A stretch of 44,672 bases of DNA from an uncultured Bacilli bacterium (GTDB lineage Bacteria; Bacillota_I; Bacilli_A; RF39; UBA660): the NCBI GenBank assembly GCA_944371315.1, contig CALVXN010000005.1, forward strand, positions 1 to 44,672. Reading direction: 5' to 3'. A model generated the notes under the pieces. The model saw only the letters and a list, made by a program, of their open reading frames with translations, searched no databases and was not told where the DNA came from. Positions 1-44,672 of the stretch are shown here, in pieces. The position numbers and the translations under genes are program-made. Numbering within the stretch: position 1 is the first letter of the stretch; each line of letters opens with the position of its first letter.

Positions 1-26
1 CTTATATAAATTATTATAGCAATTAA

Positions 27-62
27 AAAAGTAGATCACATTCTATTTTTGTGTCTACTTTT
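27..62 (-). terminator. Intrinsic terminator after the mutS-ABC transporter unit
   Basis: Inverted repeat aaaagtaga.caca / tgtg.tctactttt, followed by a T-run on the minus strand, just downstream of the ABC gene stop. Confidence 0.6.
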
Positions 63-99
63 ATTTTATCAGTTCAAATTTTAAATATAATACTTCTTT

Positions 100-1833
100 T
101 TAATTTTCATTTTTATATAATTTTTTATATAATTCACTATTTTTCATCAAATAATTGTGCTTTCCTTTAGCTACTACTTTACCATTGTCTATTAAATATA
201 TTAAATCTGCATCTATTATGGTAGATAATCTATGTGCAATAATAACCACAGTATGATCAACCACTAAATTATCTATTGCAAGTTTTATTTTTTCTTGATT
301 TTCATTATCAAGAGCACTTGTAGCTTCATCAAACAATAAAATTTTACTTTCTTTAAGTAAAGCTCTAGCTATTGCAATTCTTTGTTTTTGTCCTCCACTT
401 AAATTAACTCCGCCTTCTCCAATAAGAGTATTATATTTATTTGGTAAATTCATTATATATTCATCTATTTCAGCTTTTTTACATACTTCTCGAATTTTTT
501 TTAATGAAATATACTTATCTAAAACTTTAAAATTTTCTATTATACTTCTATTAAATAAAAACGGATCTTGACGAATAATAGCAATATTTTTTCTTAATGA
601 TTCTTCATCAAAATCTTGAAGAGGAATGTCATCAATTAAAATTACTCCTTGATCTGGATCAAAATAACGTAACAATAAATTAAAAATAGAACTTTTTCCT
701 TGCCCACTTTTTCCAACTATTGCTATTTTTTTATTTTTAGGGATTATCAAATTTAAGTTTTCAAAAATATTGTTTTCTTCATTACTATATTTAAATGTAA
801 CATTTTTAAATTCAATTATACCTTCTATATCTGTTTTATTTAAATTTCCAAATGTATTATCTTTGTATAATTTGTTATTTATTATTTCATCAACGCGTTC
901 TACTGATACTTTCATTTTTTGATACGATGAAGATACATTCATCGCCAATTCAACTAAATACATAAATCTATATATGTAATAAGTGATTGCTATAAAAAAT
1001 CCAAATGTATTTTTACCAATTGCAACCAATATTATACATGTTATGAATGCTGCTACTTCTAATATACTGCCCAAAGTATATGTAAGAGCATAATACTTTT
1101 CTTCATCAATCATTTGTTTTTTATTTTTAAAAAATATTATATCAATTATACTTTTAATATTTTTATTTATATTTTCTCTTATTCCTAATGCTCTTATTTC
1201 CCTTATCCCTCTAATTGATTCATTTACCTCAGAAATGGTTTTATCTTTTTCCTTGGTTATTTCCTTTTGGTTTTCTTTTATTAACGGTAAGTATTTAGAT
1301 GAAAAATAATAAAATATAATAAAATATATTATTATTTCTAATGCTATCACCCATGAGTTAAATAAAATATAAATAAATATTAGTAATGCGGATAAAAAAG
1401 TTGTTCCTGCATTTATTAAATGTCTAAATGTTTCTGTTATCGAGCTGGCATCATTTGTTATTCTATTTATATATTCACCACTTGATTTTTCTTCAAATGC
1501 TCTTGCTGGTAATAAACCTACTTTATAATATACTTCATAACTTATCTTAGACATAACATTCATACTTACTTTTTTTATTGAAATTTTCCCTATTTTTTTA
1601 AATACCATATTGTCTAAAATTGATAATACTAAATAAATTATTAATATAATTATTGCTAAAGTATAATTTTTATTAGTAGCATAATCTAGTGATTTTCCAA
1701 TTAAATATCCAAAACTTATTCCTATTATCGAACTAATAAGCAAAAAAATAAAAGATTTAATAAAAAGCAATTTTTCATTATAAAAATACCTTTTAAAAAA
1801 TCTTATTACTTCTTTTGTTTTCATTTTATTCAC
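100..1833 (-). CDS. ABC transporter, fused permease/ATP-binding protein (MsbA/MdlB-like exporter)
   Basis: N-terminal TM helices; Walker A GKSGQGKS, signature LSGGQKQR, Walker B LLFDEATSALD, IAHRLST. Confidence 0.93.
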   Translation of the reverse strand: MNKMKTKEVIRFFKRYFYNEKLLFIKSFIFLLISSIIGISFGYLIGKSLDYATNKNYTLAIIILIIYLVLSILDNMVFKKIGKISIKKVSMNVMSKISYEVYYKVGLLPARAFEEKSSGEYINRITNDASSITETFRHLINAGTTFLSALLIFIYILFNSWVIALEIIIYFIIFYYFSSKYLPLIKENQKEITKEKDKTISEVNESIRGIREIRALGIRENINKNIKSIIDIIFFKNKKQMIDEEKYYALTYTLGSILEVAAFITCIILVAIGKNTFGFFIAITYYIYRFMYLVELAMNVSSSYQKMKVSVERVDEIINNKLYKDNTFGNLNKTDIEGIIEFKNVTFKYSNEENNIFENLNLIIPKNKKIAIVGKSGQGKSSIFNLLLRYFDPDQGVILIDDIPLQDFDEESLRKNIAIIRQDPFLFNRSIIENFKVLDKYISLKKIREVCKKAEIDEYIMNLPNKYNTLIGEGGVNLSGGQKQRIAIARALLKESKILLFDEATSALDNENQEKIKLAIDNLVVDHTVVIIAHRLSTIIDADLIYLIDNGKVVAKGKHNYLMKNSELYKKLYKNEN

Positions 1834-4378
1834 CCTTTTTTATCTTTTTTTGTAGTTCAAATAAATAATTTAATGCCATTATTGGTGTTGTGTTCATTAA
1901 ATCTAAATCTTTTATACTTTCTTTTATTATATCATCTTTTTCTGTTTTTGGCTCTAAATCCATGCTAAGTTGAACTTTTTCTACTGTATTTTTCTTTTTA
2001 GCATTAGTTTCATATTCATTTAATATTTCATTTGCTCTATTTAATAATTTTTCAGGCATATGAGCAAGTCTTGCTACATGTATTCCGTAGCTCTTATCTA
2101 CTGCTCCATTTTTTATTTTATGTAAAAATGTAATTGACTCACCATTGTCTATTGCACTTACATGAATATTTTTTATATTTTTATATTTTTTATCTAATTT
2201 TGTAAGTTCATGATAGTGAGTAGAAAATAAAGTGTAGGCTTTAATATTTTCACTTAAATATTCAAGTATTGCTTGTGCTAAACTCATTCCATCATATGTT
2301 GCCGTTCCTCTTCCTAATTCATCAAATAATATTAAACTGTTTTTTGTAGCTTTACATATTGCATTTCTTGCTTCATTCATTTCGACCATAAATGTTGATT
2401 CGCCACTTACTAAATCATCACTAGCTCCAATTCTAGTAAATATTTTATCAATAATAGGTAAATTAGCACTACTTGCCGGAACAAAAGAACCTATTTGAGC
2501 CATTATAATAATAATTGCTAGTTGCCTCATATAAGTTGATTTACCACTCATGTTAGGTCCAGTTATTAATAACGTATTTATTCCATTATCCATTATACAA
2601 TCATTTGGAACATATTCTTCTTTACTTACTATTTCTACTACGGGATGTCTTCCATCTTTTATATTAATAATACCTATTTCATTTAATGTAGGTCTTACAA
2701 AATTATATTCTTCACTACAAGTTGCAAGAGAAACTAAGACATCAATTTCACTTAAAGTATCAGCGGTTTTAAACAATAGTGGAACAACATTTTTTATATT
2801 ATTTCTAATTTTACAAAATATTTTATATTCCAATGCTATTATATTTTCTTCGGCATTTAAAATTAATGATTCTTTTTCTTTTAAGGCTGGTGATATATAT
2901 CTTTCACAATTTACTAATGTTTGTTTTCTATACCAGTTAAATTCTTCTTTTACTAAATTCTTTTGACCATTTGGAACTTCGATATAATAACCAAATACTT
3001 TATTAAATCCTACTTTTAAACTTTTAATTCCAGTTTCTTCTTTAATTTGAGCTTCAAAGCGTGCAACAAAATCTTTACCACCACTTCTTATATCTCTTAA
3101 TTCATCTAACTCTTTATCATATCCATTTTTTATAATTCCTCCTTCTTTTACACTAATTGGAGGATCTTCTGCTATTGCTTTATCAAGCATTTCAAAAATA
3201 TCAAAATGTGAATTTATTTCATAGTCAAATCCTAACTTTTCTATTTTTTCTTTTATAGCTGGTAGGACACTTAAACTATTTTTAAATTGTAGTAAATCTC
3301 TGGCGTTTAAATTGCCATTTATTGTTTTACCTGCTAACCTTTCTATATCATATACTTCATTTAATAAATTTTTAAGTTCATCTTTAATTATAAATTGATT
3401 ATTTAAGGTTTCTATTTTTTCATATCGACTATTTAACTCTTTTATATCTTTTAAGGGATTTAATAACCAATTTTTAAGTTTTCTGCTTCCCATCGCAGTT
3501 TTACATTTATCAAGTAACCATATTAATGAATATGTTCTTTCTTTTAATCTTATTGTTTCTACTAATTCAAGATTTCGAACAGTATGAATATCCATACTTA
3601 CATATTTACTTTTTTCGATTATTTCTAATTTTTTTATGTAACTTAAATCTTTTAATTGTTTAATATCTAAATAATAAAATAAATGACTAACTCCACTTCT
3701 TACGCGTGGATCTATGATGGTATCTAATAACTCATTATATTTATCTTCTAAAAATTCACCATTTATTGACACTTCAATTTTGTATGTATTTTTTAACAAG
3801 TCTATCAATTGAGTATTTAAATTATCTAATAATACTACTTCTTTAATATTATAATTTAATATTTCATTTAATAAAGTATCAATATTATTTTCAATTGTAA
3901 GTGATGCTAAATATCCCGTTGAAATGTCTAGAATTGTCATAATTATTATATCTTGAAAAAATAATATTCCTGCAATATACGATGAATCTCTTTCATTCAA
4001 TAAGTCATTATCTGCAATAGTTCCTTTACTTATTACATCAACTATACCCCTTTGAACCATTCTATTTCCAACATCCTTTGGATCTTCTAATTGTTCACAT
4101 ATAGCTACTTTATATCCTTTATTAACTAATTTTTCAATGTATGATTTAACATTATTATGAGGAACTCCACACATCGGAACTCTTTCATCTAGCCCTGCAA
4201 CTCTACCAGTTAATGTTAATTCTAGTTCTTTTGATGCTAATAATGCATCATCAAAAAACATTTCATAAAAATCTCCAAGACGATAAAAGACAAGTTCTTC
4301 TGGATACTTATCTTTTATTTCCATGTATTGTTTCATCATGGGACTTAATTTATTTCTATCTACTTCACTACGTTTCAT
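1826..4378 (-). CDS. mutS: DNA mismatch repair protein MutS
   Basis: SPMMKQY, GDFYEMFF mismatch-binding motif, ITGPNMSGKSTYMRQ Walker A, DELGRGT, STHYHEL. Confidence 0.97.
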   Translation of the reverse strand: MKRSEVDRNKLSPMMKQYMEIKDKYPEELVFYRLGDFYEMFFDDALLASKELELTLTGRVAGLDERVPMCGVPHNNVKSYIEKLVNKGYKVAICEQLEDPKDVGNRMVQRGIVDVISKGTIADNDLLNERDSSYIAGILFFQDIIIMTILDISTGYLASLTIENNIDTLLNEILNYNIKEVVLLDNLNTQLIDLLKNTYKIEVSINGEFLEDKYNELLDTIIDPRVRSGVSHLFYYLDIKQLKDLSYIKKLEIIEKSKYVSMDIHTVRNLELVETIRLKERTYSLIWLLDKCKTAMGSRKLKNWLLNPLKDIKELNSRYEKIETLNNQFIIKDELKNLLNEVYDIERLAGKTINGNLNARDLLQFKNSLSVLPAIKEKIEKLGFDYEINSHFDIFEMLDKAIAEDPPISVKEGGIIKNGYDKELDELRDIRSGGKDFVARFEAQIKEETGIKSLKVGFNKVFGYYIEVPNGQKNLVKEEFNWYRKQTLVNCERYISPALKEKESLILNAEENIIALEYKIFCKIRNNIKNVVPLLFKTADTLSEIDVLVSLATCSEEYNFVRPTLNEIGIINIKDGRHPVVEIVSKEEYVPNDCIMDNGINTLLITGPNMSGKSTYMRQLAIIIIMAQIGSFVPASSANLPIIDKIFTRIGASDDLVSGESTFMVEMNEARNAICKATKNSLILFDELGRGTATYDGMSLAQAILEYLSENIKAYTLFSTHYHELTKLDKKYKNIKNIHVSAIDNGESITFLHKIKNGAVDKSYGIHVARLAHMPEKLLNRANEILNEYETNAKKKNTVEKVQLSMDLEPKTEKDDIIKESIKDLDLMNTTPIMALNYLFELQKKIKKGE

Positions 4379-4422
4379 AATACTTCTAAAACTCCCAAAA
4401 GTATTATATCACGTATTGCAAA

Positions 4423-6135
4423 TTATTTAAAATGTTTTAACTTTTTCTTTTGCGGCAAAATATAATCATATCTTGTTATACTTATATTAGTGTTAGGTAT
4501 TTTTACTTTTATTTTTTCATTTGTTACTTTTATATTAATTATATCTTTATCATTTTTTATTTCAAATGGTATTTCTTTATCCATAACTTGATATCCTACA
4601 CTGGCTTTTGTTTCTTTTAAAATATATTTACCTAATAATAAATTCTCTATTTCTATTATCCCATCATTGTTTGTTATACCTTTTTCTATTTCTTCTGAGT
4701 TTTCATTCATTAAAATAAATTCTGTTCCTTCAATCGGATTACCTAATCCATCTACTTTTTTTATTATTAATTTTCCTTTTTTATAATAATTTATTATATT
4801 CAAATTTATAGTTTCTATCGCATTTGTTTTATCATTTAATTTTAATTCTATAACATATTCTTCATTATCATTTATAAAATTACCATTATCATTAAATTCT
4901 CTTATTATGTATTTCCCTATCAATAAATCATCAAAAATTATTTTTCCAAAGCTATTTGTATTTTTTATGTCTATTAATTCTTTTTTTTCGTTATATATTC
5001 CAAATTTTATATTTTCTAAAAATTTTCCATCTTCTGATGTTTTTATAATTTCAATTTTTCCTTTTTTGGGCTCATTAAAAAATTCTAGTTTTATTTCATT
5101 TGAGTCTTTAAGTGAAAACAATATACTTTCATTATTTACTTCATAACCATCAATAACCTGTTTATCATTTTCTTTTAATATATAATTTCCAATTGGCAAG
5201 CTCTTTATTTTAATTTCACCATTTTTATCTGTTTTAGCATTCATTATAAAAGTCCCATCTTCTTTATATATATTAAATTCTATTCCTTCTATTTGAAGTG
5301 TTTTATTAGTTTCTTTATCTTTTTTAATTATATTTAAGTTTGTTTCATTAACTTTAAATATTATGTCAAAATCTTCCGGAATAAAACTGCCTGCTGCTAA
5401 AACTTTTTGACTTTCATTATCAAAATATAATATGGGATATTCATTATATAAATTATCTTCTTTACGAAGTGTTATTTTATTTTCGCCAATTATATTTCCA
5501 GTAATTATTAACTTGTTATTTTCTATTTTTACACTTTCATTATTTTCAATAATATAATTATTTAAAACATTATTTGTATCATCAAACTTTTTTGTTTCTC
5601 CATAAGTAAGTTCTATATTTCCTAAATTTGGTTTTTTATTATGATTTTCTACTAGTTTATATATTTCTGCTATTTCATTCGCAAATATATTTTCATTATT
5701 ATTACCATTCAAACCATCAGTAAAATAAAACCGAGCATTTTTATCTATTTCTCGCCATATAAGAACCTGTGTAATATAATACCAATAGTCTTCTTTATGA
5801 TTGTTATATTGATATCCATAGTATGCTATTAGATTTATTTTATTCCATATTTCATTTGAAATGTTTAACTTTTCTAAATAATTATTTTTTACTATTTCAT
5901 ATTTACTATTATTAATTAAACTAATAAATGGCTCTAAACAATATACTGCAACATTATCACTTTTTCTTCTAATAAATATTCCTTGTTTCGTTTTTTCATT
6001 ACCATGTTCATCTATTTTTCTTATATATACATTGCTTATTTTTTCACCTGTATATATTTCTTCTAATGCATTTGCTTTTACATTTAATGAATAAAATGAT
6101 AATAAAGCAAGTAATAGTAAGCTTCTTTTTAACAT
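4423..6135 (-). CDS. Secreted adhesin-like protein: Cys-Gln thioester (TED/TQXA-like) domain plus SpaA/CnaB prealbumin-like repeats
   Basis: Signal peptide ending VKA; VYCLEP and YITQVLIW motifs; three repeats of the K.D/S...G..F...T...G.I....L..G.Y...E pattern; C-terminal IPNT. Confidence 0.8.
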   Translation of the reverse strand: MLKRSLLLLALLSFYSLNVKANALEEIYTGEKISNVYIRKIDEHGNEKTKQGIFIRRKSDNVAVYCLEPFISLINNSKYEIVKNNYLEKLNISNEIWNKINLIAYYGYQYNNHKEDYWYYITQVLIWREIDKNARFYFTDGLNGNNNENIFANEIAEIYKLVENHNKKPNLGNIELTYGETKKFDDTNNVLNNYIIENNESVKIENNKLIITGNIIGENKITLRKEDNLYNEYPILYFDNESQKVLAAGSFIPEDFDIIFKVNETNLNIIKKDKETNKTLQIEGIEFNIYKEDGTFIMNAKTDKNGEIKIKSLPIGNYILKENDKQVIDGYEVNNESILFSLKDSNEIKLEFFNEPKKGKIEIIKTSEDGKFLENIKFGIYNEKKELIDIKNTNSFGKIIFDDLLIGKYIIREFNDNGNFINDNEEYVIELKLNDKTNAIETINLNIINYYKKGKLIIKKVDGLGNPIEGTEFILMNENSEEIEKGITNNDGIIEIENLLLGKYILKETKASVGYQVMDKEIPFEIKNDKDIINIKVTNEKIKVKIPNTNISITRYDYILPQKKKLKHFK

Positions 6136-6258
6136 AATTCTCCTTTTCTAATTATTACAATGCTTACTATTTCCTTTAAAAATTCACCTCCTTTTCCCTT
6201 TCTATAAATAATTATTTTAAATTTGCTTCTAATTTCCTTTTTATTTTATTTTATTTTT

Positions 6259-7107
6259 TTACATTTTACTTATTTCTTTTTTACTTAATCCAGTTGCTTT
6301 AATTATAGTATCTATTGGCATTCCTAAATTAAGTAAATTTTTAGCTATATTTCTTTTTTCTATTTTTAGTCCTTTTTTAACACCCTTTTCCATGCCCTCT
6401 TCTAATGCATCTTCTCTAATTGATTTCTTTTCGATCATTTCATCTAATTCTTGATCATAGTAAAACCTAATTGTTTCCCTTTTTATTAAATCATCTCTTA
6501 TTTTTTCTGCTTCCATTAATACTTCATCTCCTTTTATAAATTCATTTATTTCTTTTTTTTCATATCTTGTTATTAATAAATACAATAAATATTTTTCTAA
6601 TTTTTTTATTTTTTTTCCTTCTTTATAATTTTTCTTTTCATATTCTAAATAGATTTCATACACTTTTATTGTTTGGGTATATATATCATTATTTTTATTT
6701 TTTAATACATAACTACTAAATTTTTGAGGCTTATCTAATTTGCTTTTGTATGCATTTATATTAAATAATATTAAATTTTTTTCCTCATCCCAATAAGTTT
6801 TGCTTGCAAATATGGCACATAAATATTTTAATTTATTTTCTTTCATTTTTTTATAATAGTTTCTATTCATTTCAAATACTATTATTATATTATCTATGCT
6901 TATCATACAATCGGTCATTTTCTTTTTTTCTTTATTTGCATTTTCCGTTATTATTTCTGAATCTAATATTTTTAAATTTTCCCTTACATATTCTTTATCT
7001 ATTTTTAATAATTCTGAAACTATACTTATTAAATAGTTAAAACATTCTTTGCTTTTAAAATATATTTTAAATAATGTATCATATGTTAAATCTAAACTTT
7101 CCAACAA
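6259..7107 (-). CDS. Rpn/YhgA-like PD-(D/E)XK nuclease family protein, copy 1 (TTG start)
   Basis: D..FK..F N-terminus, TD...FEMN core, EEG.EKG repeats and IAKNLL..G....I...TGLS C-terminal tail typical of PDDEXK_2/Rpn; SD GGGAGG upstream of TTG. Confidence 0.8.
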   Translation of the reverse strand: MLESLDLTYDTLFKIYFKSKECFNYLISIVSELLKIDKEYVRENLKILDSEIITENANKEKKKMTDCMISIDNIIIVFEMNRNYYKKMKENKLKYLCAIFASKTYWDEEKNLILFNINAYKSKLDKPQKFSSYVLKNKNNDIYTQTIKVYEIYLEYEKKNYKEGKKIKKLEKYLLYLLITRYEKKEINEFIKGDEVLMEAEKIRDDLIKRETIRFYYDQELDEMIEKKSIREDALEEGMEKGVKKGLKIEKRNIAKNLLNLGMPIDTIIKATGLSKKEISKM

Positions 7108-7979
7108 AACCTCCCTTTATTTTTCCTACATTTTACTTATTTCTTTTTTACTTAATCCAGTTGCTTTAATTATAGTATCTATTGGCATTCCTAAATTAAT
7201 TAGATTCTTAGCAATATTCTTTTTCTCTTTTTCCATGCCCTCTTCTAATGCATCTTCCCTAATTGATTTCTTTTCTATCATTTCATCTAATTCTTGATCA
7301 TAGTAAAACCTAATTGTTTCTCTTTTTATTAAATCATCTCTTATTTTTTCTGCTTCCATTAATACTTCATCTCCTTTTATAAATTCATTTATTTCTTTTT
7401 TTTCATATCTTGTTATTAATAAATACAATAAATATTTTTCTAATTTTTTTATTTTTTTTCCTTCTTTATAATTTTTCTTTTCATATTCTAAATAGATTTC
7501 ATACACTTTTATTGTTTGGGTATATATATCATTATTTTTATTTTTTAATACATAACTACTAAATTTTTGAGGCTTATCTAATTTGCTTTTGTATGCATTT
7601 ATATTAAATAATATTAAATTTTTTTCCTCATCCCAATAAGTTTTGCTTGCAAATATGGCACATAAATATTTTAATTTATTTTCTTTCATTTTTTTATAAT
7701 AGTTTCTATTCATTTCAAATACTATTATTATATTATCTATGCTTATCATACAATCGGTCATTTTCTTTTTTTCTTTATTTGCATTTTCCGTTATTATTTC
7801 TGAATCTAATATTTTTAAATTTTCCCTTACATATTCTTTATCTATTTTTAATAATTCTGAAACTATACTTATTAAATAGTTAAAACATTCTTTGCTTTTA
7901 AAATATATTTTAAATAATGTATCATATGTTAAATCTAAACTTTCCAACAAAACCTCCCTTTATTTTCCTACATTTTACT
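6260..7979. repeat. Tandem direct duplication (843-bp offset over most of its length) carrying the two near-identical Rpn genes
   Basis: 6481-7120 is essentially identical to 7324-7963. The differences, including a 24-nt indel, cluster in the 3' part of the genes. Confidence 0.92.
7126..7950 (-). CDS. Rpn/YhgA-like PD-(D/E)XK nuclease family protein, copy 2 (TTG start)
   Basis: Identical to copy 1 up to EEGMEK, then lacks 8 aa; same C-terminus TGLSKKEISKM. Confidence 0.8.
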   Translation of the reverse strand: MLESLDLTYDTLFKIYFKSKECFNYLISIVSELLKIDKEYVRENLKILDSEIITENANKEKKKMTDCMISIDNIIIVFEMNRNYYKKMKENKLKYLCAIFASKTYWDEEKNLILFNINAYKSKLDKPQKFSSYVLKNKNNDIYTQTIKVYEIYLEYEKKNYKEGKKIKKLEKYLLYLLITRYEKKEINEFIKGDEVLMEAEKIRDDLIKRETIRFYYDQELDEMIEKKSIREDALEEGMEKEKKNIAKNLINLGMPIDTIIKATGLSKKEISKM

Positions 7980-8655
7980 AATTTCTTTTTTACTCAATCC
8001 AGTTATAGATGATATTAAATCTATTGATAAACCATGTTCTTTCATACTTTTAGCATTATTTATTTTTTCTTTTTTTAAACCCTTTTCCATTCCAATTTTT
8101 GTTGCATATTCCAATTTCATGTTTTCTTCTAATCTTCTTTCATATTCAGGGTCAAAATCCCATATGAACTCTTCATTTTCTTCTAATCTTTTTCTTTCTT
8201 TTTCTATTTCCATTAATACTTCATTTCCCTTTATTAATTTTTTTATTATTTTTTCACCTTCAATACTTGTTAAATACAAATATAATAAATACTTTTCTAA
8301 TTTACTTATTGTAAATTCATCATACCATTTTTTATATATTTCAACAAGACTTATTTCATATATTTTTATAGCGTCAGTATATAAATTTTCATAGTTTTCT
8401 TGTAATTTATATTCACTTCTATTTTCAATATTTTTAAATCTATTTATGTTTACTAATATTATCTTCTTTGGTTCGTATTTTTCACCCTTTCTAAAACAAT
8501 TATTATATGTTGATGTTACATATCTTAATTTTAATTCTCTATAATTTTCATAATAGCTTCTATTCATTTCAATTATAATTACAAATTCATCTATTAATAT
8601 TATACAATCAGATATTTTTCCTTTTTCTTAGTAAAATCAATATTTTTGTGCACAT
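7968..8655 (-). pseudogene. Diverged third Rpn-family copy, 5'-truncated or frameshifted (intact frame 7968-8567 extends upstream to about 8627)
   Basis: In-frame upstream residues KISDCIILIDEFVIIIEMNR align with KMTDCMISIDNIIIVFEMNR of copies 1 and 2, then a TAA intervenes. The SD GGGAGG + ATG at 8655 is in a different frame. Same C-terminus TGLSKKEISKM. Confidence 0.65.
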
Positions 8656-8718
8656 ATTCCTCCCTTCACTTATATATCTTTCTTATTTATTTTTACTTTC
8701 CTTTTTTAAACAATAAAA

Positions 8719-8739
8719 AAACAACTTTTTTAGTTGTTT
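8719..8739 (-). terminator. Probable terminator after ylbL
   Basis: aaacaact/agttgttt inverted repeat overlapping the stop codon, followed by a T-run on the minus strand. Confidence 0.45.
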
Positions 8740-9734
8740 AAGTATTCTAATGCTTCATCAAAAGTATTTACCCCATGTATATCTATATCTAAATCAAATT
8801 CTTCTTTAACTTTTATCGTTTCTTCATAATTTTCCATTGGACAAATAAATATATCAGCATCATTTTTTACTGCTCCTAGTATTTTATATTTAACTCCATC
8901 TATTGCACCAACTTCACCATTAATTTCAATTGTTCCAGTTCCAACAATAGTTCTTCCTTTTGTAATATCTTCTTTTGTTAATGCATTATAAATTGCTAAA
9001 CTAAGCATTAATCCTCCACTAGAACCTGATTCACTTGCTTTTGTTTTAACATCAATCGAAGGATCAGTTTCATATTCATAAGTAGTTAAAAAAGATATTC
9101 CAACCTTTAATCCATCAGCTGTTTCATATATTTTGGCACTACATTCCTTTTCTTTATTATTTCTTATTACTTTTAATTTTATGGTATCTCCAGCTTCTTT
9201 TTCATTTACAATTTTTTTTACTTCATCTATATTTGTTACTTCAACACCTTCAACACTTATAAGCTCGTCATACATTTTTAAATCAGTTTCTGCATCATCT
9301 GCTATATATATTATATTATTTACTTTTTTAGTTATTTTTAACTCTTTTCCAGCCTTTTCATAAGCAAGTATAGTTGCATTATTAATTGATGATTGCATAT
9401 ATAATTTTTCTAATTCTATTAAATCATCTACTGATTCGTCTTCCCTAGTTATTTCGTCTTTATCTATTAAATCCCAATTAGGTATAATATATGAAAGTAA
9501 AATCATCGGAGCTGTTCCTTTGACAAGGGATACATAACTCATATTAAGTGACCCATCAGATTCATAAGCATCATCGACACTTATTCTTTTTTCTAAATTA
9601 ACTATTCCCCCAGGAGTATATATTACATAAGGAAATTCATAAAAAAACAAAAAAATAATTATACCCCAAATAATTAAAAATTTATAATTTTCAACAATAA
9701 AACTTTTTATACCATCATATAATTTATTAAACAA
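8730..9734 (-). CDS. ylbL: YlbL/SepM-family PDZ + Lon-like (S16) serine protease
   Basis: PYVIYTPGG N-terminus, PDZ region, SGSSGGLM catalytic Ser motif, GTGTI..G.VG.I.GV.YK; divergent from ylbJ, which is near ylbL in Bacillus. Confidence 0.8.
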   Translation of the reverse strand: MFNKLYDGIKSFIVENYKFLIIWGIIIFLFFYEFPYVIYTPGGIVNLEKRISVDDAYESDGSLNMSYVSLVKGTAPMILLSYIIPNWDLIDKDEITREDESVDDLIELEKLYMQSSINNATILAYEKAGKELKITKKVNNIIYIADDAETDLKMYDELISVEGVEVTNIDEVKKIVNEKEAGDTIKLKVIRNNKEKECSAKIYETADGLKVGISFLTTYEYETDPSIDVKTKASESGSSGGLMLSLAIYNALTKEDITKGRTIVGTGTIEINGEVGAIDGVKYKILGAVKNDADIFICPMENYEETIKVKEEFDLDIDIHGVNTFDEALEYLNN

Positions 9735-9775
9735 TTAAATCACCTAATTAATTATAGCAAAAAAAGGATAGTTAT

Positions 9776-10600
9776 ATGAAAAAAAATATTATTTACTTGA
9801 CAATACTTGGACTACTATTTCTTATTTTTAAAAATTATAATATTGTTTTAGAAAGCTCTATTACTGCTGTAAATTTATGGCTATATAAAGTTTTCCCTTT
9901 TCTTTTTATAATGATTATAATAAATGACTTATTAATTAATCTTGATTTTCAATCATTATTTAAAAATACAAGTATTTATATATTTATTATGTCTTTATTA
10001 AGTGGTAGTCCTACTTCTGCAGTTATAATATGTAATTTATATAAAAATAATAAAATAACTAAAAATAATGCTAATGTTACTCTTTTATTTACTTACTTTG
10101 CTAATCCTTTATTTTTATGGACTATCTTAAATTCTATTTTTAATTCTAAAATAATTTCTATTAAACTTATTTTAATTCATTATATATCTAATCTAATTAT
10201 ATATTTTATAGTAAAGAAAAAACTAGATAAATCAATTACTTATAATAATAAGATAAATATTAATATATCTAGTTCCATTAAAAAAGCAATGACTACAACT
10301 ACTATGGTTCTAGGGGCCATTACTTTTTATCTAATTATTAGTAATATATTATCTTTAAATTTATTATTTAAAGGTTTACTTGAAATGACTCAAGGTTTAA
10401 ATGCTTTAATTAATTATAATTCTTATTTTAAAGAGCTTTTAGCAATTCTTTTCATATCCTTTGGGGGTTTATCTATCCATACCCAAGTTAAATGCATTTT
10501 AGATGAAGAAAATATCTCTTATAAATATTTTTTAAAGGGAAGAATTATGCAAACATTAATTGCATTAGGACTTATTATATTAACTAGTGCATGGATCTGA
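9776..10600 (+). CDS. ylbJ: Sporulation integral membrane protein YlbJ-like
   Basis: LW..VFP.LF, SLLSG.PTSA, F.NP.F, GLLEMTQG, FGGLSIH.QV motifs; hydrophobic. Confidence 0.75.
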   Translation: MKKNIIYLTILGLLFLIFKNYNIVLESSITAVNLWLYKVFPFLFIMIIINDLLINLDFQSLFKNTSIYIFIMSLLSGSPTSAVIICNLYKNNKITKNNANVTLLFTYFANPLFLWTILNSIFNSKIISIKLILIHYISNLIIYFIVKKKLDKSITYNNKININISSSIKKAMTTTTMVLGAITFYLIISNILSLNLLFKGLLEMTQGLNALINYNSYFKELLAILFISFGGLSIHTQVKCILDEENISYKYFLKGRIMQTLIALGLIILTSAWI

Positions 10601-11173
10601 TGGTGAAGAACATGTTGCTCCAAGACAATTTATATTTGTGGTTACTAAATCATCAAGTTTCCCAATATAATTTATTATGATATCATCAAGAGTATTATTA
10701 TTACATAATTTATTCTTTTCATTAGTTGTATGTATTTCTATATCTATTGATAAACTATAATAATTTTTTCCAGAAGCATTATTGTCCTTCATATAATATA
10801 CATTTGCTTTTTTTGTGTATATTGTTCCACCTTCAATATTCCATGCTCTACTTTCACCATCACTATCAGTATATTTTATCTTTTTTTCTTCTGCTTCTAT
10901 TTTAGAACTAGTTCTATCAGTAAATTCAATATTAATAACTAGTTTAGTTTCATTACTTCCAGAATCATTTATACTAGCTATATTTTTATTATTTAAGTCA
11001 TTTCCTATCATTCTAAGTATTTCTGCTCTATTTATTTGATTATCCTTAGCATATGTATTATTTGCCTCAGCATCATTTAAATCTATTAATAACTTTATCA
11101 TAAATAATAACACAACAGAAATTAATGCAATACTTATTATTAATTCAGCAAGGGTAGTTCCTTTTTTATTCAT
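10580..11173 (-). CDS. Type IV pilin/pseudopilin-like protein
   Basis: Class III signal MNKKG|TTLAELIISIALISVVLLFM with Glu at +5; several C-terminal Cys. Confidence 0.8.
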   Translation of the reverse strand: MNKKGTTLAELIISIALISVVLLFMIKLLIDLNDAEANNTYAKDNQINRAEILRMIGNDLNNKNIASINDSGSNETKLVINIEFTDRTSSKIEAEEKKIKYTDSDGESRAWNIEGGTIYTKKANVYYMKDNNASGKNYYSLSIDIEIHTTNEKNKLCNNNTLDDIIINYIGKLDDLVTTNINCLGATCSSPSDPCTS

Positions 11174-11175
11174 GA

Positions 11176-12072
11176 CTAACCTCCGATTATATATGGATCC
11201 ATTTCTGATCCACTACCACTAATATATCTATTACTATTACTTAATACTACAACTGGTCTAACACTATATGTATTAGTTATTTCACCAGATGCAACATTCC
11301 CACTAGTATCTATATAAAAGAAATTTTTTATATTATTAAAGTCTCTTACCATTGTCCACATATTAGGTACATTTTTAAGCCAGTTATTTGCAGTATTATA
11401 TTCATTTACTTTTTTAACCCAATCACCTGGTGCTGCAGCATAAGCATAATCACTTATATATAAAAGACCAACTTTACTATATACTGCTCCATATGCATTA
11501 CTATTTTCACCTAGCTCTAAGCTATATACCCCATTAGCAGTTAAATCTAATTTTATATCTTCATCACTTGGCACATACCAATAATTATTATCTATTGCAT
11601 CTTCAACATCTACCAATGTATTTAAATATTCATCAGTTAAATAATCAGTATATAAATTACTTGTTACATAATCATTTTTATTATTATCAGTATATGTTCT
11701 AGTTGTAATAGCTTCATTTCTAATTATTTTTACTTTCCCATTAATTACACCAATTATTCGCCATAACTCATTATTGAATTTTACATAATTACTTGGATTA
11801 GATCCACTATATCTATAATTATTATCATTTGCTCCATTTGTTAAATCAGCATCATGATAATAAAGTCCATTTTCTCCGTCAGTAGTATATACTTCATTTA
11901 TTATATAACTAGCAAAACTACTAATAGCAATTTCATCTTTTATTTTTTCTTTTATTCCATTTAATAGTGTTCTATTACTTACTAAATTATTTACTATAAA
12001 TAAAAGCATTAATAAAAATACTAAAAAAAATGAATAAACTGTTGTTGTTGAAATAAAACCTTTTTTATTCAT
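11176..12072 (-). CDS. Minor-pilin-like protein (no Glu+5) fused to a DUF6273/CLec-like domain
   Basis: MNKKG|FISTTTVYSFFLVFLLMLL N-terminus; YRYSG.NP.NYV, WRIIG, VGL.Y.SDY.YA, NNWL, WTM, YSVRPV, GSG...DPY motifs shared with 12926-14536. Confidence 0.7.
   Translation of the reverse strand: MNKKGFISTTTVYSFFLVFLLMLLFIVNNLVSNRTLLNGIKEKIKDEIAISSFASYIINEVYTTDGENGLYYHDADLTNGANDNNYRYSGSNPSNYVKFNNELWRIIGVINGKVKIIRNEAITTRTYTDNNKNDYVTSNLYTDYLTDEYLNTLVDVEDAIDNNYWYVPSDEDIKLDLTANGVYSLELGENSNAYGAVYSKVGLLYISDYAYAAAPGDWVKKVNEYNTANNWLKNVPNMWTMVRDFNNIKNFFYIDTSGNVASGEITNTYSVRPVVVLSNSNRYISGSGSEMDPYIIGG
11851..11917. repeat. Homologous block shared with 13811-13877
   Basis: 58/67 nt identical; encodes FASYIINEVYT(T/A)DGENGLYYHD (21/22 aa identical). 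Confidence 0.85.
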
Positions 12073-12080
12073 AGCTTCAC

Positions 12081-12665
12081 CTACAAACCTAATGATACAA
12101 AATAATTACGACAATTTGTATCAACTCTTGGAGTGCATTTAGTAATTTTACCATCACTATCTACTTTTTCACTATATTCAACTACTAAATAATAATCATG
12201 TTTTGTATCATTTATTGATTTAATATAATTTGTTAAGTTATATGCATTATCTGTTGCATTAAAATAACATTTACCTGATGTTTCACTTCCATCACATTCA
12301 TCTATATAATTTCTTTTAACTAAAAACATTTGATTAACCTTAAAATTATTTAATATATTTTCTAACGTATTATTCATATTTTCCGCTAATTGTGCTTCAT
12401 TAAAAAAGTTATCAAATGCATTTCCTATTGACGTTACATATGATTTTTTAAATGCTTCACTTTTAACATATTCAATATTAGCGTTTTCTTCTAAAAATCT
12501 TTTTATATAATTAGTTTTATAGATATATGCTACATCATCATAATACACTCTTGTTTCTTCTTTATCAATTATATTATTGTAAGAATTATATAAATATAAT
12601 AAAGAAGTCGACAAAACAAGAACTGTAACAATAGTTTCAATAAATACAAAACCTTTATTTTTCAT
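12081..12665 (-). CDS. Type IV pilin/pseudopilin-like protein
   Basis: Class III signal MKNKG|FVFIETIVTVLVLSTSLLYL with Glu at +5; two Cys pairs. Confidence 0.78.
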   Translation of the reverse strand: MKNKGFVFIETIVTVLVLSTSLLYLYNSYNNIIDKEETRVYYDDVAYIYKTNYIKRFLEENANIEYVKSEAFKKSYVTSIGNAFDNFFNEAQLAENMNNTLENILNNFKVNQMFLVKRNYIDECDGSETSGKCYFNATDNAYNLTNYIKSINDTKHDYYLVVEYSEKVDSDGKITKCTPRVDTNCRNYFVSLGL

Positions 12666-12883
12666 TATATCCCTACTTTAATAATTATTTTATTTTTTTC
12701 TACTAATATATTATATTAACTATATTATCAATAGAATATGTTGGAGTATTGAAAGTTTAAATTTAGCAACAAGTCCTTTAACACTAATTAATTTTAAGAA
12801 CATTTAATACTGTTCTTTGCTTTTAAAGCCATACCAACGATAAAATTAAATGCTTATTTATTATTTTTTGTTGATAAGTCCGA

Positions 12884-12910
12884 CCACGTCGGTTTGAGAT
12901 GCCGACGTGG
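12884..12910. promoter_or_regulatory. GC-rich hairpin/cruciform 15 nt downstream of the putative DGR target gene
   Basis: Perfect 9-bp stem ccacgtcgg/ccgacgtgg with a 9-nt loop; no U-tract follows it on the coding (minus) strand. Confidence 0.7.
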
Positions 12911-12925
12911 CCTTTTTTAGGTTTC

Positions 12926-14536
12926 TCACACCGCAATTCTAAATGGCGAATCCTTTGTCCCATTTCCACTGGCATACGGGATATTAGACTTCAGATAAAA
13001 GACAGGCCTAACAGAATAGCCATTATACGCGTAGCTAGTGTAGAGATTGCCGTTATAATTAAAGTTAAACACATCGCTGGAGGCGGACGAATTCGGGGTC
13101 ATTGTCCATTCATATAATCCCATATATAGCCAATTATTTTCCTTTATTGTTAATGAACTATATGAATTTAAATTTGTTTTCCATGCATCAGAATAAGCTG
13201 CATATCCATAATCACTTACATACATTAATCCTATTTTTGTAGAATTACCATTTGCATTTTCTGGTCCATATGTTGTTGGATTACTTCCATATCCTGAATT
13301 ATTTCTCTCACCCGTATAAAAACTTTTTGCTGTATTACTAGAAGATGTCATCCCCCCCAAATGCCATGTTGAATCCTCTATCATATCACTCCATGAATTT
13401 CCTAAATAAGATATATAATTTGTATTTAAATTTATTTTATTTAATTCACTTGTTGTCCAATTATTTGATCCATATGAACTTACACTTTTATCATAATTCC
13501 ATCTATATGCCACAATCGTGCTTGTATCCATACTTCCTTTATAATTTGAAGTTGAAGATGTATAATTTCCTTTATAATCTCTTCCATTAATTCCAAGCAT
13601 TGCGCTTGTTGTATAATCTGCTTTTATTAATTTAACATTATATTCTCCATCATTATCTTCATCAAAGACACCAATTATACGATACAAATATTCATCTGGG
13701 CAAGTATCAGCATCACTTCCAAAACACACATAATTATTTGGATTAGCCCCACTATATCGATACGAATTATCACCAGCTTCTTGATCTGCATTTGTGTAGT
13801 CACCTACTCCATCATGATAATATAATCCATTTTCTCCATCAGCAGTATAAACCTCATTAATAATATAACTTGCAAAAGTTTTATATTCATCTTTCTTTAA
13901 TAATATAGATGCATTTAAACTTTTTCCACCATTTTCATGTTGGTTTGTTTCTAAATTTATAAATGTTACTTTAAATGTCCAATTTTGAATAGTTGGATTA
14001 GTGCTACTACTAGATGATATTTCATAAAGCGATGCAACATTATATAAATCATCAGCTGTTGTAATATCAAAGCCAGTAACTGTTGAACCATCAGCATTAG
14101 TTGCTGTAACATAATTAAGGCCACTTAAACTAGTAATTTCTTCTCCTAAAGGATTAGTAATAGTTAATACTATTTCTGGTGTTTTTTCTGGAGTAGTATA
14201 AACATAATTATTAGAATTTATTCGAAAATAAACATAATAATTATATGTTGCAGTCTTATTGGTTGAATTAGCAACTAAACTAGCAGTCCCTGTTGCTTGA
14301 TCTGATAAACCACTTCCACCTTCAGTAACATTAAATTGTGTTGGATTTAAATCAATTTCTTTATCTACACTAAATTTTAAATTATCTGTTGTATCTGCAC
14401 CTATATTTACATTACCTGTTGCTCCCCCAGATATTTGAGCAATTACATAAGCAAAAGATACACCAATAAATAAAATTAAAAGTAAAGATAAAAGTAATAT
14501 TTTTTTGTTTTTTAAATATGTTTTTACCTTGTTCAT
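12926..14536 (-). CDS. Secreted/surface protein with SipW-type signal peptide and C-terminal DUF6273/CLec-like domain; candidate DGR target
   Basis: Hydrophobic N-terminus ending GVSFAY; C-terminus WTMTP...NGN......NGYSVRPVFYL...G.GT...PF. Confidence 0.75.
   Translation of the reverse strand: MNKVKTYLKNKKILLLSLLLILFIGVSFAYVIAQISGGATGNVNIGADTTDNLKFSVDKEIDLNPTQFNVTEGGSGLSDQATGTASLVANSTNKTATYNYYVYFRINSNNYVYTTPEKTPEIVLTITNPLGEEITSLSGLNYVTATNADGSTVTGFDITTADDLYNVASLYEISSSSSTNPTIQNWTFKVTFINLETNQHENGGKSLNASILLKKDEYKTFASYIINEVYTADGENGLYYHDGVGDYTNADQEAGDNSYRYSGANPNNYVCFGSDADTCPDEYLYRIIGVFDEDNDGEYNVKLIKADYTTSAMLGINGRDYKGNYTSSTSNYKGSMDTSTIVAYRWNYDKSVSSYGSNNWTTSELNKINLNTNYISYLGNSWSDMIEDSTWHLGGMTSSSNTAKSFYTGERNNSGYGSNPTTYGPENANGNSTKIGLMYVSDYGYAAYSDAWKTNLNSYSSLTIKENNWLYMGLYEWTMTPNSSASSDVFNFNYNGNLYTSYAYNGYSVRPVFYLKSNIPYASGNGTKDSPFRIAV
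12968..13102 (-). other. Putative DGR variable region (VR)
   Basis: 45 consecutive codons (ATG 13102 to AGT 12968) with no A at position 3; about 46% GC over 12881-13100 versus about 26% in the next 100 nt of the same gene; many codons derivable from AAY. Confidence 0.75.
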
Positions 14537-14626
14537 ATTATTACCTACCTTACTATAAAAATGATAACAAAAAATTACTTAAAAAGCAATTATAAAATAA
14601 CAACATATAATACTGTAGGTGATAAT

Positions 14627-14812
14627 ATGTATCCATGTGGAAAAAGACCTGGTGGAGGTCTTACAATACTTATTTTATTTGTCTTAGCTATCCTTATTTT
14701 TTATCAATTAATTATTACTTTAATTCTTCCTTTTAGATGGAATATATTTGTTTTATGTTTAGAAGTTTTTTTATTTTTCTTCTTCTTGGGAAGAATAATA
14801 TGGCCTTATTAA
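14627..14812 (+). CDS. Small membrane protein (61 aa); start revised to ATG 14627
   Basis: SD AGGTGA upstream of the ATG; MYPCGKRPGGG followed by hydrophobic stretches. The 3' end overlaps the convergent gene. Confidence 0.45.
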   Translation: MYPCGKRPGGGLTILILFVLAILIFYQLIITLILPFRWNIFVLCLEVFLFFFFLGRIIWPY

Positions 14813-15667
14813 TTCTTCTGTTTTAAATACATAATCTATTACTTTATTATTTTCCTTACATTTTAAAAATTCACTATCTGCATTTTTTATTTCTGGGGGT
14901 AATGTAATTAATATAAAAAGTAATTTTTTTTCATGTTCTAGCAAAGGAAATTTATGTAAATACCTTTCTAATCCTTCAGCAAAATGAATATTTAAATATT
15001 CATTTTTATAAAGTTTTACTAAATCTATTATTGGAGTATCTATTAAATAATCATCCCAACTTATTAATACTTCCCTTTCCCCTCTTAAATAATGATCTAG
15101 TGATAAATTATTATGAACTACAGCTACTCTAATTTTAGTCTCTCCTTTTATTAATTCATACCACTCATCTAATTCTTGTTCGCAAAAATCTAATGCTGCA
15201 TTAATTTTATAAAAGTTACGCATAAGTTGATAATTAGATGGAGACATATAAACTTCACTAAAACCCATTTCATATAAAGTATCATAGTAGTTTTTTAAAT
15301 AACTTATATTACTTTTTATATCTTCATATATAGCTTTATACGTATCTTCACTTACTTCTTTAAAATAACTAGTTTTATTATGCAAACTGGCAATAATATC
15401 TATTATATCATCAGCCATTTGTTCTTTTGGCATTCTTATACTATCTACATATTCAAATACATTAACTTCATCTCTTGATGCATCAATTAATTTAGGAAAA
15501 TTCATAAAACCCCTACTTATTAAGTAATTGTATAATTCACTTATATCTTTTTTCTTAGGCTTTATAATAAAATCCCCACTTGTTGTTTCAAGCAATGTTG
15601 CTTTTCCTTTTAATGTATATCTATAAGGCTTATAAATTGATTTTAATACTTCTAAGCTTTTATTCAT
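14771..15667 (-). CDS. Spore coat protein, YsxE/CotS-like kinase fold
   Basis: IASLHNKTS and VVHNNLSLDH (degenerate catalytic loop), LISWD; directly downstream of a spoVID-like gene, as in Bacillus spoVID-ysxE. Confidence 0.7.
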   Translation of the reverse strand: MNKSLEVLKSIYKPYRYTLKGKATLLETTSGDFIIKPKKKDISELYNYLISRGFMNFPKLIDASRDEVNVFEYVDSIRMPKEQMADDIIDIIASLHNKTSYFKEVSEDTYKAIYEDIKSNISYLKNYYDTLYEMGFSEVYMSPSNYQLMRNFYKINAALDFCEQELDEWYELIKGETKIRVAVVHNNLSLDHYLRGEREVLISWDDYLIDTPIIDLVKLYKNEYLNIHFAEGLERYLHKFPLLEHEKKLLFILITLPPEIKNADSEFLKCKENNKVIDYVFKTEELIRPYYSSQEEEK

Positions 15668-16346
15668 TTATTTCTGGAATAATTATTTTATCTCCAACAG
15701 ATACTTTACTTATATCATTGTATTCTTCTAAAATTGATGTATTAGTATTATATTTTGCACAAATAGAATCTATTGTATCATTACTTTGCATGATATGAAT
15801 ATTATAAGTTATAAAAGATTCTTCTTTTTCTAATGTAGAACTTATAACTGTTTCTTTTTCTTCTTCTGATACAGTATCTCTTTGTTCTTCAATATCTTCT
15901 TTTTCTTCCATTTTTTCTTCTATCACTTCATCATTCCTTTCTTCCTTTTCTTCTAAATCAATATTATCTAACATATCTTCTAAAGTTTCATTTGCATCCT
16001 CAACACTTTCAAACACTTCTTCTTTTAATAAATTTGCTTTTATACTATATTCAATATTTACTTTTAACGTATTTTTATCTATTAATTCATAAGTAAAATC
16101 TTCAATAGCAAAATCTAGAGAATCAGTATCTATTTTATTAGTTAAATCAACTGAAAATGGTAAAACTTTCTCAAAATTTTCCTTATTTACACTTACCTCA
16201 TGAGTTTTATATTCTCCTGATACTATAAAGTTACCTAAAACACCTGATTCATTAACTGTGTATTCATGTTCTAATGAAATACTTAATATTTCACTAATAT
16301 TTGATGAAAATTTAATATCTTTAGTAAAAGGTATAGTTAAATTCAT
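15660..16346 (-). CDS. spoVID: Stage VI sporulation protein D-like (SpoVID N-terminal domain, acidic linker, LysM)
   Basis: EILSISL, G...SGEY, DFTYEL N-domain; Glu-rich linker; C-terminal LysM (DTIDSICAKY...N....GDKIIIP). Confidence 0.7.
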   Translation of the reverse strand: MNLTIPFTKDIKFSSNISEILSISLEHEYTVNESGVLGNFIVSGEYKTHEVSVNKENFEKVLPFSVDLTNKIDTDSLDFAIEDFTYELIDKNTLKVNIEYSIKANLLKEEVFESVEDANETLEDMLDNIDLEEKEERNDEVIEEKMEEKEDIEEQRDTVSEEEKETVISSTLEKEESFITYNIHIMQSNDTIDSICAKYNTNTSILEEYNDISKVSVGDKIIIPEINE

Positions 16347-16364
16347 TTTATCCTCCTTGCTAAA

Positions 16365-16392
16365 ATACTATGTATTTTTTAAAAATTTATGA
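16365..16392 (-). promoter_or_regulatory. Possible sigma-E promoter of spoVID-ysxE
   Basis: Minus strand TCATAAA-N13-CATAGTAT resembles the Bacillus sigma-E consensus. The AT-rich background lowers specificity. Confidence 0.35.
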
Positions 16393-16421
16393 TATAATAT
16401 AATGCATTCGTGGGGGTTGTC

Positions 16422-17192
16422 ATGAAAGAGATTAAAAAAAGTGAACTTTTAAGTTATCCTGAATTTAGTGAATCTATTTATTGGAGTCAAAAAAATACTT
16501 TATATAAAATATGTAAATTATTACCAGTTGAACATGAACGAATAGAATTTCTAAAATTTATTTATAAATTAGATATTCCAGGTTTAATTAAGCCATTAGA
16601 TTTATTAAGTAATGAAAAAATATATGGTTATGAAATGCCTTATGTTGATGGGACTACCGTAGATAAAGTCTTAGTTGCCTCAACTACCGATATTAACGTA
16701 ATACAGATAATTAAAGAAATGTTTAATATCTTGGGTAAAATACATGAACATTTCATTTATGGTGATATTAGATGTTCCAATATTATGATTTCTAATAATT
16801 TACCATTGTTTATTGATTAGGATTCTGGAAAACCTTTAAATTCCAATTATTGGGTTGTTTCATATTATAATTTATTCATTAAAAGGCAATATGGAGCTAA
16901 TAAGCTTGAAGATATCGCTAAATTATATATTTGTGCATTATCATTACTCTATCAAATTGATATAGAACTATTTGTTATGCGTTATGGTCCATATGCTTTA
17001 AGAGATTTCTTAACTGATGCTAATGTTAATAGCGAAATTGTTAATGCATTAAATATTTTGATTAGGGTTTATGAAGAAGAAAAAGATTCAACAAATTATG
17101 ATTTTATTGAAATGTTTTCAATTATTAATTTACCTTCTAGTAAAGAAAAAGAATTAATTAGAGCCAGATTAAATCCTTTTATTAGAAAATAA
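16422..17192 (+). pseudogene. Minimal protein-kinase-like gene, copy 1, with an in-frame TAG at 16818-16820
   Basis: ORFs 16410-16820 and 16977-17192 are in the same frame. FID*DSG aligns with FIDWDFG/FIDWDLG of the paralogues; catalytic loop HFIYGDIRCSN. Confidence 0.8.
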
Positions 17193-17209
17193 CTATTTAG
17201 GAGAATGAA

Positions 17210-17980
17210 ATGAAAGAAATTGATAGAAGAATTATTGAAACATTTCCAAAGTTTTCAAAAGATATTTATTGGAGCATGGATAGAACTTTATATAAAATAT
17301 GTAAATTTGATTTATCTACATTAAATAGAATTAATTTTTTAAAATATGTTTATGGATTAGATAATGTTCCTGGTTTAAATTTACCATTAAGTTTATTATA
17401 TGATGATGAAATTTACGGCTATGAAATGGCTTATATAAATGGTTCATGTAACATTGATGAGTATATATCGGTATCAAATAAAGATAAAGATGTAAGAAAG
17501 ATTATATCAAGTATATTTGAAGCATTAAAAGAAATTCATAAATATTTTATATTTATAGATGTTCGCAATTCAAATATTTTAGTTAAAGATAATAGTGCTA
17601 TATTTATTGACTGGGATTTTGGAATTATTAAAGGGACAGAAGATTATGCAAGATCTTATTATCGGGTATTAACAAGAAAATATATAGGAACTGTTTTAGA
17701 AGATTTAGTAAAAGCTTTTATTAGTGCTTTATCCCTACTATATCATTGTGATATTGAATTTTTTATGACAACTCATAATTTATTTGATTTACAAAGTTTA
17801 TTAGAAAGTATAAATGCCGATAAAGAAATTATTCATTGTGTAAAATTATTTACTGGATTGTATGTTTATGATGAAAGAGTTAAAGATTTTGACTTTACAA
17901 ATATGTTTTTAAATGTTAATTTACCAACTAAAAAAGAAAAAGAATTAATTAGAGAAAGGATTCGTCATATTAGAAAATAA
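17210..17980 (+). CDS. Minimal protein-kinase-like protein, copy 2
   Basis: LYKI (beta3 Lys), YGYEM hinge, IH....DVRNSN catalytic loop, IDWDFG metal-binding motif. Confidence 0.75.
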   Translation: MKEIDRRIIETFPKFSKDIYWSMDRTLYKICKFDLSTLNRINFLKYVYGLDNVPGLNLPLSLLYDDEIYGYEMAYINGSCNIDEYISVSNKDKDVRKIISSIFEALKEIHKYFIFIDVRNSNILVKDNSAIFIDWDFGIIKGTEDYARSYYRVLTRKYIGTVLEDLVKAFISALSLLYHCDIEFFMTTHNLFDLQSLLESINADKEIIHCVKLFTGLYVYDERVKDFDFTNMFLNVNLPTKKEKELIRERIRHIRK

Positions 17981-17996
17981 CGAATTGAGGTGTTTT

Positions 17997-18770
17997 ATGA
18001 TAGAAATAGATAGAGAAATTATAAAAACTTATCCTAAGTTTTCTTTAGGAATATATAAAGGTGAAAATAATGATTTATATAAAATATGTCCTTCATTTCC
18101 TGATAAAGAGCAAAGAATAAATTTTTTAAAATTTATGAATAGTTTTAAATCTTTTCCAGGAGTTTTATTACCAACAGATTTATTATGTGATAGAGAAATT
18201 TACGGATATAAGATGCCTTTTATAAGCGATGCCCAAGATATATCTTTATTAGTATCTCGTGATGAACAAGATAAAGATGTTAGAAAAATAATCTTAGATA
18301 TATTTGCAATTTTAAAAGAAATACATAAATATTTTATTTTTAATGATATTCGCACTTCTAACATTTTAATTAAAGATGATAGTGCTATTTTTATTGACTG
18401 GGATTTAGGAATAATTAAAAATTCTACTGATAAAGCATGCTGTTATTATTATACTTATAATATATCGTATATAGGAACCATTTTTGAAGATATTGTTAAA
18501 GCTTTTATTAGTGCTTTATCATTATTTTATCATTATGATTTAGAAATTTTTATGAAAAAACATAGCATTTTTGATTTAAGAGAATTATTACTTAATGCAA
18601 AAGCCGATAGAGAAATAATACATACAATAGACATTATAATTGATATATATTTTAAAAAAAGAAAAATGGAAGAACTAGATGTTGTAGGTTTATTTGAAAC
18701 AATTGATTTACCTAGTAAAAGAGAAAAAAATAGAGTTAGAAAAAGAATAAAATCTCAAGTTAATAAGTAA
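17997..18770 (+). CDS. Minimal protein-kinase-like protein, copy 3
   Basis: Paralogue of copy 2 (DIRTSN, IDWDLG, VKAFISALSL); SD GAGGTG before ATG 17997. Confidence 0.75.
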   Translation: MIEIDREIIKTYPKFSLGIYKGENNDLYKICPSFPDKEQRINFLKFMNSFKSFPGVLLPTDLLCDREIYGYKMPFISDAQDISLLVSRDEQDKDVRKIILDIFAILKEIHKYFIFNDIRTSNILIKDDSAIFIDWDLGIIKNSTDKACCYYYTYNISYIGTIFEDIVKAFISALSLFYHYDLEIFMKKHSIFDLRELLLNAKADREIIHTIDIIIDIYFKKRKMEELDVVGLFETIDLPSKREKNRVRKRIKSQVNK

Positions 18771-18782
18771 CATTGAGATTTT

Positions 18783-19799
18783 TTATTTTATAAACATTGC
18801 ATCACCAAAAGAGAAAAAACGATAATTATTTTTTATAGCAAACTTATATGCATTTAATATATATTCTTTACTTGATAATGCTGAAACTAACATTAATAAA
18901 GTGCTTTTAGGTAAGTGAAAATTAGTAATTAGTCCATCAATTGCCTTAAACTTATATCCTGGATAAATAAAAATATCAGTCCATCCACTACATGCTTCAA
19001 ATTTGTCATATTTACTTCTAACAGTTTCTAAAACTCTTGTTGAAGTTGTTCCAACTGCATAAATTTTACCTTTACATTCATTTAAAGTTTTGGCAGTTTC
19101 TTCATTTATTATGTAGTATTCGCTATGCATTTTATGTTTTGTAATATCAGTTTCTTCAACTGGTCTAAATGTTCCAAGACCTACATGTAAAGTTACATAA
19201 CATATAGTTATTCCCTTTTCTTTAATTTGATTTAGTAGTTCTTTAGTAAAATGTAGCCCTGCTGTTGGTGCTGCAGCAGAACCAATATTTTTAGCATAAA
19301 CTGTTTGATACCTTGACTCGTCTTCCAATTTTTCATGTATATATGGAGGAAGTGGCATTGTTCCTAACTTATCTAATATTTCCATTAGAATACCTTCATA
19401 TATTAATTCCACTTCAACTATTCCTTCATCCATTTTTTTTATGACTTTTGCTTTTAGTAAACCATTTCCAAAAGTTATAATTGTTCCCTCGCGTAATCTT
19501 TTTTGAGGCCTTGATAAACACTCCCAATTATTATTTTCAATATTTTTCAATAGTAATAATTCTATTACTGCTTTTGTGTCTTCTTTTTCCCCAATTAATC
19601 TTGCTGGAATAACTTTTGTATCATTTAATACTAAAATATCATCTGGAGTAATGTAATCTATTACATTTTTAAATATATCTTCTTTTAGTTCTCCATTATT
19701 TTTATCCATGATTAATAATTTTGAATCGCTTCTATTTTTAAGAGGAGTTTGAGCAATTAATTCTTGTGGTAAATCATAGTTGTATTCTTCAATATTCAT
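18783..19799 (-). CDS. queA: S-adenosylmethionine:tRNA ribosyltransferase-isomerase
   Basis: [53 protein letters not shown]. Confidence 0.97.
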
Positions 19800-20473
19800 T
19801 TTATTAATTCCTCAAACTTTCTTTCTAATTCATCATTAATATCATCAATTGTTCTAATAACATCATCTTTAACACAATCTATTTTTATATACCCATATCT
19901 TTCAGTTAATTCTAAATATGCATCCTCTGCTCTTTTTAAATGGTCTTTATTTGATTCATGTTGATCAGCAGACTCACTTCTACTCTTTTTAAGTATTGCA
20001 GCATATTCATATGGCATATATAAAAATATTACAGCATCTGGTCTAGGTAATTCCATTATACCAAATTCAAGTTCATCTAATTTTTCATACATTTTTACTC
20101 TTTCTTCTTTAGTATTTAGTTTTCCTCCTTGATGAGCCATATTTGATTCAACATATCTATCAAGTAAAACTATATCACCATTATTTAAATGATTTTCTAT
20201 TTCTTTGATATTATAACGACGATCTGCTGCATAATAAGCTGATGCTACTAATGCATCAACATTTGCTGCTCCCTCAGGAAACCAACCATCACATATTTGT
20301 TTTTTACCCAAATATGGTCCTCCAACAATTTTACCCGTTGGGCAATCATAATTTGGAAAACTAAAATTATATATTTTTACATTCTTTTTTGCAAATTTTT
20401 CAACTAACTTCTTTACTTGTGTTTCTTTTCCTGAACAATCTGTTCCTTCAATTACTATTAACTTACCTCTCAT
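19796..20473 (-). CDS. tmk: Thymidylate kinase family protein
   Basis: [13 protein letters not shown]-loop, [12 protein letters not shown]. Confidence 0.85.
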
Positions 20474-20488
20474 ATTACTAACACTCCC

Positions 20489-21697
20489 TTATATTTTATT
20501 TTTTAAATTAATACCATCTTTAAAATTACATTTACTATAACATACAAAATCTTTAAATGTGCATCTTGCTCCTTTTAAATAATTTTTTATATCTTCTTTT
20601 AATGGATTATTACTTTTTTCTAGAGTCTCACTATATTTATGCAATGTATTTTTTGTTTGATTCATTATTTCAAGCTGAGCACAACTGCATAATCGTTCTT
20701 TACATTTTAATATGAAGTTTTCATATGTTCCACGTTCAAAAATTGTTATCAACCTACCACATGGATAAACATCTTTTACGCTTTTTATATCTTCTAACCA
20801 TTCATTTTTTAATGCATCATCATCAAGCAATATTGGTGGTATAAAATATTTATCATCATCATTAATTTCAATTTTATAGTCTATTGTTCTATGCCTTTGA
20901 GCTTGAGCAAGCATTGCAAATGATCCTTCATAAACTGTTGCATAAACATCACCAAAATACTCTTCTTTTTCTTTTAAGTTTGAACCAAACAAAGAAATAC
21001 TTCTATTTTTTTCATTTTTTAATAAACCTTCATCTAATATATTTAACTTTTCTAATTCATCAATAAATTCTTGCATATATTTAGATAATTTATGAGAAAA
21101 GTCATCATTACTCGCTTGCTTTTTTATATATTTTTTAAACCAAGATACTATATAATTAATTTGTCTTAATGATGTAGTATAAATCATTGTTGTTGGCATA
21201 AAAACTGTAATTAGATATCTGGCATTTTCTTGAGCCAATTTAGTAATTTTGCTATCACTAAATGTATCTTTATATATTTCCTTTATTTTTCTTTCAAATA
21301 TTTTTAACCATTTTTCATAAAGTTCTATTTCTCTTTTAGAAATTATACTGTCTTTACCAGCTTCTATTTTTGTATATCTAGCTGATTTTTCACTAGTAGT
21401 ATATTCTTTTTCATTATTTAATATCATAGCTAATATTTTAGGTATATTAGTTATATTTAAACTCATGTAAATGTGATCATATACACTATGATGCCCATTA
21501 TCTTTCGTTAGAACTATTCTTCTTTTAGTCTTTTCTTCACTTTCTTCTTTTAATTTATTAAAACCCTCTAAATCATAACAAACTCCTGCAAATTTACCAC
21601 TAAGCATTAAACACTCATCTAAATCTAATTTACCATCTAATGTATCAAAATAAGACTTTGCAATATCAATTTTTATCATTTTTATTCCCTTAATCAT
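20489..21697 (-). CDS. thyX: Tandem-domain flavin-dependent thymidylate synthase (ThyX/Thy1-like)
   Basis: GH.SV..H, EKSARY, QENARY in the N-half; Q.QRHR and RLC..AQ.EI in the C-half; flanked by glyA, folD and tmk. Confidence 0.7.
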
Positions 21698-22916
21698 ACC
21701 ATAATGGGTATTTTTTTGTAATTTTTAATACTTCATTTTTCATTTCGTTAATTACATTTTCATCTTTATTATTTTTTAAAGTCTTCGCTATAATTTTACC
21801 TATTTTTGTAAAATCGCTTTCTAGTAAACCTCTGGTAGTCATTGCTGGAGAACCTAATCTAATTCCACTAGTAACCATTGGAGATTCGCTATCGTTTGGT
21901 ATAGCATTTTTATTTACAGTAATATTAATGCTATCTAAGATATTTTGGGCATCTAATCCGGTAATACCACATGAACTTTTAACATCAACTAATATTAAAT
22001 GATTATCAGTTCCATCGGATACAACGTGAAATCCTTCTTCTTGTAAGCTTTTTGCTAATGCTTTAATATTTTTTAAAACTTGTTCTTGATACGTTTTAAA
22101 TTCCGGTTGCATTGCTTCATAAAAGCATTGTGCTTTTGCAGCAATCACATGCATTAAAGGACCACCTTGAATTCCCGGGAAAATTACTTTATCAATTTTT
22201 TTAGCAATTTCTTCATTATTAGTTAAAATTAATCCCCCTCTTGGACCTCTTAAAGTTTTATGTGTTGTTGTTGTAACGATATCAGCATAAGGAAGTGGTG
22301 ATGGATGAAGATTTGTTGCAACTAATCCAGCAATATGAGCCATATCTACAAATAAATACGCTCCAACTAGGTCAGCAATTTCTCTAAATTTTTTAAAATC
22401 TATTATTCTTGAATAAGCACTTGCTCCAGCAATAATCATTTTTGGTTTTTCTTTTAATACTTTTTCTTTTATTGCTTCATAATCTATTATTTCACTTGCC
22501 ACATCTATGTTGTAATCAACTATTTCATAATCTTGTCCACTAAAAGACATTTTATGTCCATGAGTTAAATGTCCACCATTTGCAAGATTCATTCCCATAA
22601 CTTTATCTTTGGGTTTTAATAATGCCCTATATACTGCCATATTAGCACTGGATCCTGAATGAGGTTGAACATTAGCATATTTACAATTAAATAACTTTTT
22701 TGCATATTCTATGGCAGTAGATTCAATAACATCAACATTTTCACATCCACCATAATATCTTTTGTTTGGGTAACCTTCAGCATATTTATTTGTTAATATG
22801 CTACCTTGTAATTTTAATATATCTTTTGATACATAATTTTCACTGGCAATTAGTTCAATATTTTCTTCTTGCCTAATTCTTTCATTCTTTAATGCATTTT
22901 CTAATATTTTATCCAT
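21690..22916 (-). CDS. glyA: Serine hydroxymethyltransferase
   Basis: [34 protein letters not shown]. Confidence 0.98.
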
Positions 22917-23745
22917 TTTTTATACCCCTTTCATACATAAAAATCAAATTATCTATAATCATTGCAACTGTCATTGGTCCTACTCCACCTGGATTTGGTG
23001 TTATATATTTTGCTTTTTTAGACACATTTAAAAAATCTACATCTCCAACTATTTTTCCATCAATTTTAGCAACTCCAACATCTATTATTGTTGCATTTTC
23101 TTTTATCATATCTTCTTTTATTAAATGTGGAATTCCTGTTGCACTAATTAATATATCTGCTTTTTTTGTTATATCTTTTAAATTATTAGTTTTAGAATGT
23201 GCTATGGTAACTGTTGCATCTTTATTTAGCATTGCTAAACTTAGTGGATGACCTACTATATTTCCTCTTCCAACTATAACAACATTTTCACCGCTTATTT
23301 TTATTTTATACTCTTCTAAAAGTTTAATGATTCCTTTAACTGTGCATGGTAAAATTGTATCTACCCCAAGATATAAATTATAAATATTTTCTTTAGTAAA
23401 TCCATCTACATCCTTTTTAGCATTTATTAAACCACTACACTTATTAAAATCTATTTGACTTGGAACTGGACTTTGTAAAATTATACCTGTAATTTTATTA
23501 TCACTATTTAATTTATTTATTAATTCAATAAGATATTCTTCTTTTGTTTCTTCATCTAATAAATATTTATCTACTTCTATACCCACATAATTACAAGCAA
23601 GTTCTTTGTTTCTTATATATATTTTACTTGCTTCATTATTTCCAACTAAAATAATAGCAAGTTTTATTTTGTAATTATTATCATTTATAATTTTTTTGTT
23701 TTCATCTAATATTTTTTGTTTTAAGGTTTTACCATCAAGTATCAA
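22909..23745 (-). CDS. folD: Methylenetetrahydrofolate dehydrogenase/cyclohydrolase
   Basis: [33 protein letters not shown]. Confidence 0.96.
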
Positions 23746-24764
23746 AATAATCCCCCACTTTCAAATAAAGATCTGTTATGATCTATTCCTAAATGTTCAT
23801 AAGCTTTTTCACATGCAACTCTTCCACTTCTTGTTCTTTTAATAAAACCTTCTTGCAATAAAAAAGGCTCTACTACATCTTCAATAGTTGTTATTTCTTC
23901 CCCAATGGCAGTAGATATTGTTTCAACCCCAACAGGTCCGCCATTAAATTTATTAATTAATGCTTCTAAATATTCAATATCAATATTATCTAAACCATAT
24001 TTATCTACATTTAATCTATCAAGAGAATCTATAGTTGTTTCTAAATTTATTGTAGAATCTCCTTTTACCAAAGCAAAATCACGGACTCTTTTAAATAATC
24101 TATTAGCAATTCTAGGTGTTTTTCTACTTCTTTTTGCAAGTTCAACTGCTGCATCATCTTCGATTGGCATATTTAAAACCTTACTTGTTCTTTTAACAAT
24201 ATTTGCAAGTTCATTATCTGAATAAAATTCTAATTTATTAACTATTCCAAATCTATCTCTAAGAGGACTTGATAAATCTCCTGCTCTAGTTGTTGCTCCT
24301 ACTAATGTAAAAGGAGGTAAATCTATTTTTACACTTCTACTTTTTCCTTCACTACCAATTACTATATTTATTGTAAAATCTTCCATTGCAGAGTATAAAA
24401 TTTCCTCAATAAATGAAGGTATTCTGTGTATTTCATCTATAAATAAAACATCTCCAACTTCTAAATTTGAAAGTATCGCTGCCAAATCACCACTTTTTTC
24501 TATTGATGGACCTGTTGCTGTTTTAATGTTTGAACCCATTTCATTAGCAATTATATGAGCAAGTGTTGTTTTTCCTAGACCAGGAGGACCATACAATAAT
24601 ACGTGATCTAATGGTTCATTTCGCATTTTAGCAGCTTCTATAAATATTTTTAAATTTTCTTTTATCTTTTCTTGTCCAACATACTCTTCTAAATTTTCTG
24701 GTCTTATATTTTGTTCAAAGACATCTTCTGGTTTTAAATCTGCTTCAATTATTCTTTCACTCAT
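23742..24764 (-). CDS. ruvB: Holliday junction branch migration helicase RuvB
   Basis: [44 protein letters not shown]. Confidence 0.98.
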
Positions 24765-24810
24765 TTTATACCCTCCTTGTTTTTATTATACAATAGTTCG
24801 TATTCATTTT

Positions 24811-25350
24811 CTATTTTTCTTTTAAAATTTTATCAATATAGTCTTTTACTTCTAACCAATTACTAACTTTCTCATGTTTACTAATGGTTTTTGATGAACA
24901 AAATCGCAAGGTTTTTATATTGGCTTTTTTAATTTCATCTAAGACTTTTTCTTTATCATCAATAAATATATCTATATTATTTTTAATACATGCATCAACC
25001 TTACTCTCTTGTTTAAAAATTATTTTATCATAATAAATTTCTTTATTACTTAAGTATTTTTTAGTAATAGGAATTAAATTTTCTAAGCCTAAAGAACCTC
25101 TTGCAGTAATAAATATTATTTTACAACCATTATCTTTTAAATAATCTATTACTTCTTTTGCACTTTCGTTTAGTTCTACATCATTTTGTATTTTTTCAAT
25201 ATTTTTCCTAATAAAAAAATCAAGTGTTTTTTTATCTAGATTATGATAATCTAAAATACCTTTATATTCTTCATTTTGATGTAAAATTTCATTGGCAAGC
25301 TCACTTGTTTTTGTCAAAGTATCATCAATATCAATTCCAATATTTAACAT
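24811..25350 (-). CDS. HAD-superfamily 5'(3')-deoxyribonucleotidase-like phosphatase
   Basis: IGIDIDDTL motif I, ITAR motif II, IFIDD motif IV. Confidence 0.8.
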   Translation of the reverse strand: MLNIGIDIDDTLTKTSELANEILHQNEEYKGILDYHNLDKKTLDFFIRKNIEKIQNDVELNESAKEVIDYLKDNGCKIIFITARGSLGLENLIPITKKYLSNKEIYYDKIIFKQESKVDACIKNNIDIFIDDKEKVLDEIKKANIKTLRFCSSKTISKHEKVSNWLEVKDYIDKILKEK

Positions 25351-25477
25351 ATATTCTCCTTATTATTTTCTTTCTAATATTTATTTTAACATACTTATTT
25401 TTTTTTGAATATCCTAAAAATGATATTGTATAATTTTTCTAAATAGTTTATAATTGAATATAGAATAAAGGATATGT

Positions 25478-26779
25478 GTGATACAAATGTTTAGAGATTT
25501 TGACTACGAAAATAAACCTGTTGTAGACATAGTAAACGAAATGATTATCGATGCTATTAATAAAAAAGCATCCGATATTCATTTTGACCCTACTGAAGAT
25601 TCCCTAAATGTCCGCATTAGAATTGATGGGGAACTTTTAGAATATGCTAAAGTTCCTAATTTCGTCAAAAAAAATCTCTTAACTAGAATAAAAATCATAT
25701 CTGGAATGAATATTACTGAAACAAGATTACCTCAAGATGGTGCCATAAAAAACTTAACTGATAAATTAGATTTAGATTTACGTGTATCTAGTTTACCTAT
25801 TGTTGATGGAGAAAAAATAGTTATACGTATTTTAAACTATTCTATGAGCACAGCAGGATTAGAAAATCTTGGATTATCAGATAAAAATTTAGAAAAGATT
25901 AATAAATTAATAAAAGTTCCAAATGGAATTATACTTGTAGCTGGTGCTACTGGTAGTGGTAAATCAACTACTGTTTATGCTATGTTACAAGTATTAAATA
26001 CTGTTTCAAGGAATATTATTACTGTTGAAGATCCAGTTGAAATGAAAATTGCTGGCATTAATCAAGTTCAAGTTATGAGTGATATCGGTCTTACTTTTGG
26101 CAATACTTTAAGAAGTATTCTTAGACAAGACCCAGATATAATAATGATCGGAGAAATTCGTGATGATGAAACTGCTCGTATTGCAGTTAGAGCATCTATT
26201 ACTGGACACCTTGTTTTATCTACAATACACACTAATAATTCATTAAACACTATTGAAAGATTACTAGATATGGAAGTAGAAAGATATTTATTAGGTAGTG
26301 CTTTGTCTGGTATAATATCTCAAAGATTAGTTAAAAGATTATGTCCTAAATGTAGAACAAGCCGTCCTACTACTCAATTTGAAAAGGTTCTATTTGAAAA
26401 AGTTTTAAATCAAAAAGTAGATCAAGTTTATGCTCCTCATGGATGTAGTGAATGTATAAATGGATATACCGGTCGAATTGCATTACATGAAATACTAATA
26501 ATGAATCAAGAAATACGCGATGCTATTACAAACAATATTCGTAAAAATGAATTAAGACATCTTGTTTATGATCGTAGTGATGTTACGAGTTTACTTAAAG
26601 ATGGTCTTGAAAAAGTTGTTGCAGGTCTTACTAGTATTGAAGAGATATTAAGAGTTATCGATGTTGATGAAGATATCGGGGAAGATGAAGAAGATATTAA
26701 AGCAGCATTCATGGGAAAACCACAAGAAGTTAACGAAACTATGGATATTGTATCTAATGATGAAATTGAAACATTATAA
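25478..26779 (+). CDS. GspE/PulE/PilB-family pilus assembly ATPase
   Basis: ASDIH, RLPQDG, GATGSGKST, TVEDPVE, LRQDPD, GEIRD, TGHLV.ST.H, CPKC...CSEC zinc motif. Confidence 0.93.
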   Translation: MIQMFRDFDYENKPVVDIVNEMIIDAINKKASDIHFDPTEDSLNVRIRIDGELLEYAKVPNFVKKNLLTRIKIISGMNITETRLPQDGAIKNLTDKLDLDLRVSSLPIVDGEKIVIRILNYSMSTAGLENLGLSDKNLEKINKLIKVPNGIILVAGATGSGKSTTVYAMLQVLNTVSRNIITVEDPVEMKIAGINQVQVMSDIGLTFGNTLRSILRQDPDIIMIGEIRDDETARIAVRASITGHLVLSTIHTNNSLNTIERLLDMEVERYLLGSALSGIISQRLVKRLCPKCRTSRPTTQFEKVLFEKVLNQKVDQVYAPHGCSECINGYTGRIALHEILIMNQEIRDAITNNIRKNELRHLVYDRSDVTSLLKDGLEKVVAGLTSIEEILRVIDVDEDIGEDEEDIKAAFMGKPQEVNETMDIVSNDEIETL

Positions 26780-26806
26780 AACCAACTAATAAAAGTTGGC
26801 TTTTTT
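26778..26806. terminator. Probable bidirectional terminator between convergent genes
   Basis: A-run, ccaact/agttgg stem, T-run. Confidence 0.55.
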
Positions 26807-27269
26807 AATCTCTATTTATTATGTGTTTAAAGCTATTATCCAAAATTATATCTTTTATAAGATTTGGTTTTATATTTAATTTAATATAGTCATCTTTTTT
26901 AAACCATTTCATCTCCATTAAAGGATTTTCTAAATTTATAAAATTACCTTTATCAAAATATTTTTTATCAATTTCTATTTCATATATAAATAAGTATTCA
27001 TGTATACAATTTTCTTTTATTTTATAAAAATTTTCTACAATTCTAACTAATTTTAATTCATTGTCTTTTATATCCCAATCAAGTTCCTCTTTTAGCTCTC
27101 TAACAATTGTTTTTTTACTGTCTTCATTAAATGATACTCTACCACCAGGAATACTATAATAATCTTTATCTTTTCTTTTACTTATAAAATAATTATCTTG
27201 ATATTTAATTAATGCTGAACTTCTTATATTTAATTTTAAGTTATCTTTAATATTTATACTTAAATCCAT
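26805..27269 (-). CDS. NUDIX hydrolase
   Basis: PGG.....E.......RELKEEL Nudix box. Confidence 0.85.
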   Translation of the reverse strand: MDLSINIKDNLKLNIRSSALIKYQDNYFISKRKDKDYYSIPGGRVSFNEDSKKTIVRELKEELDWDIKDNELKLVRIVENFYKIKENCIHEYLFIYEIEIDKKYFDKGNFINLENPLMEMKWFKKDDYIKLNIKPNLIKDIILDNSFKHIINRD

Positions 27270-27937
27270 TATATATGGAATCTCCTTTCTAACTCATTTT
27301 TTACTTGTTTTTTATTAAATACAAATAGAAATGCTAAAATTATTACACTTATTATTACTGATATGTAACTTGGCCAGTAAACTGTTACTTTATCAAAGAT
27401 TAAAAGAATACCTGGAACTAAGCCAATCATAGAATTAATACTAGCGTAAAATATAAATTCCTTAGCTAATTTTTTTCTAAATAAACGCATTATTAATATT
27501 GCCATTGTATAAATACTACATAAAAATGGTAAACAATAGTTTATACTCCACATTTTAAAACCAGTGGAGTAATCCCAAATACATGATAATATAATTATTA
27601 AAATTATTTCCGTAAATAACATTTTCATAAAATGTTTTCTTCCCTTTAATGCTGTTAGTAATGTTAACCAAAAGCAAATAATTCCTAATATTACAAATAA
27701 TGACCATGATATTTTTTTACTTATTGTCCAATTTATAAATAAGCAAATAACTATTGCAATTATTGAACATACCTTTATTACATTATATAATAGTTCATGA
27801 TTTTTATAATTATAATCTATTTTAGGAAAGACATCATATGTATTTTCCATTATTATAGGAGTATTGCATAACGGACATATTTTAGCACTACTTTCTATAG
27901 TTGCTTTACATCTTAAACATTTACTCATTTTTTTCAC
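27269..27937 (-). CDS. Zinc-ribbon plus multi-pass membrane protein (DUF6320-like)
   Basis: C..C...CPLC N-terminus, about 6 TM helices, ELERRFHI C-terminus. Confidence 0.7.
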   Translation of the reverse strand: MKKMSKCLRCKATIESSAKICPLCNTPIIMENTYDVFPKIDYNYKNHELLYNVIKVCSIIAIVICLFINWTISKKISWSLFVILGIICFWLTLLTALKGRKHFMKMLFTEIILIIILSCIWDYSTGFKMWSINYCLPFLCSIYTMAILIMRLFRKKLAKEFIFYASINSMIGLVPGILLIFDKVTVYWPSYISVIISVIILAFLFVFNKKQVKNELERRFHI

Positions 27938-29162
27938 CTATCTTATTAGTATTTATGGTAATATTTACCCCTTCATTTATTAAATATCTAAAAAAATTCT
28001 TTTCTATTTCACTATTGATAAATTGAGACGAAAAACTTAAAAGTAACTTATCTAAATAACTACACATACATATTTGTATTTTAGATGTGCTGATAAATAC
28101 ATCAAAATAATCAATATAATCTTGATAAATTTTGGGAACTTCAATAATACCTATATTTGATAAAGTCATTGTTTGATAAAAATCTGTCCATTTATATGCG
28201 TATCTTAAAATAAAATCTTTAATAAATATTGGAATAAGTCTTAATATGAATATATCTTCTAAAATTGCCATGTTATTCATTTTGCTTTTTACATTTTCTT
28301 TATCTAAATTTTTCTTAAATTCGGCATTTACTACTTTTATTATTTCTTCTAATGATTCACCACTATATTTATAACTAATGTTTACAGCATTAAAAAAATT
28401 TCTTACAGTATATGATGGATAATAATTTCTTAAATTAACTGGTATTGCAATAACTATTGGTTTTTTTCTTTCTTTTATGTCCATTGACTCGCCAATACTT
28501 TTTATTAATACACTTGCAAGATATACAGTTAATGTTACTCCATAACTTTTACTTAGCTTTAATACTTCTTTTACATTCGCTATTCCTTCAATTATTTTTA
28601 AATTATTTTCAGCAAATTTTTCATCTTTTATTTGATATGCTAATTTATTATTTTCTATTGTTTTTTTTATTTTACCAGTTTTATATTTTTTAAATGAATC
28701 TAGACTACTTTCTTTAGTGCTTGCTGTATTAATTGCTTCTTCAGATTTTAAATTATATTTTGTGTTTAAATAATTAATAGCTAAGCTTTTTAAAAAAATA
28801 AGTGTTCCTGTTCCATCTGTTAAAGCATGATTCACTTCCAAATTTATTCTTTTTTTATAATATGTTACTTGAAATAAATTACCATTATCAAAAGAACTAC
28901 AAGGTCTTAAATGTTCTTCAACAACTATTGGCTTTATATTTGCTTCTTCTAAATAATACCAAAAAAAACCTCTTTTTAGTATTGATTTAAATACCGGATA
29001 TTCATTTAAAGTTTTTTCTAATGCTGATTCCAATACTTTTTTATCAATATTTTCTTTTAAACTAACGCTAAACCTAAATATTTTAGCATCATATTTATTT
29101 TTAGACGGTGGGAAAATCTTAGCTGCATTGTCTAGTCTATACCACTTACTCATTTTTATCAC
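27921..29162 (-). CDS. Alcohol acetyltransferase/condensation-domain-like acyltransferase
   Basis: W..LDNAAK, HALTDG (HxxxDG) motif, PVNLR, LSN.G. Confidence 0.75.
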   Translation of the reverse strand: MIKMSKWYRLDNAAKIFPPSKNKYDAKIFRFSVSLKENIDKKVLESALEKTLNEYPVFKSILKRGFFWYYLEEANIKPIVVEEHLRPCSSFDNGNLFQVTYYKKRINLEVNHALTDGTGTLIFLKSLAINYLNTKYNLKSEEAINTASTKESSLDSFKKYKTGKIKKTIENNKLAYQIKDEKFAENNLKIIEGIANVKEVLKLSKSYGVTLTVYLASVLIKSIGESMDIKERKKPIVIAIPVNLRNYYPSYTVRNFFNAVNISYKYSGESLEEIIKVVNAEFKKNLDKENVKSKMNNMAILEDIFILRLIPIFIKDFILRYAYKWTDFYQTMTLSNIGIIEVPKIYQDYIDYFDVFISTSKIQICMCSYLDKLLLSFSSQFINSEIEKNFFRYLINEGVNITINTNKIGEKNE

Positions 29163-30030
29163 CTATGAATCCTTTTATTAATTCTATGGTTTTATCAGTC
29201 CATTTTTTATCAATTATGTTAGAAAAAAATCCATGAGTAGCATTTTTCAAATCATAGTTTCGGACACAAACTAAATGTCTTCTTAATTTTTTTGCAAATG
29301 CTATGCCCTCATCATGTAGTGGATCATTAGTTCCAGTTATTATTAAGGTTTTTGGTAATCCAAACAATCTTTTTGCATTCATTAAATTAACATATTGATT
29401 ATCTTTGCTTTCTTCATCAGGCAAATACATATTTGTCCAATTTTCCAAATATTTTCTAGTAAGAAAACCTTTATTATCATTATAAAAAAGTGATTTATAA
29501 ATAGATTTTTTGCTATAATCTGTTTGAGTAGTTGGATAAATCATAATTATTTTCCCCACTCTAAAAGTTTTATTATGTAATCCCATTAAACTTACAGACA
29601 TAGCTAAATTTGCTCCAGCTGAATCTCCCATTATTATTACATCTTTACTTTTTATATTTAATTTTTCTATATTTTCCATGATATTTTTAGTTACTATATA
29701 GCAATCATTTAAACCAGCAGGGAATGGATATTCTGGTGCTAATCGATAACCTATAGATATCACTTTTCTATTTAACTTTTCTGCTAATTTATAACAAATA
29801 TTACAATGTGTATCTAAATTTCCCGATACCCAACCTCCTCCATGAATATATATTAATATTTTAGATTTATTATTCGGATCAAAAATTCTTAATGTAATAT
29901 CATTTAATTTAATATCACTATATTTTGGACCTTTAATTATATTGGGACATAACAAATTTTGAATTAATCTATATAATTTTATATTTTTATCCAAAGGAAT
30001 TTTATCCACTATGTTCAAAATTATCACCAT
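29146..30030 (-). CDS. Alpha/beta hydrolase (HSL-family esterase)
   Basis: HGGGW, YRLAPE.PFPA, GDSAG, DPL.DE, HGF. Confidence 0.9.
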   Translation of the reverse strand: MVIILNIVDKIPLDKNIKLYRLIQNLLCPNIIKGPKYSDIKLNDITLRIFDPNNKSKILIYIHGGGWVSGNLDTHCNICYKLAEKLNRKVISIGYRLAPEYPFPAGLNDCYIVTKNIMENIEKLNIKSKDVIIMGDSAGANLAMSVSLMGLHNKTFRVGKIIMIYPTTQTDYSKKSIYKSLFYNDNKGFLTRKYLENWTNMYLPDEESKDNQYVNLMNAKRLFGLPKTLIITGTNDPLHDEGIAFAKKLRRHLVCVRNYDLKNATHGFFSNIIDKKWTDKTIELIKGFIGDKNE

Positions 30031-30071
30031 AATAAATATATCATGAAATAGTAAATTTTTAAACTTAAGAA

Positions 30072-30097
30072 AAAACTAAGTTTTTTTCCTTAGTTTT
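30072..30097 (-). terminator. Terminator after spoIVB
   Basis: aaaactaag/cttagtttt inverted repeat at the stop codon. Confidence 0.55.
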
Positions 30098-31067
30098 ATT
30101 TTTCTCCTTCTTCTAACATTGTTGTAATGAATATTCCATAGCCAGTTGTTGGATTATCAATTACTACATGAGTTACTGCACCGATTACTTTATTATTTTG
30201 TATTATTGGAGATCCGCTCATTCCTTGAACTACACCACCGGTTTTTTCTATTAATTTTTCATCATCAATACTAAATGATATATTTTTTATATTAGCATTT
30301 TCATTAATTGCTGTAATATTTATATTGTATTCATTAATAGCTTCACCATCTAATACAGTTTGTATTGTTGCTTTACCAATTTGGACTTCATCGGGATCTG
30401 CTACTTCTAATAATTCTTTGTTTGGAAATTCGTTTTCATATATTCCATATATTCCAACATTTGTATTTTTTAATATTTTTCCATAAGTCGTATCATAATA
30501 GAATTTTGCATTTTTACTACCTGGAATTCCATTAGAACTTTTTTCTATTCCAGTTATATAATTTCTAAATATTGTTCCACTTTTTATTTCTACAATACTA
30601 TTTGTGCTAGATTCAATTATTTCATGACCTAAAGCTCCAAATACTTTGGTTTCTGGGTCTATATATGAAAGTGTCCCAATACCTGTAATTGAATCTTTAA
30701 CATATAATCCAGTTTTATATACTCCATCATCTTTAATTAATTCAAGTTTGCTGGTATTTACTTTATTTTTTCTTCTATAGGTTACATTTACATATCCTTT
30801 ATCAACGTTTTCTTCAATAACTTTTGTTAAATCCTCTACGTTTTCGACATTTACTCCTTCAACTTCTATTATATAATCACCAGATTTTATTGTTGGTGTC
30901 CCCTTATTATACTTACCATTTATTTGATAAAATCCTATAACCATTATTCCATCGCTTTTTATTTCTATGCCTAATGTTTCTCCTCCTGGAATAATATAAT
31001 CTGAATATGCTAATACATTTATTGGTAATATTAACAAACTTAATAATAAAATTTTTAATTTCTTCAT
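30096..31067 (-). CDS. spoIVB: SpoIVB peptidase (S55) with PDZ domain
   Basis: IPGG..GI, GIGTL, FGALGH, TGG.VQGMSGSPIIQ, GAVTHV. Confidence 0.92.
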   Translation of the reverse strand: MKKLKILLLSLLILPINVLAYSDYIIPGGETLGIEIKSDGIMVIGFYQINGKYNKGTPTIKSGDYIIEVEGVNVENVEDLTKVIEENVDKGYVNVTYRRKNKVNTSKLELIKDDGVYKTGLYVKDSITGIGTLSYIDPETKVFGALGHEIIESSTNSIVEIKSGTIFRNYITGIEKSSNGIPGSKNAKFYYDTTYGKILKNTNVGIYGIYENEFPNKELLEVADPDEVQIGKATIQTVLDGEAINEYNINITAINENANIKNISFSIDDEKLIEKTGGVVQGMSGSPIIQNNKVIGAVTHVVIDNPTTGYGIFITTMLEEGEK

Positions 31068-31113
31068 TTAATCACCATCTATATTTATTATGGATTGTTA
31101 TAAATAAATTAAA

Positions 31114-31145
31114 TAACCAATAATTTACAATCCAATTATTGGTTA
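31114..31145 (-). terminator. Hairpin between proS and spoIVB
   Basis: Perfect 12-bp inverted repeat taaccaataatt/aattattggtta. Confidence 0.55.
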
Positions 31146-31241
31146 ATTCATTATTTTTCAGTTTCTTTTTTAATTAGATCTGAATCTTTCCATTAACAAA
31201 ATTTGCAAAATTATATTGCTAACTTTTAAATTAATATTTTT

Positions 31242-32651
31242 TTAGTATTGCTTACCTATATAAATTCTTGTTGTAGCTTTATTTTTGCAAACTACACAAG
31301 GCCCATTTACTTCTTCATCTTCAATTATACAACGTGACTTTAATGTTGTATCTTCTTTTATTTTATCTTCGCATTCTGTTTTACCACACCAGTTTATTTT
31401 TATAAAACCTGGTTTATTTTCAGCTATATCTTTAAGTTCATCATAGGTCATTGCTTCATAAATCATTGAATCACGACGATTTTTTGCTTTTTCAAACATA
31501 TCTTTTTGAATAGTTTCTAATAAATATTTAATTTTTTCTAATACTTCTTCATAGTTTACTACAATTTTTTCAAGTGTATCTCTTCTAACAAGAGTAACTT
31601 GGTTATTTTCTAAGTCTCTTTTCCCAAGTTCTATTCTAATTGGATATCCTTTTACCTCAGCATCAGCAAATTTAAACCCAGGAGTTTTGTTAGAATTATC
31701 TACTTTATATGTTATGTCGTTTTCTTTTAGTTTTTCTTCAAGTTCTTTCAATTTTTCTGAAACTTCTCCAATAGGGATGATAATTACTTTCCATGGTGCT
31801 ATTTTTGGTGGCAATACCAAACCGTTATTATCCCCGTGTGTCATAATAATTCCACCAATCATCCTAGTAGATACTCCCCAACTTGTTTGATATGGCACTT
31901 TTAATTTATTGTCTTGATCTGTAAATCTTATTCCAAAAGCATCTGCAAAATGATTACCAAAATAATGGCTTGTTCCATTTTGAAGAGCATATCCATCATA
32001 CATCATAGCTTCAATAGTATATGTTATTTCTGCACCTGCAAATTTTTCTTTTTCAGTCTTTTTACCTGTTATTACTGGCAATGCTAGATATTCTTCTTGA
32101 AACTTTTTATATATATTAAACATTTTTAAAGTTTCTTCTATTGCTTCTTCACTTGTTCTATGCATAGTGTGGCCTTCTTGCCATAAAATTTCTCTACTTC
32201 TTAAAAAAGGTCTTGTGGTTTTTTCCCATCTAACTATGGTGCACCATTGATTATATAATTTTGGTAAATCACGATACGTTTTTATAATTTTTTTGTAATG
32301 TTCACAAAATAGCACTTCACTTGTAGGGCGAACACACATTCTTTCTTCTAATTTTTCTTTTCCACCTTGCGTTACCCATGCTACTTCTGGGGCAAAACCT
32401 TCAACATGTTCTTTTTCAACATTTAATAAAGATTCTGGTATAAACATTGGCATTTGAACATTTTCATGACCTGTATCTTTAAACATTTTATCAAGAGCTT
32501 TTTGTATTTCTTCCCAAATTGCATATCCAAGTGGTCTTATAATCATACTACCTTTAACTGATGAATAGTCAATTAAATCAGCTTTCTTGCAAACATCAGT
32601 ATACCATTTAGCAAAATCATCATCACGATTTGTAATTTCTTTTACTTCCAT
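31242..32651 (-). CDS. proS: Proline--tRNA ligase (archaeal/eukaryote-like type, no INS editing domain)
   Basis: F..WY, HVEGF.PE, RPTSE, RWE..TRPFLR..E.LWQEGH, SWGVSTR. Confidence 0.96.
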   Translation of the reverse strand: MEVKEITNRDDDFAKWYTDVCKKADLIDYSSVKGSMIIRPLGYAIWEEIQKALDKMFKDTGHENVQMPMFIPESLLNVEKEHVEGFAPEVAWVTQGGKEKLEERMCVRPTSEVLFCEHYKKIIKTYRDLPKLYNQWCTIVRWEKTTRPFLRSREILWQEGHTMHRTSEEAIEETLKMFNIYKKFQEEYLALPVITGKKTEKEKFAGAEITYTIEAMMYDGYALQNGTSHYFGNHFADAFGIRFTDQDNKLKVPYQTSWGVSTRMIGGIIMTHGDNNGLVLPPKIAPWKVIIIPIGEVSEKLKELEEKLKENDITYKVDNSNKTPGFKFADAEVKGYPIRIELGKRDLENNQVTLVRRDTLEKIVVNYEEVLEKIKYLLETIQKDMFEKAKNRRDSMIYEAMTYDELKDIAENKPGFIKINWCGKTECEDKIKEDTTLKSRCIIEDEEVNGPCVVCKNKATTRIYIGKQY

Positions 32652-32668
32652 GTTTTCCTCCTTTATGT

Positions 32669-32887
32669 TTATTCAGCATTAAATTCTTTTAATTCGTTAT
32701 CTTCAGTTAATATCTTATTTACTTTTGCTGTTGCATCATTTAACTTTTCACTGCAAAATTTAGCTAATTTCATTGCTTCAGTATATTTATTAATAGCTTT
32801 ATCTAAATCTACATTTCCACTTTCTAATTCTTTTACTATTGTTTCGAGTTCTTGTAATGCACTTTCAAACGTTTTTTCTTTTTCCAT
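32669..32887 (-). CDS. xseB: Exodeoxyribonuclease VII small subunit
   Basis: FE.AL.ELE.IV..LE.G..L motif; follows xseA. Confidence 0.93.
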   Translation of the reverse strand: MEKEKTFESALQELETIVKELESGNVDLDKAINKYTEAMKLAKFCSEKLNDATAKVNKILTEDNELKEFNAE

Positions 32888-34158
32888 TATTTATCCTCCA
32901 TTATTTCTTTTACTTCTGCTTTTATTTTTCCTTTATGTAACTTTATATTTATATAATCATTTACTTTAGTATCATTACTATCTTTTATTATTTTTCCATT
33001 ACATTCAACTAATGAGTATCCTTTTTCAAGTATTCCTAATGGATTAACTAATTTTAATGTATTTATAAGCATTTCAAATTTTACTTTTTTGTCTTTAATT
33101 AATTCCATTGGATTTTTTAAAGTATATGACAACTTTATATTATTTAATAAATTTTCTTTATTAACAATTATACTTTTTATATCCTTATTTATATTTTCAA
33201 TTAATGCATCTAGTTTTTGTTCTTTAACTTCATACATGCTCATTGGATTTTTTAATATAAAACTTTGTTTTAAACTTCTTAATTTAATAAATTTTGTATT
33301 TACCATGTTTTTAATATTTCTATTAAGTCTTATTTTATAATTATCTAAAAGAGTGTTTATGTCTAATACTGTTGGAACCGCCATTTCTGCTGCTCCGGTT
33401 GGAGTTGGTGCTCTTAAATCTGCTACAAAATCTGCTATAGTCCAATCTATTTCATGCCCTACTGCACTTATAATTGGAGTTTTGCATTCATAAATAGCTT
33501 TTGCAACAATTTCTTCATTAAATGCCCATAAATCTTCAATTGAACCACCACCGCGACCAACAATAATTGTATCTACTCCATAAGCATCTGCTCTTTTTAT
33601 TTGACGAACTATATCAGGTGCTGCATCTTTACCTTGAACTAAACAAGGAAAAAGTATTGCTTCACATATTGGATATCTTCTTTTAATTGTGCTCATAATA
33701 TCTCTAACTGCTGCTCCGGTTGATGCTGTTATAACTCCTATTTTTTCAGGAAATTTAGGTATTGGCACTTTATGTTTTTCATCAAATAATCCCATCATTG
33801 CTAATTTCTTTTTTAACTTTTCATATTCTATATAAAGTGCTCCTAAACCATCAACTTCCATTTTATCAATATATATTTGATAAGATCCTTGTGCAGGATA
33901 TGCTGAAATTCTTCCACTTACCAAAACATTCATTCCATCTTCTGGAGTAAATGTTAGTTTTACTGCACTACTTTGAAACATAACTGCACTTATTCTTGAT
34001 GTATCATCTTTTAAAGTAAAATATAAATGTCCTCTCGTATGATTTTTAAAATTGCTTATTTCTCCTTTTAAATAAACTCTATTTAAAAATATATCCCCAT
34101 CTAATAAATTTTTAATATAATTGTTTAATTCACTAATTTTTAAATATTCCTTGTCCAT
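32887..34158 (-). CDS. xseA: Exodeoxyribonuclease VII large subunit
   Basis: GEISN, GH.YF.LKD, RGGGS.EDLW.FN, SAVGHE.D, APTPT.AAE. Confidence 0.96.
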   Translation of the reverse strand: MDKEYLKISELNNYIKNLLDGDIFLNRVYLKGEISNFKNHTRGHLYFTLKDDTSRISAVMFQSSAVKLTFTPEDGMNVLVSGRISAYPAQGSYQIYIDKMEVDGLGALYIEYEKLKKKLAMMGLFDEKHKVPIPKFPEKIGVITASTGAAVRDIMSTIKRRYPICEAILFPCLVQGKDAAPDIVRQIKRADAYGVDTIIVGRGGGSIEDLWAFNEEIVAKAIYECKTPIISAVGHEIDWTIADFVADLRAPTPTGAAEMAVPTVLDINTLLDNYKIRLNRNIKNMVNTKFIKLRSLKQSFILKNPMSMYEVKEQKLDALIENINKDIKSIIVNKENLLNNIKLSYTLKNPMELIKDKKVKFEMLINTLKLVNPLGILEKGYSLVECNGKIIKDSNDTKVNDYINIKLHKGKIKAEVKEIMEDK

Positions 34159-34919
34159 TATCTACCTCTTGATTTAATTAATGTTCCTATTAATTCGTAA
34201 TTTTTTTTATATAAATCAATAAATATTTTTGCGTGTAATTGATCATGACTTTTAATAATTTCTTCTACCTCTAGCACAGAACATTTATTATACATATCAA
34301 TAAAAAGGTTAATAAATTCTTGTGATGATACATCTAAAAAATATGAAAGTTCTTCTAAATTATATTTTAAATATCTTTCACATTTTCGATATTTTTCTTC
34401 ATCAAAGCTAAAAGATTCTTCTCCTCTTGAGTATTTAGCTGTCAAAGTCACCTCAAGAGTATCAAAAGCAAATTCATTATCAAGCATTACTACTTCAACT
34501 TTTTCTTTAGCTTGTAATAAACCAATATTTCCAAAATGCCTATCACTATTTAAAAATAATATGTCAAATAAATATATTTTTACTATATCATACATTAATT
34601 TATCAGCATTTAAAAAATTTTTTTCTAGCGCTATCCAGCAATCTATTAAACTTAATTTATTTGGCATAAATACATCAATTGGGATAAGTCTTCCTTGTTC
34701 ATTTAAATCTTCACTTAAATAGTAAAATACTCCATCAATATTAACCGATTCATATTTAGCACATTTAATATTAAACAAGTTCGCTAAATCTTGGGCAATT
34801 AATTCTGTTGTTTCATAGTTATTTGTAGCTTCTTTTACATAATATTTTTTACCATTTAAAATAACAAATTTATTGATACTCTCTTGTATTGCCTTTTTAT
34901 CCTGTTCTGTTAATACCAT
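34158..34919 (-). CDS. HipA/CtkA-like (PI3K-like fold) kinase
   Basis: YYVK, ELIA...A, FD....N.DRH..N and LDNEFAF motifs. Confidence 0.7.
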   Translation of the reverse strand: MVLTEQDKKAIQESINKFVILNGKKYYVKEATNNYETTELIAQDLANLFNIKCAKYESVNIDGVFYYLSEDLNEQGRLIPIDVFMPNKLSLIDCWIALEKNFLNADKLMYDIVKIYLFDILFLNSDRHFGNIGLLQAKEKVEVVMLDNEFAFDTLEVTLTAKYSRGEESFSFDEEKYRKCERYLKYNLEELSYFLDVSSQEFINLFIDMYNKCSVLEVEEIIKSHDQLHAKIFIDLYKKNYELIGTLIKSRGR

Positions 34920-34921
34920 TG

Positions 34922-35317
34922 TTAACCCTTTATATATTTATCTAATACTGCATTAATAATTTTTCTAACAGATTCATCACTATATTTTTTAGATAGTTCA
35001 ATTGCTTCATTGATTACTACTATTTCTGGAGTATCCATATATTTTAATTCATATAAAGCCATTCTAAGTATTGCGGCACCTGATTTATCAATTCTATCAA
35101 TTGTCCAATCTTTCATTAAAGTATTTGCTAAATTATCTAATTCTGTTTTATATGTAATTACTCCATAAACGATATCTTTAACAAATTCATTACTAATGTC
35201 TAAATTTTCTTTTATTATTTCATCTACTTCGTACGGGACTTTTCTTTCTTCAAATATATCTATTTGATATAATATTACCATTATTTTTTCTCTAAGTTCA
35301 CTTCTTGTTTTTCCCAT
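34922..35317 (-). CDS. nusB: Transcription antitermination factor NusB
   Basis: R..RE....LYQ, W...R, ILR.A.YE, INEAIEL.K, INAVLD. Confidence 0.93.
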   Translation of the reverse strand: MGKTRSELREKIMVILYQIDIFEERKVPYEVDEIIKENLDISNEFVKDIVYGVITYKTELDNLANTLMKDWTIDRIDKSGAAILRMALYELKYMDTPEIVVINEAIELSKKYSDESVRKIINAVLDKYIKG

Positions 35318-35375
35318 AAAAATTGCTCCTAACTACTAAATTATAACAAAATAATCAGGAAATTAATAGTTATTT

Positions 35376-35726
35376 TTAAAGTATAAATACAATTATAAAG
35401 AAATAAATTAATATTAATAGCGTAGGTATTAACAATAAATATGATTTTTTATATTTATCCCATAATTTAATTTTAGTAAAATTAATTATAATGACGATAA
35501 TAATTAATGAAATTACACCAATTAAAAAAGCTGATAACATAATTTTAAATTCTTTATCACTTAATATAAATAATAAAGGGAATAAAAACGGTATAAATAT
35601 AGTTGCTCCAATAACTGGTTGATATTTTGGCCTTTTACCAAATTTAAAACCCATTTTACTTTGTATTTTTAATGCTATTATGAAATATAAAAATAAAAAT
35701 ATAATAAAAAAAATAAAATGTTTCAT
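35376..35726 (-). CDS. Hypothetical membrane protein (about 4 TM)
   Basis: Hydrophobic ORF with SD AAAGGAG. Confidence 0.7.
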   Translation of the reverse strand: MKHFIFFIIFLFLYFIIALKIQSKMGFKFGKRPKYQPVIGATIFIPFLFPLLFILSDKEFKIMLSAFLIGVISLIIIVIIINFTKIKLWDKYKKSYLLLIPTLLILIYFFIIVFIL

Positions 35727-35772
35727 AAAACTCCTTTCTATAATGATATCATAAATTAATTATTTTTCATAA

Positions 35773-36288
35773 TTAATTTAAAATTGTTCCTTCAACTACT
35801 AATTGATAACCCTCTATTATTTGATCACACGTAGTTAAGTATATTTTATTTTCTTCATTTGTAATTTCTATATCTCCACTTTTTTTAACTCTATTTATTT
35901 TTGCAACTTTGTATTTATTTGTTGTATTTTTAATTTTCAAATATATTATATCATTTTCTTTAAGTTTATCTAAGTCATTAAAGTAAGCTATTTTTCCAAT
36001 TCCAGAATGAGCTGCAAATAAGTAACTATTTTTTACTGGTATTTTTATTAATTCTATATTTTTAGAAACATCATTTAAAGGATTATCATAATCATAAAAT
36101 CCTAAATTTATATTAATACTAGGAATAATCAAATAACCATAATATTCTTCTTTTTGATAAGTATTATAATTATTTAATAGTTTTGTTTCTATTTTTTTAA
36201 AATTTATATTTTTACTATTAATTAACACAATGATTATTGCTAATACTATTAAAATTATAAAAATTTTTTTCTTCATAATATAATTCAC
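35773..36288 (-). CDS. Sortase
   Basis: N-terminal TM, L.IP.I, AAHSG, F..L..L, YLTTC catalytic motif. Confidence 0.85.
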   Translation of the reverse strand: MNYIMKKKIFIILIVLAIIIVLINSKNINFKKIETKLLNNYNTYQKEEYYGYLIIPSININLGFYDYDNPLNDVSKNIELIKIPVKNSYLFAAHSGIGKIAYFNDLDKLKENDIIYLKIKNTTNKYKVAKINRVKKSGDIEITNEENKIYLTTCDQIIEGYQLVVEGTILN

Positions 36289-37762
36289 ATTCTATCTTTG
36301 CATCTATTCTGGTGTTTGGTATATTTATAATTATATTTTCAATATTTTGATTATTTTCTACTTTTTCTTCGTTTGAAACATTATTATCTTTTTCTTCATT
36401 TTCGTCATCTTCTAATACATAGAAAATGCCATAATTATTTATTTTTATTATATTATTTGTATCATTGAAATTTATAATCTTTTCTTCATTATTTATCTTA
36501 ATTTTATATTCTTTCATTTCTAATGGTTTTTCACTTAATATAAAATTTCCATCTTTAATAAGTGTTATACACTCTTCTTCACTACAAATACTGTTTATTT
36601 CATCATTTGTTATTAATCCATTTAATAAGTATCTATTAATTTCTATATCTGTATTGTCATATATTTCTAAATATTCTTTTTCTTTTGTTATATTGTCTTC
36701 AATAATATAAATTCCTGCTTTTAATTTTATATTACAATTATCATTACACTTAATCTCATTAATTTTATTAAATTTGCAATCATATATTGTTATATCTGTA
36801 AATGTATTTAGTTTATAATCTTTATCTTGATAATTAATTAAACTTGTTTTAATATTTACATTAAATTCTTTATATTCTTTATAAATATTAATATTATATA
36901 TTTCACTATTATCTAAAAAATACATGTCTTTACTATTTTCATATATACTATTTTCCGTTGTTTCCTTAATATATACATTAATTCCTTTTTCAAAATATAT
37001 TGTATTGTTATTATTATCTAAAATAAAATCTTCGATAAATTCATTATCTTCATTAAAAACTGAATATTTAAAATAATAATCTTCATTATTAGGCAAATAA
37101 AAATTAAATTTTATTTCATTAGCTAATATATTTACTTTTATTTGAAAGTTTTTATAATAAACATTGTTAGCATATACGTAATTGTCATAAATATTTAATG
37201 GCTTAGTTTTAAAATCTATATTGTAAGTTCCACCACCATTTAATAAAAATTCTACTTTATTTTCATAAATATTTGCACTTATATTTTCATTTATATAATA
37301 TCCTGTTAAACTATAATCTTTTGTTTCTAAAATTAATGGTTCTTTGTAATTAATTTCATATTCTTTATCAGCTATTGATGGCATTTTATCATATTTTTTT
37401 AGTTCTTCTTTTATGTAATTTAATTCATTTGTAATATCAATTTGATTATTGTTTTTTGTAATATTAAAAGTCATTGTTGGATTTGTTTCTTCCCATATTA
37501 GTTTTTGTATAACTGCATTGATTAATGTATCATTTGCTAAATTAGAAATGTAAGCTAAATTGTTTATTTTTGTTTCATCTAATATATTTATATTATCATA
37601 AGGGCTTAGTAAAAAGGCATATTTTCCCATTAATTTTTTATCTTTATATGGTATATTTGTTATATTTTCTCCATCATTTACCATAATATAATATTCTTCA
37701 CTTGCCTTAACTGAAATAATTAATGCTAAGAATATAAAACTCATAAAAAATATTTTTTTCAT
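36218..37762 (-). CDS. Secreted surface protein, probable sortase substrate
   Basis: Signal peptide ending VKA; IQKLIWE resembles the TQxxIW motif; C-terminal IPNT; overlaps the sortase gene. Confidence 0.6.
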   Translation of the reverse strand: MKKIFFMSFIFLALIISVKASEEYYIMVNDGENITNIPYKDKKLMGKYAFLLSPYDNINILDETKINNLAYISNLANDTLINAVIQKLIWEETNPTMTFNITKNNNQIDITNELNYIKEELKKYDKMPSIADKEYEINYKEPLILETKDYSLTGYYINENISANIYENKVEFLLNGGGTYNIDFKTKPLNIYDNYVYANNVYYKNFQIKVNILANEIKFNFYLPNNEDYYFKYSVFNEDNEFIEDFILDNNNNTIYFEKGINVYIKETTENSIYENSKDMYFLDNSEIYNINIYKEYKEFNVNIKTSLINYQDKDYKLNTFTDITIYDCKFNKINEIKCNDNCNIKLKAGIYIIEDNITKEKEYLEIYDNTDIEINRYLLNGLITNDEINSICSEEECITLIKDGNFILSEKPLEMKEYKIKINNEEKIINFNDTNNIIKINNYGIFYVLEDDENEEKDNNVSNEEKVENNQNIENIIINIPNTRIDAKIECELYYEEKNFYNFNSISNNHCVN

Positions 37763-37843
37763 ATATAATCACTCCATGGTTTTATATCCTAGCAAATGTA
37801 TTTTCATTTAGGAATAGGAGTTTTTGTCATAAAAAAAGAGATT

Positions 37844-38167
37844 TTAACCCTTTTTGTCTCTTTTTGTCTTATTTTTAATTCCATCGTATAAAAAGTATAA
37901 ACTTTGAACACCATTTTCTAGTCTAAAATAATGAATTATATAAAAAATAACAAATATTAATAAAATAAATGCAGGAATGATAAAAATATATGATATAGAA
38001 ACTAATATTAAAAATATTAAAAACATTATTACATAAAATAAAGTTATAATTAAATGAATTAATCTTTCATGTTGAAAAAAATTAATTTTAATTAACATAT
38101 CTTCTAAATCAATTTCATTTTTATTATTTATTACATAATTAATATATTCATATAAATATTTTTTCAT
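37844..38167 (-). CDS. Hypothetical 2-TM membrane protein
   Basis: FFQHERLIHL, two hydrophobic helices, HYF.LEN.VQ. Confidence 0.7.
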   Translation of the reverse strand: MKKYLYEYINYVINNKNEIDLEDMLIKINFFQHERLIHLIITLFYVIMFLIFLILVSISYIFIIPAFILLIFVIFYIIHYFRLENGVQSLYFLYDGIKNKTKRDKKG

Positions 38168-38247
38168 ATTTTCTCTTTCCTATATCGTTTCGTTAAATAG
38201 TATCTTCTATTTAATTAGATTATAACATTTATTTATTTTTTTACAAT

Positions 38248-38276
38248 AAAAAAATGTCCTATTATTAAGTGACATT
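38248..38276 (-). terminator. Terminator after the 34-aa ORF
   Basis: aatgtc/gacatt stem followed by a T-run on the minus strand. Confidence 0.5.
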
Positions 38277-38379
38277 ATTTATTTTTTTTATTTTTATTTA
38301 TTAATCTTACCTTTACACCTTTATATCTTGCAAATTGTTTTTTTACACCTTCAGGTAAGTTCTTTTTAAATGTTTTCAC
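38275..38379 (-). CDS. Unannotated small basic protein, 34 aa (MKTFKKNLPEGVKKQFARYKGVKVRLINKNKKNK)
   Basis: SD GAGGTG 5 nt before GTG; extended -10 TGcTATAAT at 38404-38412; own terminator. Confidence 0.6.
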   Translation of the reverse strand: MKTFKKNLPEGVKKQFARYKGVKVRLINKNKKNK

Positions 38380-38404
38380 ACTCACACCTCACTTCGCAAA
38401 CATA

Positions 38405-39982
38405 TTATAGCACATTGCTATATATTTTAGCAATCTCCTCAGCTACTTTTATACCATCCATAGCTGAAGTAGTTATACCTCCAGCATAACCAGATCCTTC
38501 ACCACACGGATATATTCCACTTATATTTGATTGTAAATTTTCATTTCTTATTAATCTTATTGGTGATGATGTTCTTGTTTCTGGTGCAACAATTAATGCA
38601 TCATCACTTGCAAATCCTTTAATCTTTTTATCAAAATTTTCTATTCCTTCAATTAAAGATTTGCAAATGTATTCTGGCAGTATTTCGTTTATATTACTAA
38701 ATGTCCAATTGCCTTTGATAACTGGATTAATGTTTCCTATTTTTTCACTAACAATATTGTTTTTAAAATCTATATATTTTTGAAGAGGTAATGTTCCATT
38801 AGTAACTTTATACGCTTTTTCTTCAATATGTTCCATATATTTTAAACCATCTAATGGCTTAACCCCAAAATCATTTTGATTTACTGTAACAATAATTGCA
38901 CTATTAGCATTTTCTTCATCTCTTTTATAATTACTCATACCGTTAGTTACAATACCATTTTTTCTAGATGATGCATTAACAACAAAGCCACCAGGACACA
39001 TACAAAATGAATATACACCTCTATTACTTGATGTATTATATGTTAACTTATATGAAGCTTTTTTTAACTTTTCATTAACCATGTTATATTGTGCTTCATC
39101 AATTAGTTTTTGAGGATGCATAATTCTTATGCCAATAGCAAAAGGTTTTGATTCCATATCTATGTTCTTTTTATATAGTAATTCAAAAGTATCTCTAGCA
39201 CTATGACCGATTGCTAATATTAAAGCATCACACTTAATTTTTTTATTATGGACAACTATTTCTTCAATTTTATTATTTTTTATAATTATATCATTTAGTT
39301 TACTATTGTAATTTATTTTTCCTCCCATACTTATGATTTTATTTCTCATATTTATTATTACTTTTCTTAAATTATCAGTTCCAATATGAGGTTTATTTTC
39401 ATAAAATATTTCTTTTAAAGCTCCACATTCAACAAAAATTTCAAATACTTTTTTCATTCTATAGTATTTATCTTTAACTAAGGTATTTAATTTTCCATCT
39501 GAAAAAGTTCCTGCTCCCCCTTCTCCAAATTGAACATTGGATTCTTCATTTAATATTCCTTTATTCCAAAAATCATTAACTGTATTTATTCTATCTTCTA
39601 TTTTTTCACCACGCTCATATATAACAGGTTTATATCCATTTTCTGCTAGCACATAAGCACAAAATAAACCTGCTGGGCCAGCTCCAATAATGGATATTTC
39701 ATTATTGATTTTTTTATCTCCTTTAACTTGAAATTTATATTCTTCTATTGGGCTTTTAAAAATATCTTGATTTTTATTATTTAATAAATACTTTTCTTCA
39801 TTATTTATTAATACATCAAATTCATAAACGAAACTTAATTTATGATTTTTTCTAGCATCTACCGATTTCTTTTTAATTTCATATTTTATAATTTCTTTTT
39901 CTTTTATATTAAGTTTTTTAGCTATTGTTTTTTTTAAATTATCATCATCAATATTTACTTTTACTTGTCGCACTCTTATCAT
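38405..39982 (-). CDS. FAD-dependent oxidoreductase (uncharacterised family)
   Basis: GAGPAG, FGEGGAGTFSDGKL, PHIGTD, FCMCPGG, GEG.GYAGGI; start revised to MIRVRQ after SD GGGAG. Confidence 0.85.
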   Translation of the reverse strand: MIRVRQVKVNIDDDNLKKTIAKKLNIKEKEIIKYEIKKKSVDARKNHKLSFVYEFDVLINNEEKYLLNNKNQDIFKSPIEEYKFQVKGDKKINNEISIIGAGPAGLFCAYVLAENGYKPVIYERGEKIEDRINTVNDFWNKGILNEESNVQFGEGGAGTFSDGKLNTLVKDKYYRMKKVFEIFVECGALKEIFYENKPHIGTDNLRKVIINMRNKIISMGGKINYNSKLNDIIIKNNKIEEIVVHNKKIKCDALILAIGHSARDTFELLYKKNIDMESKPFAIGIRIMHPQKLIDEAQYNMVNEKLKKASYKLTYNTSSNRGVYSFCMCPGGFVVNASSRKNGIVTNGMSNYKRDEENANSAIIVTVNQNDFGVKPLDGLKYMEHIEEKAYKVTNGTLPLQKYIDFKNNIVSEKIGNINPVIKGNWTFSNINEILPEYICKSLIEGIENFDKKIKGFASDDALIVAPETRTSSPIRLIRNENLQSNISGIYPCGEGSGYAGGITTSAMDGIKVAEEIAKIYSNVL

Positions 39983-41177
39983 ATATACTTCTCCCAACTA
40001 ATAAGCCACTTAAAAATGCAAAACTTAAATTATATCCTCCACAATCCCCATCAACATCTAAAACCTCTCCGCAAAAGTATAAATTAGATACTTTTTTGGT
40101 TTCTAATGTTTCATAATTTATTTCATCTAAACTAATACCTCCGCTACAAACTTGAGCGTTGTCAAACCCTTTTGTATCTATAACATCGACTTCTAAATTG
40201 TGTATATTATTTATAAAAGTCATCTTTTCTATATTTGTTAATTCACACCATTTCTTATTATTATCTATTTTTGATTTACTAGCTAAAATATTAGTTAATT
40301 TATAGTTTAAAAACCCATCACAAAGATTGGATATATTTTTTTTATTTAGTTTTATGTCTAATAGATTTAAGTATTTTAAGAATTCTTCATTATTACCATT
40401 AAACCATGGAATAAAATTTATTTTTACCTTTTGCTTCTTTTTATTAGCTAAATTTATTGCTATATTTCTACTTATATTAAAAACACATATCCCACTAATT
40501 CCATAATCTGTAAACTGAATTTCTCCTTCTTCTTCTTTTTCATTTATATTAATTTTAACTAACGCTCTTATTCCAGCCCATTTTTTTTCTAATCCCGTAT
40601 CAGTTACTAATTGAACTAGCGATGGAGTTACAGTATTGACATTTATATTAAAGTTTTTAGCAATATTATATCCATAACCATCACTACCTGTTTTTTTATA
40701 TGATTTTGATCCTGTTGCAATTACAACAACATCAAATTCTTCACATAAATTATCATAATAAACTTTGAAATTTTTGTCTTTTATTATATCTTTTATTGCA
40801 GTATTAGTTTTAAAAATTACTCCTTTATTCATAGCTTCTTCAACTAATATTGTTTTTATACTTGCAGATTGATTAGAAAATGGATAATAATATCCATTTT
40901 TTATATTTGGAATTATACCTAAACTATCTAAAAATACTTTTGTCCTTCTAAGATTGTTTGTAGTTATAATTCTTTTTAATGCATCATTATTTGTTGAATG
41001 ATATTTTGATATATCTTGAAATTCATTCCAATAGTTGCATTTTCCATTTCCTGTAAGCAAAAGTTTTTTTCCAAAATCTTGGTTTTTGTCAAATAAATAA
41101 ACTTCATTAAAATTATTTTTGGCATTTATACTTGCAACTAAACCTGATGGGCCTCCACCAATTACAGCTATCTTCAT
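39948..41177 (-). CDS. HI0933/YhiN/BaiN-family flavoprotein
   Basis: GGGPSG, GKKLL.TGNGKCN, FT..G.SG, GE.LDVDG.CGGYN. Confidence 0.9.
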   Translation of the reverse strand: MKIAVIGGGPSGLVASINAKNNFNEVYLFDKNQDFGKKLLLTGNGKCNYWNEFQDISKYHSTNNDALKRIITTNNLRRTKVFLDSLGIIPNIKNGYYYPFSNQSASIKTILVEEAMNKGVIFKTNTAIKDIIKDKNFKVYYDNLCEEFDVVVIATGSKSYKKTGSDGYGYNIAKNFNINVNTVTPSLVQLVTDTGLEKKWAGIRALVKININEKEEEGEIQFTDYGISGICVFNISRNIAINLANKKKQKVKINFIPWFNGNNEEFLKYLNLLDIKLNKKNISNLCDGFLNYKLTNILASKSKIDNNKKWCELTNIEKMTFINNIHNLEVDVIDTKGFDNAQVCSGGISLDEINYETLETKKVSNLYFCGEVLDVDGDCGGYNLSFAFLSGLLVGRSIYDKSATSKSKY

Positions 41178-42040
41178 ATATTATCTTTCACATCCATTTT
41201 TAATTTTTCCCGTATCATTTTAATAGCATCAGGAATAAATTTTATTGTATCTGATGCAATCATGGCAATGTCTGTATTTTTATTTTGAGCAAGTTCTCCA
41301 GCTAAACCATTAAGATATGCCCCAGCTGCAACAGTTAATAAATTATAATTATTATATCCTAGCATTCCTACTAAAATTCCTGATAAAACATCTCCTGAAC
41401 CTGCAGTAGCCATTCCTGCACACCCTTTATTAACTTTGTAAAAATTATTTTTATCTGCTATTATTGTCCTTTCTCCTTTTAATAACAAAATAACATTATA
41501 TTCATTAGTAAATTTTTGGACATAAAACTCTTTATTTTTTAAAATTTCTTCAATATCTATTTTAATTAATCTTGAAAATTCTTTAATATGGGGAGTTAAT
41601 ACAATTTTTGCTTTTGAATCTTTTAACCAGTTTAAATTATTTGCTAATATATTTAATCCATCAGCATCAATTACTAATTTACCTTTGTAATTTTTCAAAA
41701 TGAACTTTAAAATTTCTTCATTTTCTTTTGTCTGCTGCCATCCCATTCCAATTGCTAAGGCATCTAAATTTTTAATACTTTCTTCTAAATTATTATCGAG
41801 TATAAATATGGTTTCTTCTAAAATATTTGGAATAACATATTTTGCTATGTCTTTTTTTATTATTAATCTAACTATCCCTGCACCACTTCGCATTGCACTT
41901 ATTCCATAATATGCTAATTTTATTGAGCCTGTATAGTTAATTGATCCTCCTAAAATACCTACTTTACCGAAATCTCCCTTATTACAATCACTTTTTCTTT
42001 CTTTAAAATAGTTTTTAATATCACTTACTTCTAAATTCAT
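41174..42040 (-). CDS. nnrD: NAD(P)H-hydrate dehydratase
   Basis: KG.FG, GGS..Y.G, DADGL, LTPH..EF.RL, MATAGSGDVL.G. Confidence 0.9.
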   Translation of the reverse strand: MNLEVSDIKNYFKERKSDCNKGDFGKVGILGGSINYTGSIKLAYYGISAMRSGAGIVRLIIKKDIAKYVIPNILEETIFILDNNLEESIKNLDALAIGMGWQQTKENEEILKFILKNYKGKLVIDADGLNILANNLNWLKDSKAKIVLTPHIKEFSRLIKIDIEEILKNKEFYVQKFTNEYNVILLLKGERTIIADKNNFYKVNKGCAGMATAGSGDVLSGILVGMLGYNNYNLLTVAAGAYLNGLAGELAQNKNTDIAMIASDTIKFIPDAIKMIREKLKMDVKDNI

Positions 42041-42105
42041 ATTTGCCCTTCTTTTATTTTAGTATAGCATAATTTACTAAAAAAGAAAAAACTGATTTAT
42101 TCAGT

Positions 42106-43731
42106 GATGTAGTAAACTAGATGTGGGAAAATAAATTATTAAATAAAAAAGAGAAAACACTCAAAAATTAAAAACTGTTATATAATAAATTTGTAAACAA
42201 AATATATACAGACCTTTTGCAAAAGCTCTAAGCTTAAAAGGTTTTAAGGAGTTGTTTTCTCAATGAATATCATATCATTATTTAACAGTTTTGTTAACCA
42301 CCTAAATAGCATTTTAAATAATAATTTGTTCCTGCATGAATTGGAACATAATATTTCTAATTCAACTAATACTCTTAATTTAGATATTTTAAGAAACATA
42401 CTTGAATATTTAGATTTAGAATATAAAAATTCTAAAGAAAGGAAAAAAAAGTATTATGTGCAACAAACACGAGAAAGAACTTTAATTACTTCTCTTGGAC
42501 TAATAACCTTTAATAAAACCTATTATAAGTCAAAAAACAAAATAAATGGCAAATATGTTTATTATAGTTATTTGGAAGATTGTTTAGGAATTGATAAATG
42601 GGCTAAAATGTCTTTATCTTGTGAAGTTAATTTAATTAATAATGCATTAGATAATGGCATGACTTGGGCTAGTGTTAATACTATTCCTAATTATTCCATT
42701 TCTAGGCAGACTATTTCTACTAAAATAAAAAATATTAACTTTAACTATTTTGAAAATATTGTTAAAAAAGAAACTCCCAAAATTTTATATATTGAAGCCG
42801 ATGAAGTTCATGCCAATCTTCAATCTAGAAATAAAGGCACTAAAAACAAAATTGTTCCTGTTATTTTAACTCACGAAGGCCATAAAGAAGATTTTGTTAA
42901 AAAGAAAGAACTTAAAAATACTCACTATATTGCTTCTTCCATTCTTAAAACAGACAAACTTTGGGAAGAAACTTATAAATATTTAGATACTGTATATGAC
43001 TTAAATAAAGTTGATAAAATTTTTCTTTCTAGTGATGGTGGCTCATGGATTACTGGATATGATATTGCCTTTCCTAATATTATTTTTGTTCTTGATAAAT
43101 TTCATTATAAAAAAGCTTTAAACTATATTTTTAAAAAAGAACCAAATATTACTAATATTGCTGATAACTATTTAAGAAGTAAGATGATTAATGAATTTAA
43201 GATTTTAGTAAAAACTCAATATAAACTTTATCCTGATCAAAAAAATGAAATGATTAAAAAACAAAATTACTTAATTAATCATATTGATGGAATTATTAAT
43301 CAAAATCATCCCGATTATAAATGTCCTTGTTCCATGGAAGGTCATATTTCTAACAAATATGCTAAATTTATTACATCTAGACCACATTCTTATTCAAAAG
43401 ATGGGCTTGAAAATATTACTCAATTATTAACTATGAAAGCTAATAAAATTAGATTAACCGAAGAAATTTATTATAAATTTAAAACTGGTGAATCCACTTA
43501 CAAAAAATTAAATTTAGAAAAATTTATTAGTAATTTTAGAAATCAAGCAAACAAAATTACCGATAACAATTTAAAATATTATAAACAATATCAAATAGAT
43601 AATAATAATTTTAGTGATAAAGATAATTATAGATTAGACTATTTTTTATCTAAAAGATTATAAAAAAATACAAATTAATTGTATAACTTGTATTTTCTCT
43701 AAAATTTTTCCAACATTTACTTTACTTCATC
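42106..43731 (+). mobile_element. Complete ISLre2-family insertion sequence (1626 bp)
   Basis: 26-bp terminal IRs GATGTAGTAAACTAGATGTGGGAAAA / GATGAAGTAAAGTAAATGTTGGAAAA (22/26 match); 9-bp direct repeats TTATTCAGT at 42097-42105 and 43732-43740. Confidence 0.92.
42263..43663 (+). CDS. ISLre2-family (UPF0236) DDE transposase
   Basis: R.LIT..G...F.K.YY, LYIEADE, SDGG.WI, LDKFH, SMEG motifs. Confidence 0.88.
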   Translation: MNIISLFNSFVNHLNSILNNNLFLHELEHNISNSTNTLNLDILRNILEYLDLEYKNSKERKKKYYVQQTRERTLITSLGLITFNKTYYKSKNKINGKYVYYSYLEDCLGIDKWAKMSLSCEVNLINNALDNGMTWASVNTIPNYSISRQTISTKIKNINFNYFENIVKKETPKILYIEADEVHANLQSRNKGTKNKIVPVILTHEGHKEDFVKKKELKNTHYIASSILKTDKLWEETYKYLDTVYDLNKVDKIFLSSDGGSWITGYDIAFPNIIFVLDKFHYKKALNYIFKKEPNITNIADNYLRSKMINEFKILVKTQYKLYPDQKNEMIKKQNYLINHIDGIINQNHPDYKCPCSMEGHISNKYAKFITSRPHSYSKDGLENITQLLTMKANKIRLTEEIYYKFKTGESTYKKLNLEKFISNFRNQANKITDNNLKYYKQYQIDNNNFSDKDNYRLDYFLSKRL

Positions 43732-43740
43732 TTATTCAGT

Positions 43741-44598
43741 TTATTCAATTGTTTCCATTTTAAGAAAATTTGTTAGTCTTTCATTACTTGCGTTTGGAAC
43801 ACCACCAGTTATAATAAGTCTGTCGTCTTTTTTTAAATTAAAATATTCTTTTGTCTTTTCCATTACTAAATTTACTAATTCATCTGTATCATCCATTAAT
43901 GGAACTATTGTAGTGTAAACACCATAATTTAATGCAAGCATTCTAGCTGATTTTTCGGTTGTGCAATTAGCAAGTATTGGAGCATTTGGACGATAATTAC
44001 TTATCATTCTTGCACTATAGCCACTAATTGATTCTACTGCTATAGCCTTTACAGAAACATAGTTTGTTATATCTACTACGGCTTTAGCAATGCATTCAGT
44101 TCTACCTACTTTTCCTAAATAAGTAAAATGTTTTGCACTATATTCTTCCGTATCATTAGCAATACTTGCCATGTAACTAACTGCTTCAATTGGATATTTT
44201 CCTGTTGTTGTTTCTCCACTTAACATTATGGCATCTGTTCCATCTAATACTGCATTTGCTACATCTGTTACTTCTGCTCTAGTTGGTCTTGAATTTTTTT
44301 TCATACTTTCAAGCATTTCTGTTGCTACTATACAAATTTTTCCATTTTCTCTAGCTTTTTGAATAATTTGTTTTTGATAAACTGGTAATAATGATATTGG
44401 AACTTCTTCTCCTAAATCTCCACGAGCTACCATTACTCCATCACTAACACTTAATATTTCATCTAAATTATTAATTCCAGTCATACTTTCAATTTTAGAA
44501 ATTATTTTAATATTTGCTTTTTCACTATCAATTATTTTACGTGCTTCTAAAACATCTTCTTTTGAAGAAACAAATGAAAGTGCTAAAAAATCTCCATT
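43741..44598 (-). pseudogene. pyk: Pyruvate kinase, 3' part; interrupted at about 44598 by foreign sequence
   Basis: The frame reads NGDFLALSFV...IISKIES upstream of the listed ATG, then MVARGDLG, ATEMLESM, PTRAE, MLSGET. A few codons upstream of NGD there is an in-frame TGA in non-pyk sequence. Confidence 0.85.
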
Positions 44599-44672
44599 GT
44601 AGGTTTGTCAAACATAAGTGACACAGTCACGACAAACCAACTATAGATTATTTTAACTTGTTAAAATAATCA
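44598..44672. mobile_element. End of a probable IS element inserted in pyk (partial, family not assigned)
   Basis: Abrupt loss of pyk homology; sequence starts TGTAGGTTTGTCAAACATAAGTGACAC and contains nested inverted repeats. Confidence 0.5.

Follow-up and report, generated by a model that had tools for sequence, protein, structure and literature searches.

The window, by which we mean the whole stretch of 44,672 nucleotides of DNA that was analysed, appears to hold two separate things that adjoin, namely a DGR target that is diversified in trans and a conserved minor-pilin operon that carries a fixed module. To this reading as a whole, in which the adjacency of the two is lineage-specific and represents no conserved system, with an old domain family common to both, we give a probability of about 0.7. 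The source assembly is a metagenome bin of 58 contigs, 93% complete, with a genome of 1.09 Mb. All four genes concerned are on the minus strand, separated by gaps of 260, 8 and 2 nt, and the preliminary description was right in placing the gene with the variable region (VR) in the same orientation as, and directly upstream of, three close-packed genes. The features of the first gene are:

12926-14536, minus strand: DGR variable-protein gene, 536 aa (ORF list)
13883-14401, minus strand: N-domain, aa 46-218, a beta-sandwich (BLASTP to stand-alone paralogues; fold search)
13004-13096, minus strand: VR, 93 nt (gapless alignment to the TR at G000:C29:9478-9570, minus strand)
12882-12912, minus strand: hairpin with an 11-bp stem and a 9-nt loop, 13 nt past the stop codon (DNA fold −12.4 kcal/mol, z −3.5)

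Based on the TR, the RT and the Avd-like gene, the hairpin and the variation among orthologues, the gene at 12926-14536 is a genuine DGR target. The VR lies at the 3' end of the gene, and the TR is a 93-nt A-rich repeat on another contig of the same genome, C29, flanked by an RT (RVT_1, 69.3 bits) and a bAvd-like protein (E 1.3e-6); the cassette there reads target, 173-aa gene, Avd-like gene, RT, TR, 95-aa gene, target. The VRs of both C29 targets are identical, which could be an assembly collapse. In the mechanism that we propose, the 536-aa product would be a surface or secreted protein whose C-terminal DUF6273 domain ends in the VR, and the VR would be rewritten in trans by the DGR on C29, the TR transcript being reverse-transcribed with adenine errors and the cDNA then replacing the VR. 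The gene would be one of about nine targets, a recently expanded family in a 1.09-Mb genome.

The codon contrast that had been noted for the VR was confirmed. The segment 13001-13099 has a GC content of 0.45 and no third-position A in 33 codons, against 0.40 for the remainder of the gene, and the GC profile gives 0.445 at 12900-13099 vs ~0.24 contig-wide. The equivalent segment of the 298-aa pilin gene, 11251-11352, which had been put forward as an internal control, has a GC content of 0.26 and A in 11 of 34 third positions. The proposed genome-wide count of paralogues and their classification by hairpin were also carried out, and revealed 11 paralogues of the domain, nine of which align to the TR over the full 93 nt; the claim that only one copy is diversified thus holds within the window alone. 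Adenine mismatches to the TR are 11, 17 and 20 of 34 in the paralogous VRs of C56, C35 and C2, respectively, whereas non-adenine mismatches are only 3, 3 and 2 of 58-59. The hairpin is intact, 12-14 nt past the stop codon, in 7 of the 11 paralogues, and in both C29 copies a T>G change in its stem is compensated by A>C; that of C56 has a single stem mismatch, and in this comparison none was found in the C28 or C1 paralogue or in the 298-aa pilin gene. Hairpin-bearing paralogues have a tail GC excess of +0.12 to +0.15. The hairpin at 12882-12912, which is terminator-like on the plus strand only, is a candidate target-recognition element of the DGR and probably marks the target.

More than 7900 homologues of the 536-aa protein were found. 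Its eight orthologues share 84-91% overall identity with a near-invariant N-terminal 300 aa, and they are hypervariable at the positions that the AAY (Asn) codons of the TR encode. The orthologue in L018 differs from the window VR at 21 of 93 bases, 15 of these at TR adenines, and in run X1 one contig showed a diverged, equally long replacement of 12967-13066.

The window VR itself differs from the TR at 12 of 34 adenines and at 12 of 59 other bases. Equal numbers of both kinds, measured against the only TR of the genome, could indicate a former target, frozen or decaying, at which diversification has ceased in this strain. A graded decay is seen in C19, C28 and C26, where the non-adenine mismatches number 12, 24 and 15 (for C26 over 44 aligned) and the hairpin is degenerate, absent and intact, respectively. 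We consider this doubtful, since the window copy has kept its intact hairpin and its GC-rich tail free of third-position A, and orthologues from other samples differ mainly at TR adenines. Furthermore, about 8 of the non-adenine differences, by eye, are common to the L018 orthologue, and the count falls to 7 of 60 against the C6 TR of the sister genome G040, which has two DGR cassettes; both observations argue for a template that has drifted, or for a second TR that is missing, and not for decay of the VR. A second TR may be absent from the assembly of this metagenome bin, or its contigs may come from different strains. In view of the 12 non-adenine differences from the TR of its own genome, the window copy is no more than a putative active target at present.

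The pilin genes downstream, and the assembly ATPase 13 kb from them, are:

12081-12665, minus strand: minor pilin, 194 aa, KGF/VFIE, Gly-1 and Glu+5 (ORF list and orthologue alignment)
11176-12072, minus strand: modular minor pilin, 298 aa, Glu5-less, with a DUF6273 lectin-like module and no DGR marks (ORF list, AF2)
11785-11940, minus strand: stretch of the 298-aa pilin gene, aa 45-96, with 78-83% nucleotide identity to the VR gene at 13730-13894 (repeat family D18)
10580-11173, minus strand: minor pilin, 197 aa, KG/TTLAE, Gly-1 and Glu+5 (ORF list and orthologue alignment)
25478-26779, plus strand: PilB/GspE/ComGA-type assembly ATPase (T2SSE, 410.6 bits)

The AF2 model of the 536-aa protein (pLDDT 88.4) displays a helix at 2-35, a beta-sandwich at 52-214 and a globular domain at 219-536; the helix would be a signal or anchor, and the C-terminal part is predicted to be DUF6273 / C-type-lectin-like. 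The 298-aa model (pLDDT 89.5) has an alpha1 helix at aa 3-49 and the DUF6273 lectin-like module at aa 52-298. The shared domain of the two proteins is 33% identical over ~316 columns (BLASTP, E ~3e-30), and both models match the N-terminal domain of the Thomasclavelia ramosa IgA protease (9qa6), with Z 16.5 for the 536-aa protein and Z 17.7 for the 298-aa protein (rmsd 2.7 Å, 194 aligned, 21% identity). In the available text of the papers on that protease, the domain is a double-sized CTLD (PMC12237041) and a DUF6273 (PMC12402451), and fold, family, gut habitat and phylum agree with what we find here (PMC12237041, PMC12415215, PMC12402451); unlike the copies in the window, it is described there as accessory to a sortase-anchored protease and dispensable for catalysis, and it is neither diversified nor pilin-borne.

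The middle pilin therefore carries a homologous, non-diversified copy, as had been claimed, given this identity and the missing hairpin, and among 40 orthologues no GC-rich tail was found (largest excess +0.09; 0.29 vs 0.24 in the window gene). DUF6273 is matched by 22 of 42 members of its family, and the display of the domain on different carriers was borne out further by relatives L032 and L042, where a DUF6273-type domain is found even on the 194-aa pilin. The stretch at 11785-11940 is a possible gene-conversion tract with 13730-13894, judging from the sequence: beyond it, the sliding identity drops to 35-65%, and the pilin orthologues of other species diverge within it.

The trio is complete and in order at 34 of 41 related loci, and 12665-10580 would represent a conserved three-gene minor type IV pilin operon between ysxE and ylbJ in the genomes of related uncultured gut Bacilli that we examined. 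The N-termini are MKNKGF/VFIE (194 aa), MNKKG/TTLAE (197 aa) and MNKKGF/ISTTT (298 aa), and the assignment of class III prepilin N-termini stands for the first two, where G5, F6 and E10 are invariant in 20/20 orthologues (alignment A5) and G5 and E10 in 21/21 (alignment A6), while the third is class III-like and lacks Glu5, with G5 and F6 invariant in 18/18 members (alignment A1). Recognition by prepilin HMMs was likewise partial. The window's own three proteins fall under the curated cut-offs (N_methyl 17.8 against 21.2; TIGR02532 13.5 against 16.3), with no match at all for the 298-aa protein, whereas N_methyl at E ≤ 0.01 detects 20/21 orthologues of the 197-aa and 8/20 of the 194-aa protein, and 0/42 members of the 298-aa family. 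The Glu5-less pilin and its two neighbours would most likely sit at the pilus tip, with the fixed DUF6273 module as an adhesin.

The arrangement resembles the PilA-PilB-PilC minor-pilin tip complex of Streptococcus sanguinis as presented in the available part of PMC9934059, in that a monoderm has a three-gene minor-pilin operon, one Glu5-less member whose class III signal is degenerate and escapes prediction tools, and a bulky adhesive (lectin) module on a pilin moiety. Unlike that complex, as far as the same text describes it, the modular pilin here is the Glu5-less one, its module is DUF6273/CTLD and not ConA-like or vWA, and the trio, known from genes and models, is apart from the assembly genes and between sporulation genes. 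The arrangement had been thought uncharacterised, which is only in part right: DGRs, among them those of phages with their "tentaclins", are known to target DUF6273 (PMC10743442), and lectin-bearing modular minor pilins are in print (PMC9934059), in the portions of both papers that were available.

We also considered whether the trio is part of a DNA-uptake pseudopilus of the competence (Com) type, where the DUF6273 module would have another purpose. The 194-aa protein is weakly ComGE-like (16.1 bits, cut-off 49), the genome encodes ComEC (149.5 bits), and the ComGA model gives the ATPase of the window 269 bits against a cut-off of 300; the ATPase scores higher on GspE (476) and PilB (456), however, with all three under the equivalog cut-offs. 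For pilus assembly, the genome encodes PilD (52.8 bits) and PilC (98 bits) along with two T2SSE ATPases, the second of which, on C1 (96.8 bits), suggests a retractile pilus, as well as several further prepilin genes, two of 878 and 885 aa. The lectin-like fold of the module is moreover one that DGR targets and the tip adhesins of pili employ to bind their ligands. A competence role is thus unlikely as an alternative, and the two functions are mutually compatible.

The VR gene had been described as "coupled" to the pilin cluster. Adjacency can be judged at the 29 related loci where ysxE and the first pilin gene are both seen. Of these, 25 have a bare gap of 161-302 nt, one an enlarged pilin and three a VR-family gene in between (L024, L030 and L048, divergent relatives). 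Conservation of the neighbourhood in relatives, on which the preliminary description had made its proposal depend, is therefore largely absent. In view of the arrangement in these three loci, and of the 3 of 9 VR-family loci in this genome that are no more than 2 kb from a prepilin gene (random mean 0.44; P 0.008 in a post-hoc test), some functional link may exist.

In a single-system alternative, which we regard as quite unlikely, the adjacency is meaningful and VR proteins form the heads of a donor-strand fibre that resembles TasA/BsaA and is processed by SipW. Stand-alone N-domain proteins would build its shaft, and passage through the cell wall would depend on the T4P apparatus or on the minor pilins encoded next door. 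The N-terminus of the 536-aa protein, FIGVSFAYV, truly differs from a prepilin-type start, as had been noted, and the motif [ST][FYW]A[YF][FV] follows a hydrophobic stretch in 7/7 aligned N-domains. Two stand-alone proteins have the N-domain, C19:6423-7067 (214 aa) and C23:133-822 (229 aa; BLASTP E 1e-27 to 1e-35 for both), and the latter scores 17.2 bits (genome scan) or 13.6 bits (hmmscan) on TIGR04088, cut-off 19. The search for sipW, prepilin peptidase and pilC that had been suggested found all three, including a SipW-type peptidase of 90.3 bits (cut-off 51.85). In addition, the TasA fibre 8aur matches the N-domain with a Foldseek probability of 0.90 (E 1.7e-3), atlas clusters with Peptidase_M73 in 59% of members were recovered (score 0.94, 202 shared features), and a C. 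perfringens preprint reports, in its available text, that some T4P mutants secrete less of the TasA-like BsaA oligomers, a result called "not definitive" (PMC11580942). The SipW/TasA-type label itself is not firmly supported, however. The 536-aa protein has no match to TIGR04088 or Peptidase_M73, TasA (Z 5.5) is found amid many unrelated beta-sandwiches of Z 5-6.7, and an N-domain profile search of PDB sequences found no TasA. Only one of 12 related loci, L121, has a SipW-like gene, itself without a Pfam match, in the vicinity of an N-domain gene. The likeness to TasA/BsaA fibres consequently consists of the SipW-cognate-like motif, the beta-sandwich, possible shaft paralogues and the SipW homologue; unlike in those systems, no sipW-subunit operon was seen.

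With the target and the operon taken as separate, each can be compared with what is known. Multi-target DGRs of cellular genomes whose variable proteins adopt the C-type-lectin fold include those of Treponema denticola (TvpA) and Legionella (LdtA). The DGR described here has in common with them the RT, the Avd-like gene, the A-rich TR, the C-terminal position of the VR in a CLec-type domain, adenine-specific mismatches in sister copies, a hairpin downstream of the VR and several targets in trans. It differs in that its targets are spread over at least 7 contigs of a very small genome, the hairpin comes shortly after the stop codon, ~90 nt past the point where the homology of TR and VR ends, the carrier combines an N-terminal beta-sandwich with a TasA-like signal motif, and the window copy departs from the TR at many non-adenine sites. 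Type V pili of Bacteroides, whose tip adhesins are diversified by DGRs, likewise bring together a tip adhesin, a CLec-type fold and a DGR in gut bacteria, in the available text of bioRxiv 10.1101/2024.11.15.621889. In their case diversification acts on the pilus subunit, whereas here the pilus is of type IV, the pilin-borne copy is fixed and another carrier is diversified. The fimbrial protein 4eps is among the fold matches with Z 6.5.

The juxtaposition noted in the preliminary description, a gene with a variable region (VR) co-oriented with three tightly packed pilin-like genes, the middle one carrying the same C-terminal domain, comprises the following features.

12926-14536, minus strand: VR gene, 536 aa, co-oriented with the three genes downstream of it
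12081-12665, minus strand: minor pilin gene, 194 aa, separated from the VR gene by a 260-nt spacer
11176-12072, minus strand: modular pilin gene, 298 aa, with an 8-nt gap to the 194-aa gene
10580-11173, minus strand: minor pilin gene, 197 aa, with a 2-nt gap to the 298-aa gene

The G+C content is ~24% in the contig, whereas it reaches 44.5% at the 3' end of the 536-aa gene, where adenine is absent from the third codon position (0/33) in 13001-13099, the segment coding TPNSSASSDVFNFNYNGNLYTSYAYNGYSVRPV, against a frequency of 0.40 in the remainder of the gene. In the corresponding part of the 298-aa gene, 11251-11352, 11/34 third positions are adenine and the G+C content is 26%. Because this codon contrast and the rise in G+C were found together with a common domain of 33% identity (E about 3e-30) between the 536-aa and 298-aa proteins, the observation itself is correct. 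A promoter scan of the window returned 33 sites where 38.2 were expected, and assembled contigs of the RNA run X18 included pieces over parts of all four genes and none across 12720-12770, with DNA carry-over being possible in this run.

The arrangement was compared across 41 (L018-L058) of 80 related loci, from uncultured gut Bacilli, 'Tenericutes' bins, CAG:609, CAG:460 and Candidatus Onthocola. All three pilin genes are in order in 34/41 loci, typically between spoVID-ysxE and ylbJ / lon-PDZ, and in the remaining seven either contig ends cut the trio or the VR protein is the best match of the middle gene. Of the 29 informative loci, in which both ysxE and the first pilin gene are visible, 25 have only a bare gap of 161-302 nt between them; a VR-family gene lies there in three (L024 and L030, with GC-rich tails, and L048, with a gene for the N-domain only) and a pilin enlarged by a DUF6273 module in one. 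The sister-genome locus L018 has the same arrangement as the window, and the GC-rich tail was found in 0/40 pilin-borne copies of the domain. Since the trio keeps its order, the gap is mostly bare and the pilin-borne copies have no such tail, the trio is conserved, its head is fixed, and adjacency to a VR gene is the exception; the coupling proposed earlier is thus a real juxtaposition but not a conserved one. The module content of the trio differs between species: in L032 (5600-6982) and L042 (5510-6988) the first pilin also has a DUF6273 module (460 and 492 aa), and the third pilin is enlarged to 685 and 676 aa in L039 (7833-9890) and L043 (1604-3634), respectively.

All orthologues of the 194-aa and 197-aa proteins (20/20 and 21/21, respectively) have a hydrophobic stretch behind a short basic leader, with Gly at -1 and Glu at +5, and their paired C-terminal cysteines are kept in the alignments. 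The 298-aa protein retains M-x-K-K-G-F-I-S and, over residues 3-49 of the model, a hydrophobic helix that is conserved; Glu5 is never present in the alignment of its family. Among the window pilins, the curated N_methyl and TIGR02532 models gave scores of 17.8 and 13.5, below the cut-offs of 21.2 and 16.3, and neither model matched the 194-aa or the 298-aa protein. Among orthologues, N_methyl was matched at E <= 0.01 by 20/21 of the 197-aa, 8/20 of the 194-aa and 0/42 of the 298-aa family, so the prepilin assignment holds for the 197-aa family and part of the 194-aa family, whereas the window's own proteins stay below cut-off. On the HMM check proposed in the preliminary description, the window's own proteins thus speak against pilins, and the 197-aa family, and in part the 194-aa family, speak for them. 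S. sanguinis PilA and GspK-type subunits are described as having a class III signal that lacks Glu5 and escapes prediction tools (PMC9934059), and the 298-aa pilin, with its Glu5-less leader, resembles them.

Pilus machinery is encoded in the genome, with a prepilin peptidase (Peptidase_A24, 52.8 bits) and a platform protein (T2SSF, 98.3 and 82.5 bits) on contig C24, T2SSE assembly ATPases in the window (25478-26779, 410.7 bits) and on contig C1 (96.8 bits), and ComEC. Another seven genes are of prepilin type, and two of these, which code for giant modular pilins of 878 and 885 aa, are adjacent (C12:14708-17344 and 18006-20663) and have canonical prepilin N-termini (KGFTLVE). The operon structure and the Glu5-less member suggest that the three window pilins may form a minor-pilin tip complex. 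The trio belongs to a known class, minor-pilin operons with modular adhesive pilins, for which S. sanguinis PilABC is the closest case. Pilus tip adhesins diversified by diversity-generating retroelements (DGRs) are described for the type V pili of Bacteroides (bioRxiv 10.1101/2024.11.15.621889), and a GspG-type pilin domain is among the rare VR-bearing domains in one survey (PMC11661182). For the Glu5-less pilin-DUF6273 family, 642 near-length homologues were counted at E <= 0.001, and a search of the literature, supplements excluded, found no published description of this family of gut Bacilli.

A repeat search within the window found no template repeat (TR). The window is one of the 58 contigs, contig C5, of a genome of 1,085,115 bases that is 93.5% complete, and when this genome was searched with the GC-rich tail as query, seven other contigs proved to have related tails and contig C29 an A-rich copy. 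C29 carries the following features.

C29:9478-9570: TR, 93 nt, rich in AAC/AAT codons
C29:9588-10646: reverse transcriptase (RT), 352 aa, RVT_1 at 69.3 bits, 18 nt from the TR
C29: bAvd-like gene, 119 aa, E 1.3e-6, 29.2 bits, under the cut-off of 40

The order is target (451 aa), 173-aa gene, bAvd-like gene, RT, TR, 95-aa gene and target (378 aa), and inspection of the RT by eye identified IGNMTSQ and YMDD motifs, the former of which we take to link it to the RTs of DGRs. This gene set is a classical DGR cassette. The two flanking targets (7940-9076 and 11577-12932) do not differ in their VRs or in their C-terminal 85 residues, the result of a recent duplication, a homing event or an assembly collapse. 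A second DGR on contig C44 was considered and rejected, as its RT ORF (2612-4471, 619 aa, YVDD) has no VR-like match on that contig; the ORF adjoins metabolic-looking genes and may code for a defence-type RT.

The window VR, 13004-13096, aligns to the C29 TR over 93 nt without gaps, and its mismatches were compared with those of three other copies.

Mismatches of VRs to the C29 TR
C56 VR: 11/34 at TR adenines, 3/58 at other bases
C35 VR: 17/34 at TR adenines, 3/59 at other bases
C2 VR: 20/34 at TR adenines, 2/59 at other bases
Window (C5) VR: 12/34 at TR adenines, 12/59 at other bases

The C56, C35 and C2 copies are clean; taken alone against this template, the window VR has no adenine bias. 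One non-adenine difference, a T>G near the 3' end, is common to the window, C56, C35, C2 and C29 copies (C19 has A) and is probably a mark of the template/target boundary. Eight orthologues of the 536-aa protein from other samples are 84-91% identical, with the N-terminal 300 residues almost invariant and hypervariability at the TR-encoded Asn (AAY) positions, whereas Ser, Val-Phe, Gly, Leu and Ala in between are largely constant. The L018 orthologue differs from the window VR at 21/93 bases, 15 of them at template adenines, compared with about 7% gene-wide, and a contig from sequencing run X1 has 12967-13066 swapped for a diverged stretch of the same length, with assemblies breaking around the VR. 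These three results, the variable Asn positions, the adenine differences and the same-length replacement, indicate that the window VR has been diversified.

By eye, the non-adenine differences of the window VR are largely common to L018, which belongs to the sister genome G040, a genome with two cassettes. A TR of G040 shows 11/33 adenine and 7/60 non-adenine mismatches to the window VR, against 12/59 non-adenine mismatches for the window genome's own TR. The templates of the two G040 cassettes, L098 (G040:C6) and L099 (G040:C33), differ, and one has a 15-nt internal duplication relative to the TR of the window genome. Strains mixed in the bin are a possible explanation of the unclean window VR, and possibly also this copy is no longer rewritten, yet the likeliest reading of the non-adenine mismatches is template drift or a second template that is missing from the assembly. 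The VR gene itself is a new representative of a known class, the variable proteins of cellular multi-target DGRs that carry a DUF6273/CLec head.

Eleven paralogues of the domain were counted in the genome, and in 7/11 an intact hairpin, GGCCACGTCGG-CATCTYAAA-CCGACGTGGTC, lies 12-14 nt past the stop codon.

State of the hairpin in the paralogues, by contig
Intact: C5, C2, C35, C26 and both C29 copies
Present with one stem mismatch: C56
Degenerate: C19

Among the 11 paralogues compared, the hairpin was not found after the stop of the C28 and C1 copies or of the pilin gene. A compensatory pair, T>G / A>C, is seen in both C29 copies, and the window hairpin (12882-12912) folds as DNA at -12.4 kcal/mol (z -3.5). 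It is not an ordinary terminator of the 536-aa gene because no T-run follows it on the coding strand. By analogy with what is generally known of target recognition in DGR homing, the hairpin is a candidate homing element.

Domain identity among the seven C5-type copies is 67-85%, and they look like a recent expansion. In a quick tree of domains trimmed approximately with a motif, the C5-type VR copies, seven in all, make up one clade (support 99), 14/17 pilin-borne copies group together (support 92) and the L042 copy joins the VR-type genes (support 96), while the tree does not place the window pilin copy; these groupings are suggestive only.

AlphaFold models of the 298-aa and 536-aa proteins have pLDDT values of 89.5 and 88.4, respectively. 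In both, the structural counterpart of the shared domain is the N-terminal C-type-lectin-like domain of the T. ramosa IgA protease (9qa6, residues 32-304), to which the 298-aa model aligns with Z 17.7 and an rmsd of 2.7 A over 194 residues (21% identity), and residues 219-536 of the 536-aa model with Z 16.5 and an rmsd of 2.9 A over 204 residues. Matches of the 298-aa module to the C-terminal domain of Legionella Lcl (Z 7.0) and to the Bacteroides fimbrial protein 4eps (Z 6.5) are much weaker. The models thus place the VR on a predicted C-type-lectin-type fold. The T. ramosa domain is described as a double-size C-type-lectin-like core with a structural zinc site, dispensable for catalysis and without an assigned function (PMC12237041); it is annotated as DUF6273 (PMC12402451), and, as a C-lectin-like domain, DUF6273 is described among the targets of phage DGRs (PMC10743442). 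Against the Pfam DUF6273 profile (PF19789, gathering cut-off 23.5 bits) the 536-aa protein scored 13.1 bits and a Pfam scan gave no match to the 298-aa window protein, although the profile matches 22/42 proteins of the 298-aa family at E <= 0.01, the best of them at 4.3e-9. We file the window domains as divergent relatives of DUF6273 and not as HMM-confirmed members.

The preliminary description had also assigned the 536-aa protein a SipW/TasA-type export signal. Its N-terminus has a basic leader, a hydrophobic helix and then SFAY, and 7/7 aligned relatives of its N-domain (residues 46-218), a beta-sandwich in the AlphaFold model, share the motif [ST][FYW]A[YF][FV]. Stand-alone proteins with only this signal and this domain are found on contigs C23 (229 aa) and C19 (214 aa), and at related loci L116, L117 and L122 two or three stand-alone N-domain genes form tandem arrays beside a conserved gene of ~381 aa with a CarboxypepD_reg domain. 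The genome encodes a SipW-type peptidase (90.3 bits), the C23 protein scores 17.2 and 13.6 bits against TIGR04088 (cut-off 19), the TasA fibre 8aur is among the Foldseek matches (E 1.7e-3, probability 0.90), and language-model neighbours (score 0.94) carry Peptidase_M73 in 59% of members, all of which favours a SipW/TasA-type route. However, the 536-aa protein itself matches neither TIGR04088 nor Peptidase_M73; 8aur aligns with Z 5.5 and an rmsd of 4.6 over 127 residues, among many unrelated sandwiches; a profile of the N-domain returned two insignificant rows from PDB sequences (E 0.15 and 1.3); and a SipW-like gene lies near the N-domain gene in 1/12 related loci, that ORF being without a Pfam match. 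In genome scans, other ORFs were likewise below the cut-offs (TIGR04088, 17.2 and 13.5 bits against 19; PF12389, 15.5 against 22.5). The SipW/TasA-type assignment is thus plausible as a lead and not established, the family HMMs being silent for this protein and its fold match unspecific. The literature search, again with supplements excluded, found no published description of DGR heads on a TasA-like carrier.

A functional link between the VR gene and the trio is possible, at low odds, in view of three observations. Of the nine VR-family loci in this genome, three (C5, C56 and C26) have a prepilin gene no more than 2 kb away, compared with a mean of 0.44 at random (P 0.008), in a post hoc test that includes the prompting case, C5. 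The first ~50 domain codons of the pilin gene (11785-11940) and of the VR gene (13730-13894) share 78-83% DNA identity, compared with 35-65% for the rest, and the stretch is not the same in the pilin orthologues from other species, which suggests a gene-conversion tract between the neighbours. In C. perfringens, a preprint describes reduced secretion of oligomers of the TasA-like BsaA in some pilus mutants, a result termed 'not definitive' (PMC11580942). It is conceivable, though improbable (roughly one chance in eight), that one lectin-like head serves two display systems, fixed on a type IV pilus tip and, in about nine diversified copies, on TasA/BsaA-like donor-strand fibre subunits that would need the pilus machinery for export or assembly, with the 156-nt tract indicating that heads are still exchanged from one carrier to the other. 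Such pilus-dependent export, if true, would explain the repeated occurrence of VR-family genes immediately upstream of the trio and close to other pilin genes.

A host-associated genome of 1.09 Mb, present in runs labelled chicken gut, devotes about ten genes to one lectin-like head, with most copies kept hypervariable and one fixed on a conserved pilus component. Constant and changing ligand-binding copies of the same fold provide a natural comparison, and adhesion becomes a concrete candidate function for DUF6273, a domain without an assigned role in the T. ramosa IgA protease. The general picture of DGRs and type IV pili is unaltered by this find.

Other features were observed in the window. 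A thioester-domain and SpaA-fold surface adhesin (570 aa, 4423-6135) and, at a distance of 30 kb, a sortase gene (35773-36288) represent a third, sortase-type display route. At 6259-8567 there are three tandem paralogous genes (282, 274 and 199 aa), the first two within an 843-nt tandem duplication of 99-100% identity; the single copy scanned, 7126-7950, gave no informative family match. Three tandem paralogous small kinase-like genes lie at 16410-18770, between spoVID and queA, with a weak Pkinase score of 25.9 bits, below cut-off; the first is apparently split (136 and 71 aa) and the others code for 256 and 261 aa.

Follow-up and report, generated by a model that had tools for sequence, protein, structure and literature searches.

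DUF6273 (PF19789) domains are known as DGR targets of gut phages, for example in the 'tentaclins' and in Faecalibacterium prophages. In the account of Wu et al. (PMC5758913), the maximum number of non-adjacent targets of a DGR is seven, MSL-containing DGRs make up Architecture D, and the Legionella DGR has one MSL. In Treponema denticola isolate SP32, a remote variable region (VR) fits the template repeat (TR) of another strain type better than its own (PMC4891356), and DGRs of gut Bacteroides reportedly diversify Type V pilus adhesins (bioRxiv 10.1101/2024.11.15.621889). The largest metagenome survey, that of Roux et al. (PMC8144416), used a method that, by its own statement, would miss targets that do not lie next to the reverse transcriptase (RT).

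Here we examine a stretch of 44,672 nucleotides of contig C5 from an uncultured Bacilli bacterium, called the window throughout, and find that positions 13005-13098 of its minus strand are, with high confidence, the VR of a chromosomal target served by a DGR on contig C29 of the same 1.09-Mb genome (Table 1). The system itself is of a kind already known, a many-target DGR. Because the genome is a draft of 58 contigs, with 93% completeness, the link between C5 and C29 is one of binning only.

Table 1. Features of the target locus (window coordinates) and of the cassette on contig C29
Feature	Position	Strand	Description
DGR target gene	12926..14536	-	Open frame, 536 aa: N-terminal hydrophobic segment, ~215-aa N-terminal domain, ~310-aa C-terminal domain
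VR	13005..13098	-	94 nt homologous to the TR on contig C29, by alignment
IMH-like 3' end of VR/TR homology	13005..13015	-	TR-identical except window 13007
Post-VR coding flank	12929..13004	-	25 codons, conserved among paralogues, still GC-rich
GC-rich hairpin	12882..12912	-	11-bp stem with one G-T pair, 9-nt loop
Conserved motif (C/G)TTATCAACA	12869..12878	-	Just 3' of the hairpin
Pilin-like ORF	12081..12665	-	194 aa, directly downstream of the target; N-terminal pattern
Undiversified paralogue of the target C-terminal domain	11176..12072	-	298 aa; BLASTP 34% identity, E 2e-33
Pilin-like ORF	10580..11173	-	197 aa; TIGR02532 prepilin N-terminal domain, weak (E 0.048, below cut-off)
Type II/IV secretion ATPase (T2SSE family)	25478..26779	+	PF00437, E 1.2e-123 at C5:25508-26653
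TR	C29 9479-9572	-	Sole matching template repeat in the genome, ~16 nt past the RT stop
RT	C29 9588-10646		DGR-type, upstream of the TR

The variable tail and its retroelement

A preliminary description made from the letters of the window had singled out the 3' end of the target gene as a variable tail of DGR type, GC-rich and free of third-position A. The GC content that it gave for 12881-13100 is reproduced (101/220, 45.9%); the DNA upstream is lower in GC, as it had said, though a little above the 'about 26%' quoted, at 31% over 13101-13400 with a sliding profile of 0.27-0.36. GC3 is 0.07 in codons 1-215 and 0.12 in codons 216-470, then rises to 0.50 in codons 471-484 and 0.53 in codons 485-516, and is 0.40 in codons 517-536. 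At most 45 codons in a row (479-523) go without a third-position A, and they occupy exactly 12968-13102 as described; with A3 at a frequency of 0.40 over codons 1-470, a naive estimate puts the probability of a single run of this kind at ~9e-11. The codon string quoted in that description is found verbatim in the gene. Both the GC jump and the missing A at position 3 can be explained by the composition of the TR together with that of the conserved flank.

The tail had also been called an orphan, and for the 44-kb window this is correct: a whole-genome search with RVT_1 matches only C29 and C44, the window being without RT or TR, and contig C5 holds a single copy of the stretch, namely the stretch itself. 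It does not apply to the genome, which has both elements. The non-coding copy expected elsewhere in the genome lies on C29 and adjoins an RT gene, so that neither a TR copy nor a DGR-class RT is lacking. Of the 27 residues specified in the template that had been predicted from the VR, 25 are encoded by the TR, the exceptions being Tyr for Asn and Ser for Arg.

The C29 cassette comprises, in order, a target, a MutS-like gene, avd, RT, TR, a small ORF and a second target. Its RT matches PF00078 at E 8e-19 and carries IGNMTSQ at residue 200 and YMDD at residue 231. The motif [LIV]GxxxSQ, which replaces the group II intron motif and is DGR-specific, marks together with YxDD an RT of the DGR class. 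Among solved structures its closest relative is 8ub7_A ('Reverse transcriptase', 328 aa, E 1.6e-15), which we take to be the Bordetella phage enzyme. Just upstream, and overlapping the RT start, is an Avd-like ORF of 119 aa that matches PHROG 3206 'Avd protein of DGR' (E 3.7e-9) as well as NF033474 (E 1.5e-9) and PF22296 (E 1.3e-6), the last two below curated cut-offs; a sequence search for its solved relatives gave none. Homologues of the MutS-like ORF (173 aa in genome G000) precede avd at 47 of 58 related loci; MutS_I is matched by 11 of the 13 that were aligned. The 95-aa ORF after the TR is conserved in 30 of the 58 related loci, family searches found no assignment for it, and its candidacy as a second MutS-like protein was rejected (hhalign probability 5.6%). 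The RNA 3' of the TR shows a conserved structure in which 8 of 36 pairs have compensatory changes (eight sequences); an Rfam search found no family on C29, C44 or the window. Of 24 other genomes in the genus, 21 have RT homologues.

Nine VR-like copies, the window VR and eight others, lie in paralogous genes of this genome, at ORF 3' ends. It had been predicted that copies would differ from the template almost only where it has A, and this is what we find for C35 (18/21 mismatches at TR adenines), C56 (12/15) and C2 (21/23), that is, for 80-91% of mismatches; C29a/b, the two C29 targets, whose VRs are identical as assembled, show 19/25, and the adenine bias of these copies gives Fisher p values of 5e-4 to 2e-9. 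The window copy follows the prediction only weakly, with mismatches at 14 of 36 TR adenines against 12 of 58 other bases (14/26, 54%; Fisher p 0.047), and usual DGR-calling criteria would reject it against the assembled TR. Non-A differences thus number 3 in C35, 3 in C56, 2 in C2, 6 in C29a/b and 12 in the window copy, and the same genome has decayed copies with 27 (C26) and 24 (C28). Paralogue identity is 0.58-0.72 across the VR, as opposed to 0.77-0.91 elsewhere in the C-terminal domain. The first 12 nt of the window VR match the TR exactly. Towards its 3' end, window position 13007 (alignment column 92) is G in eight of nine VR copies and T in the TR, and by analogy with phage BPP-1, as treated by Wu et al. 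(PMC5758913), we infer that 13005-13015 may act as the IMH. Past the end of homology the TR departs from the VR sequence; the post-VR flank is not TR-copied, has a mean paralogue identity of 0.86-0.88 and a GC3 of 0.40.

That variation in relatives should be confined to the A positions is borne out, at the protein level, by ten proteins with an N-terminal domain at least 96% identical to that of the window protein, which carry eight different VRs. Across the eight, codons with A at position 1 or 2 average 4.33 different residues (n=18), compared with 1.43 for other codons (n=14), and 7 of 255 cells require a non-A change. The orthologues were compared as proteins from assemblies, and since C-terminal modules are sometimes common to different N-terminal types, some VR-to-gene assignments could be assembly chimeras. 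In genome G007 the VR of the closest orthologue matches that genome's own TR. TRs and targets of relatives were matched by permissive local alignment, with counts that include flanks, as short-word BLAST gave fragments. In G010, an assembly of 3 contigs that was searched for remote targets on one chromosome, there was only a VR adjacent to the element, a second VR on a different contig and a remnant of 23 nt. In contigs of four sequencing runs, paralogues and related species pile up; among those listed none spans the VR, and the perfect-match contigs stop at 12911, inside the hairpin. Metagenome contigs yielded 39 RT/TR loci with a best RT identity of 76%, and therefore none is usable for strain comparison.

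Could the tail have arisen with no retroelement at all, by recombination or gene conversion with a donor of higher GC, its Asn/Tyr/Ser-rich pattern being a coincidence? The GC-rich part does run ~125 nt past the TR homology, through the flank and the hairpin, and C-terminal modules are common to paralogues. Yet the same genome has a matching TR beside a DGR-type RT, the sister copies depart from that TR almost only at adenines, and the RT and avd genes are so AT-rich (11-26% GC in profile) that the cassette is not a high-GC import. Contradicted already by the genome copy search, the mismatch counts and the orthologue VRs, this explanation appears to us extremely improbable, and the DGR reading of the GC-rich tail holds.

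If the DGR on C29 works as others of its family do, the TR would be transcribed, the RT together with Avd would copy it into cDNA, placing random bases opposite the template adenines, and the cDNA would then replace the VR. The expected outcome would be the rewriting of 18 codons with A at position 1 or 2, 15 of them AAY, and all nine VR paralogues would be served in trans by the single TR found.

Template history of the window copy

Given its poor fit to the assembled TR, which template wrote the window copy? A scan of genome contigs gave a single RT locus of 97% RT identity (L125). Measured against the L125 TR, the differences of the window VR number 13 at A and 7 at non-A sites, compared with 14 and 12 for its own TR; C35, C56, C2 and C29a/b fit their own TR better than that of L125. 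Moreover, 10 of the 11 non-A, non-IMH differences of the window VR are also present in at least one of C19, C26 and C28 (permutation p 0.003). The better fit to the L125 TR and the differences common to old copies suggest that the template from which the window copy was most recently written was probably not the assembled TR but another allele of it, be it an older one or that of a co-binned strain.

The same 11 differences, where C35, C56 and C2 have 1-2, would also be expected of a relic, a VR made by the DGR that is no longer rewritten and is now a fixed allele under purifying selection. Ten of the 11 are transitions and nine leave the expected residue class unchanged. The two other members of the window protein's 90% cluster carry an identical VR, so that all three members share it and no turnover is visible in the closest relatives, and further decay is seen in C26 and C28 of the same genome, with their 27 and 24 non-A differences. 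However, the 3' end of the homology is preserved, as are the flank and the hairpin, and all three match those of the well-fitting copies, the exact TR match of the first 12 nt persists, and seven other VRs exist in orthologues from other assemblies. We regard a relic as possible but less likely than not.

A further explanation is that the draft mixes related strains, in which case the strain of C5 would have its own matching TR and the window VR may be as active as its sisters. With the L125 TR in place of the assembled one, 7 of the 11 non-A, non-IMH differences disappear and 2 new ones arise (from 12 to 7 in total with the IMH site included), the genome is a 58-contig bin, and contigs of the examined runs break around the VR. 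Nevertheless, 7 non-A differences are left against the L125 TR, this TR has a 15-nt duplication that the window VR is without, the contamination estimate is 0.23%, and the decay of C26 and C28 goes far beyond what such mixing explains. We regard a mixture of strains as rather unlikely.

The downstream hairpin, the target protein and its neighbours

The hairpin begins 13 nt past the stop codon and 92 nt past the VR end, its fold has an energy of -12.4 kcal/mol (z -3.5), which none of 200 shuffles equalled, and it is terminator-like on the opposite strand only. In this genome its stem arms occur at VR targets only (7/7 and 13/13 matches); the hairpin is found at targets and is absent after the TR. 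In relatives, judged from single-sequence folds, the corresponding position is taken by hairpins whose stems differ in sequence, and RNAalifold on the mixed hairpin alignment gave no consensus because three stem types misalign. The (C/G)TTATCAACA motif follows the hairpin in seven targets of G000 and in targets of relatives, the 10-mer being unspecific alone (40 genome matches, 7 at targets). The hairpin is a candidate target-recognition structure of the DGR.

The N-terminal domain of the target belongs to a family expanded in the genus, all 31 genus genomes searched having between 4 and 71 matches each, and the C-terminal domain is common to all VR-bearing paralogues, with 7950 relatives among 8000 scored candidates. 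A search of the target protein against Pfam gave zero families at E<=0.01. Its similarity to DUF6273 is faint: the model is matched by the window protein only at E 0.044, over its last 40 positions, and in a genome-wide scan the window VR region scores 13.1 bits, below the gathering threshold of 23.5. The C-terminal domain is weakly similar to DUF6273 (hhalign probability 44%, E 2.3e-4), and the DUF6273 model matches 10 of 79 relatives at E<=0.01 (best 2.7e-4), two that were scored singly giving ~16 bits, below cut-off. In a C-type lectin-fold DGR target the VR would lie on a solvent-exposed binding face; for the lectin fold that the preliminary description had proposed, the hhalign match to DUF6273 would be the sole support, and an indirect one. 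No relevant solved structure came up in a profile search with the C-terminal domain. Homologue P0125 falls, in the ESM Atlas, only in Bacillota clusters without name, one of which has DUF6273 in 12% of its members, and the Atlas gives no structure for it.

Around the target several ORFs look like pilins. The ORF directly downstream matches ComGE weakly (E 0.009, below cut-off), the undiversified paralogue has a prepilin-like N-terminus by pattern and no DNA match to VR or TR, and pilin-like ORFs adjoin targets on three contigs. A prepilin peptidase is encoded on contig C24. The T2SSE-family ATPase is a possible motor for the pilin-like proteins, and a link between it and the DGR target would be speculative. 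We infer that the target protein is a surface ligand-binder, perhaps pilus-associated. A SipW/TasA-type signal peptide was considered for the target N-terminus and dropped, NCBIfam giving no support, and a tRNA search of the window found none.

These observations can be joined in a tentative reading, which we ourselves consider doubtful, whereby one retroelement serves nine pilus-linked surface proteins, cohorts of VRs record successive template alleles, and a distal hairpin module sets target choice. The copies in keeping with the present TR would be C35, C56, C2 and C29a/b; the pyrimidines of an earlier or foreign allele would be retained in the window VR and C19, and C26 and C28 would have decayed. 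Targets would enter and leave service as the TR drifts, through Y-to-Y changes and the 15-nt duplication. The choice of target would be made via a module absent from the phage paradigm, a GC hairpin of conserved structure and variable sequence that stands just beyond the stop codon at a distance of 92 nt from the VR and is followed by a conserved GTTATCAAC motif.

Comparison with known DGRs

A rise in GC and the absence of third-position A are enough to recognise a remote DGR target from the bare sequence, after which it can be tied to its template. The known DGR hosts are extended by a lineage of gut Bacilli with small genomes, where the majority of the species examined (21/24) carry such an element and a large family of surface proteins is partly under DGR control. 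Copies that range from well-fitting to decayed, and the second template allele that a near relative has, offer material on how targets gain and lose service and on the rate at which templates change.

Compared with the DUF6273 tentaclins, the domain described here is ~310 aa long, cellular and weakly similar. The Treponema denticola DGR resembles the present one in having a single cellular cassette with remote, non-adjacent chromosomal targets, but the target family and the host, an uncultured Bacilli bacterium, differ, and where Treponema has HRDC-containing architectures, according to Wu et al. (PMC5758913), avd and a MutS-like gene are found here. A small MutS-like accessory gene together with avd is shared with the MSL-containing DGRs, of Wu et al. 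(PMC5758913); an apparent difference is the order here, msl-avd-RT-TR, with the conserved 95-aa ORF coming after it.

With the DGR of phage BPP-1 the system shares a TR/VR pair, changes at adenines, a one-base IMH-like 3' difference and Avd, as well as a GC-rich inverted repeat downstream of the VR, which Guo et al. (PMC3240598) describe for the phage. Unlike BPP-1, the present DGR is cellular and not phage-borne, its TR comes after the RT, and there are nine VR copies instead of one. The hairpin here lies 92 nt from the VR and has a 9-nt loop, whereas in the phage elements of Guo et al. (PMC3240598) the distance is 4-34 bp and the loops are 4-nt GRNA loops. Finally, as with the Bacteroides pilus DGRs, the host is a gut bacterium and the targets may be pilus-linked adhesive proteins; the Bacteroides pili are of Type V, whereas the pilin-like proteins found next to targets here resemble type IV prepilins and are tied to the target by position only.

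A variable region in the window gene and its template on another contig

Our analysis supports reading the 3' end of the window gene as the variable region (VR) of a diversity-generating retroelement (DGR), located in a remote chromosomal target whose cassette lies on another contig of the same genome, G000. The preliminary description had inferred a remote target, diversified in trans, from the window alone; we find the template repeat (TR) together with reverse transcriptase (RT), Avd-like and MutS-like genes on contig C29. The underlying observations are confirmed. The gene has an intact frame, its GC-rich tail (101/220, 45.9%) is preceded by 300 nt at 31% GC, and GC3 rises from 0.07-0.12 in codons 1-470 to 0.40-0.53 in codons 471-536. 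The codon string quoted earlier is present, and the 45 codons devoid of A at position 3 form the longest such run in the gene, for which the naive chance, given an A3 frequency of 0.40 in codons 1-470, is about 9e-11. Neither an RT nor a second copy of the stretch is found in the whole window, as had been stated.

A genome-wide search had been suggested as a way to find a non-coding copy near an RT gene. Besides the window stretch, the search as run (query, window 12860-13160; G000, 1,085,115 bases in 58 contigs, 93.5% complete, 25.3% GC) returned eight VR-like copies, one each on contigs C35, C56, C2, C19, C26 and C28 and two on C29 (C29a and C29b, in the targets flanking the cassette). A ninth further match, on C29 (9478-9570), is intergenic and adjoins one of the only two places in G000 that match RVT_1. 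This ninth match is the TR: 15 of its 32 codons in the VR frame are AAY, and it agrees with the template that had been inferred at 25 of the 27 specified residues.

Positions of the features discussed
Feature	Contig or locus	Coordinates	Strand	Size or remark
Window gene	Window	12926-14536	minus	536 aa
GC-rich tail	Window	12881-13100		
Run without A at position 3	Window	12968-13102	minus	45 codons
Downstream hairpin	Window	12882-12912		
Tandem paralogous ORFs	Window	16410-18770	plus	136, 256, 261 aa
Tandem ORF, kinase-like match	Window	17210-17980	plus	
First target gene	C29	11577-12932	minus	451 aa, first in cassette order
ORF173, MutS-like	C29	between first target and Avd-like ORF	minus	173 aa
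Avd-like ORF	C29	between ORF173 and RT	minus	119 aa
RT	C29	9588-10646	minus	352 aa
RVT_1 match	C29	9792-10460		
TR	C29	9479-9572	minus	about 16 nt after RT
Structured RNA	C29 (L011)	about 9340-9480	minus	begins at TR 3' end
ORF95	C29 (L011)	9051-9338	minus	95 aa, directly after TR
Second target gene	C29	7940-9076	minus	378 aa, last in order
Second RT	C44 (L010)	508-2367	minus	619 aa
TR of locus L125	L125	about 1855-1965		
DUF6273 genes and RT homologue	G033, C1	59367-62740		

The cassette RT matches PF00078 (E 8e-19), carries the motifs IGNMTSQ and YMDD, and has chain 8ub7_A as its best solved relative. Matches to PHROG 'Avd protein of DGR' (E 3.7e-9) and, with scores below the curated cut-offs, to NF033474 (E 1.5e-9) and PF22296 (E 1.3e-6) mark the 119-aa ORF as Avd-like. 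ORF173 is MutS-like: MutS_I matches 11 of 13 homologues (best E 4.8e-6), and MSH6 ranks first when solved chains are searched with a profile built from these homologues (E 0.011). For ORF95, searches found neither a family (Pfam, NCBIfam, PHROGs) nor a solved relative, and a MutS-like identity was rejected (hhalign probability 5.6%); it could be a DGR accessory gene not described before. The structured RNA is conserved at the same place in the related loci L013-L017, L125 and L129, and across eight sequences its two stem-loops comprise 36 predicted pairs, of which 8 show compensatory changes. It may correspond to the phage-element spacer RNA that primes cDNA synthesis.

The two C29 targets share an identical 370-nt run that includes the whole VR, with 88-98% identity further upstream. 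Identical VRs in two targets of one active DGR are odd; the run could reflect recent gene conversion, duplication or assembly collapse. The second RT of G000 carries a C-terminal HEPN AbiA domain (E 2.7e-13) and is an AbiA-like abortive-infection RT, outside the DGR.

Adenine specificity and the origin of the window copy

The nine VRs were compared with the TR over the 94-nt homology, which comprises 36 A and 58 other TR bases.

Differences between each VR and the TR
VR copy	At TR A	At other TR bases
C35	18	3
C56	12	3
C2	21	2
C29a and C29b (each)	19	6
C19	20	12
Window	14	12
C26	26	27
C28	19	24

Given these counts, the system as a whole displays the adenine specificity that defines a DGR. The expectation that mismatches fall almost only at template adenines thus holds for the system, but only weakly for the window copy (54% at A, Fisher p 0.047). 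At its extreme end the homology has a non-A difference (G/T) that eight of the nine VRs have in common and that resembles an IMH (the 3' end of VR/TR homology).

Orthologues tell of the locus itself. A protein search with residues 225-536 of the window protein gave at least 7950 relatives among 8000 scored candidates. Among 122 proteins (120 listed and 2 cluster members), considering those of at least 400 aa, 10 match the window protein in their N-terminal domain at 96% identity or more. One VR is common to the window protein, P0121 and P0122, and the other seven of the 10 each carry a different one. Across the eight VR alleles, taken from consensus proteins of assemblies, codons show a mean of 4.33 residues where the TR has A at position 1 or 2 (n=18) and 1.43 elsewhere (n=14), and a non-A change is required in 7 of 255 cells. 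This pattern indicates, at the level of protein sequence, that the window locus is a DGR target in the population; the window's own allele looks stable among its nearest relatives. Some VR-bearing C-terminal modules, identical in sequence, are joined to one type of N-terminal domain in one assembly and to another type in a second (P0033/P0062, P0061/P0068, and P0042 vs G000 C35), which could reflect module exchange or gene conversion between paralogues, or chimeric assemblies.

From which template, then, was the window VR written? Beyond the IMH-like site it holds 11 non-A differences; as read off the alignment, all but one are pyrimidine or purine transitions and most lie at third codon positions. 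The same base is found in C19, C26 or C28 for 10 of the 11 (permutation p 0.003), and in at least two of these for 7 of the 11 (permutation p 0.00075), a recurrence that speaks for an earlier state of the template, shared by these copies, rather than for drift in each of them independently. Between related species, TRs differ at positions of this kind. At locus L125, whose RT is 97% identical to that of C29, the TR differs from the G000 TR at 8 pyrimidine or A/G positions and by a 15-nt tandem duplication of five codons. If the duplicated block is left out of the comparison, the window VR departs from the L125 TR at 13 A and 7 non-A sites, versus 14 and 12 for its own TR, whereas C35, C56, C2 and C29a/b fit their own TR better (2-6 non-A vs 7-9 against the L125 TR). 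Because of the shared non-A bases and the better fit to the L125 TR, the window VR was most likely written from another TR allele, which could be older in the lineage or derive from a co-binned strain. Homologues with VRs about 5 residues longer exist (e.g. P0046); together with the L125 duplication, they imply that templates in the lineage vary not only in pyrimidines but also in length.

The target protein, its surroundings and a downstream hairpin

A C-terminal module of about 310 aa is common to all nine VR-bearing genes. At the DNA level its paralogues have an identity of 0.77-0.91 over the module, which drops to 0.58-0.72 within the VR and stands at 0.86-0.88 for the 3' flank. The module matches no Pfam family and no solved relative by sequence. 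Similarity to DUF6273 is weak: the model is matched by 10 of 79 relatives at E<=0.01 (best 2.7e-4), with scores under the cut-off in the two that were checked individually, and profile comparison with 13 true DUF6273 domains aligned 144 columns, to the final ...VRP strand (probability 44%, E 2.3e-4). Predicted models presented in PMC10743442 show the DUF6273 domains of phage DGR targets as C-type-lectin-like. The N-terminal 215 aa or so (query, window 13892-14536) fall in a family that all 31 of the 31 genus genomes contain, with between 4 and 71 matches each; this is a very large surface-protein family for genomes of 1-1.7 Mb.

The chromosomal neighbourhood of the gene is ordinary: RuvB, FolD, SHMT, ThyX, Tmk and a Lon-like protease are encoded close to it. 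Three pilin-like ORFs follow it, one being an undiversified paralogue of the C-terminal module (34% identity); targets on C26 and C56 also have pilin-like ORFs nearby, a T2SSE ATPase is encoded in the window and a prepilin peptidase on C24. Judged by position only, the target would be a variable pilus-linked adhesin. Elsewhere in the window, three tandem paralogous ORFs adjoining a LysM/SpoVID-like gene may be spore-coat related; the one of them that was examined gives a weak protein-kinase-like match, below cut-off.

All well-kept targets have a GC-rich hairpin that starts 13 nt past the stop codon. That of the window has an 11-bp stem and a 9-nt loop (-12.4 kcal/mol), and 0 of 200 shuffles fold as well. 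Its arms occur in G000 at targets only (7/7 and 13/13 matches), and the hairpins of the two C29 copies show a compensatory pair. In related species hairpins of quite different stem sequence stand at the same position, a GC-rich one in about 26 of 34 flanks as read off the folds. A conserved CGAGTTATCAACA-like motif then follows. No T-run follows the hairpin on the gene strand, and a terminator is called on the opposite strand only. In targets of several related species (L048, L053, L055 and L056, for example), the GC hairpin is bracketed by an outer inverted repeat with the arms TGATAAC, which overlaps the stop codon, and GTTATCA, which is part of the conserved 3' motif; the window copy has a degenerate form of this repeat.

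Distribution and comparison with known systems

RT homologues are found in 21 of 24 other genus genomes and in 1 of 16 searched genomes of other families, and fall into two lineages (about 73-75% and about 50% identity), both present in some genomes. The msl-avd-RT core with ORF95 recurs in loci from genomes and gut metagenomes; among 58 related loci, many incomplete, 47 have ORF173 homologues, 54 avd and 30 ORF95. In G007, the genome with the closest orthologue of the window gene, the last 16 nt of the orthologue's VR equal the G007 TR, and most TR-core differences lie at adenines, as read off the alignment. The window stretch is present in runs labelled chicken gut metagenome, where perfect contigs cover 12656-12911 in X1 and X4. 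A likely DGR with a true DUF6273 target is seen in G033, which is of the same class but a different family: genes with DUF6273 domains stand immediately upstream of an RT homologue (34% identity).

According to PMC3240598, phage BPP-1 needs a hairpin/cruciform downstream of its VR, of which the stem structure matters and the stem sequence does not. The target hairpin resembles it and is, by analogy, a candidate target-recognition structure, although the stems described there measure 7-10 bp, have 4-nt loops and stand 4-34 bp away from the VR, and the window hairpin is 92 nt distant. Comparable to the window VR is a remote VR of Treponema isolate SP32, reported in PMC4891356 to fit the TR of another strain type better. 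ORF173 fits the class of accessory genes that Wu et al. (PMC5758913) call 'MSL', and their survey already covers cellular DGRs of the multi-target type, with remote targets and with MSL accessory genes. What goes beyond the routine is that the copies within one genome appear to record different template alleles, and that nine copies lie in 1.09 Mb, compared with a maximum of seven non-adjacent targets in that survey (PMC5758913).
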